The position numbers were made by a program, and so were the translations under genes. From a bacterium (GTDB lineage Bacteria > Electryoneota > RPQS01), in NCBI GenBank assembly GCA_036504735.1, contig DASXUQ010000009.1, positions 1 to 64,000 of the forward strand: 64,000 nucleotides of DNA, read 5' to 3'. Under the pieces are notes generated by a model, which had not been told where the DNA came from, made no database searches, and saw only the letters and a list, made by a program, of their open reading frames with translations. Below are positions 1 to 64,000 of this stretch, piece after piece. The stretch's first letter is position 1; each line of letters begins with the position of its first letter.

Positions 1-8769: not shown

Positions 8770-9333
8770 TCACACCGATCCGGCGCGTTGATAGGTGAGC
8801 ATAACCAGGCCTGAAGTGAACGGCAGAGCGCTGGAGAACGTTAATTTGAGCGGGTGCTCCAAACCCGCGAACAGGGATTTGCCATGCCCCAGCACCACGG
8901 GATTTACTATGATCCGGTATTCATCAATCAGACCATGTTCCGAAAGCATACTCGCCAGATCAGAACTACCGAAGACGGCCATGTCTTTGCCGGATTGCCG
9001 TTTCAGCTTTGTGACTTCCGCCGCGGCGTCTTCTTTAACCAGCCGCGTGTTGCTCCAATCCACCTTTTGCAGTGATGTGGAGAAAACGACTTTCGGCAAG
9101 CTGTTCATTTTGGCCGCGATCATCGGATCATCCGTGAGGGCGGCGGGGCTTGGCCAGTAGTCCGCCATGAGTTGATAGGTTACCCGTCCGAACAGAAGGG
9201 CGTCCAAGGAATCAAGCAGGTCGGCGGCATAATTGTTGAACTCTTCATCCACAGTATGCCAGCTTAGGTCTCTGTTCGGGCCCTCAAAGTAGCCATCGAG
9301 GCTAATCATCATTTGAAAGATGACTTTTCTCAT
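8770..9333 (-). CDS. dihydrofolate reductase-like (RibD C-terminal domain) family protein
   Basis: 187 aa, MRKVIFQMMISLDGYFEGP... Typical YwjB/RibD_C family. Confidence 0.8.
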   Translation of the reverse strand: MRKVIFQMMISLDGYFEGPNRDLSWHTVDEEFNNYAADLLDSLDALLFGRVTYQLMADYWPSPAALTDDPMIAAKMNSLPKVVFSTSLQKVDWSNTRLVKEDAAAEVTKLKRQSGKDMAVFGSSDLASMLSEHGLIDEYRIIVNPVVLGHGKSLFAGLEHPLKLTFSSALPFTSGLVMLTYQRAGSV

Positions 9334-9342
9334 AGTGGTCTG

Positions 9343-9840
9343 TCACTCGCTCCTGCTTTGCGCCAGAAGAGCCGCCAGACGATCCATAGATTCAGCCATC
9401 CCTTGCTCCATGCCGGAGTTCAGCATGCCATCCCGATCCTGCACCGATTGAAAGAGCGCCCGGGTTTTCAGGATGGTCTTTTTGTCCTGCTCTTCAAAGG
9501 TAATCGTGTCGATGATCACGTGGCCGGGCATTGGTTCGAATTCAAAGGTGGAGACGATACGCTCGGGCGGCGTGACGGTCTGATAGGTGCCGTGAAACGC
9601 GTACTCTTTGCCGTCCGGTCCGCGCTGCACGAAGCGCCATGTGCCACCGGGCTTCACATCCATCTTCTCCACTTTGGTGGTGTAAATTTTCGGCCCCCAC
9701 CACTGTGGAATGAGGTCGGGATCCACATAAGCCTTGAACACGAGGTCACGGGGCGCATCGAAGCTTCGCGTCATAACAACCTCCCGATCCGACGGCAGGG
9801 TCACGGTCAAGGCATTGTCTGTTGCCACATTTTCTGCCAT
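9343..9840 (-). CDS. SRPBCC (AHSA1/Aha1-like) family protein
   Basis: ATG 9840 is preceded by AAGGAG. Motif RSFDAPRDLVFKAYVDPDLIPQWWGP. Tandem paralog of the next gene. Confidence 0.75.
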   Translation of the reverse strand: MAENVATDNALTVTLPSDREVVMTRSFDAPRDLVFKAYVDPDLIPQWWGPKIYTTKVEKMDVKPGGTWRFVQRGPDGKEYAFHGTYQTVTPPERIVSTFEFEPMPGHVIIDTITFEEQDKKTILKTRALFQSVQDRDGMLNSGMEQGMAESMDRLAALLAQSRSE

Positions 9841-9859
9841 GATGCTCTCCTTGCCAGGG

Positions 9860-10330
9860 TTATTTGAGACTTTGGACAAGTTTGTCGATGGACTCGTTCC
9901 AGCCGGTCTCGGCCATCTCGCTCATTTCGCCTTCGGGGAAACCTTCATGGCGCAGCGTCATGTGGGTCTTGCCGTTACGTTCTTCGAAGGACACCGTCAC
10001 CAGCAGTTCCAGCGGGAAATCCCCTTCCATGCCGTAGTAGGAAGCCTGGACTACATTGCCCTTCTCATCGGCAAAGCTGTCGGTCATCACCAGACGCTCC
10101 TGCGGGACGATTTCGCGGTAGACACCGGTGCTCCAGAAGTCCTGGCCGTCCGGCGAGCGCATGCAGAAAAGGTATTTGCCGCCCACATGGAGGTCGAGTT
10201 TAATGGCTGGCGCAGTGTAGCCTTTGGGCCCCCACCAGCGCTTGGCGCGCTCGGGCTCCGTCCAGGCTTTCCATACCAGATCGCGCGGCGCATTAATGTC
10301 GCGTTCGATGACTAATCCCTGCTGAATCAT
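9860..10330 (-). CDS. SRPBCC (AHSA1/Aha1-like) family protein
   Basis: ATG 10330 (MIQQGLVIERDINAPRDLVWKAWTEPERAKRWWGP). Confidence 0.75.
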   Translation of the reverse strand: MIQQGLVIERDINAPRDLVWKAWTEPERAKRWWGPKGYTAPAIKLDLHVGGKYLFCMRSPDGQDFWSTGVYREIVPQERLVMTDSFADEKGNVVQASYYGMEGDFPLELLVTVSFEERNGKTHMTLRHEGFPEGEMSEMAETGWNESIDKLVQSLK

Positions 10331-10567
10331 GAGATCTTTCCTTTGTCTACGGGTCCAGAATACCATTACTACAAACGGCCAAAACAGCGGCCTATGTTTT
10401 TGTACGCGCAACGGCTCGGAACGGTTCAAGCTTTAGAGCCGGAGTGACTCGACAGCAATGTGTCCGGCGGGTTATTCTATGTTCTGCTCAAACTGTACTT
10501 GTGTTCAGGATGCGGCACAGTATGGATTTTCGGGACTTCTAACTCTTCGAAAGTCAGGAGGCCTAAC

Positions 10568-10600
10568 AACAAGACTCCCCTTTGCCGGGGAGTCTTGTGC
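10568..10600 (-). terminator. rho-independent terminator after response-regulator gene
   Basis: caagactcccc / ggggagtcttg stem, 6-nt loop. T-rich tail on the minus strand. Confidence 0.6.
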
Positions 10601-10630
10601 TTGCAGCAGAGGTACTGTGCTCAAAGTCTC

Positions 10631-12031
10631 TTACGTGGCGTTCTCTCCGCCGTCGCCGTGCAGCACGCCGTAGCCTTTCATGATCCGGTAGATGGTCCGG
10701 CGGTCCACACCGGCCCGGAGGGCGACACGGGTGATATTGCCGCGCTCCTCGTCGATCAGCCGCGTGAAGTATTCCCGCTGAAACTGGTCGAGCAGTTTGG
10801 CTTTGGCGTCTTCATAGGACTCGGTCACATCCACGCGGATGCTGCGGGAAGGAGCTTCCTGCAAGGACGCGGGCAGGTCTTCTTCGCGGAGAATCGGGTG
10901 GGTAGCAAGGGAGACGGCACGTTCCACCACGTTGCGCAGTTCGCGCACATTGCCCGGCCACGCATAGCGGGTCAGCCGGTCGAGCACTTGCGGCGAGAAG
11001 CCTTCGATTGTGCGTTTGAAATCGGCGGCAATCTCCGCCAGAAAATGCGCGGCCAGCACGGGAATATCCTCGCGCCGCTGCCGCAGAGGTGGAACATCCA
11101 CCATCACCACGGCAAGCCGGAAGAACAGGTCTTCACGCAACAGTTTTTGCTGCACCGCCGCTTTGGCGTCGCGGTTGGATGCAGCGATGATGCGTACATC
11201 GAGGTCGATCTCACGATTTCCGCCGACCCGTCGCACCTTGCGTTCCTGCAGGACGCGGAGCAATTTGGACTGCATGGCCATGTCCATTTCGGTGACTTCA
11301 TCGAGGAAGAAGGTGCCACCGTGGGCCTCTTCAAGCAGTCCCTTGCGCGTCGTAACGGCTCCGGTGAAGGCGCCCTTTTCGTGGCCGAAGAGTTCACTCT
11401 CGATGAGCTGCGCGGGGAGCGCGCTGCAGTTCACGGCCACGAACGGCCCGGCGCTGCGGCGGCTGGCGCCGTGAATCGCGCGCGCGATCACCTCTTTGCC
11501 CGTGCCGGATTCCCCCTGAATCAGCACGCTGGCATCGGTGTCCGCCACACGGGTGATGGTCGAGAGCACAAGCTGCATGGCGGGCGAGACGGCCACCACG
11601 GCGTCTTTCAATTGCTGGCGGTCCAGTTCGCGGCGCAGCCGCTGGTTCTCGAGAACCAAGGTGCGGTTCGTGAGCATCCGCTGCACCAGCAGCAGAAGCT
11701 GGTCTTTAGAGAAGGGTTTGACCAGATAATCGGCCGCACCGTGCTTCATCGCCTCGACGGCGGTTTCCACCGTGGCATAGGCCGTCATGATGACCACCGG
11801 CACATCGGTGTGCGACCAGTGGAGTTCACTTAACACCGCCATGCCGTCCTGCCCCGGCATCATCAGATCGGTCAGCACCAGATCGGGGTCGCAGGCGGCC
11901 ACCGTGGCGGACAGGTCGCGGCTGTCCTGCAGAGTTTGAATATCATAGCCCGCGCGCGACAGAATCAGCCGGCAGTTGTCGAGCATATCCGGCTCGTCGT
12001 CAATGACCAGAATCCGGGATTTTTCGTTCAT
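10631..12031 (-). CDS. sigma-54-dependent response regulator (NtrC family: REC + AAA+ sigma-54 activator + Fis-HTH)
   Basis: GESGTGKE Walker A, GAFTGA motif, C-terminal HTH. ATGA overlap with the kinase gene. Confidence 0.9.
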   Translation of the reverse strand: MNEKSRILVIDDEPDMLDNCRLILSRAGYDIQTLQDSRDLSATVAACDPDLVLTDLMMPGQDGMAVLSELHWSHTDVPVVIMTAYATVETAVEAMKHGAADYLVKPFSKDQLLLLVQRMLTNRTLVLENQRLRRELDRQQLKDAVVAVSPAMQLVLSTITRVADTDASVLIQGESGTGKEVIARAIHGASRRSAGPFVAVNCSALPAQLIESELFGHEKGAFTGAVTTRKGLLEEAHGGTFFLDEVTEMDMAMQSKLLRVLQERKVRRVGGNREIDLDVRIIAASNRDAKAAVQQKLLREDLFFRLAVVMVDVPPLRQRREDIPVLAAHFLAEIAADFKRTIEGFSPQVLDRLTRYAWPGNVRELRNVVERAVSLATHPILREEDLPASLQEAPSRSIRVDVTESYEDAKAKLLDQFQREYFTRLIDEERGNITRVALRAGVDRRTIYRIMKGYGVLHGDGGENAT

Positions 12032-13527
12032 GTGGCCTGGACCTGCTTCTCCAAAACCGGGAAACGGACGACAAAGGTGGTTCCCTTGCCGATTTCACTC
12101 GAGACCAGGATGTTGCCGTCGTGATTCTCCACGATGCGGTAGGTAATGGAAAGACCGAGCCCTGTTCCCACGCCGACATCCTTGGTGGTAAAGAACGGAT
12201 CGAAAATTTTCGAAAGATATTCGGGGGCGATTCCCTGTCCCGAATCGGTGATCTGCACGTGCAGGCTCTCACCCTTGGCCTGCGCGGTGAGCGTAATGCT
12301 TCCGCCGCGCGGCGTGGCATCCATCGCGTTCACCAGCAGGTTGATAAACACTTGCTCGATTTCCGTGCTGTTGCCCTTGAAGGGCGGCAGGTCCTCGGGA
12401 ATGTTGACGTCGAGCGCGATGCCGCGTTTTTCGATTTCCTTGCGTGTCAGGAGCAGCACGCCGCTGAGCAGCGTACTCAAATTCAGCGGCATCTTGCCCG
12501 TGCCGGATTGCCGCGCAAAGGAGAGCAGCCGTCCCACGATGTTCGAAATGCGGCCGGTGTTACGGTGCATCATGGCCAGATGCGCTTCCAGATCGTCGAC
12601 CGGCCTTCCGGCATGCACGTCATCAAGCAGCAACTCGAGCCGATTCTGGATGTTGCCGACAGGGTTGTTGATTTCATGCGCCACGCCCGCGGCCAGTTGC
12701 CCCGTAGCGGCCATCTTTTCCATCTGCACCATTCCGGCCTGCGTGCTGCGGAGTTCCTGAGTCCGCTGAGCGACGATAGTTTCCAGCTCGTCATTCTGCT
12801 TGCGAATGCGCTCGGCCAGCACCATCCGTTCCCGGTTCTCTTCGGTGATAATCCGGTCGGCGCGGGCGGCAATCAGCCACACGACCAGAAACAGCGCGAG
12901 GCCGGTGGCCGCCGTGCTGAGGATAATCACATTGCGGAGCTGCCGCACCTTGGCATACATGGCCGAGACGTCCATCAGCATCGCAAAGGCGAGGCGCTCG
13001 GTCGAGTCCGTTCCGGCGCGGACCTCCACCGGAACATAGGCCAGCAGATGGTCGCTCATATCGGCAACGCCGGCGGTATTCCCCGCCGGATACTCTTTGA
13101 TCAGCTTCGAGACCGCGTGTCCGGCCAGCGCGGAGAAGAGCATCGAATTGGACGGCTCTTCTTTGCCCTGCATCGTGGAGTCCGTCGAGAACAGAATGCG
13201 GTAATGCTTGTCATAGATGCTCACCTTTTCCACATTGAAGCCGTTCACGAAGGTGCGCACGACTCCGACCAGCTCCTCATTGGCAATGGGATTGTCGAAG
13301 GGATAGGTGGCAAAGGTCAATTCCCACGGCGCCATGTAGAACTGATCGAGGGAGCGGGCAAGGTGATTGGCTACCGCGGCGCTGGTCTGGCTGGAGACAT
13401 CGAGCATCCGGTTGCGTCCGAGGCCATAGGAGACAACCCCGCTGCCGCCGACAATGAGGATTTCCAGCAGAATGAAGTTCAGTCCAAAATAACGGGAGAA
13501 GCGACTCTTGGGAATCATGGCGATCAT
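12028..13527 (-). CDS. sensor histidine kinase (membrane sensor + HisKA + HATPase_c)
   Basis: H-box HEINNPVGNI. N/G1/G2 boxes (LVNAMDA, DSGQGI, GTGLGL). N-terminal TM segments. Confidence 0.85.
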   Translation of the reverse strand: MIAMIPKSRFSRYFGLNFILLEILIVGGSGVVSYGLGRNRMLDVSSQTSAAVANHLARSLDQFYMAPWELTFATYPFDNPIANEELVGVVRTFVNGFNVEKVSIYDKHYRILFSTDSTMQGKEEPSNSMLFSALAGHAVSKLIKEYPAGNTAGVADMSDHLLAYVPVEVRAGTDSTERLAFAMLMDVSAMYAKVRQLRNVIILSTAATGLALFLVVWLIAARADRIITEENRERMVLAERIRKQNDELETIVAQRTQELRSTQAGMVQMEKMAATGQLAAGVAHEINNPVGNIQNRLELLLDDVHAGRPVDDLEAHLAMMHRNTGRISNIVGRLLSFARQSGTGKMPLNLSTLLSGVLLLTRKEIEKRGIALDVNIPEDLPPFKGNSTEIEQVFINLLVNAMDATPRGGSITLTAQAKGESLHVQITDSGQGIAPEYLSKIFDPFFTTKDVGVGTGLGLSITYRIVENHDGNILVSSEIGKGTTFVVRFPVLEKQVQAT

Positions 13528-13815
13528 TAAATGTTATGCTTAAAGATAGCGGTCAGGCTCCAGAGATGCAACGGGAGGCCTGAATCCGCATGCCTTATCT
13601 ATCCTGTTCATACCTGATCAAAAGGAGTGTGACATTGTAGCCTCACTATGCTCTGGATAACAATAACAGAACCTTGCAGGATTGTGAGGCATTCCTGCCA
13701 CACTTTGCAGCTATGCCAGCCGTCGCCACTGTTATAGCAACTTCACGTAAAAAAGAGTCCATATAATCATAATTTTCAAGATTTTAAAATCGAAGAATGT
13801 AGAGTTCCAGCCTAT

Positions 13816-13831
13816 TGGCATATCCATTGCC
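13816..13831 (+). promoter_or_regulatory. candidate sigma-54 promoter (TGGCAT-N5-TTGCC) upstream of yceI-CHRD-cupredoxin genes
   Basis: ttggcatatccattgcc. Spacing between GG (-24) and GC (-12) is canonical. About 80 nt upstream of the yceI start. Divergent from the NtrC-type two-component genes. Confidence 0.55.
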
Positions 13832-13913
13832 ATACACAATAGCAGGCAGGGCAATGGATCAAACCTGCATACATAGTATACGCGCCACCACCTCGATAAA
13901 CCCTGTGACTCTT

Positions 13914-14519
13914 ATGAAAAAGCTATTCCTTTCGGTTTCACTACTCATCGCCACCGTCGCTATGGCTCAGTCGGCGACGTTCAAAGTTGTGGCGGGGGAT
14001 GTCCACACACTGGTTCAGTTCGAAAGCAAGGCCTCTCTCGAAACGGTGACAGGCAAGACCCGCACGGCGACCGGCTTTGCTGAACTGGATGGCGGTGGAG
14101 GCCGCGCGGAAGTTCACGTAGACCTGGCCTCACTACGCACCGGCATCAGCAAACGCGATCAGGACATGCGCGAGCAGTTTCTGCAAACCAAGCAATATCC
14201 GGAAGCGGTCTTCACCGTTACCACTCTTCAATTGCCCGCAACCGGGTTGCAGGAAAATGCCCGCACGCGGGTGTCGGTCAAGGGAAATCTGACGCTTCAC
14301 GGCACGACCCGCGAAGTCGAGCCGGAAACGTATCTCACATTAGGAACTGGCGGCCAGACACTGCGGATCGAGTCAGCCTTCCTCGTGAAGCTCCAGGATT
14401 ACACCATCGAGCGGCCCCAGTTCCTATTGCTTCGTCTGGCCGAAGAGCAGCATATCTCGGTCGACATCACAGCGGTCAGCGATAACCGCGGGGAGACGTC
14501 CCGGCAGGGCGGCAATTAG
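13914..14519 (+). CDS. YceI-like periplasmic protein
   Basis: Signal peptide MKKLFLSVSLLIATVAMAQS. YceI-like beta-barrel sequence. The track ORF starts earlier, at 13815. Confidence 0.7.
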   Translation: MKKLFLSVSLLIATVAMAQSATFKVVAGDVHTLVQFESKASLETVTGKTRTATGFAELDGGGGRAEVHVDLASLRTGISKRDQDMREQFLQTKQYPEAVFTVTTLQLPATGLQENARTRVSVKGNLTLHGTTREVEPETYLTLGTGGQTLRIESAFLVKLQDYTIERPQFLLLRLAEEQHISVDITAVSDNRGETSRQGGN

Positions 14520-14679
14520 CGCGCCCACGACGAGCAACATATCAACCCCTGCCTGCCCCAAGGGCAGGGGTTGTACTCCCGCGGTGGCAGTGCACACGAT
14601 TCACGCGATCTGATATCCATATAGAAGTGTTACGACGAAACAAAAGACAGATTGCCCGCACAGAGGCAAGGAGACATTC

Positions 14680-17235
14680 ATGAAGACTTATGCACAGCTT
14701 GTAGCGAGTGCTATGCTCGCACTTCTGATGTGTGCCGGAGCTGCACACGCGAATCAGTTTATCGCCCGTTTGAGCGGAAGCCAGGAGCCGGAACATGTAG
14801 TGACAACGGCGCAGGGCACGGGCACTTTTACGCTGACTGAAGAAGGTCTGGCCTATCATATTACGGTGGACGGACTGAGCGGGCCGATTGGCGCGGCGCA
14901 CTTTCACGACGGAATGATGGGCACCAACGGCGGAATCGTCCGCACGATTGAGTTCAACGGCAACACCGCCAGCGGCATCTGGTCACCGACCGATGCCGAA
15001 CCGCTGACGGACGACATCAAGACCGACCTGTTGCTCGGGCATGTATATGTCAATATTCACACCAGCGAGCACGCCGCAGGCGAGATTCGCGGACAGGTAA
15101 TCGTCAGTTCGGGGACAGCGCTGAGAGCGCGGATTACGCCATTTCAGGTGGCCCAGCATGGCGGACACCGCTCCACGGCAACCGGAACCGGAAGCTTCAC
15201 GCTGGTGGAAGAAGGGCTGCTTTACAAGATTACGATTAATGGGATTCCGGGCTCGGTGGTGGGAGAATTCGGGCTGGGCAAGCCCGGAGTACAGGGACCG
15301 CCCTTGAAGACCATGACCTTTACCGGCAATACCGCCGAAGGAATTTGGCATTATGATGACACGCCGCCCTTGACGGACTCGCTGGAAGCCGAGCTGCTGG
15401 CCGGACATGTCTACTTCGAAATCGGCACCGGCGGGTACTATGGCAATGAAATGAAGGGACAGATTTATCCGTCGGAAGGCTGGGGATTCGAATCGTCCGC
15501 CGATGCCAATCAGGAAACCCATTCCGTGAATTCGACGGGAAAAGCCTCCGGCGCATTCCTGCTGACCGAGCGGGGACTATCGTACAACATTACGGCCTCG
15601 GGATTGACTTCGGCGATTACGGCGGCGGATCTGCATGTGGGCAGCGCGGGGCAGAGTGGCTCGGTAATCAAAACTATTATCTTCAACGGCAACTCGGCCT
15701 CCGGAGCCTGGCTGAAAGATGATGCGGCGCAGCCGTTGACGGCGGACGTGCAGGCGGCGTTGCGCCGGGGGGATGTGTATTTCGAAATCCACACCATGAG
15801 CTACGCGGACGGCGAGATCCGCGGCCAGATGATGCCAGCGACGGGCAGCACCTTTGTTCAGGCGGAATTGTCTTCGGCCCAGGAATTCGATCCGGTGCCC
15901 AGCGGCGCGACAGGCAGCGGCGTGTTCAAGGTTACGCCGCAAGGTCTGGAGTATCATATTACGGTCAGCGGACTCTCCGGCACGGTGTCGGCGGAGTTTG
16001 ACCGCGGCGATATGGGACGCAACGGATCGCGGGTCGGGGAAATCAGCTTTGACGGCAACAGTGCCGATGGCGTCTGGTCGCCCGATGATCATCAGCCGTT
16101 TACTGACAGCCGTCTGATGGATCTGCTGACCGGAAGTCTGTTCATCAACATCAGCACATCGCAATATCCGGGCGGCGAGATTCGGTCGCAGCTCTTTGTC
16201 GTCGGCGGTTCGGGACTCGGCACCGACTTGTCCACGCAGCAAGAGGGGCATCCGGTGACGTCGCCGGGCGCGGGCGTAGGCTCGTTCACTTTGACTCCCG
16301 ATGGATTGGTGTACCAGATTACAGTCAATGATCTCAGCGGTCCGATTGGCGAGGCGCATTTCCACTATGCAGCGACTGGCGAAGACGGCCCGATTGTGCG
16401 CACCATCCCCTTCGACGGCAATAATGCCAGCGGTGTATGGCGCAGCAGCGACGCCGAGCCGCTGACAGATGAATTTGTCGAAGACCTGCTTTCCGGAGAA
16501 ATCTACGTCAACATTCACACGTCATCCTACGCCGCAGGTGAGATTCGCGGGCAGGTCTTCCTGAACAGCGGCATCGGTCTGGGCGCGGGAATGGATCCGG
16601 CGCAGGAGACGCATCCCGTGACCTCCGGCGGCACCGGAACCGTTGCCACGATTCTTACGGAAGAGGCCTTAGTCTATACCGGGACGGTGAACGGTCTGAC
16701 CGGACCCATTGGGGAGACACACTTCCACAATGCCGCGCCCGGAACGGACGGCCCGATCATCAAGACGCTGGAATTCAACGGCACGGCGATTTCCGGTATC
16801 TGGAAAGCCTCAGACTCGGAACCACTGTCGGTGGCCAATATCAATGCTCTGAATGCGGGCAACGTGTATATCAATGTCCATACGTCGCAATTCGCCGCGG
16901 GTGAACTGCGCGGCCAGATGGGCAGTACCCAGGGAGCGTCGGCAGCCGGACCTGTACCATCGAGCAGGCCAAGCAGTTTTGCCCTCGCGCAGAACTATCC
17001 CAATCCTTTCAACCCCAGCACGGTGATTCACTTCGACGCGGCTCAATCGGGGCGTGTGCGATTGACGGTTTTCAATCTGCTCGGGCAGAGAGTGGCAACA
17101 CTGCTGGACAATCCGGTTCAGGCCGGGGCGCATGAAGTCAACTTCAACGCGGCGGCCTTACCGTCCGGCGTCTACCTATACTCTCTCGAAGCTGGAAATA
17201 CGAAACTGGTCCGCAGGATGATCCTCCTGAAGTGA
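14680..17235 (+). CDS. secreted protein with six tandem CHRD domains and T9SS C-terminal sorting domain
   Basis: Signal peptide. Six repeats ending in the CHRD signature (AHFH..G.nGgiV... / GhVYVNIHTs...GEIRGQ). C-terminus LAQNYPNPFNPSTVIHF...LYSLEAGNTKLVRRMILLK. Confidence 0.8.
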   Translation: MKTYAQLVASAMLALLMCAGAAHANQFIARLSGSQEPEHVVTTAQGTGTFTLTEEGLAYHITVDGLSGPIGAAHFHDGMMGTNGGIVRTIEFNGNTASGIWSPTDAEPLTDDIKTDLLLGHVYVNIHTSEHAAGEIRGQVIVSSGTALRARITPFQVAQHGGHRSTATGTGSFTLVEEGLLYKITINGIPGSVVGEFGLGKPGVQGPPLKTMTFTGNTAEGIWHYDDTPPLTDSLEAELLAGHVYFEIGTGGYYGNEMKGQIYPSEGWGFESSADANQETHSVNSTGKASGAFLLTERGLSYNITASGLTSAITAADLHVGSAGQSGSVIKTIIFNGNSASGAWLKDDAAQPLTADVQAALRRGDVYFEIHTMSYADGEIRGQMMPATGSTFVQAELSSAQEFDPVPSGATGSGVFKVTPQGLEYHITVSGLSGTVSAEFDRGDMGRNGSRVGEISFDGNSADGVWSPDDHQPFTDSRLMDLLTGSLFINISTSQYPGGEIRSQLFVVGGSGLGTDLSTQQEGHPVTSPGAGVGSFTLTPDGLVYQITVNDLSGPIGEAHFHYAATGEDGPIVRTIPFDGNNASGVWRSSDAEPLTDEFVEDLLSGEIYVNIHTSSYAAGEIRGQVFLNSGIGLGAGMDPAQETHPVTSGGTGTVATILTEEALVYTGTVNGLTGPIGETHFHNAAPGTDGPIIKTLEFNGTAISGIWKASDSEPLSVANINALNAGNVYINVHTSQFAAGELRGQMGSTQGASAAGPVPSSRPSSFALAQNYPNPFNPSTVIHFDAAQSGRVRLTVFNLLGQRVATLLDNPVQAGAHEVNFNAAALPSGVYLYSLEAGNTKLVRRMILLK

Positions 17236-17311
17236 TCTTCTAAATGACAGCCTTCAAGGCCCGCACCTCTGAACCTATTCATGAACTAACATATTCGTAG
17301 AGGAGAAGGAA

Positions 17312-17710
17312 ATGACCGGCAGAAAAAAGGTCATTCTCGCACTGGCCATGAGTGTGGCCGCACTTCTGATCATCATCGCCGGGTGCAGTAGCAAGAACAG
17401 CACCGGCTACAATAATCCGGTAGGGAATCCGGGCGGCAGTCCGGGCGCTAATGAGGTCTGGATGCAGAACACGCAGTTCAATCCGTCAAGCAAAACGGTC
17501 AGCGTGGGTACCGCGCTTACTTGGACCAATAAGGACGGCATTCCGCATACGGTGACCAGCGGTGCGCCGGGCAGTCCCAACGGCACCTTCGACAGCGGCA
17601 ACATGGCGGGCGGAGCGACGTTTTCGCACACCTTCAGTCAGGCGGGGACATTCCCATATTACTGCCGTATCCACGGCACCATGATGACCGGAAGCATTAC
17701 CGTACAATAG
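17312..17710 (+). CDS. cupredoxin (plastocyanin/pseudoazurin-like blue copper) lipoprotein
   Basis: Lipobox LIIIAGCSS. Cu ligands H..C..H..M in PHTVTSG ... YYCRIHGTMM. SD GAGGAGAAGG. Confidence 0.75.
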   Translation: MTGRKKVILALAMSVAALLIIIAGCSSKNSTGYNNPVGNPGGSPGANEVWMQNTQFNPSSKTVSVGTALTWTNKDGIPHTVTSGAPGSPNGTFDSGNMAGGATFSHTFSQAGTFPYYCRIHGTMMTGSITVQ

Positions 17711-17761
17711 CTGCGGCTCGAGATCCCTGTCGAGCCACCGTACCTATAGACTCCCCTCACG

Positions 17762-17794
17762 AAAATAGCGTCTCTGCAAGGCGCTATTTTCTTT
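17762..17794 (+). terminator. rho-independent terminator after cupredoxin gene
   Basis: aaatagcgc..gcgctattt stem followed by TTTTCTTTG. A second hairpin lies at 17715..17736. Confidence 0.65.
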
Positions 17795-18023
17795 GTGGAT
17801 AGCCTTGTCCAAAATCACTTTCACGGCGACCACCATCTCGAAATAAAGTATTTACTTATGCTTACTTGATCAAATACGAAGCGTCATGCCTCCCTCGTCT
17901 GGCTTGGAAAGAATGGAACGGCGCTATAAGTCATCTGAAAAAATTCTGAATGACTGTTTATTGTTCAAAAAACTTGCGGATTTTTGCTAAAAGTTGTTGT
18001 AAAAAGCGAAATAATGGTTATAT

Positions 18024-18035
18024 TGTCATCTGACA
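18024..18035. promoter_or_regulatory. palindrome TGTCATCTGACA upstream of TetR gene (candidate operator)
   Basis: Perfect 5+2+5 inverted repeat about 90-120 nt upstream of the TetR start. A nearby half-site-like agtgacagtgg. Confidence 0.4.
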
Positions 18036-18123
18036 GTATCGAGTGACAGTGGCGTTCGATTGCCAGTGCGCGGGCGAAAGGCTTTCGAGTCTTTCCTGAC
18101 ATCTTGCGCTGAAGATCGCATCG

Positions 18124-18837
18124 TTGAAGCCGGGAATCTGCTTGCTGATGCCGACAATAACGGAAACTACGGGAAGGCCGGTACCGGTGAGCAAGGCGAA
18201 CAGAGTGGAAATACCGGCAGATACGCAGACACCTCGCGCCCGAATTCTGGCCGCCGCTACGCACCTGTTTGCCGAACACGGATTCAAGGGGACCAACACC
18301 CGCGCCATTGCCGAGAGTGCCGGGGTGAAGCAGGTCATGCTCCACTACTATTACGGCAGCAAGGAGCGGTTGTATGAAGCGGTCCTCAAGCATGAAGGCC
18401 TGGCGATGCTGACCGTGATCTTCGGCACGGATCCCGACCGGAAATCTTCGCTGGACATGTTGATCAGTTCGCCGATCCGCTTGATGACAGTGCTGCGGGA
18501 CAACCCGCAGTGGTCCTCGCTGTTGCGGCGGGAAATTGCCGATGGCGCCGAGCATCTGCGCGCGGCACTGCGCGACATCGGAGAGCACGGCCCGCTCGGC
18601 GCAAATCTGCATTTTCAGGATGCCTACATGGATGCGGTGCACGAAGGCAAAGCGGTCAATCTGCCCGTGGAAGCGGTCGGGGAGTGCTTGCTGGCTATCG
18701 GGTACAGCGCCATTTATCTGGCGCCGCTGATTTTGATGATCAGTGAACGGGACATTCAGGATGATGCCGTGTGGGAGGAATGGACGCTGACCTTGAGCAC
18801 GATTCTCCACAGGGGACTGTTGACCGACAAGCCGTGA
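18124..18837 (+). CDS. TetR/AcrR family transcriptional regulator
   Basis: HTH RARILAAATHLFAEHGFKGTNTRAIAESAGV. Start 18124 vs 18148 is uncertain. Confidence 0.8.
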   Translation: MKPGICLLMPTITETTGRPVPVSKANRVEIPADTQTPRARILAAATHLFAEHGFKGTNTRAIAESAGVKQVMLHYYYGSKERLYEAVLKHEGLAMLTVIFGTDPDRKSSLDMLISSPIRLMTVLRDNPQWSSLLRREIADGAEHLRAALRDIGEHGPLGANLHFQDAYMDAVHEGKAVNLPVEAVGECLLAIGYSAIYLAPLILMISERDIQDDAVWEEWTLTLSTILHRGLLTDKP

Positions 18838-18864
18838 CCGTCCGCTGCAACTAAAAAGGATGAT

Positions 18865-19053
18865 ATGGAGACGAATATTACAGGTTTAATTCTCGGCATA
18901 CTGCTCATCGCATTGCTGGCGGTGCTCGTCACCCTGGTAGGCGCGTATATTTCGCTGATGATGAAGAGCGCCTGCCCGCACTGCCGGACCCTGATGCCGC
19001 GCAAGGCCGCCCTTTGTCCGCATTGCGGAAAAGCCGCTCTGCAGACCACCTGA
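18865..19053 (+). CDS. small membrane-anchored zinc-ribbon protein (TM + CPHC...CPHC)
   Basis: 62 aa: one TM helix, then CPHCRTLMPRKAALCPHC. Paralog of 20300..20461. Confidence 0.5.
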   Translation: METNITGLILGILLIALLAVLVTLVGAYISLMMKSACPHCRTLMPRKAALCPHCGKAALQTT

Positions 19054-19198
19054 TCGTTACCGAACGTCTTGTTCTCACGCATATTTAAAAGACGGGCCGT
19101 GTTTCGCAGAGCGGAAGCGGCTCCTATGACGGCCTGCCGGGCGGTGCTCGCACCGGACCGGTGCATTTATCGTTTAGTTGGGTATTGGGTGTTTGGCT

Positions 19199-20245
19199 AT
19201 GCATCGCGAAGATTCCCGTCTGGGCGCTGTAGACACGACGACCGCTGTCAAGCCGGTCCAGTCCACAGCCGCCAGCGTATGGCAGGTGGTAAATACCATC
19301 CCCCCGTTTTGTGGTCTGCTGTTTCTCATGTACCGTTTGCTGCCGGTCTCCTATCTGTTGGTTCTGGCGCTGGCGGTTCTTGCGGCGGGCTTTATGGTCC
19401 GCACGTTCATCATCCAGCATGATTGCGGCCACGGCTCCTTCTTCAAGTCCCGCAAGGCTAACGACCGGATGGGCTGGTTCTGTAGCCTGTTCACGCTGAT
19501 CCCCTATCACTACTGGAAGCGGGAACACGCACTGCACCACGCCACCAGCGGCAACCTGGACCGGCGTGGCTACGGTGATATGGACATCTTCACGGTAGGC
19601 GAATACATGCAGCTCTCCCGCTGGAAGCGGTTCCGCTATCGCGCGTATCGCCATCCGCTGGTGTTTCTGCTGGTCGGTCCGCCGGTCGCGGTCCTGCTGC
19701 AGCATCGCATGGCTTCCGACAAGAAGCAAACCACCAAGCGGCAGCGGCGCAATGTCTACACGACAAACCTGACGATGGTCTCCACGGTGCTCATCCTCGG
19801 ATGGCTGATGGGATTCGTCAACCTGCTGCTGATTGCCGTTCCGGTGCTGTATCTTGCGCTGGGCGCAGGGATCTGGCTGTTTTACATCCAGCACCAGTTC
19901 GAACACACCTACTGGAAACGCGGCGCGGAATGGAACAGCATCCATGCGGCCATGCAGGGAAGTTCCTTTTACAAGCTGCCGAAAGTCCTCCAGTGGTTTA
20001 CGGGCAATATCGGCTTCCATCACATCCATCATCTCGATGAGCACATGCCCAACTACCGGCTGCCGCAGATTTACGAGCAGCACCCGGAGTTGCAGGATGT
20101 CTTCACGGTGACCATCAGGTCCAGCCTGAAGACGGCGTTCCTGAGTGTGTGGGATGAGCGGCAGGAGCGGCTGATCAGCTTCCGCGAGTTGAAGCGGCGC
20201 TACAGCGGCGAGCCGGCGGAGGATGCGGTTTCCAGTGCGGGGTAA
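19199..20245 (+). CDS. membrane fatty acid desaturase family protein
   Basis: His boxes HDCGH, HALHH, HHIHH. Multiple TM segments. ATG at 19199 (the track ORF begins with TTG at 19178). Confidence 0.85.
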   Translation: MHREDSRLGAVDTTTAVKPVQSTAASVWQVVNTIPPFCGLLFLMYRLLPVSYLLVLALAVLAAGFMVRTFIIQHDCGHGSFFKSRKANDRMGWFCSLFTLIPYHYWKREHALHHATSGNLDRRGYGDMDIFTVGEYMQLSRWKRFRYRAYRHPLVFLLVGPPVAVLLQHRMASDKKQTTKRQRRNVYTTNLTMVSTVLILGWLMGFVNLLLIAVPVLYLALGAGIWLFYIQHQFEHTYWKRGAEWNSIHAAMQGSSFYKLPKVLQWFTGNIGFHHIHHLDEHMPNYRLPQIYEQHPELQDVFTVTIRSSLKTAFLSVWDERQERLISFRELKRRYSGEPAEDAVSSAG

Positions 20246-20299
20246 CAGGTTTCCTATCGTCATGTCCGGCATATGTAATTCCTGAAAGGAACACTCGCC

Positions 20300-20461
20300 A
20301 TGGTCGGAATTATCATTATCGTGGTCCTTGTCGGCGTGGCCGTGGCGGCGTTCTACACCATCTCCTCCTCCAAGCGCATGTGTCCTCACTGCCACTCAAC
20401 GATGCCGAAGAAATCGGTCAAGTGTCCCCATTGCCGCCGGGCCGTTCCACTGGGATACTAA
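20300..20461 (+). CDS. small membrane-anchored zinc-ribbon protein (paralog)
   Basis: Not in the ORF track (53 aa): MVGIIIIVVLVGVAVAAFYTISSSKRMCPHCHSTMPKKSVKCPHCRRAVPLGY. Read directly from the sequence. Confidence 0.45.
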   Translation: MVGIIIIVVLVGVAVAAFYTISSSKRMCPHCHSTMPKKSVKCPHCRRAVPLGY

Positions 20462-20529
20462 CAGCACTTTCGCGTATCCGAAAACTCCCGGTGAAGTGTT
20501 CACCGCCACGATCCAAGGCATTGCAGACT

Positions 20530-20985
20530 ATGAAGCACACATTACTGGCCGTGATTGCCGCAGGACTTGCCGTTTTGATTTTGACCGCAGGCTGCAACAA
20601 GTCCCTGAAACAGACCATCGAGCGGGCCAAGGGCAACGCCGCCGAAGAGCAACGGGCCGAAGAGCGGGCCGTGCAAGACTCGGAGTCGGACTACATGGAT
20701 GAATGGCAGGCTTTCCGCGGCAACGCGGAAAAGCAGATTGCCGCGAACGCCGTGACCATCGATGAGCTGAAGGCCAAGGCCGCCGGAGCCGATGAGAAGG
20801 TCCGGGCAAAGTTCAGCGCCACGGTGGACGTTCTGGTGCAGAAGAATAAAGAATTGAAAGGCAAGCTGGACGCCTATCAGGATGAAGGCAAAATCAACTG
20901 GGACGCGTTCAAGCGGGACTTTTCCCATGACCTTGAGAGTCTGGGGCAATCTCTAAAGGATCTCGATGCAACCGCGAAAAAGTAG
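20530..20985 (+). CDS. coiled-coil lipoprotein, hypothetical
   Basis: MKHTLLAVIAAGLAVLILTAGC lipobox. Charged helical remainder. Confidence 0.55.
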   Translation: MKHTLLAVIAAGLAVLILTAGCNKSLKQTIERAKGNAAEEQRAEERAVQDSESDYMDEWQAFRGNAEKQIAANAVTIDELKAKAAGADEKVRAKFSATVDVLVQKNKELKGKLDAYQDEGKINWDAFKRDFSHDLESLGQSLKDLDATAKK

Positions 20986-21025
20986 CGCCGGAATTCCCGA
21001 GGGACGAAACGGAGGGACGAAACTG

Positions 21026-22036
21026 ATGAAAGCACGAGTGAACCGGCAGATTCTGCTGGTGAAACGGCCGTCGGGAATGCCCGAGGAGAGCGATTTCCGC
21101 ATGGTGGAATCGCCGCTGCCGTCGCCCCAGGACGGCGAAGTTCTGATCGAAACCCATTACCTTTCCGTCGACCCCTCCATGCGCGGCCGGATGAACGAGC
21201 GCAAGGCGTTCACGCCGCCGTTTGTCCTGAATGAAGTGATCATAGGCAGCGCGGTGGGAAAAATCACGGACAGCCGTTCGCCGCTTTTCCACAAGGGGGA
21301 TTACGTGTCGGGCATGCTGGCGTGGGAGGATTACTCTGTCGCCAACGAAAACAACGTGCGCAAGATCAATCCGGATCTGGCTCCGGTGAGCACGGCGCTG
21401 GGCGTCTTAGGGATGCCCGGTCTGACGGCCTACTTCGGGATGCTGGAGATCGGCAAGCCCAAACCCGGTGAGACGGTGGTGATTTCGGCAGCGGCCGGCG
21501 CCGTCGGCGCGTTAGCCGGCCAGATCGCCAAGCTCATGGAGTGCCGCGTGGTCGGCATCGCCGGCTCTCACCGCAAGGTGAAGTATATGCTCGACGATCT
21601 GGGCTTTGACGCGGCCATCAATTACAAGAATCCGTCGGATATCCGGGCCTCGCTGGGCAAAGCCTGCCGCGACGGTGTGGACATCTATTTCGATAACGTC
21701 GGCGGCGACATTTCCGATGCCGTCTTTGCCCTGATCAACGACAATGCGCGCATCCCGATCTGCGGCCAGATTGCGCTGTACAATATGAAAGAAACCCACG
21801 GCGGACCGCGGGTTCAGGCGCAGCTTCTCTCGCACACGGCGATCATGCAGGGATTCCGGGTCGGGCAGTATGCCGACCGGTTCGAAGAAGGCCGCGCCCA
21901 GCTTTCCGAATGGCTCTCGCAGGGAAAAATCAAAGTGAGCGAGAGCATCGTGGAAGGGCTGGAGAATACGCCGCGGGCTTTTCTGGGACTATTCCGGGGC
22001 GAAAACCTCGGCAAGCAACTGGTCAAGGTGTGCTGA
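21026..22036 (+). CDS. NADP-dependent oxidoreductase, MDR superfamily (YncB/PTGR-like)
   Basis: Motif AAAGAVGALAGQIAKL. Typical zinc-independent MDR. Confidence 0.85.
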   Translation: MKARVNRQILLVKRPSGMPEESDFRMVESPLPSPQDGEVLIETHYLSVDPSMRGRMNERKAFTPPFVLNEVIIGSAVGKITDSRSPLFHKGDYVSGMLAWEDYSVANENNVRKINPDLAPVSTALGVLGMPGLTAYFGMLEIGKPKPGETVVISAAAGAVGALAGQIAKLMECRVVGIAGSHRKVKYMLDDLGFDAAINYKNPSDIRASLGKACRDGVDIYFDNVGGDISDAVFALINDNARIPICGQIALYNMKETHGGPRVQAQLLSHTAIMQGFRVGQYADRFEEGRAQLSEWLSQGKIKVSESIVEGLENTPRAFLGLFRGENLGKQLVKVC

Positions 22037-22101
22037 TCCGGATTCGTCCGGTTTCCGCAGACTCACGCAATTTTCGATTTCAATAGATGCCTCAAGGGAG
22101 G

Positions 22102-22219
22102 CTCTTCGCAGGCCACTGTCACGAGATGTTTGGACTTACACATTCTTCTTCGGCTGGCGATAGGTTATCAGGTGGCAGGAAGGGGACGCCATCCCCGCCA
22201 ATCCGGAAAGGATCATATC
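22102..22219 (+). promoter_or_regulatory. conserved 5' leader of RRM gene (shared with leader at 39146..39258)
   Basis: Blocks ctcttcgcaggccactgtcacgaga, ttcggctggcga, and hairpin gggacgccatccc immediately 5' of the SD ggaaagga. Confidence 0.55.
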
Positions 22220-22495
22220 ATGGTCAACATTTACGTGGGCAATCTGTCCTACAACACGTCGGAAGACGATCTTCGTCAGCTCTTCGAATCGCACGGCACG
22301 GTCGACCGCGCCAACCTCGCGATGGACCGTGGCACGGGCCGCGCCCGCGGCTTCGGCTTTGTGGAAATGCCGAATGACGCCGAAGCGAGAACCGCCATTG
22401 ACTCGCTGAACGAGACCGAACTGGGCGGCCGCAAGCTGATGGTCAACGAGGCCAAGCCGAAGGTCGAACGCAGCTCGCGCCAGGACCGCTGGTAA
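22220..22495 (+). CDS. RRM-type RNA-binding protein (glycine/arginine tail)
   Basis: MVNIYVGNLSYNTSEDDL. RNP1 RGFGFVEM. Confidence 0.9.
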   Translation: MVNIYVGNLSYNTSEDDLRQLFESHGTVDRANLAMDRGTGRARGFGFVEMPNDAEARTAIDSLNETELGGRKLMVNEAKPKVERSSRQDRW

Positions 22496-22516
22496 GCGCC
22501 AAGTTCTGATACACGT

Positions 22517-22547
22517 AGCGGGGCGGACCTTTAAGGTCCGCCCCGCT
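22517..22547 (+). terminator. GC-rich hairpin after RRM gene
   Basis: agcggggcggacc tttaa ggtccgccccgct. No clear T-run. Confidence 0.45.
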
Positions 22548-22587
22548 ATGACTCATCGGCTGGAAACCACGACAGTGAGAATACCCT

Positions 22588-22890
22588 GTGATGAACGGCA
22601 AGCAATTCGGTTTTGAAGAAGCGAAGCGGATCGGTGACGCGCTGGGCGCGGACTGGAATATGTTTCCGGTCGAACAGTTCCGCCTCGGTCTGGGTGTGGA
22701 ACTCGAGCATGGCAGCAGGGATCCGCAGACGGATGTCACCCATGACGATCTTCTCTTGACCGGACGGATTGTGTGGGCACACCTGAAAGAGATTCCCGAC
22801 TACTACACGCGCCTTCTCAAAATGGAGAAAGAAGCGGGCAAGTACTGGGCCTCGGAAATGAACTTTCCCCGGAAGAACCCCGGACGCTGA
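22588..22890 (+). CDS. conserved hypothetical protein (DUF-type)
   Basis: 100 aa. Motif LTGRIVWAHLKEIPDYYTRL. Confidence 0.5.
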   Translation: MMNGKQFGFEEAKRIGDALGADWNMFPVEQFRLGLGVELEHGSRDPQTDVTHDDLLLTGRIVWAHLKEIPDYYTRLLKMEKEAGKYWASEMNFPRKNPGR

Positions 22891-22984
22891 CCGCACAACC
22901 GGCTTATGACCGCCTCGCACTGACCTTTGTGAAGTTTACTTTGCAAAGGTTTTTTGTGCCTCGAACCGCTTCGCGAGAAGAGGT

Positions 22985-23347
22985 TTATTTCATCGAGAGG
23001 CAGGTGAAGATCCGGCGCGAACTGCCGTCCTGCAACGGAATGGGCGCTTCCATGATGCGGCGGATACTGTCGGGCGAAATCCGGGCCGGATCATAGGTGA
23101 ACACCGCGCGATGCTCGGTGGCATACGTTTCGATGGCCGCAACGCCGGGGGTCTCTTCGTAGAGACGGGTAAGAAAGGCCGCGGTTCCTTTGCATTTCAA
23201 ACCCTGCACCGTGCAGGAAATCTTCTGGCCGCCCTTTCCACCAAGGGAGATATTCGTGGTGGGCTGTGTGAAGACTGAGCGCAGCACATAGCCTCCCAAC
23301 AGCGTCGCCAGCACCAAAAGGGGCAGAATATAGCGGGGGAGTTTCAT
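22985..23347 (-). CDS. membrane-anchored HMA-like (ferredoxin-fold) protein with atypical C-x6-C site
   Basis: Signal/anchor. KISCTVQGLKCKGTAAFLTRL...VAAIETYATEHRAVFTYDP resembles an HMA domain but lacks MxCxxC. Confidence 0.4.
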   Translation of the reverse strand: MKLPRYILPLLVLATLLGGYVLRSVFTQPTTNISLGGKGGQKISCTVQGLKCKGTAAFLTRLYEETPGVAAIETYATEHRAVFTYDPARISPDSIRRIMEAPIPLQDGSSRRIFTCLSMK

Positions 23348-23366
23348 CCGAGTCCTCCGGCAAAGG

Positions 23367-24146
23367 TTACAGGGTGGCTTTCAGTTCCAGAGCGTCTTTG
23401 ACCGGACACGCATCCACGCACTCCAGACAAAGGGTGCAGTCGCGGTGACGCAGCTTGACCACCGATTGCGGAGCAAGGTTCTGCGGACACTTTTTCTGGC
23501 ACACATTGCACATGGTGCAGGTCGCTTCGTTACGAACGACCTTCAGGACACCGAGGCGGCTGAGCGGGTCCAGCGTGGCTCCCAGCGGGCAGAGGTAGCG
23601 GCAGAAGAACATGGGGATAAGCAGCGCGCCCGCCACCAGAGCGCCCAGCACGATCCAGCTCGTGATGCCCAGTGCGCCGTGCCCGAAGCCGGAGAAGATC
23701 AGAAAGAAAGGATCGTAGCCGCGCAGAATCAGTTCGCCACTCTTGTAGGTAAAGTACAGCGTCAGCGCAAGGGCCAAATAGCGCAGACCTTTTAGAGCGC
23801 TGTTCACTTTGGGCGAAGGTTGCGGCCTTTTCTTCCAGAATAGCCCCGTGAGACGCGCGCCAAGCTCTCCTAAGAAGCCGATAGGACATGCCCAGCCACA
23901 GAAAGCTTTCTTGGCAACGAGCGCCAGCAACAGCACGCCGATCAGCAGCGAGAGATTCAGCGGCCCGAGAGTGCAACTGAATTCACGAGTCTGATACAGG
24001 CCCCAGAGGCTTTCCACTCCGCCGAACGGACAGAAATCTTCGAAGGACCGGCCGCCAAAACCGAGCGCCAGATAAGCCACGAGGGCAAGGATGACGCTGA
24101 GCAACGAGTAGCGCAGCCAGCGGGTGGAGGGAGTCCGTTTCTTCAT
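23367..24146 (-). CDS. NapH/MauN-like membrane polyferredoxin (4Fe-4S binding)
   Basis: CGWACPIG and CRYLCPLG TM-associated motifs. C-terminal CTMCNVCQKKCP ... CTLCLECVDACP clusters. Confidence 0.7.
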   Translation of the reverse strand: MKKRTPSTRWLRYSLLSVILALVAYLALGFGGRSFEDFCPFGGVESLWGLYQTREFSCTLGPLNLSLLIGVLLLALVAKKAFCGWACPIGFLGELGARLTGLFWKKRPQPSPKVNSALKGLRYLALALTLYFTYKSGELILRGYDPFFLIFSGFGHGALGITSWIVLGALVAGALLIPMFFCRYLCPLGATLDPLSRLGVLKVVRNEATCTMCNVCQKKCPQNLAPQSVVKLRHRDCTLCLECVDACPVKDALELKATL

Positions 24147-24256
24147 ACGCGAACATATCCTGAGATAGATGTGGGCGGCACAAGCACAAAAGGCGGGCAG
24201 GATCCGTCCCGCCCGCCTTCTGCTCGATAAACCTGTTCGATTCTTACGCCGTCCGG

Positions 24257-24667
24257 TTACTTCTTGGGAGTGCAGCCAGCTTTAGCTTTCATGGGGCAGC
24301 CGCCGCCGGACATGGTGGCGCACTTGGTGGGATCACACGTTCCCGCCGCAGCGGTTTTGACCGCGCCGGTCTTCATCATTGCTCCGTGGTTCTGGCAATT
24401 GCCGGGGCAGCGACCGTCTTTCTTGCACTGCTCCATGTTGACGCACTTTCCGTCCTTATGATGGACCGCCATGCTGTCGCACACGCCGTCCTTGTTGCCG
24501 TCCACGAACTTTGCACAGGTCGCCGCGCAGGTATGGCCTGCCATGGTGGCCGTCGAATCTTTTGCCGGGGCCTTCATGGCCGCATCTTCCGAGAAGGCGG
24601 ATCCGGCGAGACCGATCACAAACATCAACGCCAGCGAGATGAACACCAAGGTCGCACTCTTCTTCAT
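24257..24667 (-). CDS. secreted Cys/Met/His-rich putative metal-binding protein
   Basis: Signal peptide. 16 Cys in 110 aa (HTCAATCAKF, CDSMAVHH, CPGNCQNHGAMM, CDPTKC, GGGCPM). Confidence 0.55.
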   Translation of the reverse strand: MKKSATLVFISLALMFVIGLAGSAFSEDAAMKAPAKDSTATMAGHTCAATCAKFVDGNKDGVCDSMAVHHKDGKCVNMEQCKKDGRCPGNCQNHGAMMKTGAVKTAAAGTCDPTKCATMSGGGCPMKAKAGCTPKK

Positions 24668-24693
24668 GACTTTCCCTTTCGAAATCGAATGAC

Positions 24694-25233
24694 TTATTTC
24701 CTATCGTTCCGGATATGATTTTTCTGGCAACCGGTTTGTTCGCCGCTCATTATGCCGGCATGTCCCACGCAGCCGCCGTTGTTGCGCATCATGGCAAACA
24801 GGGTTGTCTGCTGCGTGGCGTTCAGCACACGTTTTTCCTCGAGCAGATGATTAACTACCAGCCGCTGCATGCGTTGCTGCACCGTGCCGATCTCACCTTC
24901 CTTGGCCTCAATCGCCACCGGGTTAACCTGCGGCTCGGCCAGCAGGTCCATCAGTTGCCCCCGCAGAGAGTCGGCGGTGGTGCCCAGTGTTGCGGATGCC
25001 GTTTGGAAATCCCGCTGCAGTGGTTCCAGGGAGCGCCATTGTTCGGCGGTAGTTCCCAGCGCGCGGTGCAGAGGGCACCAGATGCGGCAACTGCTGTCCG
25101 GCATGCAGACGGTCTTTTGAGGTCTGGCCGCGCGCGCGGTCTGCGTGAGCGTCTTCATTCCCCACGCAGTGACGAACGCGACGTTCAGGCTGACCGAAAG
25201 GATGATGAGCAGAATGCGAGTTCTGGAGTGCAT
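24694..25233 (-). CDS. periplasmic heavy-metal sensor (Metal_resist/Spy-CpxP-like, LTxxQ motifs)
   Basis: Signal anchor. LNATQQ-type repeats. Typical partner of ECF/anti-sigma pairs. Confidence 0.55.
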   Translation of the reverse strand: MHSRTRILLIILSVSLNVAFVTAWGMKTLTQTARAARPQKTVCMPDSSCRIWCPLHRALGTTAEQWRSLEPLQRDFQTASATLGTTADSLRGQLMDLLAEPQVNPVAIEAKEGEIGTVQQRMQRLVVNHLLEEKRVLNATQQTTLFAMMRNNGGCVGHAGIMSGEQTGCQKNHIRNDRK

Positions 25234-25236
25234 GGC

Positions 25237-25740
25237 TTACCTCCCGCCATCGGTTGGAGCGGCGAGAGTCAAGTAGACTTCCGCAGGCGATCCGCCGGGG
25301 CTGTCGGACAGGTAGTCCGCATGAATGGAAGAGGCAGGATCGGGATCGGGCACGGTGGCCGCAACCATCGGAACACGCGTCACACCGGCAGAATTCCATC
25401 CCAGCCATGTTCCTACGGACAGGCCGACCATCAGCACGATTACCGCAGCGGCGCGCATGGTGGACGGTAGGGCCTCCCACCAGTCTATATGCAGCAGGCG
25501 ACGCGGCTTGGGGGAAGCCAGTTGGGTTTGACCGCGCGCCACAATCCGTGCCGCAAGCCCTGCCGGGACCTCGGGGATCACGCTTTCCTGCACTGTGGAG
25601 GCCAGCCGTTCGAGCCGCGCCATTTCCTCCCGGCACTTCTCGCAGGAGCGCAGGTGTTCTTCCACCGCGGATCGCTCTGTGGCGGACAACTCGCGGTCGG
25701 CAAATGCGCCAAGCTGATTTCGAATTCTATCGCATGTCAC
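25237..25740 (-). CDS. anti-sigma factor (zf-HC2, single TM)
   Basis: HLRSCEKCR zinc finger. TM AAAVIVLMVGLSVGTWLGW. GTG 25740 preceded by AGGAGGAG. Confidence 0.7.
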   Translation of the reverse strand: MTCDRIRNQLGAFADRELSATERSAVEEHLRSCEKCREEMARLERLASTVQESVIPEVPAGLAARIVARGQTQLASPKPRRLLHIDWWEALPSTMRAAAVIVLMVGLSVGTWLGWNSAGVTRVPMVAATVPDPDPASSIHADYLSDSPGGSPAEVYLTLAAPTDGGR

Positions 25741-25810
25741 GGCTTTTGAACTCCTCCTATCTATAAACGGACAACCTTGCAAAATCCCCCGCCGTCCCTC
25801 AACTACCGAG

Positions 25811-26356
25811 CTAATCCCAGTCCTTTAAAGTATTTCCCAGTGCCTCGCGGCCTCTTGCCAGCAGTCGCTCCACCGCTTTTTCTGTCGTGTCCATGGCTTC
25901 AGCAATGTCGCGGTAACTGCAATCCTCGTAATAGCGGAGGATGATGGCCAGCCGCTGATTAGGAGGCAAGAGGGTAATCCCGCGCCGCACCGCTGAAGCT
26001 TGCTCCTCGCGGACGACAATTCCATCGGGCAACGGCGAAGTATCCGCACATTCGGGCAGTTCATCGCAGACCACAGGCCGTTTCTTTTCCATATGATCCA
26101 GGCACAGACGGCAAATAATGCGGGAGAGATAGGTTCGGAAGGACGCGGTGGGGCGGTAGCGCGCGGCGGCGGCCAGCAATCTTAGAAAGGCATCCTGCAC
26201 CAGATCTTCGGCATCTTCCCGGTTGCCGACAAAGCGGTACGCAACGCTCCACGCGAACGCCTGATGCCGCAGGACAATCTGTTCGAAAGCCTGCACATCT
26301 CCCTGGCCCGCGGCCAGCATCAGCTCGTCGTCGCGTGGAGTTTGAATCATGGCCAT
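25811..26356 (-). CDS. ECF RNA polymerase sigma factor
   Basis: Region 2 (DAEDLVQDAFL) and region 4 (SYRDIAEAMDTTEKAVERLLARGR). ATG 26356 or 26350. Confidence 0.85.
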   Translation of the reverse strand: MAMIQTPRDDELMLAAGQGDVQAFEQIVLRHQAFAWSVAYRFVGNREDAEDLVQDAFLRLLAAAARYRPTASFRTYLSRIICRLCLDHMEKKRPVVCDELPECADTSPLPDGIVVREEQASAVRRGITLLPPNQRLAIILRYYEDCSYRDIAEAMDTTEKAVERLLARGREALGNTLKDWD

Positions 26357-26387
26357 CAAATTAGCAAAATAACCGGCCCAAGTCAAA

Positions 26388-26415
26388 TGAAAGAACCAGC
26401 CCACGCTGGTTCTTT
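26388..26415. terminator. bidirectional hairpin terminator between YeeE-rhodanese and ECF genes
   Basis: gaaccagc ccac gctggttc flanked by A/T runs. Confidence 0.55.
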
Positions 26416-26453
26416 TTCGATACCATCCTGTTTGGGCAGCAACCCACTGCGGG

Positions 26454-27647
26454 TCAGCAGCCACCCTTGATCTTCTTCTCGGTCTTGACCGCCTTTGGCG
26501 CGATATTCTTGCCGGCATCAATCATGCGGGCAATCTCGGCGCGGGCGGTTTGACGGAAGGTCTTGACGTCGTTGTCCCAGCGGCTGCCGGTGGGCACAAA
26601 GGCTGTCGAGTCCAGAATGACATGCTTGAACGTCGGAAGTCCACCTTCAAGCGCCGCCACATTTTCATAACCGAGGCTCTGCAACAACAGGCAGCCCGCC
26701 TTCTCTTGTGCCTCGTCATCAGCCACGATCACCTTTTTAACATGCCGCTGCGAGAACAGCGCGGTATTATCTTTGCTGAAGAAATCACGCAGGGAAATGT
26801 TGCGGGATCCGGGAAGAGCCAGCTTGGCAAACTGCTCGGGGCTGCGGATGTCCACCATCTGCAGACGCGTCTCCTTGTCCACCAGAAGATATGCCAGTTC
26901 ATCCACGGGCATGACCTTGACCGGATGCGCGGCGACATACCCTGCACTGGAAACCGTGCTGATCATGTGCGCCTTGCGCTCGGGCAGCACCAAAAACACC
27001 AGCCCCAGGGCAAGCACGCCGATGGCCGCAAGGCGGTGCTTGGACAGATTGAAGTCCCGCGACAATGATGCGGAATTGACCTTGCGCTCAATAATGGTGG
27101 TGATGGCAAAGGCGCTCACCGCCACGGCAATCAGGATGAAGGCAAACAGTCCACCGGAAATTCCCAGAGAGTCATAGACCCGCACCGGACCTAAGGCGGT
27201 GGAGTTGAAGAAAGTTTTGAACAGCGGAAACATCTCGCCAAACACAAAGACCCCCAGCAGTCCGCCGCCCACAAAGAACATCGCATCCACTTTGCCAATG
27301 GCCGCCGCGCACACACTGGTGCCGGGGCAATAGCCGCCCAGCACAAAACCTAATCCCATAATGGCCCCACCCACAACCGCCGGCCAGAGCCAGGTGGGAT
27401 TGATGTAGATGGCTTCGGTATCGAGCAGGCCCGCGTAGCCGAGCAGCAGGATGCCGCTCATCGCCGTTACGGCGGCAGTGAAAAAGACACGCAGCACGGT
27501 GAAATCATAGCCATAGAAGACTCCGGCCAGGCGGCGCGAGGACGAAAAGCCCGCCTGTTCCAGCACAAAGCCAAAGGCTATTCCCAGGATCAGCGCCACA
27601 ATTAAATTGAGCTGATCGGAGATGAGGTCAGGAACGAAGGGTCCCAT
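26454..27647 (-). CDS. YeeE/YedE-family sulfur-compound transporter fused to C-terminal rhodanese domain
   Basis: GGYCPGTSVCAAAIG motif. Downstream rhodanese-like block (VDIRSPEQF...). Confidence 0.7.
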   Translation of the reverse strand: MGPFVPDLISDQLNLIVALILGIAFGFVLEQAGFSSSRRLAGVFYGYDFTVLRVFFTAAVTAMSGILLLGYAGLLDTEAIYINPTWLWPAVVGGAIMGLGFVLGGYCPGTSVCAAAIGKVDAMFFVGGGLLGVFVFGEMFPLFKTFFNSTALGPVRVYDSLGISGGLFAFILIAVAVSAFAITTIIERKVNSASLSRDFNLSKHRLAAIGVLALGLVFLVLPERKAHMISTVSSAGYVAAHPVKVMPVDELAYLLVDKETRLQMVDIRSPEQFAKLALPGSRNISLRDFFSKDNTALFSQRHVKKVIVADDEAQEKAGCLLLQSLGYENVAALEGGLPTFKHVILDSTAFVPTGSRWDNDVKTFRQTARAEIARMIDAGKNIAPKAVKTEKKIKGGC

Positions 27648-27668
27648 AATATTCTTTTGCTTTCTGCC

Positions 27669-28181
27669 TTAGATCCAGAGTTTGCGGAAGAAGTAGGCGA
27701 CGGCGAAACCCGTGCCGAAGATCGCAAGCATGGCGATAAACCCTGCGGTGGACAGTACCGCCATGCCGCTTAAGGCCGCGCCGCTGGTACAGCCCCGCGC
27801 AAACTGGGCTCCCGCGCCAAACAGGGCTCCGCCGATCACGGCGAAAATCCAGCGCAGTTTCGGCTGCACGCGCGGTCCGGATTCCGTCACCACTTTCAGG
27901 CGATCCGATACGAGACCCGAGATAAACGCACCGATCAGCACGCCGATCACTTCGAACACCAGCCACGATTTCATCGGGCTCTCCTTGCCCTCGCCGAAGT
28001 AGGACCCGAAGAAGGTGGAGTGTTCGGCATGAGCCGGAGCAATCGCATGGACCGTCGTCAGAACCACGTCCTTGACCGCGCCGCTTGCTCCGAGGCCGCG
28101 GCCCGTGATAAAGATGGTCGCCAGCAGCACGAGGCCCAGAAAGAAACCGGCGAGGTAGGGATTCATGTATTTGGTGTTCAT
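27669..28181 (-). CDS. YeeE/YedE-family membrane protein
   Basis: ARGCTSGAALSG motif. ATG 28181 in ATGA overlap with the cytochrome b stop. The upstream 130 aa of the track ORF overlaps cytochrome b and is rejected. Confidence 0.7.
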   Translation of the reverse strand: MNTKYMNPYLAGFFLGLVLLATIFITGRGLGASGAVKDVVLTTVHAIAPAHAEHSTFFGSYFGEGKESPMKSWLVFEVIGVLIGAFISGLVSDRLKVVTESGPRVQPKLRWIFAVIGGALFGAGAQFARGCTSGAALSGMAVLSTAGFIAMLAIFGTGFAVAYFFRKLWI

Positions 28182-28780
28182 TTCAGATCCTCGTAGCCGG
28201 TGATCATTGCTTTCAGATTGGAGGTCACGCTCGATCCGGTGGTGATGAGATACACGTGTGCGATAAAGAAGCAGACCAGCGCAAACGCGCCGAGCGTATG
28301 GACCAGCGCAATGGCTTTCAGGCCGCCGACATTCAGGCTGATCACGTCGTGCCGCTGCGGATAGCGGTAGAACATGTACAACAGCCCGGATACCGCCATT
28401 ACCGGAATCACCAGCGCCTTCAATCCCGCGTAGACGAGCTTCTGCAACGGGTTCAGCTTGCTCAGTACCTGCTTTTTGGTAGGATGCGGAGCGCCGCGGA
28501 AGATGCCAAAGATGTAATAGTTGACCTGAGCGCGCAGATGCTCCCGTGTGGGCAGGTACTGCCGCCATTCGCCCGTGGTGAAATGCCAGAAGACGGCGAA
28601 GACAATCAACACGAGAAAGCCAATGGCCGAGCTGTTGTGCAGAGCGACCGCCTGCCGGAAGCCGAAGAAGTGAATGGCGCCGTGGATCTCGAAGCCGGTT
28701 ACGCCAAGCATAAGAATCACGGCCGCCTGCGTCCAGTGCCAGAAGCGCTCAAAGGCGCGATAGACATAGTCGTGTTTCAT
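28178..28780 (-). CDS. b-type cytochrome membrane subunit (PhsC/FdnI/HyaC-like)
   Basis: 200 aa, 4-5 TM with conserved His. Adjacent to a multiheme c. Confidence 0.65.
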   Translation of the reverse strand: MKHDYVYRAFERFWHWTQAAVILMLGVTGFEIHGAIHFFGFRQAVALHNSSAIGFLVLIVFAVFWHFTTGEWRQYLPTREHLRAQVNYYIFGIFRGAPHPTKKQVLSKLNPLQKLVYAGLKALVIPVMAVSGLLYMFYRYPQRHDVISLNVGGLKAIALVHTLGAFALVCFFIAHVYLITTGSSVTSNLKAMITGYEDLK

Positions 28781-28781
28781 A

Positions 28782-30344
28782 TCAGCGGCCTCCCTTCCGC
28801 TTGCGGCTCACGACGACCCGGGCGCCACCGTGCGCTATCACTCCTGCAAGGGTCATCAGAATCATCGCCGCGCCGAATTTTTCCAGCCCCGCGCTGTAAT
28901 TGCGGCCCGGCATGTAGAAGTCGTTCAGGCCGGCCAAGCGGCTATCGGTGCGCGTATGGCATTCATTGCACTGCACCACGCTGGTTTTCGGCGAGACCAT
29001 GTGATTGACAGGCCAGTACATTTCGGTTTCGGCAAAACCGTATTTGCCGCTGTAAGGAAGGTCGACCCGCTTCATGCCTTCTTCAGCGGCACGGTTCCAG
29101 TTGAATTCCTTCCAGTAGCCGCCATCACCGGCGACTGTTGAAAACGTCTTGGGCTGAATCAGATAATGGTTCTGCGTATCGTAAATCTGTTTGGTGCGCA
29201 TGATCTTCACCGGGATGATCTTCGCCTCGGGATCGTTGTATGCGCCATAGAGCGGGTTGATCTTCAGCGGCTGGGAAGGATCGAAGGTATCACCGATCAG
29301 GTAATGGGACGCCGTGCCGTTGAACCACACATAGTCCGGCTTCAGATTCTTGCCCCAGCGGAAGGAGCCCTTGATCGACATGTACACATCGTCGCCCGTC
29401 GAGTCCTTCTCTTCGTACGGCTGACCGTCCTTGAGTTTTCCCGCCGTGGACCAGTCCCAATCGGTCTTGGTGGGATTGACTTTGGCATAGGTGGGGATGT
29501 GGCAAGTTTGACAGGCGACCTTGATGGTGTGCTTGTTCAATACATCATCGGAATGCGGCAGGGCGCTGTGGCAGCTTTCGCACTCGGCGCGGTTACGGTT
29601 CATCGAAGAGACCGAGAAGGCCTTGCCGAGCATCTGATGCTTGCTGGCCGTGTGGCAATCCACGCACTGCATGTCTTCGCCGTCGGAGGCCATGTGCACG
29701 TCGACATCGCGGGACGGGTCAAACAGAGCTTTCTCCAGATCGCCGTGCTTGACATTGTTCCCGCCGCCGCCGAAAAAGTGACAGGTTCCGCAGTTCGTGC
29801 GCTGCGGTTTTCCCACGTGCTGCGCCACAGTGGCCAAGTCCACCGACGGATCGGGATTTCCCGCGCCGGCTTTGATGTAGCTGTTGCTGTTGTCATGGCA
29901 GGCGAGGCAATCGACGTTGTAGGCATTCTGAAAATCGAAGGAAGGGCTGTCATAGCCGTAGCCGATGTGGCAGCGGTTGCAGCTCGGTTCGTTGCCGGAA
30001 ATGCCGATGCAAAAATTATTCAGGATGTTTCGCTTGCCGACAGTACGAATGCCCTTGCCTTCGACATACTCTGTGCGTTCCCAATTCCAGTGGGACGACT
30101 GCATCACTTCCTTGTGCCGTTCGGTGTGACAGGAGATACAGGCTTCGGTAACCTCCTGCGGTTTGCCGAAGCGCTTTTGCAGCACCGCGAACCGGGTGTG
30201 ATCTACCGAAGGCTTTTCCTTCTTCTGATAGCGGGCTTTCAGTGCGGCCAAGGGTGTTTGATCCTCACTCTTTTTCGGCAGCACGCTCAGCATGAGGGCA
30301 AGCACGGCACCGAAAACAAGCAGGACCAGAAAAATACGTTTCAT
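28782..30344 (-). CDS. octaheme c-type cytochrome (tetrathionate reductase Otr-like family)
   Basis: Eight CxxCH (CISCH, CNRCH, CLACH, CGTCH, CVDCH, CESCH, CQTCH, CNECH). Signal peptide and C-terminal hydrophobic anchor. Confidence 0.6.
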   Translation of the reverse strand: MKRIFLVLLVFGAVLALMLSVLPKKSEDQTPLAALKARYQKKEKPSVDHTRFAVLQKRFGKPQEVTEACISCHTERHKEVMQSSHWNWERTEYVEGKGIRTVGKRNILNNFCIGISGNEPSCNRCHIGYGYDSPSFDFQNAYNVDCLACHDNSNSYIKAGAGNPDPSVDLATVAQHVGKPQRTNCGTCHFFGGGGNNVKHGDLEKALFDPSRDVDVHMASDGEDMQCVDCHTASKHQMLGKAFSVSSMNRNRAECESCHSALPHSDDVLNKHTIKVACQTCHIPTYAKVNPTKTDWDWSTAGKLKDGQPYEEKDSTGDDVYMSIKGSFRWGKNLKPDYVWFNGTASHYLIGDTFDPSQPLKINPLYGAYNDPEAKIIPVKIMRTKQIYDTQNHYLIQPKTFSTVAGDGGYWKEFNWNRAAEEGMKRVDLPYSGKYGFAETEMYWPVNHMVSPKTSVVQCNECHTRTDSRLAGLNDFYMPGRNYSAGLEKFGAAMILMTLAGVIAHGGARVVVSRKRKGGR

Positions 30345-30434
30345 ACTCCATCTTCCTTCCTTGCGAATTTTCGTGCAAGGATAGGCTGTGAAAAGCCTGC
30401 CGTTCATCATCGACACGGCAGGCAGCTATCGTTG

Positions 30435-30824
30435 TTATGTGAGGCTGGCCAGCGCCTTTTTCATCAGACTTCGCGCCTGCGCCCCATGCGGCGTCAAGAC
30501 GGGATCGCCAAGGGTTTCTACCACGGTGCCAGGATCGAGCGCCCAGACAGAGACGGTGTCATCCTCTTCCTGCCGCAGGCATACGGAGCAAGGCAGAAAC
30601 ACGCCGACTTCCGGGCGCACCGCCAGCGCTCGGTGGGCGATCTGCGGATTGCAGGCGCCGAGTATCCGGTAGGGCGCGGTGTCCACACCCAGCTTCTCCT
30701 TGAGCACCTTGTCCGCTTCGATCCGGGTCAGGATTCCGAAGCCCGATTCTTTCAGCGCGGCGGTGATGCGCGTTTCCACATCATCGATAGTGCCATGCGC
30801 GCGAGTGGATAGCACGAAGTTCAT
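30435..30824 (-). CDS. DUF302 domain protein
   Basis: GFGILTRIEADKVLKEKLGVDTAPYRILGACNP. Confidence 0.8.
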   Translation of the reverse strand: MNFVLSTRAHGTIDDVETRITAALKESGFGILTRIEADKVLKEKLGVDTAPYRILGACNPQIAHRALAVRPEVGVFLPCSVCLRQEEDDTVSVWALDPGTVVETLGDPVLTPHGAQARSLMKKALASLT

Positions 30825-30827
30825 GGT

Positions 30828-31217
30828 TCAGGAGTCCTTCACGACCGGCAGCGGCGCCAGTTTGTCGAGCTTCTGCCGCAGGGTCTCGATGGGAATCAAG
30901 CCCACCACCTGATCCACGATCTTGCCGTCCTTGATAAACATTAGGGTTGGGATGCTGCGGATGCGAAAGGCGGAGGCGGTCTGCATGTTCTGTGACACGT
31001 TCAGCTTGAAGATGTTCACACGTCCCACATATTCCGGGCCGAGGTCCCGCAGTAAACCGCCCATGACCTGGCAAGGCATGCAGGTCGGCGACCAGAAGTC
31101 CAGCAGTACCGGGAGTTCGGATTTAAGAATATCCTGATCGAAGGTGGCGTCGCTGGTTTCCATCGGCTTGCCCGGCTTAACCTCGCCGCCATTGAAGAGG
31201 GATTTGAAAATACTCAT
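30828..31217 (-). CDS. thioredoxin (variant WSPTCMPC active site)
   Basis: Trx fold. ATG 31217. Confidence 0.8.
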   Translation of the reverse strand: MSIFKSLFNGGEVKPGKPMETSDATFDQDILKSELPVLLDFWSPTCMPCQVMGGLLRDLGPEYVGRVNIFKLNVSQNMQTASAFRIRSIPTLMFIKDGKIVDQVVGLIPIETLRQKLDKLAPLPVVKDS

Positions 31218-31279
31218 CGTCTGTGCTCCTTGCACGTTCCGTTATTATCCTGCATCTTCATAAACTAAGAATCCATTTG

Positions 31280-31945
31280 TCAGCCGTGCACCACGGGCAT
31301 TCCCGCCGCTTTCCATTCGGCCACGCCATCGCCGAGGCGGATCGCTTCGAAGCCCTTGCTGCGCAGTACCCGCACAGCTTCTCCCGCCAGCACGCAGTAC
31401 GGTCCGCGGCAATAGGCCACAATCTGCTGTCCCTGCGGGAGACGGTCCAGATGGCTTTTCAACTTGTCCAGCGGAATGGAGAGCGCGTGAGGAATATGCT
31501 CGGCGGCATACTCATCTTCCGGCCTGACATCCAGCATGATAATCTTTCCGCCCTTGGCCAGCTTCAGGAGCTTGTTGCGGTCGATGATCTCGACCTCTTT
31601 AGGATCATCGGTGATGTCGGAGAGCACGCGCTCGACTTCGGCCAGGCGGGACTGGGCGACCTTCTTCATATTGCTGACCAGATCATAGACCTGTCCGTCG
31701 GCCAACCGATAGAACACGTAGATTCCTTCGCGCCGGGTCTCCACCAATCCCGCACCTCTTAGAACCTGCAGGTGCCGCGAGGTGTTGGCAATGGTCATTC
31801 CGGTGTTGGCTACCAGCGTCTCGACACTCTTCTCGCATTGGTGCAAAAGTTCTAAGAGTTCCAAGCGTTTAGGGCTGGACAGTGCGTGTCCAATTCTGGC
31901 GAACTGCTCGTTGAGCTTGTCTTTGATATCCCGGACGGTCGGCAT
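31280..31945 (-). CDS. ArsR-family HTH regulator fused to rhodanese domain
   Basis: ATG 31945 with AGAAGGAG SD. Rhodanese active-site Cys in YCRGPYC. Confidence 0.75.
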   Translation of the reverse strand: MPTVRDIKDKLNEQFARIGHALSSPKRLELLELLHQCEKSVETLVANTGMTIANTSRHLQVLRGAGLVETRREGIYVFYRLADGQVYDLVSNMKKVAQSRLAEVERVLSDITDDPKEVEIIDRNKLLKLAKGGKIIMLDVRPEDEYAAEHIPHALSIPLDKLKSHLDRLPQGQQIVAYCRGPYCVLAGEAVRVLRSKGFEAIRLGDGVAEWKAAGMPVVHG

Positions 31946-31961
31946 AATTTCTCCTTCTATC

Positions 31962-31981
31962 ATTCAATCGAACGCTTGAAT
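31962..31981. promoter_or_regulatory. inverted repeat ATTCAA-N8-TTGAAT 17 nt upstream of ArsR-rhodanese start
   Basis: attcaatcgaacgcttgaat. Confidence 0.45.
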
Positions 31982-32059
31982 ATACGAAAAAGATCCACCA
32001 GAGTCAAGTCCCCCCTGTCGGAACATTACTATTTCCATGGTAGCTGTGAACTTAAGTCA

Positions 32060-32095
32060 ATAAAAACGGCTGACCTTCCGGGTCAGCCGTTTCAT
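32060..32095 (-). terminator. strong rho-independent terminator after ArsF-like gene
   Basis: aacggctgacc ttcc gggtcagccgtt followed by TTTTTATT on the minus strand. Confidence 0.7.
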
Positions 32096-32115
32096 GTTCA
32101 GTTTATGGCGCGCGG

Positions 32116-32565
32116 TTACTTTGCGTTCAGGTAAGCGCGGACTTCATTCTGCACATACGTGAGATAATCCGGTTTTGCTCCCACCAGCTCCCAGATCTTC
32201 TCGCAATTCTTCCAGTGTGCCTGCTTGCCATCCTCCAGACGAACGATGATCAGCGACTTTGTTTCCAGCTTGAAATCGTTCCAGAAGTGCTCATACTCCT
32301 TTTGGCCCGTGTCGTAGCTGTGCCATTCAACGGTGCCCTGTTGCAGCTCTTTGGCAAAGCCCGTCTCCACGGCCTCTTTGGCAAAGGCTTCCATGTTGAT
32401 ACAGGTCTCACAACGGGGCGTAAAGTAAAGGTAGTAAACCACCACTTTGGGATTGGACGCGGCTTGAGCGTGGACGCTGTCGGCAACGGCAGGGACGGCC
32501 TCTTCGGCCCGCGCGGGCAGCGCCGCCAGGATCACGTACAGTATTATCTGAAACGCGAACTTCAT
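32116..32565 (-). CDS. secreted thioredoxin-like CxxC protein, ArsF-like family
   Basis: Signal peptide. VVYYLYFTPRCETCINMEAF resembles the thioredoxin-like 'nitrophenyl nitroreductase subunit ArsF' family. Family assignment from memory. Confidence 0.4.
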   Translation of the reverse strand: MKFAFQIILYVILAALPARAEEAVPAVADSVHAQAASNPKVVVYYLYFTPRCETCINMEAFAKEAVETGFAKELQQGTVEWHSYDTGQKEYEHFWNDFKLETKSLIIVRLEDGKQAHWKNCEKIWELVGAKPDYLTYVQNEVRAYLNAK

Positions 32566-32583
32566 GCTTCGGTGCTCTTTGGG

Positions 32584-33240
32584 TTAGTGAACAGGATTGG
32601 ATGCGGTGGACGTGCCTTTATCGGGAAGCATCGGCGCGAGGGTAAGAGCCGCTGCGGCCAGCAGGCCGAGGTCTTCCCATATTCCCATACTGAAGGCCGC
32701 GGTGGATCCGACCAGGACCCACAACAGCGGAATCACCAGCAGAAGTTTGGGCGGCTTGGGATCGACCCAGAGCAAAAGCCCCAGAGAAAAAATAGTGGTT
32801 GGGCATGGCAGCCCGAAGGTCGGCGCGGAGGGATAGACATGGCCAAGGAAATATCCTAAGATCGGATAGACCACCAGACTGTACGTCATCAGCATCGAGC
32901 CCCTGATTCCCGGGCAACCCTTCCGGAGGCTGAACGTCAACTGGCCGCGGAACACACCGCTATAGAGAATCAAGAGTCCCTGCACGACAAACAGCGCTCC
33001 GAAAAGATACGCGGCGCGGTTGATACCGCTGAAGTAGATCCAATGATAGACCACACCCATCCAGATCCAGAGCAGCCCCAGCAGCGCACTGATGATTCTG
33101 CCCCGTTGCCCGCCGGGCCGGATGGCCAGAAAGATCGCTGCCAATGCGGCGGCGTTCAGCAGGATCTGTGCCGGCCAGACCGCCTGATTGTAGCCGGCAA
33201 ACACCGCCAGAAACTGTTCCACTGTAAACGGTAAGCTCAT
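32584..33240 (-). CDS. conserved integral membrane protein (DUF-type, MSLPFTVEQFLAVF...)
   Basis: 218 aa, about 6 TM. Confidence 0.55.
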   Translation of the reverse strand: MSLPFTVEQFLAVFAGYNQAVWPAQILLNAAALAAIFLAIRPGGQRGRIISALLGLLWIWMGVVYHWIYFSGINRAAYLFGALFVVQGLLILYSGVFRGQLTFSLRKGCPGIRGSMLMTYSLVVYPILGYFLGHVYPSAPTFGLPCPTTIFSLGLLLWVDPKPPKLLLVIPLLWVLVGSTAAFSMGIWEDLGLLAAAALTLAPMLPDKGTSTASNPVH

Positions 33241-33273
33241 CTTACACTCCGCTCAAAGATTTTCGGCTTGAAA

Positions 33274-33975
33274 TCAGAAGAGTTTCCAGACCATATAGAG
33301 GCCGCCCAGAATCACCAGGGCACCGCAAATGCGTTTGATCCAGCGCGTCACACCCGAGCGCTCGGTCCAACTCAAATAGTCGCCAATGCGGCTGGCCAGC
33401 ACGCCCGCGACCACGATGACCGCGCAGTGCCCGAGGGCAAAGGCTCCCAGCAAGGTCACTGCACCTCCGACATTGGTGGTCGCCGTTTTGAAGACCACGC
33501 CCAGCACCGGCGCCATAAAGGCAAAGGTGCACGGACCCAGCCCAATGCCGAAGATCAGTCCCAGCGTCAGCGCCGACAGAAGTCCCGAGTAGCTCTGGCC
33601 GGAAAAATGCAGACCGTTCCAGGACAGCGGCAGGATGTCCATCAGGTACAGCCCAATAGCCAGAAAGACCAGCGCCACCAGCACGTTCCCCACCATGCCG
33701 ATGTCCCCCAGCAGGCGTCCGAGCATCGCGGTGGCCAGTCCGATGGCGGCAATCGTCACCAGAATGCCCAGAGCAAATGTGACGGAAAGCCAGAACACGC
33801 GCCGTGCGTTGGCCGACTCCTGACTGCTGATAAAACCGATCAGCAAGGGGATGCTCGCCAGATGGCAGGGACTGAGCAGAATGCTCGCGATGCCCCAGAA
33901 CACGGCAGCGACAATTCCCAGCCAAAGGCTCGCTGCGAGTCCCTCATTCAGTGTCGTAAACAGGCTTTCGATCAT
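33274..33975 (-). CDS. ccdA: cytochrome c biogenesis / thiol-disulfide transporter CcdA (DsbD family)
   Basis: SPCHLASIPLL and GPCTFAFMAPV Cys-in-TM motifs. ATGA overlap with the upstream gene. Confidence 0.8.
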   Translation of the reverse strand: MIESLFTTLNEGLAASLWLGIVAAVFWGIASILLSPCHLASIPLLIGFISSQESANARRVFWLSVTFALGILVTIAAIGLATAMLGRLLGDIGMVGNVLVALVFLAIGLYLMDILPLSWNGLHFSGQSYSGLLSALTLGLIFGIGLGPCTFAFMAPVLGVVFKTATTNVGGAVTLLGAFALGHCAVIVVAGVLASRIGDYLSWTERSGVTRWIKRICGALVILGGLYMVWKLF

Positions 33976-34367
33976 GATAGCGGCGTCAACCCCTGCGCTT
34001 TAAGAAATTTGTCGATTTCCTCTTCGGCAAAGAAGCCTTCGTGGCGCATCAGTTCCTTGCCGGACGAATCGAGAAACACCTGCGTCGGAATCAGCTTAAT
34101 GCCGAAGGCTTGGGACTGTGCGCGGTCCTTCATGACATCGTGGAAGATCACTTTGACCTGTCCCGCATAGCGCGTCTCGATGGCCTTCATCACCGGCTGC
34201 ATCTTTTTGCAGGGGATACAGGTTGTCGAGCCCAGTTCCACAAAGGTGATCCTGGCCGCTGACGTGCTCGCCGTTTTGCTTACCGCGGCTTTGTCGGCGC
34301 CGCCACATGAGATCAGCAGCACGGCAATTCCCACAACAGCCGAAAATAAAAATGTCCGGCGTGCCAT
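33972..34367 (-). CDS. TlpA/ResA-like periplasmic thioredoxin lipoprotein
   Basis: Lipobox LLISCGG. TCIPCKKM active site. Confidence 0.75.
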   Translation of the reverse strand: MARRTFLFSAVVGIAVLLISCGGADKAAVSKTASTSAARITFVELGSTTCIPCKKMQPVMKAIETRYAGQVKVIFHDVMKDRAQSQAFGIKLIPTQVFLDSSGKELMRHEGFFAEEEIDKFLKAQGLTPLS

Positions 34368-34384
34368 TGGCAGTTCTCCGCAGG

Positions 34385-34618
34385 TTAGACCAGCAGTTTC
34401 TTGATTTCGTCCATCGACAACACGCGGCCTACCGCCTTGACGTCGCCGTCGATCACCAGCCCCGGTGTCTGCCAGACTTTGAACTTCATGATCTCGCTGA
34501 TTTCCGAGACCTTTTCCAGAGTGTAGTCGAGGCCCAGATCATTGGCGGCCAGTTCCGCGTTTTCCTGAAGCTTTTTGCAGCGGGCACAACCGGTGCCCAG
34601 AATCTGAATCTTTCGCAT
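34385..34618 (-). CDS. thioredoxin family 'redox-active disulfide protein 2'
   Basis: MRKIQILGTGCARCKK... Small Trx-like protein, common in ars loci. GTG 34627 is an alternative start. Confidence 0.8.
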   Translation of the reverse strand: MRKIQILGTGCARCKKLQENAELAANDLGLDYTLEKVSEISEIMKFKVWQTPGLVIDGDVKAVGRVLSMDEIKKLLV

Positions 34619-34631
34619 GGTCAGCACTCGC

Positions 34632-35651
34632 CTATATCAACAGATTGAAAAGATAGCCCACCATCAGAATTCCGATGCCGACCACGCCGATGAAGGTGCC
34701 GATCAGGCGCGGCTTGAGCACCTTGCGCAGAATCACCATCTCCGGCAGTGAGAGCGCAATCACGGCCATCATGAACGCCAGCACCGTTCCCAGTGCCGCG
34801 CCCTTTTCCAGCAGCGCCTGCACCACGGGGACAATTCCAGCCGCGTTGGAATACATGGGAATACCGATAATCACCGCCACGGGAACGCTCCACCATGCGT
34901 CCTTGCCCATGATCGACGCCAGAAAATTCTCCGGCACAAAGCCGTGAATCCACGCCCCCACACCAATGCCGATCACCACATACAGCCAGACCTTGCCGAC
35001 AATTTCCTTCACAGCAGTCAGGCCACACTGAACGCGCTCGGGCCAGGACAGGCGCTCTTCACTCTGGCTGCCGTCGGTCTGCATCTCATAGACCCAGGGC
35101 TCCACGTGTTTTTCCACGTGCAGGCGGCCAATCACCCAACCGGAGACCATGGCAATCAGCAAGCCGGTGCCCATATAGAGGGCGGCAATCTTCCAGCCGA
35201 AGAGTCCCAACAACAGCACTACGGCAATTTCGTTGACCATCGGCGCGGAGACCAAAAAGGAAAACGTCACGCCCAGCGGCACGCCCGCGGTCACAAAACC
35301 GATAAACAACGGCACCGCAGAGCACGAGCAAAACGGCGTCACAATTCCCAGCAGCGCCGCCAGTACGTTGCCCGCAGACTCGCGTTTGCCCGCCAGCATC
35401 TGCCGCGTGCGCTCCGGAGTGAAAAACGAGCGCACGATGCCCACACCAAACACCACCAGCGTCAGCAGCATCAGCACCTTGGGAGTCTCGAACAGGAAGA
35501 ACTCCACGGCAGTGGAAAGGTGCGTGCCGGGCGTCAGGATTGTGACTTGCGCCGTCAGCCAGCGCGCCCACGGTGCAAGCTGGCCGTAGAGCAAAACCCA
35601 CAGCGCCAATGCGGCGGGAAGCCACACCGCCGTGCGGGTGAAAAGGTTCAC
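34632..35651 (-). CDS. arsP: ArsP-type organoarsenical efflux permease
   Basis: TPFCSCSAVP motif characteristic of ArsP. About 8 TM. Start uncertain: GTG 35651 or nearby. Confidence 0.65.
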   Translation of the reverse strand: MNLFTRTAVWLPAALALWVLLYGQLAPWARWLTAQVTILTPGTHLSTAVEFFLFETPKVLMLLTLVVFGVGIVRSFFTPERTRQMLAGKRESAGNVLAALLGIVTPFCSCSAVPLFIGFVTAGVPLGVTFSFLVSAPMVNEIAVVLLLGLFGWKIAALYMGTGLLIAMVSGWVIGRLHVEKHVEPWVYEMQTDGSQSEERLSWPERVQCGLTAVKEIVGKVWLYVVIGIGVGAWIHGFVPENFLASIMGKDAWWSVPVAVIIGIPMYSNAAGIVPVVQALLEKGAALGTVLAFMMAVIALSLPEMVILRKVLKPRLIGTFIGVVGIGILMVGYLFNLLI

Positions 35652-35703
35652 ATGATGGTGTGTACGGGACTCGGGAATGCTCACCGCGATTATCCTGTAA
35701 AGG

Positions 35704-36090
35704 TTAGGCGCGCTCGCGCGCGGCGATTCGGCTGGTAGAGGCCTCACGGGTGACGCCGCAACTCTTCTGTTCCCGCCACTCCGCCAGCTTAAGGTTCAAC
35801 ACACGCATCTTCTCCGCGTCGAGCAGTTGCTCCACGCTGTCCAGAATCGACCTTTGGGCCGGACTCAATTCCCCGGCAATCCGGTAGTAGATCCACACCG
35901 CGGCCCTCCGATCCTGCACCAGACCGGCATTCAGCAGGTAGCGCAGGTGCCGCGACGCTTTCGACTGGCCTATTTGCAGAACAATCTCCAGATCGCACAC
36001 ACACAGCTCGCCATTCTGCCGCATCAGTGCCAGCATATAAAGCCGCGTTTCATCCGCCAAGGCGCGGAACAGAGCCGCTGGATTGCTCAA
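35704..36090 (-). CDS. arsR: ArsR/SmtB family metalloregulator (paralog)
   Basis: ELCVCDLE site. About 75% identical to the 3684..4070 product. Confidence 0.85.
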   Translation of the reverse strand: MSNPAALFRALADETRLYMLALMRQNGELCVCDLEIVLQIGQSKASRHLRYLLNAGLVQDRRAAVWIYYRIAGELSPAQRSILDSVEQLLDAEKMRVLNLKLAEWREQKSCGVTREASTSRIAARERA

Positions 36091-36116
36091 TCATCACCTC
36101 CATCTTGCTGAACATC

Positions 36117-36146
36117 AATATAACCGTATAGACGGATAGATGCAAG
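36117..36146 (-). promoter_or_regulatory. candidate ArsR operator, second copy
   Basis: aatataaccgtatagacggatagatgcaag. CCGT-N4-ACGG palindrome. Same 27-56 nt spacing to the ATG as the first copy. Confidence 0.5.
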
Positions 36147-36226
36147 AGGAGGCTTTGTCGCAATTTACTCCCCGGCACAGCATGTTTATGTTACGTCAAT
36201 GCCGATATTAACAACCACATGCTCGT

Positions 36227-37144
36227 CTAAGACTCTGTAACCTCGAGGGTCACGTGCACAAGTTCCGAGAACGCACCCAGCCTCTGGCGAAAGGCGGCAG
36301 CACTCCCTTTCTGTGCCCGCTGAACCTCAATTGCCGCCGCGTAGATGCCGGGACCGATACTCCACACGTGCAGGTCGGTCACCTTTCCCCCGGCAGACTC
36401 CAGCGCCTCGCGAATGCGATGCAGCAGAGCTTGAGGTGCCTGACGGTCCAAAAGCACCCGCGCCGAAACCAGGGAGAGCCCGATGGACCAGCGAGCAACC
36501 AGCACTGCGCCGACAATTCCCATCAGCGGATCGAGCCAATTCCACCCCAGATATTTGGCTCCGAGCAGCGCGAAAATTGCCAGCACGGACGTCAGGGCAT
36601 CGGCCACAACGTGCAGATACGCCGCCCGTAGATTGTGGTCATGCTCGTGCGCATGGTGATCCTGCTCATCCGGATGATGGTGGTGTCCACCCTGTAGAAT
36701 CCACACGCTGACCCCGTTCACAATCAGTCCGATCACTGCCACAAAGATCGCCTGGTCAATGGTGATAGTCACCGGATGCAGCATGCGCATCACACTCTCA
36801 TAGGCCATGATCAGGGCAAACAGCCCGAGCATTACCGCGCTGGTGTAGGCCGCCAGAGAATTCATTTTGCCGCTGCCGAAACTGTAGCGGCTGTCAAGCG
36901 CATAACGCCGGGCCAGGACATAGGCCGCATAGCTCAGGCCCAGCGCCGCTGTGTGCGAGGCCATGTGCAAGCCGTCCGCCAAAAGAGCCATGGAGCCGTA
37001 AAACAGTCCGGCGGCAATTTCCACCACCATCATCAGTGCCGTGACGATCACGACCATCAGTGTGCGGCGTTCGCCGGCCTGAACAGCCTGCTGCCCGAAA
37101 TCGTGCCGGTGCTCGCCGGCTGTCTGGGAGATTGAGTCTATCAT
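36227..37144 (-). CDS. cation diffusion facilitator (CzcD/ZitB-like) transporter
   Basis: His-rich loop GGHHHHPDEQDHHAHEHDH. CDF TM signature. Confidence 0.85.
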   Translation of the reverse strand: MIDSISQTAGEHRHDFGQQAVQAGERRTLMVVIVTALMMVVEIAAGLFYGSMALLADGLHMASHTAALGLSYAAYVLARRYALDSRYSFGSGKMNSLAAYTSAVMLGLFALIMAYESVMRMLHPVTITIDQAIFVAVIGLIVNGVSVWILQGGHHHHPDEQDHHAHEHDHNLRAAYLHVVADALTSVLAIFALLGAKYLGWNWLDPLMGIVGAVLVARWSIGLSLVSARVLLDRQAPQALLHRIREALESAGGKVTDLHVWSIGPGIYAAAIEVQRAQKGSAAAFRQRLGAFSELVHVTLEVTES

Positions 37145-37521
37145 CTGTTGTGGGTTTATTTGCTTGAGGTCTTGTTACGGGGTGCTTTACGCCGCTCCCG
37201 CTCGGCTAAGTTACAGACTTTTCTAAAGGTTGTCAATGTTGGCCTGCATCGCGGGTGAGAGGAGTACCCTCTTCTGCCGCATGGGTATGCTCGGCAACTG
37301 CTAACCATGCGCCATCAATTTGATAAACATTGCACAAACAGAATCTTACCCCATGCACCGTACCGATCTGAAAGCCCGACTCTCGTCGATAATCTCTCCG
37401 AAAAGCCTGTTGCGGACGTCATGGGTGCGCGATTACCGGGTTTTTGTATTGTGCGAAGCAGTAAAAACACGTTGACTCATATCGCTTGAAAGTGGTATAT
37501 TCTTGACGTCAAGAGATCAAG

Positions 37522-37890
37522 ATGGTTACACGTCATGCTGTAATGTCGGAAGCTGAAGACATGGGACGAGGTAGTAAGAGCGCGAAGGACGGTGCAGCAT
37601 CGATGGAGAACCAGTCAGATCTCGAACATTTGCGGGCGGGACGAACCGCCTTGCCGGAAAAATACACGAAGGCGACGGTCCCTCTCTTTGACCGTCAAAT
37701 TGCCGCATTAGACGAGATGCGGGCGGCGATCAAGCGCAACACGGGAGCATCGGTCATGCGGGCGGAAATTATCCGCGCCGCGCTGGACGCGATTCTCGAT
37801 GCAAATATTGACCTGACATCGGTGCGGCCCGATCCGGAATTCAAAAACCGGGATCTGAAGAAGATCATTTCGGCCCGGCTCAAAGGTTAA
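37522..37890 (+). CDS. hypothetical protein, possible ribbon-helix-helix DNA-binding
   Basis: ATVPLFDRQIAALDEMRAAIKRNTGASVMRAEIIRAAL resembles Arc/MetJ-type. Weak call. Confidence 0.4.
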   Translation: MVTRHAVMSEAEDMGRGSKSAKDGAASMENQSDLEHLRAGRTALPEKYTKATVPLFDRQIAALDEMRAAIKRNTGASVMRAEIIRAALDAILDANIDLTSVRPDPEFKNRDLKKIISARLKG

Positions 37891-38025
37891 GCCCACGTGA
37901 CTCCCGCTGTGCGGAGAGCCTTCATTTTTGCAGACGCCATGGATATGATGACGCTTCGCGAACGTTCGCCTGCCGAGTCCATCGCGAGGTCTGATTATTA
38001 GTTATGGTTTCTGGGTATTAGCACT

Positions 38026-39102
38026 GTGACAGCATTGCGCATTGGCGATCTTGTAGCCGGACTCCCCATCATTCAAGGTGGCATGGGGGTCGGCATTTCG
38101 CTCTCCGGCCTCTCCGCCGCCGTCGCCAATGAAGGCGGCATCGGAGTGATTGCCACGGCCGGCATTGGCATGCTGGAGCCGGACTTCTTTTCCAACTTTG
38201 TCGAAGCCAATCTGCGCGCGCTCCGGCGGGAAATCCGCGCCGCGCGTGCGGCGACCAAGGGGATCCTCGGCGTCAACATCATGGTTGCCCTTAGCACCTA
38301 TGCCGAACTGGTGACGACGGCGCTCGAAGAGAAGATCGACATTATCTTTTCGGGCGCGGGTCTGCCGCTGAATCTTCCCGGTTTTCTGACCAAAGATTCG
38401 GTGAGCAAACTGGTTCCCATCGTCTCTTCGGGACGGGCAGCGGCCTTGCTCTGCAAACGCTGGACGGAGCGCTTCGATTATCTGCCGGACGCGATTGTGG
38501 TGGAAGGGCCGCGGGCAGGCGGCCATCTCGGGTTTAAGACTCAACAGATTTCCGATCCGGCCTTTGCGCTGGAAAAACTGATTCCTGACGTGATTGAGTC
38601 CGTGCGTCCCTTCGCATTGGCCGCAGGCAAAACCGTTCCCGTGATTGCCGCCGGAGGAATTTACACCGGCGCGGATCTGCTCAAGTTCATCCGGTTGGGT
38701 GCAGCGGGCGGACAGATGGGGACGCGGTTTGTGACCACCCATGAATGCGATGCGTCGCTGCAATTCAAGCAGACCTATCTGGAATCCAAGGAAGGCGACA
38801 TCGTGATCATTCAGAGTCCGGTGGGGATGCCGGGCCGCGCGATTCGCAATGCGTTCATCGATGCCATCAATATGGGCGAGAAGAAACCCTTCCGCTGCCC
38901 CTATCATTGCATCGTCACCTGCGATTATCAGAACAGTCCCTACTGCATCGCCCTGGCCCTGGTCAATGCGCAGAAGGGCAACTTGAAATTGGGTTTTCCG
39001 TTCGCCGGTGCGAACGCTTACCGTACTCACGAAATCATCTCCGTCAAGGAACTCATGCGCTGCCTGATGCAGGAATATGCGGATGCAGAACATGCTCTCT
39101 GA
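38026..39102 (+). CDS. nitronate monooxygenase (NMO/2-nitropropane dioxygenase, FabK-like) family flavoprotein
   Basis: GGMGVGIS, TIM-barrel FMN oxidoreductase blocks. Confidence 0.8.
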   Translation: MTALRIGDLVAGLPIIQGGMGVGISLSGLSAAVANEGGIGVIATAGIGMLEPDFFSNFVEANLRALRREIRAARAATKGILGVNIMVALSTYAELVTTALEEKIDIIFSGAGLPLNLPGFLTKDSVSKLVPIVSSGRAAALLCKRWTERFDYLPDAIVVEGPRAGGHLGFKTQQISDPAFALEKLIPDVIESVRPFALAAGKTVPVIAAGGIYTGADLLKFIRLGAAGGQMGTRFVTTHECDASLQFKQTYLESKEGDIVIIQSPVGMPGRAIRNAFIDAINMGEKKPFRCPYHCIVTCDYQNSPYCIALALVNAQKGNLKLGFPFAGANAYRTHEIISVKELMRCLMQEYADAEHAL

Positions 39103-39145
39103 GACGGTGTGGTCATAAGTTTTTCCAAATAGCGCCCCCCGGGGG

Positions 39146-39258
39146 CTCTTCGCAGGCCAGTGTCACGAGAAGGTTGGCTTTCGTCCTTTTCGGCTTGTCG
39201 ATAGTGAAGCGGTGACAAAATCGGGACGCCATCCCGTAAGTCCGGAAAGGATCAAATC
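39146..39258 (+). promoter_or_regulatory. conserved 5' leader of second RRM gene
   Basis: ctcttcgcaggccagtgtcacgaga ... ttcggcttgtcga ... cgggacgccatcccg ... tccggaaagga. Confidence 0.55.
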
Positions 39259-39534
39259 ATGGTAAACATTTATGTAGGCAATCTGTCGTACAACACGACC
39301 GACGAAGACCTTCGCAACATGTTCGAAGCGTATGGCCGTGTCGACCGCGCCAGCGTCGTTATGGATCGCATGACCAACCGCAGCAAGGGCTTCGGTTTTG
39401 TGGAAATGCCGAATGACGCCGAAGGCAAAGCCGCCATCGAAGGCTTGAACGAGATGGAGACCCAGGGTCGCAAGCTCATGGTCAACGTGGCTCGTCCGAA
39501 GGAAGATCGCCCCGCCCGTCGCGACCGCTACTAA
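39259..39534 (+). CDS. RRM-type RNA-binding protein (paralog)
   Basis: MVNIYVGNLSYNTTDEDL. RNP1 KGFGFVEM. Confidence 0.9.
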   Translation: MVNIYVGNLSYNTTDEDLRNMFEAYGRVDRASVVMDRMTNRSKGFGFVEMPNDAEGKAAIEGLNEMETQGRKLMVNVARPKEDRPARRDRY

Positions 39535-39554
39535 ATCGCGCGAGTGAAGAGTTG

Positions 39555-39590
39555 AAGAAGGGCGAACCTTGCGGTTCGCCCTTCTTGTTT
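39555..39590 (+). terminator. rho-independent terminator after RRM gene
   Basis: gaagaagggcgaacc ttgc ggttcgcccttcttg ttt. Confidence 0.7.
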
Positions 39591-39616
39591 AGACGAACGT
39601 GCGTCTCCGAAACGAA

Positions 39617-39655
39617 TTCAGGCCCTTCGAGAGCATCGAAGGGCCTGAACTTTTT
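39617..39655. terminator. second hairpin between convergent genes (bidirectional)
   Basis: ttcaggcccttcga gagca tcgaagggcctgaa cttttt. Confidence 0.6.
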
Positions 39656-39676
39656 AAGATCGTCTGAAGGTCAGCG

Positions 39677-42600
39677 TTAGCGCATCAGCAGCATCTTGTT
39701 AACGGCCGTAAAGCTGCCTGCTCGCACCTGGTAGAAGTACACACCACTGGAGACATCCGCGCCGCCGGCGGTCCGGCCATCCCACGTTACCGCGTAGGAA
39801 GCGGCTGCCCGGGTTTCATCCAACAGCGTGGTGATGTGCTGTCCCAGTGAGTTGAACACATCGAGGCGCACGTGTTCCGCCTTCGGCAGATCAAAGGCAA
39901 TCTGCGTCGTCGGGTTGAACGGGTTCGGGTAGTTCTGCCGCAGGGCAAATTCCGCCGGGATCTGCCGCGCCGGCTTTTCCACCGCCGTAATCCGGTTCAC
40001 CACCAGTGTCACCGGAACGATAATGGTGGAATCATACACCGCGCTCGAAACCCGCAGGTTCACGTGATAGGTATCGTTCCGCAGTATGGTCGGATCGAAA
40101 GTGATCTGAACATCCTGCGACCCTGTGCCGGCCACCGTTCCCGTGCTCGGCACCAGATGCATCCAGGTCGAATTGAACACCATCTCATGGATCGCCAGTC
40201 GTGAGCCGGTGGTGCCGCGAATCACGCCGCCGAACACCAGCAGGGTGCTGTTCCAGTTCGGGGTGATCGTGCAGCCCGCCGCCCGGTCGCCCGCTGCGGA
40301 AGGAAGATCCACCACCGTCTGGAATTGGCGCGCCGTCGGGTTGAACTTCGAGACGCGGGTCAGACCCTCACCGTCACGGCTGAAGATATAGAGCTTGTAG
40401 CCGTTCGCATCCGTCGCGTTCCACGCCATGCCCGTAATGTTCAGCCCGGGGTTGGTGACTTCCACAACGATTCCGCCGGAGCGGTCAAGGCAGTAGAGGT
40501 TCGAGGTATAGTCCGCCGCCCAGAAGTAACCCAGCGCCGGATCGTACGCCAAGGCGCGCGAGGGATTGAGCGGGCTGGGGATCGTGTCGTGGACCTGACC
40601 GTTGGCATTGATGCCGATGATTACGTGGCTGTCCGAGCCATACAGATAGGTCCCGTCGGTCGCGATGTCAAACCAACCCGTCGCCGAGGAGCCCGGTTGC
40701 GGAATCGAACCCAGATAGGTTCCGTGGTCGTCGAACCGGTAGATGAGGCCCTGCCCGGTCAGTCCGTTGCTGCCCGTCACCCACCAGTTGCCGTTCATGA
40801 ATTCACAGCCCCACGCCTGATCATCCTGCGTAAGCTGCGAGACCGGAACAGAGGCCACCGAGTCCCACGGCGCGGGGTTGTTGTCGCCCGCGAAGTAGAT
40901 GCTCGTGGTCCAGTCCAGCGGTCCGTTACCCGCATTGTTGATGGTGAAGGCCGTCTGAACCGAACCGCCCAACGTGCTGTCTTCAATCGTACTCACCGAC
41001 AGCGCCATTTCCGGATGGTTGATGTGGAAGTCCAGCGTCGTCGTGCTGTCCAACGCCACAAACACGTTCGAGGCGGTGTCGCCGTTGAAGCGGTAAGCGG
41101 AGGTCATCACGTGATAGGTGCCAATCACCACGTTGGTCAGGTGATAATAGCCCGTCGCATCCGTCGTATCGTTGAACGGATAGCGGTCGGTCGAGACGTG
41201 CACGCCGGCCAGCGGCTGATTGGTTCGCGCGTCGTACACGTGCCCTTCAACCTGTCCGAACAGCACGCGCGCATCCGTCGTAAACAGGATCGACCTGCCA
41301 TTTTGAATGGTCGCGGCTCCCGGGGCGTAGTCGGTCACATAAGCGTAGGAGAGCCCCATCAGCGACCGGGGAGCCTGAATGCCGATGGTACAGCCTTCGC
41401 GCTCGTCGTATTCGGGCGGATCGATGTTCATCACCGCCTGATTGTACTGCATCACGATTGCGCCGTTGCCGTCCAGCGTCGGACGCGCCGCGGAATCATA
41501 CAGAATTACTTCAAAGTCCAGCGGGGACGGCGGCGTATTGCGGCCTGTCGCCTTCCACTGAATCACATACCGCCCGCTATCGGGCTGATAGGTCGCGAAT
41601 ACACCCAATCCAGCTCCGCCTGTTGTGATCAGGTCGTCCCAGTAGGGGGCAATCATCGCCTCGGGAGCCTGCGGCGCGGGAATCGGATAGTTGCGGAAAT
41701 TGTCGAACCACGCCTGATTGCCCAGCGCGCACCAGCCATTCGAGCAGACCGTAACGGAGTCGTAGAAACGGCCATAATACTTGAACCGGAACGGCAGCGG
41801 GCGAACCGTGGACCAGAGTTCGGAAGTAGACGTCTTTTCGCCGACATCATTCAGGTTCAGGTTATTGGCGCTGTTCGAGGAGATATCGACGTACTGGAAG
41901 ACCGGGTGAATATCGTAGCTCAGATCGGTGTTGTCATAGGCATAGTAACCGTACGCGTCCGGGCCGGTGGGATCGGTGCTCTGCGCCGTTCCCACGTTCA
42001 CCATAAACATCACCGTGTCCGACGCGCCGCTGGGGGTGCTCATCACCAGCATCATCGGCGCCTGATGGCCATTGAAGGTGAGCGGGTTGGCGGTCAGCAC
42101 GAAGGGCGCCGTAGTATTGGAATCCTGCGCGCCCGCCGCAATGTCGCCGTAGGTTGCATCCGCCGTACCCAGCGTGACAAAGGGACTCAGCGATTGCAGG
42201 TGGCCGGTCACGCCGATCAGCGACACCGCTCCCGCGTTCAGAACCGTCACGGACAGGTTGCGGGTTAAGCCGGGCCCAAAGGCGCCATTTGTGAATTGGT
42301 ACCGCGTGTACTCCAGATCTCCGGCGGCGCAGGTCAGTTCGACCAGACCGTTAGTCGTTCCGGCAGAAGATGTGATTGCCAGCAGCAACTGGACCGTCAC
42401 GCCATCCTGCAGATTGCCGGCCACCTGAATCCGGAAGGGCTGCGCGCCCAGTGCCGAATCTCCGGGGGCGATGTTGGCATAAGAAGCTGTACCCGTCACC
42501 ACCGTTACGCGCGGATTGGTGCTCGTCATGGTAGCGGAGACGCCGGTCGCCGTCACGGATGCGCCGAAATTGCGGATATACACCGGCAGGTCGATCGTCT

Positions 42601-44695
42601 CGCCGGGGTTCATGATGTGATTGCCATTACCCTGTGTGCCGCCGTTGTTGTCATCGTCCACCGTATGGGAACTGGCCATGGGCATGCAGTCCACCGATCC
42701 ACACGGAATCGTGAACAGGTAGGGCTTGTGATTCTGCTTGGTCACCGTCAGGTACATATCGCCGGCGGCGTTCACCGATACCGGCAGTACCACGTGGCCA
42801 TTGACATCCGTCATGCCGCGCACCCAGGTGGAATCCGCTCCGCGCTTCCACAGGCAGACCACGGCATCCTGAACGGGGACGCCGTCTGCGTCGCGGTGCA
42901 CCACCACGTCTACGCTGCGCGCGCCGATATTCAACGCCGTCGGATGGGTTACATTCAGCACTTTCGGCGCGGTCGTCCAGATGGACAGGCTGGGTTCGCC
43001 AAACAGGTTATTATACCGCGAAAACTGGCCGGCAAAACCGCTCCAGTCAGCAAAGGTCGTGTACAACAGCGCCTTGGCTCCCGACATGCATGTGCCGAGA
43101 TTCTCCACATTCAAATTGATGATGTTGTAGAGCAGTCCGCCCGTGAAGGTGATATTTTCGGGGTTGTGGGTACCTGCCGTCGTTGAACCGATACCGCACA
43201 CGCCGCCCTTCGGATTGGAGACGGTTCCGGCCGTCAGAAACGAGGGCGCCATGCCGTTCGATCCCGTAAAATCACCCGCCGTGCAGGTGATCGCCAGACA
43301 GATGGGAAGCCGCCACCCGGAATTGCATCCCGCCGCCAGACCGGTATTGACTTCGCTGATCCACGCGCCGCGCCAGAGGAAGAAGCCGATGCCGTTCTGG
43401 AAATGCGGATTGCACTGTGTCGCTTGCGGAGTTCCCTGCACCGTCTCGACTCTCACGCTGTCCACGTCGGTGAACTGCGTAAACTGGGACGCGCCCCACT
43501 CCATCAGCAGATAGTTGCTGGCGCAGCTCATGGCCGTTCCCGCCAGCAAAAAGGCCTTGTGGAACCACATCGTGTCGGCCACGCCCGGCGAGCTTTCCAT
43601 GCGCGGGTTGCGCTCATAACTCATGATCTTGGCATTAATCAGGGCCATCTCTGCGGAAGTTCCACCCGTCAAACGACCAACGCCGACATCTTCCAGATCG
43701 TCTCCGGTGTTGCCCAGCGCGAAGGCGTGGTCATAGTCACTATTGGACGTGGGGACACCAAAGCTCGCGAACACTCCGCCCATCAGGCAGACATATTCCA
43801 GCGGTGGATCCTGGCTGGCATAGAGCTGTCGAATCCGGGTCTGCATCGTCCCCGCGTCCCAGTTGCTCCGAGAATCCACAATCACCCGGTAACCTTGCCG
43901 CGTCTTCCACTGAAAGAGACTGTCCACAAACGGGTTCACGGACTGCGCGTCCGGCTTGCAGAGAATCAGGTAGCTGCCGGGGGTCGTCGTCGCATCCAGC
44001 AGGGCATTCTCATCGAGGTTGGCAATCACAGTCCGGTAAATGGGCACCCATGATCCGGTGGGACGGCGCGGGGTCACCAATTCGTTGACACTGGGCCGGT
44101 CATTGGCGACCACATCCGCGCTGAGATTGCGATAGATACGCGCTTGATGCGTCACGGGGTTCACCTGCACCGGATAGAGTGTGACCGACACCACGCGGAA
44201 ATCGCGCATGATCATCGGATCGCTCATCACCACCGGGTTCGCCGGATACCAGCCGTCCTTCGAGTAGAGAGCTTCATCCCGCACCAACTGCCCGAAAGCG
44301 GAGACTTCTGGTTGCACGGGGTAGGGGGTGATGTTCTCCACCAGTTCGAAGTCGGCGTTGGTGATCACCAGATCGGCGCCGCCGGTATTCGGAATGCGGT
44401 ACAAGCGGGACACCTGCGGAATCGATGGGCTGCCTTCGGTCGGGATAGATACCTCGCCGGCGATACCGAACGATTGATAGGTCTGAAAGTCCACCACCTG
44501 CTCGCGCATCATCACCGCCGGCGTCTGCATACTAATGGACGTCATTGCCGGTGACGGGTTGGTCACTGACAGGTGCGCTTGTGATCGGGAAAAATCGGGC
44601 ACACCCTGCGGCAAGGCCGCCGTTTCTGTTGCGAATGCCGATCCGGCTGATACCATGAGGCACGCACAAAGAAGCAAACCAGCTAAAAATCGCAT
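39677..44695 (-). CDS. very large (1672 aa) secreted T9SS-sorted surface protein, possible C25-like peptidase region and carboxypeptidase-regulatory-like domain
   Basis: Signal peptide MRFLAGLLLCACLMVSAGSAFA. C-terminal CTD LRQNYPNPFNPTTQIAFD...MLLMR. The C25 assignment is weak. Confidence 0.7.
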   Translation of the reverse strand: MRFLAGLLLCACLMVSAGSAFATETAALPQGVPDFSRSQAHLSVTNPSPAMTSISMQTPAVMMREQVVDFQTYQSFGIAGEVSIPTEGSPSIPQVSRLYRIPNTGGADLVITNADFELVENITPYPVQPEVSAFGQLVRDEALYSKDGWYPANPVVMSDPMIMRDFRVVSVTLYPVQVNPVTHQARIYRNLSADVVANDRPSVNELVTPRRPTGSWVPIYRTVIANLDENALLDATTTPGSYLILCKPDAQSVNPFVDSLFQWKTRQGYRVIVDSRSNWDAGTMQTRIRQLYASQDPPLEYVCLMGGVFASFGVPTSNSDYDHAFALGNTGDDLEDVGVGRLTGGTSAEMALINAKIMSYERNPRMESSPGVADTMWFHKAFLLAGTAMSCASNYLLMEWGASQFTQFTDVDSVRVETVQGTPQATQCNPHFQNGIGFFLWRGAWISEVNTGLAAGCNSGWRLPICLAITCTAGDFTGSNGMAPSFLTAGTVSNPKGGVCGIGSTTAGTHNPENITFTGGLLYNIINLNVENLGTCMSGAKALLYTTFADWSGFAGQFSRYNNLFGEPSLSIWTTAPKVLNVTHPTALNIGARSVDVVVHRDADGVPVQDAVVCLWKRGADSTWVRGMTDVNGHVVLPVSVNAAGDMYLTVTKQNHKPYLFTIPCGSVDCMPMASSHTVDDDNNGGTQGNGNHIMNPGETIDLPVYIRNFGASVTATGVSATMTSTNPRVTVVTGTASYANIAPGDSALGAQPFRIQVAGNLQDGVTVQLLLAITSSAGTTNGLVELTCAAGDLEYTRYQFTNGAFGPGLTRNLSVTVLNAGAVSLIGVTGHLQSLSPFVTLGTADATYGDIAAGAQDSNTTAPFVLTANPLTFNGHQAPMMLVMSTPSGASDTVMFMVNVGTAQSTDPTGPDAYGYYAYDNTDLSYDIHPVFQYVDISSNSANNLNLNDVGEKTSTSELWSTVRPLPFRFKYYGRFYDSVTVCSNGWCALGNQAWFDNFRNYPIPAPQAPEAMIAPYWDDLITTGGAGLGVFATYQPDSGRYVIQWKATGRNTPPSPLDFEVILYDSAARPTLDGNGAIVMQYNQAVMNIDPPEYDEREGCTIGIQAPRSLMGLSYAYVTDYAPGAATIQNGRSILFTTDARVLFGQVEGHVYDARTNQPLAGVHVSTDRYPFNDTTDATGYYHLTNVVIGTYHVMTSAYRFNGDTASNVFVALDSTTTLDFHINHPEMALSVSTIEDSTLGGSVQTAFTINNAGNGPLDWTTSIYFAGDNNPAPWDSVASVPVSQLTQDDQAWGCEFMNGNWWVTGSNGLTGQGLIYRFDDHGTYLGSIPQPGSSATGWFDIATDGTYLYGSDSHVIIGINANGQVHDTIPSPLNPSRALAYDPALGYFWAADYTSNLYCLDRSGGIVVEVTNPGLNITGMAWNATDANGYKLYIFSRDGEGLTRVSKFNPTARQFQTVVDLPSAAGDRAAGCTITPNWNSTLLVFGGVIRGTTGSRLAIHEMVFNSTWMHLVPSTGTVAGTGSQDVQITFDPTILRNDTYHVNLRVSSAVYDSTIIVPVTLVVNRITAVEKPARQIPAEFALRQNYPNPFNPTTQIAFDLPKAEHVRLDVFNSLGQHITTLLDETRAAASYAVTWDGRTAGGADVSSGVYFYQVRAGSFTAVNKMLLMR

Positions 44696-45530
44696 GAAGA
44701 AACTCCTCGGATTCAGTCTCGAACGTCCAATGGAAGTATTATTTTATCAGTCAATTTGAAAGTTACGGATCGTACAATCACTTTGCAAGAGGTTGCCATA
44801 CCAAATCTTATCAATTCTTCAATTTGTCTCTCTTTATCCTACCCGCCAAAACACGCATGCAAAATATTGTAATTATATAAATTGCATGACATAGAGCATT
44901 TGACTCGCTTGTCTTCAAAGCGCTCAATTTCCTGTGCTGTTTCAATCCATCTGCGCCGCCATCTGGCAACTGCTCATCGCTTGCCTCTACACTACTGTAA
45001 TTTAAAGCCTTACTATCAACCAGCCGCTGAAGCCGATCTATCGTCCATTCAGGCTCATAAAAGAGGCGAGATTAGGGCTTTGTTCGCAATGGTGGCATCC
45101 GCGAGTGCCCGGAACTCTGGGTCAGGATATGATATCCGACCGCAGTGTCTATTACTTATGTGTTTGATCGCGGATTGTCCGGAAGCCACATGCAGAGCGC
45201 CCACAAGGCCTGCCGCGCTGGGACAGTAGTGTTTTCGGCCTGCGATCCATCGGCATCGGTGTTCCAAAAAACCTCTCATTCTATCTCGCTTCGGATTGCC
45301 GCATCGATGCCGTCTTACAATCGCTTGTGAATGATGGGTTTGGCAGAAATCGCCGCGCTGGGTAGATTTTTAAAACTGGAGACTGTGATTGATAGGGCCC
45401 CTGAATGTCTGTATATTGTTGGATGCAAGGGTAGTAAGGTCTGGCTCGCGCACAACTGCTCCTGTGGATGCACCTCGGATGATCCTATGTACATTCTATG
45501 AGCCCCCGATTCTAATGTAAGGGTTTTGGC

Positions 45531-48449
45531 ATGAAGACAAGAATTCTATGGTTTACAGGTCTTGGATTTCTGATTAGCGCGTTGACCGTTTTCGCAGCGA
45601 CGGCGGTCATCCACAACATCGCGAATGGAACATCTCCGAAGCCTGCGGAACCACAAGCCGTGCAACTGGGCGTCTCAATTCCCCAGTTATCTCAGACAAC
45701 ACCTGGAAGTGTGCCTTCCTCTACCCTTGACGCCGCCGCGTCAAAAATTATTGCCGACAAGAGTGAACTGCGCAGTGTGCTGGCACAGATTCAGGCTGCC
45801 AAGCGCGCAGGCCAAAGGCCCGGCAGCGATTTGTACCGCCGTCTGCAGGATATGGTCCCGGCATCGCCCCGCAGAGGTGGCCATCTGGACCAGGGCGGCG
45901 AAGCCTGCGCCAGCGCCGCCGTGATTCCTTCCGTGCCGTATTCGGATTTCGGAACGACCACCGGCTATCAGGACAACCTGCCCGAGTGTGACGGCAGCGG
46001 CAATGCGCCGGACGTGGTGTATTCCTTTACGCCGTCCGTCAGCGGCGACTATCACATCAGCCTTTGCGGATCCTCGTACGACACCAAACTCTTTGTGTAC
46101 GAAGGTACCTGCACCGGCACGCCCATCGCCTGCAATGACGACGGCGTGGCGTGCGGCGATGTCTCGTCGGATCTTCCGCGCGTGACGCTGAACGGCGGAA
46201 CGACGTACTACATTATCGTGGACGGTTGGGATGGAAGTTTCGGCGATTACGCCTTCCTGCTCGAAGAAGTGGCACCCCCGCCCACCGGCGATGTCTGCGC
46301 CGACCCCATCGTTATTCCCAGTCTGCCCTTCAGTGTAGAAAACGCGTGGACCTGCGGCTTCAATAATGACTATTCCGGCTCGACCTGTCTGGGAAGCGCC
46401 GATAGCGGCCCCGATGTTGTCTACACGTTTACCTTGACCACGGCATCGTCGGTAGAAATTATTCTGAACGCCCATCCGTCGACGACTCCTCCCATGGAAC
46501 AGTATGTCTGGCCGGGCGTCCTGCTCAGCGACCATTGCCCGCCGGATTGGAATTGCCTTGCCTCCGCCTCGAACATGACGGCTGACCTCCTGTATCTGCC
46601 GTGCCAGGCGCTTCAGGCTGGAACGTACTATGTGGTCGTCGACAATGCCAACATGTTCCAGGCCTGTTACAGCTACGATCTCACCATCCGGAACTGCGGC
46701 CCCTGCACCGTTACCAGCCATCCCGGCGACGTCGCCGAAGTGACGGAGCCGTTTCCGGTTCCGGGGACATTCTCGGTGAACGATCCCAACGGCGGCTGCA
46801 ACAATGCGAGCCCTTACCTTCCACGGTACCAGACCGTTACGAGCGGCGAGACGGTTTATGGCCGCACGTTCTTCTACACGGATTCCATCACCGGCTCTCT
46901 CAAAGCGGATACCGACTGGTACCGTCTGCTGGTGACCACACCGTCCACGGTGACGTGCACATATGCCGGCGAATCCCTGCTGCGTATCGCCATAATTCAG
47001 CCGCCGTGCCCCGGGGTGATTGTTCTGAACGGAGTGCCCTCCACGCCGTGCAATGCCGGAACGATTTCCTCCTGTATGGAACCGGGTGAATATTACATTC
47101 GCATCAGCCGCGGCGGTCCGCAAACCGGGCCGGATGCCCAGACGTTTGCCTATCGCGCGTCGTTCAGTTTGACTCCGTGCCAGTTGCCGCTGGGCCGCTG
47201 CTGCTATTCCGGGACCTGCGCCACCAACACCCATCCCGAGTGCGTGGCCCTGACCGGAACCTGGTTTGCCGGTCTGACGTGTGATACCCCCTGCCCGGTG
47301 ATTCCGCCCAATGACAATTGCCAGAATGCCGGCACCCCCGCCTCCCTGCCCGCGACCTTTACGGGCAACAACATCAATGCCACCAACGACTGCCCGTTGT
47401 ATGAAGGCGATCCGCAGGTTTGGCATGTGTTCACCACCACCGAGGCGCAGGATATTCAGGTTGACTATTGCGGCACGCAGAACTTCCACAGCTTCAATCC
47501 CTACCTGTATCAGGGATGCCCCTGCGGATCGCGGGTGATGCTGGACCTCGTCGACTGGGGCCTCTGTTCCCCCACCGCCATGACCGGAATCTGGCGCAAT
47601 CTGCCCGCCGGCACGTGGTACATTTCGGTCACCCTGTACAATCCCAACAGCATCGGGGATTACACGATCCATGTTAATTCCATTCCCAGCGGACCGCCGG
47701 CCAATGATGAATGCACCGCGGCCACGCCGATCACGCTGGTTCCGAATGGTCAGGTCACGGTGACCGGATCGACGATCAATGCCACGGTCAGTTGCTCGAA
47801 CATCTGCAACGAAGGCGGCTTCGACTACACCTCCTCGGGCGGCGACGTGTTCTATTCGCTGACGCTGACGGAGTGCCGCCGGATTGCCATGGCCCTGGGC
47901 ATCGGTGACATGCATATCGCCGTCTATCAAGGCGTGGCGCAGTGCTGCACCGGACCGGCTTTGCTCTGCAACGACGACGACGCTCACTTCCTGCCGCTGC
48001 CGGCATGGGATGTGCCCGCGCAGCATCCGGGAGAATCGCGTTCGTATGTGGCCGCTTCGTTGAATCCGGGCGTTTACCTGATTCGCGTGGCCAAGTATGC
48101 GTCGCAGTCCGGCGCGTACACGCTGACCGTGTATGATAACGGTCCGTGCTGTCTGCCTCCCGCGGCCAACGATGTCGCGGTCCTGCGCGTCAACAACACG
48201 GTCGACGTTCGCTGGAGCACCGATGCCGCGTCTGCCACACGTGGAACGTACCGCATTTACTCCAACACGAACGACATGCCGGTGGGTGATCCGAGCTGGA
48301 CCATTGTCGCGGACAATATCGTCCCGGTGGTTGGTCAGCATCACCCCTACTACAGCGCGCCGTTCGCCGCGGACGAGCGCCGGTTCTACTACGTCACCGG
48401 AATTTGCAATGAAGCATTTACCGGGACGTCCACCACATCCAAACCATAA
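45531..48449 (+). CDS. large secreted Cys-rich protein with repeated PPC-like domains (no T9SS tail)
   Basis: Signal peptide. At least 5 repeats of the pattern Y.f.l...CgssyDT.L.VY.G.C.g...ACNDD. Confidence 0.65.
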   Translation: MKTRILWFTGLGFLISALTVFAATAVIHNIANGTSPKPAEPQAVQLGVSIPQLSQTTPGSVPSSTLDAAASKIIADKSELRSVLAQIQAAKRAGQRPGSDLYRRLQDMVPASPRRGGHLDQGGEACASAAVIPSVPYSDFGTTTGYQDNLPECDGSGNAPDVVYSFTPSVSGDYHISLCGSSYDTKLFVYEGTCTGTPIACNDDGVACGDVSSDLPRVTLNGGTTYYIIVDGWDGSFGDYAFLLEEVAPPPTGDVCADPIVIPSLPFSVENAWTCGFNNDYSGSTCLGSADSGPDVVYTFTLTTASSVEIILNAHPSTTPPMEQYVWPGVLLSDHCPPDWNCLASASNMTADLLYLPCQALQAGTYYVVVDNANMFQACYSYDLTIRNCGPCTVTSHPGDVAEVTEPFPVPGTFSVNDPNGGCNNASPYLPRYQTVTSGETVYGRTFFYTDSITGSLKADTDWYRLLVTTPSTVTCTYAGESLLRIAIIQPPCPGVIVLNGVPSTPCNAGTISSCMEPGEYYIRISRGGPQTGPDAQTFAYRASFSLTPCQLPLGRCCYSGTCATNTHPECVALTGTWFAGLTCDTPCPVIPPNDNCQNAGTPASLPATFTGNNINATNDCPLYEGDPQVWHVFTTTEAQDIQVDYCGTQNFHSFNPYLYQGCPCGSRVMLDLVDWGLCSPTAMTGIWRNLPAGTWYISVTLYNPNSIGDYTIHVNSIPSGPPANDECTAATPITLVPNGQVTVTGSTINATVSCSNICNEGGFDYTSSGGDVFYSLTLTECRRIAMALGIGDMHIAVYQGVAQCCTGPALLCNDDDAHFLPLPAWDVPAQHPGESRSYVAASLNPGVYLIRVAKYASQSGAYTLTVYDNGPCCLPPAANDVAVLRVNNTVDVRWSTDAASATRGTYRIYSNTNDMPVGDPSWTIVADNIVPVVGQHHPYYSAPFAADERRFYYVTGICNEAFTGTSTTSKP

Positions 48450-48518
48450 ACCACGCATCTATACGGCGATGGACATGGTGACGACCGTGGAATCTTTATG
48501 GCTTGATCTCTGAATAAG

Positions 48519-48556
48519 CAGCGACCGGAGTCGTCACTCCGGTCGCTGTCTTGTTC
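48519..48556 (+). terminator. rho-independent terminator
   Basis: agcgaccggag tcgtcac tccggtcgct gtcttgtt. Confidence 0.6.
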
Positions 48557-48586
48557 CCCAGGCTTATTTTTTCGAGAAGGAGTAAC

Positions 48587-50563
48587 GTGCGCGACTTCAC
48601 GCTGTACCTGATCTTTGCACTGACTTGCCTGACTGCGCCGCGTGTTCTTGCCCAACCGGATACTCTCTGGTCGGCGCGAGTCACCGCGACCGGAAACCCC
48701 GCGATTTACAGCGCGATCAACCATTCCAGCGGTGATCTGATCCTGGTGGGTGAAACCAATCCCGGGCTGCCGTCATCCAATTTTCTGATTTCCCGCTTAA
48801 GCCCCGCCGGCGCAGTCGTGTGGACTCGCACCTTTGGCGGTTCAAGCAACGATGCCGCCTACTCTTGCGTTGAACTTCCGGACGGAAATCTGGTCGTGGC
48901 AGGCGGATTCGGCGGTAATGCTATTCAACTTATGGCGCTGAGCACTTCAGGTGACAGCCTGTGGAGCCGTGCCTATGCCAATGGGACTACTTCGACTGTC
49001 TGCGACATCACGCTCCTGCATGACGGGACCATCGCGGTGGTGGGCACGCGGCTCGCATCGGACACCGTGCGGTCCGATCTCTGGCTGCTCAAATGCACGG
49101 CCAGTGGTGATACCGTGTGGACCCGGGTTTTTGGTGGAAGCAATTCCGACATCGGTTATCGAATCAGCGAGCGGCCGGACCGAAGCTTGCTGATGACAGG
49201 TTACTCCCGCAGTAACGGCGCGCGGGATTATGATTTCTGGCTGCTGCATACCGATTCGCTGGGAAATCCGCTCACCTCCACCCTGTATGGAAGCAGCGGG
49301 CCGGATATGTGCTACGATTTTGCAGACGGTGACAGTGTTGTTTACCTTGCCGGCAAGACCACGATTGCCAGCGCCAACCGGGGCTATCTGGCCAAGGCCA
49401 ATGGCGCGGGAGATTCTCTGTGGGCTCGCAGCTACACTCATGGCGGTGTGGAAGAACAGCTTCGCGGAATTGTGGCGCAGGAATCCGGCGAAGCCATCTG
49501 TGCCGGCTGGTCCGGCCCCAGTTGGAATGACCGGCAATGCTGGCTCTTTGCCATTACGCCTGACGGGTCCGAAAGCTGGCAGTGGGTCTATGGTCCGGCG
49601 GCAAGCGGTTTCTACGGCATCATTCCTGTCACCGCAGGCGGCTACTTGGCTTTCGGACAGATCTCCGAAGCCAATGTTCGCAAGGGCTACGCGGTGCGGT
49701 TGTCCCTCTCCCAAATTCGCGGCTCTGTGGTGGAATGGGGAACCGGCGCCGTGGTGGCAAGCGCGCGAGTAGACATCGGCGGCACAACGCAGTATGTCAT
49801 CACCGATGCGCACGGCGAGTTCCGCCTCGGCATCGTGAACGGCACCTATGACCTCACGGTGTCGGGGAGCTGCATTTCCCGCGACACTCTGAGGCAGGTT
49901 GTCGTCCCGCCCGATTCCTTTGTCACAGCGGACTTTCACGTTCGCCGCCCGCACGTCGTCTGGCTGGAATCGTCCATCAGCACCGTGGTTCACAATCATG
50001 TACGTACGACTTTGCCACTTCACATCGTAAACTCCGGCAATGGAGCGATGGACTTTGGCATCATCGCTCAGCCTGTACGGCCTGCAGGTCCCTGGCTTTC
50101 GGTGACCCCGGACACAACGCGGATTAACGCGGGTGATACCCTGACCGTGCAGGTAGAGATTGCGCCGGACACCACGGATGACGGAACCCATGAATTCTAC
50201 GGAAACCTGCTGGTCCGCACCAATTCCTGCCCCGGCAGCACGGAGACGATTCCTGTTACCGCGTTTGCCCTCAACGCCGACGGTAAGGCCGCCTTATCTC
50301 CCCAGAACTTTTCTCTGGCAGCGTATCCCAATCCGTTCAATCCCCGCACAACACTTACACTTTCTGTTCCGCAAGCGGCGCGCATCACGCTCTCGATCTA
50401 TGATATTACGGGGCGGTGCGTCGCGGTGTTGACCGATCAGCCGTTTGCACCGGGGACCTATCTTCTCCCCTTTGACGCAGGATCATTGCCGTCCGGACTC
50501 TACTTTGCACGCGTCGAAAGCGCACTGTTCACATCCACCCGAAAGCTCATGCTGCTGAAGTGA
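48587..50563 (+). CDS. secreted SBBP-repeat beta-propeller protein with CarbopepD_reg-like domain and T9SS C-terminal sorting domain
   Basis: GTG 48587 after GAAGGAG. Repeats ...TRTFGGSSNDAAYS..DG..VV.G... CTD LAAYPNPFNPRTTLTLSV...KLMLLK. Confidence 0.7.
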   Translation: MRDFTLYLIFALTCLTAPRVLAQPDTLWSARVTATGNPAIYSAINHSSGDLILVGETNPGLPSSNFLISRLSPAGAVVWTRTFGGSSNDAAYSCVELPDGNLVVAGGFGGNAIQLMALSTSGDSLWSRAYANGTTSTVCDITLLHDGTIAVVGTRLASDTVRSDLWLLKCTASGDTVWTRVFGGSNSDIGYRISERPDRSLLMTGYSRSNGARDYDFWLLHTDSLGNPLTSTLYGSSGPDMCYDFADGDSVVYLAGKTTIASANRGYLAKANGAGDSLWARSYTHGGVEEQLRGIVAQESGEAICAGWSGPSWNDRQCWLFAITPDGSESWQWVYGPAASGFYGIIPVTAGGYLAFGQISEANVRKGYAVRLSLSQIRGSVVEWGTGAVVASARVDIGGTTQYVITDAHGEFRLGIVNGTYDLTVSGSCISRDTLRQVVVPPDSFVTADFHVRRPHVVWLESSISTVVHNHVRTTLPLHIVNSGNGAMDFGIIAQPVRPAGPWLSVTPDTTRINAGDTLTVQVEIAPDTTDDGTHEFYGNLLVRTNSCPGSTETIPVTAFALNADGKAALSPQNFSLAAYPNPFNPRTTLTLSVPQAARITLSIYDITGRCVAVLTDQPFAPGTYLLPFDAGSLPSGLYFARVESALFTSTRKLMLLK

Positions 50564-50787
50564 ACCGCACATCTTAGATGTTAGTCTTCTAACAGGCTCC
50601 CCAGAAGTGGGGGGCTTGTTGACTCTTAGGGGTTCGGTTGATTCGGAGGCTGCCTCAGCGGCAGCTTCTTTCACGTGTCTTGGATTCACATCTTATTAAT
50701 AAGTCTAACTATAGCAAACTTGACTCTTCAGGAGCGGCTACTTATATTGTGACCAGTCAGTCATGTTGTGACCGTGAAGTTCTAATT

Positions 50788-50803
50788 ATGACTATAAGGT
50801 CAT
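50788..50803. promoter_or_regulatory. palindrome ATGACTATAAGGTCAT upstream of TetR/efflux operon
   Basis: 5+6+5 inverted repeat 45 nt upstream of the TetR start. A second inverted repeat, tgaccagtcagtca, lies at 50749..50762. Confidence 0.4.
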
Positions 50804-50848
50804 GTTTGGCCACTTCGGTACAACTGTTCAGGGCAAAGGGAGTTCAGC

Positions 50849-51493
50849 ATGGACAAAGAGTCTCAAACACGTAAGACGATGCGGCGGGAGCAGGAATCCC
50901 AGCTCCGCCGGCGGGAAATCATGCTTGCGGCACGAACCCTGTTTATCGAAAAGGGGTTTCGCAACACGACCCTCGATGAGATCGCAGAGCAATCGGCGTT
51001 CGGGAAGGGGACGATTTACAATTACTTCGCGAACAAAGACGATCTGTTCCACGCGATTATCGATCAGTTGATTGATGAGACCTTTGCCGAGACGCGGGTG
51101 GCCATGCAACAGGCGGGAGATGATGCGCGGGCCCAAGTATCAGCCTATGCTCGAGCTTCGGTGCTCCACTTTCACACAAATAACGAAGTCTTCCTGATGA
51201 TCATGCGCGAACACAATCAGCTTGTTCCGCAGATGATGGAGAAGTTCTTCCACCGTTACCTGGAAAAGCTGACCCTTATTTCCAAACCGCTTGAAACCGG
51301 CATGCGTGCCGGAGCCATCCGGCCCGGGGATCCGCAGAAACTCGCGGCGCTGTTTGACGGCATGATCCGCACCTACTGTCTGGCAGGCAGCCAGGGGCTC
51401 TGGCCCAGCGGCAATCAATCGCCCGAAGATGCCGCCGCATTGCTGGTCTCCGTCTTCTTCGATGGAATCGAAAACAATTCTAAACAGGGATAA
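50849..51493 (+). CDS. TetR family regulator
   Basis: RREIMLAARTLFIEKGFRNTTLDEIAEQSAFGKGTIYNYF. Confidence 0.85.
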   Translation: MDKESQTRKTMRREQESQLRRREIMLAARTLFIEKGFRNTTLDEIAEQSAFGKGTIYNYFANKDDLFHAIIDQLIDETFAETRVAMQQAGDDARAQVSAYARASVLHFHTNNEVFLMIMREHNQLVPQMMEKFFHRYLEKLTLISKPLETGMRAGAIRPGDPQKLAALFDGMIRTYCLAGSQGLWPSGNQSPEDAAALLVSVFFDGIENNSKQG

Positions 51494-51497
51494 CGTT

Positions 51498-52877
51498 ATG
51501 TCGAACAGGATGCGCACCGGCAGCAAAAAGCTCCTTTGGGTAGTGTTGCTGTGTGCGGCCGTCAGTTCTTCACCGGCTGCGATGGCGGCGGATTCAACCT
51601 CCGCGGCCCCCGCCCTCACCCTCACGCTGCCCAAAGCCATTGCACTGGCCCTCGACCGCAACCGTGACGTGCGGATTGCCGGACAGGAGCGCGCCAAGGC
51701 ACAGGCGCAGGTCAGCGAAGCATGGTCCAATGCTCTGCCGCGGATCAGCGCCAGCGGCGATTACCTCCGCAATCTGCAGCTTCCGGTCATGTTCCTGCCC
51801 GCCAACTCCTCCTTCAATCCGACCAGCTCCACAAAATCGATGGCCATCGGCTCGAACAACTCGTACACGATGGGCGCGTCGTTTGCCCAGCCGCTGTACA
51901 ACCGCAAGGTGGGAGTGGCCCTTGATATTGCCAGCACGTATGAAGCCTACGCGGATCAGGCCTTTCAGGCTACGGCGGAGGATGTTACCCGCAATACCAC
52001 CAAGGCCTTCTATCGCGTGCTGCTTGCCAAAGAGCTGGTGGAAGTGAACAAGCAGGGCCTCGATGTGGTGAAGGCCAACCTGGATAATGTGCGTACGCTG
52101 CAGCAACACGGCAGCGCCGCCGAATATGATCTGCTTCGCGCCGAAGTGCAGTATGCCAACACCGAGCCGCTGCTGATTACCGCGCAGAACAGTCTCGAAC
52201 TGTCCATGAATTCCCTGAAGGCTCTGCTCGCGCTGCCGCTCGATCAGAACCTCGAACTCGACGGCGCCTTCCAGTTCGAAGCCATTCCGCCTGCAGAACT
52301 GGAAACGGCGCGGCAGAACGCCATCACCCGTAATTCGGGTTTGGCGCAGATTGCCTTGCAGGAATCGCTGGCCACGCAAAACATCGCCGTCGTCAGGGCG
52401 GATTACTTTCCTTCCTTAAGCCTTATCGGTTCTTATGGCTGGCAGACGCAGGATAACACCTATCAGATGAACCGCTACAAGTGGGCGAACACGCTGGCAC
52501 TGGGTCTGCACCTGTCCTATACGCTGTTCGACGGCATGGCCACCCGCTCCCGCATCGCCGAGGCCACCAGTGACCGCACCAAGCTTCAGTATCTGCGCCT
52601 GAAGGCTGAAGAAGGCTTGCGGATTCAGATCCGCACCGCCGAATCCCAGATGGAAGAGGCCGGCAAACGGATTGAAGCGCAACAGAAGAGTCTGGGGCAG
52701 GCCCAAAAGGCGCTGCAGATTTCCCAGACCCGCTACAAAAGCGGGATTGGCACCCAGCTCGAACTGCTGGACACGCAGGTGGCGATGACCCGCGCCCAGA
52801 CCAATTACTCGCAGGCGATTTACGATTATCTTACGGCGAAGGCCGACTGGCAATATTACGTGGGGAACCTTCGATGA
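51498..52877 (+). CDS. TolC-family outer membrane efflux protein
   Basis: Signal peptide. Two OEP repeats. Confidence 0.85.
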   Translation: MSNRMRTGSKKLLWVVLLCAAVSSSPAAMAADSTSAAPALTLTLPKAIALALDRNRDVRIAGQERAKAQAQVSEAWSNALPRISASGDYLRNLQLPVMFLPANSSFNPTSSTKSMAIGSNNSYTMGASFAQPLYNRKVGVALDIASTYEAYADQAFQATAEDVTRNTTKAFYRVLLAKELVEVNKQGLDVVKANLDNVRTLQQHGSAAEYDLLRAEVQYANTEPLLITAQNSLELSMNSLKALLALPLDQNLELDGAFQFEAIPPAELETARQNAITRNSGLAQIALQESLATQNIAVVRADYFPSLSLIGSYGWQTQDNTYQMNRYKWANTLALGLHLSYTLFDGMATRSRIAEATSDRTKLQYLRLKAEEGLRIQIRTAESQMEEAGKRIEAQQKSLGQAQKALQISQTRYKSGIGTQLELLDTQVAMTRAQTNYSQAIYDYLTAKADWQYYVGNLR

Positions 52878-53971
52878 GCCATCTGTGCATGAAACCGAGG
52901 AACAGAACCTTGCTCACTATATTTTTTTCCCGTGGCCGGATGGCCGCCGTGCTGATGATCGGCGCCGCGCTGCTGAGTCTTGGCTGCAAAGGGAAAGCCT
53001 CTCCGGCCCAGGGCGCTGCGGCGGCCCCGCGGCTTGTGCCGGTCGAAACCGCTACCGTACAGCGCGAGAATCTGTCGCTGACAAAGACCTATTCCGGATC
53101 CCTTGAAGGCGAAGAGCAGGCCAATCTGGTGGCGAAAATTCCCGAGCGGGTTACCGCCATCAAGCTTCAGGTCGGAGACCATGTCTCGCAGGGGCAGGTC
53201 TGCATCACCCTTGATAAGAGCGGATCTTCCTCTCAATATTTTCAGGCCGAGGCCAACTTCAGCAATGCGTCCAAGACGCTCGAGCGGATGAAATCGCTGT
53301 TTACCGAAGGCGCGATTTCACAGCAGGCTCTGGACGGAACGCAGACCGCCTATGATATCGCCAAGGCGAATTTCGAAAGTGCGCGCAGCACGGTGGAACT
53401 GTCCTCGCCCATCGCCGGGATCGTAACCGCGATTAATGTGACGGTGGGCGATCTGGCCAATCCCGGCGTGGTGCTGGCCACCGTGGCCCGCAATGAGCGG
53501 ATGAAAGTCATCTTCAACCTGAATGAAACCGATGTTGCCGATCTGGCGGTCGGACAAAAGGTAAAGGTTTTCGCCGACTCGCGCCCCGACATCGTAACCG
53601 AAGGAACCATCACTCAGTTCTTCAAATCGGCGGACACCCGCTCGCGTTCCTTTGAAGTCCGCGCGATGTTCCCCAACACCAAAGATCACTGGTTCCGCCC
53701 CGGTATGTATGTCAAAGTGACTTATGACCGTGCGCCCCGCCAGAATGTGCTTACGATTCCCACCGCCGCCATTCAGAGCACGGGCGAGACCGGCCGCGTC
53801 TTTACGGTGCGCAACGGGCGCGCGTTCAGCACGTCTGTGACCTCGGGCGTAGCCAACGATGAGAAGACCGAAATTGTCAACGGCCTTGCCGAGCGGGACA
53901 CCGTGGTCGTCGTCGGCGCCAACGACCTGCAGGATAGCGCCTATGTGTCGATTGCCGGATCATCCAAATAG
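52874..53971 (+). CDS. RND efflux periplasmic adaptor (MFP/HlyD family)
   Basis: ATGA overlap with the TolC gene. Lipoyl/beta-barrel adaptor blocks. Confidence 0.8.
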   Translation: MSHLCMKPRNRTLLTIFFSRGRMAAVLMIGAALLSLGCKGKASPAQGAAAAPRLVPVETATVQRENLSLTKTYSGSLEGEEQANLVAKIPERVTAIKLQVGDHVSQGQVCITLDKSGSSSQYFQAEANFSNASKTLERMKSLFTEGAISQQALDGTQTAYDIAKANFESARSTVELSSPIAGIVTAINVTVGDLANPGVVLATVARNERMKVIFNLNETDVADLAVGQKVKVFADSRPDIVTEGTITQFFKSADTRSRSFEVRAMFPNTKDHWFRPGMYVKVTYDRAPRQNVLTIPTAAIQSTGETGRVFTVRNGRAFSTSVTSGVANDEKTEIVNGLAERDTVVVVGANDLQDSAYVSIAGSSK

Positions 53972-53988
53972 GGTCAACGGGTCCCGTT

Positions 53989-56900
53989 ATGAAGCTTTCT
54001 GATGTTTCGATTCAGCGCCCCGTTTTCGCCACGATGATGATCATGGCGCTCATTGTGCTGGGCCTGTTCTCCTATGTTAAACTGAATATTGATCAGTATC
54101 CGGACGTCGACTTCCCGTTTGTCACTATCACCGCCGTACTACCCGGAGCCGGCCCGGAGCAAGTCGAAACCGATGTGACCAAGAAGATCGAGGACGCAGT
54201 CAATACCATCGGCGGTATTGATCACATCCAATCCATCTCGCAGGAAGGCGTCGCGATTATCGTCGTCCAGTTCAAGCTGGAAGTGGACGGACGCCAGGCG
54301 GCACAGGAGGTGCGCGAGAAGATTGCCGCCATCAGCTCCGATCTGCCGGACGATCTCGAAGATCCGGTGGTGCAGCGGATTGATCCTGCCAGTACGCCGA
54401 TCTTTAACCTGACGGTGGCGGGAAACCGTTCCGAAAAAGAGATCACCACCTACACCAAGAACGTCATCAAGAAGCGTCTGGAAAATGTTCCGGGTGTCGG
54501 TCGGGTGGATCTGGTAGGCGGCGCCGAACGCGAGATTCAGGTGGAGGTGGATGCCGCCCGCTTGCAGGCCTATAACCTCTCCATTCAGGACGTCATCCAG
54601 AGCGTCACCAGTTCCAACATGGAAGTCCCGGCGGGAAATCTGACCCAAGGATCGCGGCAGATTCTGCTGCGCACGATGGGCAAGTTCATCCGCGTGGAAG
54701 ACTTCAACCATGTGGTGGTGGCGACTCCCGGCGGCAAGCCGGTCTACCTGTCCGAAGTCGCCCGCGTGGTGGACGGCGTCAAAGAGCAGACCAGCCTGAC
54801 GCGGCAAAACGGAAAGATTGCGGTCGGTCTCAGCATCCTGAAGCAGTCCGGCAGCAATACCGTGCGTGTCGCCGAAGCCCTGCAGCGTCAGGTCGCCGCC
54901 ATTCAAAAGGAATTGCCGTCCGACCTCACGCTCAGCATTGCCCGCGACAACAGCACCCGCATCCGGGATATGGTCGGCGACGTGCTGTTCGACATTTTCT
55001 ACGGCGGTCTGCTCGCCGTAGTCGTGGTCTTCCTGTTTCTGGCCAATCTACGCGCCACCATCATCAGCGCCATTGCTCTGCCGACCTCGATCATCGCCAG
55101 CTTCATTGTGATGTCCGCGCTGCATTTTACGCTGAACATGATGTCGCTGTTGGCGCTCTCACTGGCGGTAGGACTCTTGATTGACGATGCGATTGTGGTC
55201 ATCGAGAACATTTACCGGCACATGCAAATGGGGGAAACTCCCATGCAGGCGGCCAAGGCGGCAACCTCCGAAATCGGACTCGCGGTCATGGCCACCACCT
55301 TTGCCATTGTGGCCGTATTTGTGCCGGTGGCGTTCATTCCCGGCTTGATTGGCCGCTTCTTCTTTCAGTTCGGCATCACGGTCTCGGTGTCCGTGCTGGT
55401 CTCGCTCTTCGTCGCCTTCACCCTCACTCCCATGCTGGCCTCCCGCTGGCTTCACAAGGAGGATGAAGAATTGAAGAAGGACGGCAACCTGCTGCAAAAG
55501 GCGCTGTTCTATTTCAATCACTTCTTCGAGCTGCTCAGCCACCGCTACCAGCGGGCCGTTGCCTGGTCGCTGCAGCATCGCAAGACCGTGCTCGTCGGCT
55601 CCATTGCGGTGTTCGTGGCCAGCATGTTTTTTATGCGGTTCCTCGGTTCCGCCTTCTTTCCCAATTCCGATCAAAGCGAGCTGACGGTCACGGTTCAGTC
55701 GGCGCCGGGCAGCTCGCTTGCTCGCACCGCGGATATCTGCGCGCGGATCGAAACCCTGCTCTCGAGCCGTAAGGAAGTCGTCTCCACCCTTACGACCATC
55801 GGTGCGGGCAATGATCCCGTCACCAATGGCTCCATTCTTGTCAAGCTCGTGAAAAAACACGAGCGCGACAAGGGTGTCGCGCAGATTCAGGATGAACTCC
55901 GCACCGCGCTGGGCAGCATTCCCGGAGCGTCCATCAGCTTCGGCACGACCCAAGGCCCCGGCGGTGGCACCAAGCCGGTCTCCATGAGCGTGCGCGGCGA
56001 TGATCTGGGTCGGTTGACGAAGCTTGCCGATAAGGTGGAACGCATTGTGCGCGGAACCACCGGGGCGGTGGACGTCACCAACAGTCTGGAAACCTCCAAG
56101 CCGGAATTGCGGATCGTCATCGACCGCGAGCGGGCCTCCGATCTCGGCGTAAACGTCGGCCTGATTGCGTCCAGTGTGCGGGCAATGGTGGACGGCTTTG
56201 TGGCCACGCAGTATCAGGAAGGCGACGAGCAGTTCGATACCCGGATCCGTCTGAGTCAGAGCGACCGCACCTCGCTGGATGATGTGAACAATCTGACCGT
56301 CAAGAGTTCCAAGGATCTGGGCAACAATCAGAAGGCGCTGATTCCCGTCAGTGCTGTTGCAGACGTTCGTTCGGCGTCCGGCCCGTCCCGTATTAACCGC
56401 TACGACCGCCAGCGCGAGATTCGCGTCGAGGCGAATCTTTCGGGAATTCTGCTGGGTGAGGCTCTGAAAAGCATCGGCAAGGAAACGAAGAAGCTGGATG
56501 TTCCGCCGGGCTATGCGATTGGCGTAACCGGACAGGGCGAAATGCAGGCGGAAGCGTTCGCCAACATTCTGATGGCCCTTGTGCTCGCCATTGTATTTGT
56601 CTACATTGTGCTGGCCGCGCAGTTCGAGAGCTTCTCCTATCCCTTCGCCATCATGTTCTCCCTGCCCATGGCGCTCATCGGAGCCGTCTTTGCCCTCATC
56701 GCCTTCCACAGCGCGCTCTCGGTGATGTCGATGATCGGCATTATTATGCTGATGGGTCTGGTCACCAAGAACGGCATTTTGCTGGTGGACTTTGCCAATG
56801 TTCTCCGGTCACGGGGCATGGCCCGCACGGAGGCGCTGATTCAGGCCGGCGCAGCGCGACTGCGGCCGATTCTCATGACCACCTTTGCCATGATCTTCGG

Positions 56901-57141
56901 CATGGTGCCCGTGGCCTTTGCCCTCGGTGAAGGCAGCGAGTTCCGTTCGCCGATGGGGCAGGCCGTGATCGGCGGACTTCTGACGTCGACCCTGCTCACT
57001 CTGTTCATCGTTCCCGTGGCCTATTCGATCCTCGATGACTTTTCTTTCAGCCGGCTCTTCTCCCGGAAGTCACGAAAGCAAGGGAAAGAAGGTCACCCAT
57101 CACGAGTCCCAATTCCGGAAAGAGTATTGGAGAACGATTAG
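53989..57141 (+). CDS. RND efflux transporter permease (AcrB/HAE1 family)
   Basis: 1050 aa, 12 TM, AcrB-like. Confidence 0.9.
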   Translation: MKLSDVSIQRPVFATMMIMALIVLGLFSYVKLNIDQYPDVDFPFVTITAVLPGAGPEQVETDVTKKIEDAVNTIGGIDHIQSISQEGVAIIVVQFKLEVDGRQAAQEVREKIAAISSDLPDDLEDPVVQRIDPASTPIFNLTVAGNRSEKEITTYTKNVIKKRLENVPGVGRVDLVGGAEREIQVEVDAARLQAYNLSIQDVIQSVTSSNMEVPAGNLTQGSRQILLRTMGKFIRVEDFNHVVVATPGGKPVYLSEVARVVDGVKEQTSLTRQNGKIAVGLSILKQSGSNTVRVAEALQRQVAAIQKELPSDLTLSIARDNSTRIRDMVGDVLFDIFYGGLLAVVVVFLFLANLRATIISAIALPTSIIASFIVMSALHFTLNMMSLLALSLAVGLLIDDAIVVIENIYRHMQMGETPMQAAKAATSEIGLAVMATTFAIVAVFVPVAFIPGLIGRFFFQFGITVSVSVLVSLFVAFTLTPMLASRWLHKEDEELKKDGNLLQKALFYFNHFFELLSHRYQRAVAWSLQHRKTVLVGSIAVFVASMFFMRFLGSAFFPNSDQSELTVTVQSAPGSSLARTADICARIETLLSSRKEVVSTLTTIGAGNDPVTNGSILVKLVKKHERDKGVAQIQDELRTALGSIPGASISFGTTQGPGGGTKPVSMSVRGDDLGRLTKLADKVERIVRGTTGAVDVTNSLETSKPELRIVIDRERASDLGVNVGLIASSVRAMVDGFVATQYQEGDEQFDTRIRLSQSDRTSLDDVNNLTVKSSKDLGNNQKALIPVSAVADVRSASGPSRINRYDRQREIRVEANLSGILLGEALKSIGKETKKLDVPPGYAIGVTGQGEMQAEAFANILMALVLAIVFVYIVLAAQFESFSYPFAIMFSLPMALIGAVFALIAFHSALSVMSMIGIIMLMGLVTKNGILLVDFANVLRSRGMARTEALIQAGAARLRPILMTTFAMIFGMVPVAFALGEGSEFRSPMGQAVIGGLLTSTLLTLFIVPVAYSILDDFSFSRLFSRKSRKQGKEGHPSRVPIPERVLEND

Positions 57142-57172
57142 TTCTGCAATACAGCCTTTCCTCGCAGCAAAC

Positions 57173-57201
57173 AGAAGCCCCTTCCGGGGGCTTTTGTTTT
57201 T
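57173..57201 (+). terminator. rho-independent terminator after RND operon
   Basis: aagcccc ttcc gggggctt ttgttttt. Confidence 0.75.
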
Positions 57202-57262
57202 GATAGACTGCGGTGTGCAACCCTCGAGATAACCATTGAGTGCCGGTTACCTCACACAGAAC

Positions 57263-58399
57263 TTAATGTTCGAACCAGCGGCTCTGGCGGCTCGCTCCGT
57301 ACTGCTGCTTCTCTTTGGCCAGCTCAACCGAGGCCGCGGTGTAGCGTCCTGTGGGTGACGGCCCGGAGAGAAAATCCACATCCACGCGCCCGACCCGCTC
57401 GCCGCCAAACTCGACATAGCAGGTTCCCGCTCCTGTATAGGCCGCCGGTTCTTCGCCGCCTTGCAGCTCTGCAATAATCGATGCGGCAGCGACCCGCGCC
57501 GCGTTTTCGGCGAACACACCCGCCTTAGGAGTGGTCCCGACACTGGTGACATCACCCACAGCCCACACGCCGGGAAAGCGCGTCCTGAGGTTTTTCGGGG
57601 TGACGGGAATCCAGCCGGCCTCGGTCATGCCGCTCTGGACAACAACCTGCGGGACACAGTGCTTCGGAACCCCGAGGAACAAGTCATAGGGCATCTCACT
57701 TCGGTCATCCAAAACAGCCACGCGCCGTACAGGGTCAAGCTCCACCACACACCGGTTCGGGACGAAGCCGATTCCCCGCTCGGCAAAGGCCGTAAGCAGA
57801 GCGTTGGACGTGTCGGGCGAAGGCGGAATCGGTGTGCCGAACGGCATGACCAGGCTGATCCGGCAGGCATCGCGTACTCCGCGCGTTACAAGGTCGTCGT
57901 GCAGCAGCAGGGCGGTTTCGCTGGGAGCCGGCGGACACTTGAACGGCGCCGCCGCAACGCCCACAATCGCGTGTCCTCTCGAGAAGGTGGGCAGCACCTC
58001 CCGCAGCCGCTCCGCGCCCGCAAAAGAGTAGAATTCATTGCCTCCCTCCGTCAGCCCCGGTGTCGCTCCAAAATCGTAATCTGCGCCCAGCGCCACCACC
58101 AGAATATCGGCCTCGTAGCTTCCCTTCCGGGTGGTGACGCGCCGGGTTTCAGGGTCGATGGCGGTGATGGTCTCCCGCAGAAAGCGCACTCCGGGTTTCA
58201 GAATACTGCGGTAGGCAAGCCGCACCGAATCCGGCGTCTTGCGGCCAAACATCACGTCGAGCTTGGAAAAGCCGAAGACGAAGCAGTCACTCTTGTCGAT
58301 CAGCGTAAGGTCAAGGCTGTCGGTGAGCGTCTCGGACAGGATGGTGCTGATTTCGAGTCCACCGAAACCCGCTCCTAAAATGAGAACACGTAATTTCAT
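57263..58399 (-). CDS. FAD-dependent pyridine nucleotide-disulfide oxidoreductase, sulfide:quinone oxidoreductase-like
   Basis: GAGFGGLE dinucleotide fold. FKCPPAP Cys motif. ATG 58399. Confidence 0.6.
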   Translation of the reverse strand: MKLRVLILGAGFGGLEISTILSETLTDSLDLTLIDKSDCFVFGFSKLDVMFGRKTPDSVRLAYRSILKPGVRFLRETITAIDPETRRVTTRKGSYEADILVVALGADYDFGATPGLTEGGNEFYSFAGAERLREVLPTFSRGHAIVGVAAAPFKCPPAPSETALLLHDDLVTRGVRDACRISLVMPFGTPIPPSPDTSNALLTAFAERGIGFVPNRCVVELDPVRRVAVLDDRSEMPYDLFLGVPKHCVPQVVVQSGMTEAGWIPVTPKNLRTRFPGVWAVGDVTSVGTTPKAGVFAENAARVAAASIIAELQGGEEPAAYTGAGTCYVEFGGERVGRVDVDFLSGPSPTGRYTAASVELAKEKQQYGASRQSRWFEH

Positions 58400-58636
58400 G
58401 CGTAAGGGGTACTCCATTTAAGCAGATAAATAGGTAATGTTCACATCGCGTTGCGTTCCTGGAGTTCAGGTCTACAACCTAACTTTATAGACGGGCAAAT
58501 GCAATTCACCCCCAACATCTTTTCTTGCAAGTTTTCGAACTTTCTGAGCAGCGGCGAGCCTCCTTACTGATGCTCTCCTGTCTCATCTTGTTCTCTGCGG
58601 CGAAATGCCGAGAGGCAGCTTCATCTCGGAAGAGAA

Positions 58637-58664
58637 ACAGGCTCCCCCTTACGGAGGAGCCTGT
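58637..58664 (-). terminator. terminator hairpin after VIT-VWA gene
   Basis: acaggctcc ... ggagcctgt with a T-rich tail on the minus strand. Confidence 0.55.
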
Positions 58665-58699
58665 GCCGGCGATCACGAGAACGTCAGGGTGTGCGGTTG

Positions 58700-60961
58700 T
58701 TACTCGATCAGGTAAGCCGTGCCACGAAGCAGGATCGCCAGTTTCTCGCTCGGCTTCTGGGAAGCCAGAACCTTGTTTTCTTCTGCGGTGTTCTCGCGGG
58801 TGAGAGCAAAATACTCTTCGGAGAACCGCTGAATGATTTTAAATTTGCTGCGGTCCTTCACCGGATCGCGGTCGCCGACTGAAGCGGTCACCCAAATGTC
58901 ACCGTGCTTGTACAGGGTCTCGTTGCCGGCGATGCGGATGGTGGTGATGGCGTCGCTCCCCCCGCGCTCATACTGGGTTTGACTGGATGCGCCCAGCCGC
59001 ATCGCGTGGCCTTCGGTATCCACCTTGAATCCCGGACTTTTCGAGATCAGCGCCTCTGTGCTGGCGGCGGCATCCATTTGAGCCTGCGGGCCGGTGACGG
59101 AATGACTCCTCGTCAAGGCCTTGGAGGACACTTGCCTACGCACTTCCTGGGAGGACAAGTCATATTGCCGTTCATCCGCAAGGTAACTCGTGTACGGCGT
59201 GACTATCCCGTACTGTTTGCTGAGCCGGATCAGTTCATCGACGGTCTCTTCCGCGCGGCCCCGGAGCCGGATCTCTTCAAGCAATTGGCCGATGCGCCGC
59301 GTTGCCCAGAGCTTCTCCACAAACCGGTGGGAGGAAGATTCGCCGTTCGCATCGAGGGCAATCGGATACTCGAAACTACGGTGCTCCCCGCCGAACATGC
59401 CCGACACCGTCAGCATCGCCGGACAGTCACGCGCCTGCATCAGGTCGTAGGCCTTGTCGCTGTTCGGATAAATCCTTCCCGCCCGAATCAACTGATCTCC
59501 TTCGAAGAGATCGCCCAGTTCAGCGGGGCTGTCGTCACCGGTGCCGAATCCATCCAGCGCCACGGAGACATTGGTCATGAACGGATTCTTGATCCGCTTG
59601 TAGAGCGCGGATACTTTCGCTTCGATGGATTCATTCGGCTTTACATAATCGCTGCGGCCATGATTTTGATTGACCAGATTGTCCAGCAGCCGCACGTTGA
59701 CATCATAGCCGACGCCGAAGGAAAACAGCCGCACGCCCGCCTGATTGGCGCGGGAGGTGTTCTCCAGAATGGCCGTCTCATCGGTGTTGCCCACCGTAGG
59801 CAGACCATCGGTCAAGAAGATAATGAACGCCGGACGCTTGCTTCCGCGCTCACCATCGAACCGGTTATGGGGAAACTGCGTCATGGCATCATCAAGGGCA
59901 CGGTAGATGTTTGTGCCGCCCGACGCTTCCACCCGGTCCAGCCTGTCCATCGCCCGTTCGATATTCTGCCGCGAGGCCGTCTGCAGCGAATTGAAGCAGG
60001 GTGCCGGGCTGTCATTGTAGGTAATGAAGTTGAAACGGTCGCGGGAATTGAGATTGCGCAGAATGAACCGCGCGGCGTCGCGCGCCTGTCGAATCTTTTC
60101 ACCGCCCATCGAACCGCTGCGGTCCAATACCACAATGATGTCCTTGGCCAGGGCGGTGCCGGCCTCGGCGCGCGGATTGGGGCTCACCATCAGGAAATAG
60201 TAGCCATCTTTGGAGTGATCCGGCCAATAGGTCAGCAGCGTCGCGCCCACCTGATCGTGTGACGTCTCGTAGAAGAGCTGCAGGTCGGACTGCGGACGGT
60301 ACTGCTTGGCCGCATAGCTTACGACCACACGGTTCGGGCCGCGGCGGTCCACATCCAGATCCATCGTGGGAGAGTACACATTCACAATATCCGCCGCCGA
60401 CCGGATGTCCGCCGACACCCGGAAGCGGCCCACCGGTTCCGCTCCGAACCGGCCCGTGGTCATAGGGTACCATAGTTCTACCACGTCGCCATCCTTTTTG
60501 CAGGTGGCGGTGTAATGCACCACAAGGAGCGCCGCCTGGTGCGCTCCCAGCGGAAATGCGCTGGAGCGGTAGAAGCCATAGCCTGCATATTCAAGCAGAC
60601 CGGGATCGCGCCTGCGGCGGACAATGTCATTGTAGACCTGTCTCGCCTCCTGAGCATCCAGCATCCGCCCGGTCAATTCCCGGCCATCCACCACCAATGT
60701 AAACTGATCCACCGCCGCATCGGCGGGCAGCGGAAACACATATTCCACTTCCACATCATGGTCACTGGGATTGGTCACCGCATCCGTCACCGTAACCGAT
60801 GCCACCTGATCCTGCACCTGCATATCCACGGTGCGCTCGCGTACCGACCAGCACTCCCACCCGTAGTCCCCACGTATTGGAAGCGCCATCTGCCCGAGGG
60901 CGCGTGAGGCGGCCCACCCCATTAGAAAGATCATGGCTAAGAATTTGATGCGCGGTGACAT
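58700..60961 (-). CDS. secreted VIT + von Willebrand factor A domain protein
   Basis: Signal peptide. MIDAS DRSGSM..T..G. Confidence 0.75.
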   Translation of the reverse strand: MSPRIKFLAMIFLMGWAASRALGQMALPIRGDYGWECWSVRERTVDMQVQDQVASVTVTDAVTNPSDHDVEVEYVFPLPADAAVDQFTLVVDGRELTGRMLDAQEARQVYNDIVRRRRDPGLLEYAGYGFYRSSAFPLGAHQAALLVVHYTATCKKDGDVVELWYPMTTGRFGAEPVGRFRVSADIRSAADIVNVYSPTMDLDVDRRGPNRVVVSYAAKQYRPQSDLQLFYETSHDQVGATLLTYWPDHSKDGYYFLMVSPNPRAEAGTALAKDIIVVLDRSGSMGGEKIRQARDAARFILRNLNSRDRFNFITYNDSPAPCFNSLQTASRQNIERAMDRLDRVEASGGTNIYRALDDAMTQFPHNRFDGERGSKRPAFIIFLTDGLPTVGNTDETAILENTSRANQAGVRLFSFGVGYDVNVRLLDNLVNQNHGRSDYVKPNESIEAKVSALYKRIKNPFMTNVSVALDGFGTGDDSPAELGDLFEGDQLIRAGRIYPNSDKAYDLMQARDCPAMLTVSGMFGGEHRSFEYPIALDANGESSSHRFVEKLWATRRIGQLLEEIRLRGRAEETVDELIRLSKQYGIVTPYTSYLADERQYDLSSQEVRRQVSSKALTRSHSVTGPQAQMDAAASTEALISKSPGFKVDTEGHAMRLGASSQTQYERGGSDAITTIRIAGNETLYKHGDIWVTASVGDRDPVKDRSKFKIIQRFSEEYFALTRENTAEENKVLASQKPSEKLAILLRGTAYLIE

Positions 60962-61198
60962 GGCGGGTCCCTTTCAATGCAATGATGAGGTTGCGTTCCA
61001 AGGCGTCAAGGCTGGTTGCCTTCCGGTTCAACCCAGTGATTTGAACTGATCCTGTTTTCTTACCGCGTCCCTAAAAGAGCAACCGAAAAATCGTAAAACG
61101 ATGGAAATAGGATCTTTACCTGTTGCCATCGCGTTCTATTGACAGCCAAGGTCCGGATCATTACATTGTAGCATGAACCTCGAGAGGACGCCGCCGCA

Positions 61199-61795
61199 AT
61201 GATGAGTGAACAGGATCTGGCCCGGCACCTCGCCCAGGCAAAAGCGGGCGATGCGGCGAGCCTTGGCCTTTTGTGCGAAGAGGCCAGGGTAAGACTTCAG
61301 CTCGTGGTCAAATATCGGTTGGGACGGTGGCCGGAGGCCGACCGCGAGGACTTGGTGCAGGATGCCTTGATGACATTTTGCGACAAGCTTCAGGAAATAG
61401 ACCGGACTCCCATGGCCTTCGCGCTGTGGATTCTCCGGCAGAAAATCGGCAATGAATTCCAAAAGGCTTACCGGAACCGGGAGCGCTCTTTTACCGAAGC
61501 CTTTGGACTTCCCGGACGGGAGGGAGAGGACCGAATTGTGGAGCCTCCGGATCCGGAGGATGATCTGGCCGTCCAATATGATCGCAAGGAAACCGTGGAG
61601 CGTATGCGCGTGGCTATCCGTGGGCTCAGTGATTTCTGCCGGGCCGTCTTTGCGGGCGTGCTCGAAGGACTGCGCATGCAGGATATCTGGGAGCAGTACC
61701 GGCAGATTGAACCGGGCTTGCAGCGCAGCGCCTTTGACAAGCGCACGCACGATTGCCGCCGCAAACTCTTCGCGCGGATGGGAGCAGCCGAATGA
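61199..61795 (+). CDS. ECF-type RNA polymerase sigma factor
   Basis: Regions 2 and 4. ATGA overlap with the anti-sigma gene. Confidence 0.7.
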   Translation: MMSEQDLARHLAQAKAGDAASLGLLCEEARVRLQLVVKYRLGRWPEADREDLVQDALMTFCDKLQEIDRTPMAFALWILRQKIGNEFQKAYRNRERSFTEAFGLPGREGEDRIVEPPDPEDDLAVQYDRKETVERMRVAIRGLSDFCRAVFAGVLEGLRMQDIWEQYRQIEPGLQRSAFDKRTHDCRRKLFARMGAAE

Positions 61796-63171
61796 AGAAC
61801 GACATCCGGCAATTGCAGTGCGTAAATCCCGAACTGGGCGAACGGCTCTTCCCCTACGGATTGGGAACCCTTGCTGCGGAGGACGCGGCAGCGTTTGAAG
61901 ACCACCTGATGGAGTGCGCCTACTGCCGCACCGAACTGGCGGCGGGATTCGAAGCCTTTGCCGCGCTGAAAGAGCATCGTTCGGATCTCGTGGAGCAGAT
62001 GAAAGCCTCCGGCGAAGATTATGATACTCTGTTTGCCAAGTTGCGCGAGGCCGCAGAGCCTGAGCGCCGACGCGCGATTTCCTTGCCCACACGATGGAAA
62101 CAATTCATCGATGCCGTGCTGAATCCGTGGGTCTATGGCCCGGTCGTGACCGCCGCGGTCGCGGTCATTCTTATTTTGCATACGACGCGTCCTCCCCAGC
62201 TCGGCACTCCCTCAGCGCCCCGGACCCACTCGGGGGACACTCATCAACTTCGTGCACTGGAAGAAGCAAAGCCCGAGTCTCAGCCTTCCCAACCACAGGC
62301 AGAAGAGAAGACTATTGAGCGCATTGCGCCACCCGTACCGGAGACCGCGCCGCTGGCGGATCAGGTGATGCCCCAGCAGAGAAGTCTCAGTCCGGATGTG
62401 GCGAAGCAAGCCGTGCCGGCGCTGCCCGAACCGCGCGCCATGCGCGCAGGCCATTCAACTTCCGAGCTGCGCTCCGAAGTGCGGGTGCTGCCCCCTCAAA
62501 GCGTTTCTGCGCCGCCGGAATCTGCGGTGCCACAGCAGGACATCACCTACCAGTCTCCGCCGGTCAAGATCGACGTCTCCTCCAAACAGATGCGGTTTGC
62601 AGCCGGCCAGAGCCACGAAACGCCTTTGCCGCCTGCGGTTCAGAACCGGGCGCTGGCCCTCATTGCAAATCCACCCCTGATGCAAGAGCGCGCTGCCTCG
62701 ACGTCCATGCAGCAGATGTTATCCAAGCAACCGGGATTCAAGGTGGATCCTTCCGGCGAGAAGCATGTACGGAAGAGCCATGAAAGTGCGGCTCCGGATA
62801 CAGCCCGGCCACATCCTGTTCTTGCAGGAATGGCTGCGTACCGCCACGGGGACTATGCCGCCGCCATTCCCGCATTCGCAGAAGCGGCGCGCGAGCAGCC
62901 CGCCGACAGCAGCGTCTGGTTCAATCTGGGCATCTCGCACCTGCAACTGAGCCAGTGGGCGGCAGCCGCCCAAGCGCTGACCAAGGCCGATTCCCTTTCC
63001 GGCAGCCGCAATCCGCTGCCACACTATTATCTTGCCCTGGCTACGCTCCTGAACGGCGACCTTGAAACCGGACGACTGCTGCTTAAAGGATTGTCCGCAA
63101 GGCAGGATTCATTGGGCATCCGCGCCGCCGAGCTTGAGCGTCTGCTCGACGCTCCTGTCAAACGCAGGTAA
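61792..63171 (+). CDS. anti-sigma factor (zf-HC2) with TM, Pro-rich linker and C-terminal TPR domain
   Basis: HLMECAYCR. TM VYGPVVTAAVAVILIL. TPR-like C-terminus. Confidence 0.65.
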   Translation: MKNDIRQLQCVNPELGERLFPYGLGTLAAEDAAAFEDHLMECAYCRTELAAGFEAFAALKEHRSDLVEQMKASGEDYDTLFAKLREAAEPERRRAISLPTRWKQFIDAVLNPWVYGPVVTAAVAVILILHTTRPPQLGTPSAPRTHSGDTHQLRALEEAKPESQPSQPQAEEKTIERIAPPVPETAPLADQVMPQQRSLSPDVAKQAVPALPEPRAMRAGHSTSELRSEVRVLPPQSVSAPPESAVPQQDITYQSPPVKIDVSSKQMRFAAGQSHETPLPPAVQNRALALIANPPLMQERAASTSMQQMLSKQPGFKVDPSGEKHVRKSHESAAPDTARPHPVLAGMAAYRHGDYAAAIPAFAEAAREQPADSSVWFNLGISHLQLSQWAAAAQALTKADSLSGSRNPLPHYYLALATLLNGDLETGRLLLKGLSARQDSLGIRAAELERLLDAPVKRR

Positions 63172-63191
63172 CCGTTTCTCTATCGAACACA

Positions 63192-63228
63192 AAGCGGGCG
63201 ACCCTTCAAGGTCGCCCGCTCTGTGTTT
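63192..63228 (+). terminator. rho-independent terminator
   Basis: agcgggcgacc cttcaag gtcgcccgct ctgtgttt. Confidence 0.65.
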
Positions 63229-63581
63229 AGGCCCAACGCCCAAACTGTGATTTGCCCCGTGGTCGTATCAGGATTTTATGGCACAACGTCTCGAAGCCTT
63301 GCGCGGCCAACTGTAAATATGCGTCTACAGGACGATTTTAGGATCTCATGGCATTCCGCCCGCTGCCGGAGAGGTCTCCGCCTCATAAAATCTCAAATAA
63401 CAGAATATTGGATCTACTGATCGTTATGTTTATTCATGACTTGCGATGTGCTCCCCTGTATTATCACTTGCTCAATTTACTTGTGTGAGAATGCAGGAAC
63501 CCCTATACTGGAGGGATATTACCATTATGTCATTATGGTGACCCTAAACTGGCAGCCCGTGCGCTGTCTCCGGACGTAATT

Positions 63582-64000
63582 ATGGCGACTGACAAGAAAA
63601 AGGGCGCAGTAAGACGGCCTAAAGTCCCTTCCGCGGAACTACACACCGCAACGAACCAGACAACCGAACCCATGCACCGCAGCCCCGAGAGCGACCTGCC
63701 TGAACTGCACCAGGCAACCCTGAGCGCTATCCTCGAAAGCTCTGATCAGCCGATCTTTGCCATAGACCGGAGCTATTGCTATACCGCTTATAACGCGGCC
63801 CATGCCCGGGCGATGAAGGCGCTCTTCGGTACGAGGATTGAAATCGGCGCCAATATCCTGGATTACCATACGCTTCCCGAAGAACGCGCCACCGCAAAAT
63901 CCAACATCGATCGCGCTCTGCTCGGAGAATCTGTAGTCGTCGAACACTATGCCGGCGACGAAGCCTTCGAACGCCGCTATTTTATGATCGTTCATAATCC
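63582..64000 (+). CDS. PAS-domain sensor protein, 5' partial (runs off window)
   Basis: Read from the sequence: MATDKKKGAVRRPKV...LSAILESSDQPIFAIDRSYCYTAYNAAHARAMKALFG. Not in the track because no stop lies within the window. Confidence 0.55.
   Translation, partial: MATDKKKGAVRRPKVPSAELHTATNQTTEPMHRSPESDLPELHQATLSAILESSDQPIFAIDRSYCYTAYNAAHARAMKALFGTRIEIGANILDYHTLPEERATAKSNIDRALLGESVVVEHYAGDEAFERRYFMIVHN

What the first reader, a model, noticed from the sequence alone, without database searches (positions are those of the whole stretch)
28178..30344. Octaheme cytochrome c with eight canonical CxxCH plus cytochrome b anchor
Eight CxxCH in about 520 aa with an Otr-like arrangement, paired with a PhsC-like cytochrome b. 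This is a quinol-linked periplasmic reductase of undetermined substrate (tetrathionate, nitrite, hydroxylamine or sulfite are precedents). It sits next to two YeeE thiosulfate-type transporters.
Basis: partly seen in the sequence, partly recalled or inferred. Interest (0 to 1): 0.55.

Follow-up and report, generated by a model that had tools for sequence, protein, structure and literature searches.

The report
Membrane-anchored Otr reductase with sulfur channel
This is a genuine eight-haem Otr-type (tetrathionate-reductase family) enzyme, anchored to the membrane beside its own cytochrome b and always encoded with a two-piece YeeE sulfur channel, which suggests its natural job is sulfur chemistry and gives a way to test that.

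Summary
Window 28782-30344 (-) encodes a 520-aa protein with eight CxxCH motifs. It passes the curated Otr-family model (TIGR04315, 593 vs 375 bits) and aligns almost end to end with Shewanella Otr (PDB 1SP3), including the distal Lys ligand and the free Cys. It is not NrfA, ONR or MccA.

Unlike Shewanella Otr, it ends in a transmembrane helix with an invariant His. A four-helix, four-His cytochrome b (28178-28780) follows 1 nt later and folds like FdnI and HyaC.

The two "YeeE transporters" are the two halves of one split PmpAB-type channel. The second half carries a rhodanese-like domain with no catalytic Cys, predicted to be periplasmic, and an invariant Lys-rich C-terminal GGC tail.

Otr, cytochrome b and both YeeE halves form a fixed cassette in every untruncated locus among 80 species (78/78 and 75/75). 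This includes cultured Fulvitalea axinellae.

Most likely function: a menaquinol-driven periplasmic reductase of tetrathionate or a related S-S sulfur anion, coupled to a YeeE-type sulfur channel.

The gene is already annotated, and an Otr-cytochrome b cluster was noted once before. I found no description of the YeeE/GGC coupling.

The parts
31979..32007 (-). Sigma70-like promoter (TTGACT-17-TATATT) in front of the operon
   Evidence: 10 of 12 consensus match. It lies just after a hairpin plus T-run that ends the upstream gene. This is a consensus match only.
31962..31981 (.). Perfect palindrome ATTCAA-N8-TTGAAT overlapping the -10 element; candidate operator of the ArsR-type regulator
   Evidence: Read directly from the sequence. 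The operator role is inferred.
31280..31963 (-). ArsR/SmtB-type HTH regulator fused to a rhodanese domain with an intact catalytic loop (YCRGPYC). The true start may be Met7 at 31945, which follows a GAAGGAG site.
   Evidence: PF01022 and PF00581; NF033788 at 76 bits vs cutoff 55; weak BigR and TsoR similarity. The same regulator lies upstream of Otr in the KSB1 (L006) and Calditrichota (L004) loci and a few others, 7 of 80 in all.
30828..31235 (-). Thioredoxin with a CMPC motif, probably cytoplasmic
   Evidence: PF00085; TIGR01068 at 92.6 bits vs cutoff 96.8. A thioredoxin is also adjacent in L004, L005 and L038.
30435..30824 (-). DUF302 protein; a local addition, not part of the conserved cassette
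   Evidence: PF03625; found next to Otr in 0 of 80 other species.
30391..30423 (-). 8-bp GC-rich hairpin (GCCTGCCG / CGGCAGGC, 13-nt loop) followed by TTTT, between DUF302 and otr; possible attenuator
   Evidence: Read from the sequence. Not tested.
28782..30344 (-). Otr-family octahaem cytochrome c, 520 aa: N-terminal signal or anchor, eight CxxCH, C-terminal TM helix
   Evidence: TIGR04315 at 592.9 bits (cutoff 375) and PF11783 at 231 bits; PDB 1SP3 at E 2.6e-132; all eight motifs invariant in 81 sequences.
30033..30035 (-). Codon of Lys104, the equivalent of Shewanella Otr Lys56 (distal ligand of catalytic haem 2)
   Evidence: Aligned to K56 of 1SP3; 81 of 81 conserved; kept in nearly all distant relatives. 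The ligand identity in Otr is from Mowat et al. 2004, recalled from memory.
30009..30011 (-). Codon of Cys112, the only Cys of the mature protein outside a haem motif (Otr Cys64 equivalent)
   Evidence: 81 of 81 conserved; aligned to the NNFC motif of 1SP3.
28824..28874 (-). C-terminal transmembrane helix (residues 491-507) with invariant His505 (codon 28830-28832), followed by a basic cytoplasmic tail
   Evidence: Absent from 1SP3. His505 is present in all 78 sequences that reach this position and in all TM-anchored relatives and Otr-cytochrome b fusions aligned. The tail has a mean K+R of 4.9.
28178..28780 (-). Four-helix dihaem cytochrome b (200 aa) with haem-ligand His15, His48, His161 and His175
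   Evidence: PF01292. All four His align to His of HyaC and are nearly invariant or invariant. AF2 model pLDDT 74.8 with four long helices. The only significant Foldseek matches are FdnI 1KQF_C and HyaC 4GD3_A/6G94_A. It is immediately downstream of Otr in 78 of 80 species.
27669..28181 (-). YeeE half 'a' (170 aa, PmpA-like, matching the C-terminal half of YeeE) with invariant Cys131 in RGCTSGA. Its ATG overlaps the cytochrome b stop (ATGA).
   Evidence: PF04143 profile positions 217-308; 75 of 80 species; Cys131 in 76 of 76.
26454..27647 (-). YeeE half 'b' (PmpB-like, matching the N-terminal half of YeeE; invariant Cys107) plus two further TM helices, a rhodanese-like domain and a C-terminal tail
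   Evidence: PF04143 positions 10-192 and PF00581; 75 of 80 species; Cys107 in 76 of 76; AF2 secondary structure; rhodanese fold matches.
26628..26876 (-). Rhodanese-like domain (residues 258-340) without a catalytic Cys; predicted periplasmic
   Evidence: Asp/Glu sits at the GlpE Cys65 position. The AF2 loop after the central strand is only 3 residues. Topology comes from the positive-inside rule plus StYeeE homology.
26457..26510 (-). Disordered Lys-rich C-terminal tail (residues 380-397) ending in invariant Gly-Gly-Cys (codons 26457-26465)
   Evidence: GGC in 71 of 71 and 44 of 44; pLDDT 26-46. Fulvitalea ends ...KKKKKAQGGCT.
26390..26415 (-). Terminator-like hairpin (11-bp stem) ending the operon
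   Evidence: It is a consensus-type match and the T-run is weak.

Best explanation
The locus encodes a membrane-bound, quinol-dependent version of the Otr octahaem reductase. It is one half of a conserved four-gene sulfur module.

Shown:
- The 520-aa protein is a true Otr-family member, with eight haems, the distal Lys of the catalytic haem 2 and the free active-site Cys.
- It has a C-terminal transmembrane helix that Shewanella Otr lacks.
- A translationally coupled four-helix, four-His cytochrome b of the FdnI/HyaC/PhsC type follows it.
- Two YeeE half-proteins follow the cytochrome b.
- The four genes occur together in all untruncated loci examined.

Inferred:
- Menaquinol is oxidised by the dihaem cytochrome b.
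- Electrons cross the membrane to the periplasmic haem b and enter Otr near haem 8, whose motif is only about 28 residues before the anchor helix.
- They then run along the haem chain to the Lys-ligated haem 2.
- There a sulfur anion with an S-S bond is reduced, most likely tetrathionate to two thiosulfate.
- The two YeeE halves assemble into one PmpAB-like hourglass channel that moves the sulfur product, probably thiosulfate, across the membrane.
- The rhodanese-like domain and the flexible Lys-rich GGC tail on one half sit in the periplasm beside Otr.
- In this genome an ArsR-rhodanese regulator and a thioredoxin head the operon, which suggests induction by reactive sulfur.
For: Otr membership:
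- TIGR04315 scores 592.9 bits against a cutoff of 375, and PF11783 scores 231 bits.
- 1SP3 matches at E 2.6e-132 with all eight CxxCH, K56 and C64 aligned.
- K104, C112 and the haem motifs are invariant in 81 sequences.

Complex with cytochrome b:
- The gap between the two genes is 1 nt.
- Cytochrome b lies directly downstream in 78 of 80 species, and the two exceptions are contig ends.
- The pair persists at 38-43% identity and in Paracoccus.
- Natural Otr-TM helix-cytochrome b fusion proteins exist.
- The fold matches only FdnI and HyaC. I recall both as anchors for partners held by one C-terminal helix.
- Soluble Otr relatives without the helix have no cytochrome b.

Sulfur link:
- Both YeeE halves are present in 75 of 80 species, and all five exceptions are contig ends.
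- The cultured Fulvitalea axinellae has the same cassette.
- An independent architecture places a 39%-identical Otr beside a full-length YeeE and two rhodaneses.
- Literature reports otr next to soxY/soxZ in lucinid symbionts (PMC11237559).
- The Cys of each half matches the essential Cys91 and Cys293 of StYeeE.

Other:
- Topology analysis.
- Kadnikov et al. 2020 made the same quinone-pool proposal for an Otr + cytochrome b561 cluster (PMC7509429).
Against: - No activity data exist for any member of this clade.
- Shewanella Otr also reduces nitrite and hydroxylamine in vitro (PMC4484225).
- Caldithrix, which has an Otr, was not shown to respire tetrathionate (PMC5317091).
- A transmembrane dihaem cytochrome b is unnecessary for a high-potential acceptor such as tetrathionate. 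It would dissipate membrane potential if quinol is oxidised on the cytoplasmic side, as proposed for PhsC. This hints at a lower-potential substrate or at the reverse direction.
- The YeeE halves match the thiosulfate (TsuA) and selenium (YedE) models only weakly, and no YeeD/TusA partner is in the cassette.
- The direction of transport is unknown.
- The periplasmic placement of the rhodanese-GGC part rests on charge bias and homology, not experiment.
Confidence: 0.55

Rival explanations
1. It is a nitrite/hydroxylamine reductase for detoxification or ammonification, and the sulfur genes are unrelated passengers.
For: [quoted passage not shown] Otr is listed among DNRA enzymes in PMC11879220. 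The Lys-ligated catalytic haem resembles that of NrfA.
Against: The YeeE halves are linked in every untruncated locus of 80 species. A second, independent Otr-YeeE-rhodanese architecture exists. No nitrogen-cycle genes appear in the conserved neighbourhood. The regulators are thiol-, sulfur- or redox-type (ArsR-rhodanese, or MerR with a Cys-rich tail) rather than NsrR- or NarL-like.
Confidence: 0.13
2. The module runs in the oxidative direction. Otr oxidises a reduced sulfur compound in the periplasm (sulfide, polysulfide, sulfite or a carrier-bound sulfur). It passes electrons through an FdnI-like redox loop to menaquinone and so conserves energy.
For: The closest solved folds, FdnI and HyaC, work in the quinone-reducing direction (directions from established knowledge). 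A transmembrane dihaem b makes energetic sense for a low-potential donor. YeeE-like SoxT proteins serve sulfur oxidation (PMC11582611). otr occurs near soxYZ in sulfur oxidisers.
Against: The best sequence-family match of the cytochrome b is PhsC, which serves a reductase (93.6 bits, against 57 for the hydrogenase type and 45 for the formate dehydrogenase type). Otr is only known as a reductase. Thiosulfate/tetrathionate is too positive a couple to reduce menaquinone. The host clades (Ignavibacteria, KSB1, Calditrichota) are mostly organotrophs, as far as I know.
Confidence: 0.12
3. It is a non-catalytic quinol oxidase like Geobacter CbcBA, which passes electrons to periplasmic or extracellular acceptors.
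For: The architecture is the same: a four-helix b-type cytochrome plus a multihaem cytochrome c with a C-terminal TM helix bearing a His. CbcB homologues are annotated as 'thiosulfate reductase-like' and were reported in Calditrichota and Bacteroidota (bioRxiv 10.1101/2021.04.15.440034). One distant relative sits behind a sigma54 activator, like cbcBA.
Against: The catalytic signature is invariant: the distal Lys on haem 2 plus the free Cys. The protein is 'peptide-replete', like catalytic cytochromes. The invariant YeeE partnership has no role in electron export. No outer-membrane conduit genes lie in the conserved neighbourhood. Homology of CbcA to Otr could not be tested here.
Confidence: 0.07
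4. The substrate is a selenium or tellurium oxyanion, and the YedE-like channel moves selenium.
For: Both halves hit YedE selenium-transporter models weakly. TIGR04315 and YeeE/YedE families include selenoprotein members (PMC13188914). In this window the operon lies among metal and thiol stress genes: ArsR, ArsP, CDF, DsbD, thioredoxins, and an ECF sigma with a Metal_resist protein.
Against: Those stress neighbours are not conserved in other species (0 of 80 for DUF302, anti-sigma and Metal_resist). The YedE hits are far below cutoff (23 vs 200 bits). No selenium-utilisation genes (selD, yedF) are in the cassette.
Confidence: 0.05

Closest known systems
Shewanella oneidensis octahaem tetrathionate reductase Otr (SO_4144, PDB 1SP3)
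   Same: Same family: TIGR04315 and PF11783, roughly 55% identity by eye over about 410 residues. All eight CxxCH, the distal Lys56 ligand and Cys64 are conserved.
   Different: Shewanella Otr is soluble and is fed via CymA and STC. The window protein has a C-terminal TM helix with an invariant His, its own cytochrome b and a YeeE partner. The soluble relatives examined are orphan genes.
'Otr and cytochrome b561' gene cluster noted in Ignavibacteriae MAG Ch128a (Kadnikov et al. 2020, PMC7509429)
   Same: The same pairing, and the same proposal that it accepts electrons from the quinone pool.
   Different: It is a one-sentence genome annotation. The passages found do not mention the YeeE halves, the anchor-helix His, fusions or conservation.
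Membrane anchors FdnI (formate dehydrogenase-N, 1KQF_C) and HyaC (hydrogenase-1, 4GD3_A)
   Same: Four-helix dihaem cytochrome b with His ligands on TM1, TM2 and two on TM4 spaced 14 apart. The periplasmic partner is held by one C-terminal TM helix (that last point is recalled, not verified here). These are the only significant fold matches.
   Different: About 18% identity. The partner is a multihaem cytochrome c instead of an Fe-S subunit. The likely direction is quinol oxidation rather than quinone reduction.
PhsC, cytochrome b subunit of Salmonella thiosulfate reductase PhsABC
   Same: Best NCBIfam match (NF011582); a quinol-oxidising dihaem anchor of a periplasmic sulfur reductase.
   Different: The score of 93.6 is below the 204 cutoff. 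It lacks the N-terminal part of PhsC (the alignment starts at PhsC position 55). No PhsA/PhsB molybdoenzyme is nearby.
Geobacter sulfurreducens CbcBA
   Same: A b-type cytochrome plus a periplasmic multihaem c anchored by a C-terminal helix that carries a His proposed to serve the b haem.
   Different: CbcA has seven haems and is treated as an electron-transfer protein for extracellular respiration. Sequence homology to Otr was not tested, and it has no YeeE partner.
Split YeeE-family pair PmpA/PmpB, and full-length YeeE(TsuA)-YeeD(TsuB)
   Same: Half-size proteins matching the N- and C-terminal halves of YeeE, each with one conserved Cys at the StYeeE Cys91 and Cys293 positions.
   Different: One half carries two extra TM helices, a rhodanese-like domain and a GGC tail. 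There is no YeeD/TusA partner. It is genetically tied to a respiratory cytochrome.
SoxY sulfur-carrier arm (C-terminal GGCGG)
   Same: A Cys in a Gly-Gly context at the flexible extreme C-terminus of a periplasmic protein, preceded by Lys and an aliphatic residue. The SoxY motif is from established knowledge.
   Different: The fold is entirely different (rhodanese-like, membrane-tethered), and no SoxZ is present. The resemblance is a lead, not a membership.

Membership tests
Otr / TIGR04315 tetrathionate reductase family octahaem cytochrome c | Curated HMM score above the family cutoff over the full length | tested here: met
   592.9 bits vs cutoff 375; profile positions 1-440 of 440.
Otr / TIGR04315 tetrathionate reductase family octahaem cytochrome c | Eight canonical CxxCH motifs in the Otr order | tested here: met
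   Eight motifs, each aligned to a 1SP3 motif, invariant in 81 homologues.
Otr / TIGR04315 tetrathionate reductase family octahaem cytochrome c | Distal Lys (Otr Lys56), remote from the haem motif, ligating catalytic haem 2 | tested here: met
   K104 aligns to K56 of 1SP3 and is conserved in 81 of 81. Actual ligation cannot be tested in silico here.
Otr / TIGR04315 tetrathionate reductase family octahaem cytochrome c | Tetrathionate reductase activity | not testable with these tools
   Needs an enzyme assay.
NrfA pentahaem nitrite reductase | CxxCK active-site haem motif and a match to the NrfA model | tested here: not met
   No CxxCK. No NrfA family or PDB hit. The only unrelated weak hits are NrfH and NrfB.
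ONR/HAO octahaem family and MccA sulfite reductase | Sequence match to HAO/ONR or MccA; the CX15CH motif of MccA | tested here: not met
   No such family among the NCBIfam, Pfam or PDB hits. Only one Cys lies outside the eight CxxCH motifs, so no extra haem motif is possible.
PF01292 / FdnI-HyaC-PhsC type dihaem cytochrome b | Pfam match, four TM helices and four conserved His ligands (TM1, TM2, two on TM4) | tested here: met
   94.8 bits vs 30.1. H15, H48, H161 and H175 align to HyaC His and are nearly invariant or invariant across homologues. Four long helices. Foldseek top hits are 1KQF_C and 4GD3_A.
PhsC (thiosulfate reductase cytochrome b, NF011582 equivalog) | Score above the equivalog cutoff and association with PhsA/PhsB | tested here: not met
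   93.6 bits vs cutoff 204. No molybdopterin or Fe-S subunit genes in the locus.
YeeE/YedE (PF04143) sulfur transporter family | Pfam match above cutoff | tested here: met
   64.2 and 55.2 bits vs cutoff 27.
TsuA/YeeE thiosulfate transporter (full-length, with the TsuB/YeeD partner) | Single polypeptide of about 330-350 aa with three conserved Cys, an equivalog-level score and an adjacent YeeD/TusA-like gene | tested here: not met
   It is split into 170-aa and 397-aa proteins with one conserved Cys each. TsuA models score 48 and 16 bits against cutoffs of 400-645. No TusA-like gene is in the cassette.
PmpA/PmpB-type split YeeE pair | Two adjacent half-size proteins matching the C- and N-terminal halves of YeeE, each with one conserved Cys | tested here: met
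   Profile positions 217-308 and 10-192. C131 and C107 are invariant. Definition from PMC11582611. The extra TM helices, rhodanese domain and tail are additions.
Catalytic rhodanese (sulfurtransferase) | Active-site Cys at the start of the six-residue loop after the central beta strand | tested here: not met
   Asp/Glu at the GlpE Cys65 position across the family (GlpE sequence recalled from memory). A three-residue loop in the AF2 model. The fold itself is rhodanese.
SoxY sulfur carrier | SoxY Ig-like fold with C-terminal GGCGG, partnered by SoxZ | tested here: not met
   Only the C-terminal GGC motif is shared. The fold is rhodanese-like and there is no SoxZ.
Geobacter CbcBA | Sequence homology of the c-type subunit to CbcA (GSU0594) and of the b-type subunit to CbcB (GSU0593) | not tested
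Only the architecture was compared.

The most novel reading that the evidence does not exclude
The cassette is a periplasmic covalent sulfur relay. The Lys-rich, disordered C-terminal GGC tail on the membrane-tethered, catalytically dead rhodanese-like domain would act like the SoxY swinging arm. Its Cys would pick up tetrathionate or another sulfane species as a Cys-S-S-SO3- or persulfide adduct. It would present this to the Lys-haem/Cys active site of the neighbouring anchored Otr for reductive cleavage. It would then hand the product to the periplasm-facing Cys of the split YeeE pore, serving as a periplasmic 'fourth cysteine' that mirrors cytoplasmic YeeD. Otr's true substrate would then be a protein-bound sulfur adduct, and free tetrathionate only a mimic. 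That would explain why its physiological role has stayed unclear.
Probability: 0.2. Interest if true: 0.75.

Novelty: new variant of a known kind. Interest (0 to 1): 0.5.

Why it matters
Otr has been known structurally since 2004, but what it does in cells is unsettled. Candidates are tetrathionate, nitrite and hydroxylamine, and it is counted in metagenomes sometimes as a sulfur enzyme and sometimes as a nitrogen-cycle enzyme.

A large clade spans Ignavibacteria and other Bacteroidota, KSB1, Calditrichota, Acidobacteriota and Elusimicrobiota. In it the enzyme is hard-wired to its own quinol-oxidising cytochrome b and to a YeeE-type sulfur channel. This gives a concrete, testable argument for a sulfur function. 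It also shows how the enzyme is connected to the quinone pool without CymA-type carriers.

The work identifies cultured strains for experiments: Fulvitalea axinellae DSM 100852 for the full cassette, and Paracoccus pantotrophus for Otr plus cytochrome b. It further suggests that the 'thiosulfate reductase cytochrome b' and 'YeeE/YedE transporter' annotations in these genomes belong to one machine. The invariant anchor-helix His and the GGC tail are specific mutational targets.

Tried and rejected
1. NrfA, ONR/HAO and MccA placement was rejected. There is no CxxCK, no extra Cys for a CX15CH motif and no family or PDB hit.

2. The PhsC equivalog was rejected on score and on the absence of PhsAB.

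3. I first took the first YeeE gene to be 137 aa. The correct 170-aa start overlaps the cytochrome b stop.

4. The idea that the local stress genes (DUF302, ECF sigma/anti-sigma, Metal_resist, ArsP, CDF) belong to the system was rejected. None is conserved next to Otr, and downstream neighbours are random.

5. The homologue search with the YeeE-rhodanese fusion returned only close orthologues. It could not show whether the fusion occurs without Otr.

6. A profile search of the cytochrome b against PDB sequences gave only marginal hits: HyaC at E 0.046, plus spurious light-harvesting helices. The fold search was needed.

7. The AF2 model of the YeeE half is of low confidence in the membrane part. 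No structural claim is made there, and the fold search matched only the rhodanese domain.

8. Literature searches found no description of an Otr-YeeE cassette. The library is open-access only, so absence is not proof.

9. Homology between CbcA/CbcB and this pair could not be tested, because no Geobacter sequence was accessible.

10. The 548-aa plus-strand ORF 29166-30812, antisense to otr, and its single CxxCH are treated as GC-rich antisense artefacts.

Full report
**Observation**

On the minus strand, ORF 28782-30416 contains eight CxxCH motifs and no CxxCK. Apart from the sixteen haem-motif cysteines it has one further Cys in the mature protein. The probable start is the ATG at 30344, preceded by GGAAGGAAG, which gives 520 aa. 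This is exactly the protein held in NCBI and JGI as P0001. No other ORF in the window has more than one CxxCH. The next ORF, 28178-28780 (200 aa), begins 1 nt after the stop and is PF01292 Ni_hydr_CYTB. Two PF04143 genes follow.

**Family of the cytochrome c**

- Against the PDB the only real hit is Shewanella Otr, 1SP3 (E 2.6e-132). The alignment covers residues 54-466 and pairs every haem motif.
- Lys104 aligns with Otr Lys56, which I recall from Mowat et al. 2004 as the distal ligand of catalytic haem 2. Cys112 aligns with the free Cys64.
- Both residues, and all haem motifs, are invariant in 81 sequences from 80 species. The Lys persists in nearly all distant relatives.
- Nothing links the protein to NrfA, ONR/HAO or MccA.

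**What differs from Shewanella Otr**

The protein continues for about 55 residues beyond the end of 1SP3. This extension holds a conserved linker (GRL..L.GFY.PGRD), a hydrophobic helix (491-507) and a basic tail with mean K+R of 4.9. His505, inside that helix, is present in all 78 sequences that reach it. It is also present in every TM-anchored relative down to 38% identity. Soluble relatives end in a different motif (..ALGY.GDP) and are orphan genes. Shewanella OTR itself is soluble and is fed through CymA and STC, with a positive patch near haem VIII (PMC4484225). Here the haem VIII motif lies about 28 residues before the anchor, which fits electron entry from the membrane.

**The cytochrome b**

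- Four long helices are predicted (AF2, pLDDT 74.8).
- The only significant Foldseek matches are FdnI (1KQF_C) and HyaC (4GD3_A, 6G94_A), each at probability 1.0 and TM-score about 0.5.
- His15, His48, His161 and His175 align with His residues of HyaC and are nearly invariant or invariant across homologues. They have the TM4 spacing of 14 that I recall for FdnI His155/His169.
- The best NCBIfam match is PhsC, but at 93.6 bits against a cutoff of 204, and there is no PhsAB nearby. It is PhsC-like, not PhsC.
- As I recall the Fdh-N and hydrogenase-1 structures, the periplasmic partner is held by a single C-terminal helix, the arrangement seen here.
- A precedent for the anchor-helix His exists in Geobacter CbcBA. 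There a C-terminal His of CbcA is proposed as the fourth b-haem ligand, 'as in [NiFe] hydrogenases' (bioRxiv 10.1101/2021.04.15.440034).
- Here the cytochrome b already has four canonical His, plus the invariant His33, His66 and His99. The role of His505 (haem ligand or quinone site) is therefore unresolved.

**Evidence for a physical Otr-cytochrome b complex**

- The two genes are 1 nt apart.
- Cytochrome b is directly downstream in 78 of 80 species-level loci, and the two exceptions end at the contig edge.
- The pair persists in distant relatives and in Paracoccus pantotrophus.
- Natural fusion proteins join Otr, the His-bearing helix and the RFERFWHW... cytochrome b domain in one chain (P0132 and P0173).
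- An 'Otr and cytochrome b561' cluster was already noted in one Ignavibacteriae MAG, with the same quinone-pool idea (PMC7509429). The pairing itself is therefore not new.

**The YeeE genes**

- The 170-aa product (27669-28181) has an ATG that overlaps the cytochrome b stop. It matches the C-terminal half of the YeeE profile.
- The first ~190 residues of the 397-aa product (26454-27647) match the N-terminal half.
- This is the PmpA/PmpB arrangement, which Li et al. 2024 propose forms a heterodimer equivalent to one YeeE (PMC11582611).
- Each half has one invariant Cys, C131 in RGCTSGA and C107 in GGYCPGTS. By the PmpA/PmpB mapping of Li et al. these correspond to the essential Cys293 and Cys91 of StYeeE.
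- Both halves follow the cytochrome b in 75 of 80 loci. All five exceptions are contig truncations.
- The cultured Bacteroidota strain Fulvitalea axinellae DSM 100852 carries the identical four-gene unit on pFA1.
- A 39%-identical Otr sits in a different arrangement, beside a full-length YeeE and two rhodaneses. Others have reported otr beside soxY/soxZ (PMC11237559).
- Downstream neighbours are not conserved.
- The upstream neighbour is usually a regulator: MerR-type with a Cys-rich C-terminus in 42 of 77 loci, MarR in 5, and ArsR-rhodanese in this window and a few relatives.

**The fused domain and its tail**

After the YeeE half, the 397-aa protein has two more hydrophobic helices separated by a strongly basic loop (mean K+R 4.4). 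These are followed by a rhodanese-fold domain (Pfam; AF2 pLDDT 80-89; Foldseek rhodanese matches).

The catalytic Cys position is Asp/Glu throughout the family, and the active-site loop is only three residues long. The domain is not a sulfurtransferase in the usual sense.

The chain ends in a disordered, Lys-rich tail, K-K-x-K-K-[IV]-x-G-G-C. The tail is invariant in 44 of 44 and 71 of 71 sequences. Fulvitalea has ...QGGCT.

I combined the charge bias (N-terminus and odd loops lack K/R, even loops are basic) with the known StYeeE topology. In StYeeE the loops A and B with Cys22 and Cys91 are cytoplasmic, Cys293 is periplasmic and the C-terminus is fused to cytoplasmic YeeD. On that basis the extra pair of helices places the rhodanese-like domain and the GGC tail in the periplasm, on the same side as Otr. 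This is an inference, not a demonstration.

**Operon**

A sigma70-like promoter (32007-31979) overlaps a perfect ATTCAA-N8-TTGAAT palindrome (31981-31962). An 11-bp-stem hairpin follows the last gene (26415-26390). In between lie, in order: the ArsR-rhodanese regulator, thioredoxin, DUF302, a hairpin plus T4 (30423-30391), otr, the cytochrome b gene, yeeE-a, and yeeE-b-rhodanese. The host genome encodes T9SS-sorted proteins and a C25 peptidase. This fits the FCB-superphylum affiliation of the closest homologues.

**Mechanism**

The best-supported reading is a menaquinol-dependent periplasmic reductase. The steps are inferred, as follows:
1. Quinol is oxidised at the dihaem cytochrome b.
2. Electrons cross the membrane and enter at haem 8.
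3. They reach the Lys-ligated haem 2, where a sulfur anion containing an S-S bond is reduced. Tetrathionate to thiosulfate is the only sulfur reaction documented for the family.
4. The sulfur product passes through the split YeeE channel.

The sulfur assignment rests on gene linkage, not on chemistry. The dihaem transmembrane anchor is more than tetrathionate reduction would need. A lower-potential substrate or the reverse direction therefore remains possible.

Rivals are scored in the rivals section: nitrite/hydroxylamine reduction, oxidative operation, a CbcBA-like electron outlet, and selenium. The most novel reading not excluded is that the GGC tail is a SoxY-like covalent carrier that shuttles a sulfur adduct between Otr and the pore.

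**Novelty and verdict**

The gene is already annotated as an Otr-family cytochrome, and its cytochrome b partner has been mentioned once. I found four things undescribed:
- the four-gene cassette, present in every untruncated locus examined;
- the anchor-helix His;
- the Otr-cytochrome b fusions;
- the predicted periplasmic rhodanese-like domain with its GGC tail.

I rate it a new variant of a known kind, of moderate interest. It turns the open question of Otr's physiological substrate into experiments that can be done in cultured strains.

Noticed in passing
L007-L084 (e.g. L007:6467-6997, L003:7530-7997): In 42 of 77 species the gene directly upstream of otr is a MerR-family regulator of about 155-170 aa. 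Its C-terminal region is Cys-rich (consensus ...LIPCW....C....R..C.A.......CW........C....CR.C.VY). This could be a redox or Fe-S sensing domain specific to this cassette.
   Followed up: partly
P0121, P0128-P0130, P0134 (representative set): The Otr family contains proteins of about 1000-1400 aa with 12-22 CxxCH motifs. They have several Otr-like stretches, some ending in a cytochrome b domain.
   Followed up: no
Locus of P0149 (no DNA held); L090/L091; L092: Alternative Otr neighbourhoods exist. One has rhodanese, rhodanese, a full-length YeeE, a monohaem cytochrome c, Otr and a 168-aa unknown protein. DUF3373 proteins recur next to two distant Otr-cytochrome b pairs, and a 433-aa rhodanese protein lies near one of them.
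   Followed up: no
window 32116-37144: Directly upstream of the operon is a run of thiol and metal homeostasis genes. It comprises a 149-aa secreted protein, DUF6064, DsbD_TM, two thioredoxin-like proteins (131 aa and 80 aa), an ArsP-type permease, a second ArsR and a cation-diffusion facilitator. None is conserved next to otr elsewhere.
   Followed up: partly
window 22985-26521: Downstream of the operon lie an ECF sigma factor, a zf-HC2 anti-sigma factor and a Metal_resist (Spy/CpxP-like) protein. Further on are a 136-aa secreted Cys/Met/His-rich protein with no family, a 259-aa NapH-like Fer4_5 membrane protein and a 120-aa secreted protein. Together they look like an envelope metal-stress unit.
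   Followed up: no
window 30391-30423: A GC-rich 8-bp hairpin with a T4 run lies between DUF302 and otr, about 45 nt before the otr start. It may attenuate read-through from the regulator genes.
   Followed up: no
window 29166-30812 (+): A 548-aa open frame runs antisense to otr and carries one chance CxxCH. It is typical of GC-rich antisense frames and is not a gene.
   Followed up: yes
L095:8544-9115 (Paracoccus ferrooxidans pFER4): The cytochrome b downstream of the Paracoccus ferrooxidans Otr is split over two reading frames, probably a frameshift or pseudogene. It is intact in P. pantotrophus (L094:7544-8119). Neither locus has YeeE halves, and the Otr sits just after a suf/cysteine desulfurase cluster.
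   Followed up: partly
window 28178-28780 vs homologues: The window's cytochrome b is 200 aa, whereas most orthologues are called at 219-220 aa. The alignment consensus extends past the window protein's C-terminus, and Fulvitalea has an acidic C-terminal tail. In the window the yeeE-a start overlaps the cytochrome b stop instead.
   Followed up: partly
window 14680-17235 and 39677-44695: An 851-aa protein has six CHRD domains and a T9SS sorting tail. A 1672-aa C25-peptidase (gingipain-like) protein is also present. Both point to an FCB-superphylum host.
   Followed up: no
L002/L003:12942-16400: In one Bacteroidota lineage the cassette is followed, after a methyltransferase, by a Cys/Met PLP enzyme, DsrC, a 207-aa unknown protein and a CCG-domain Fe-S protein (HdrD-like). 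This hints at cytoplasmic sulfur trafficking downstream of the channel.
   Followed up: no
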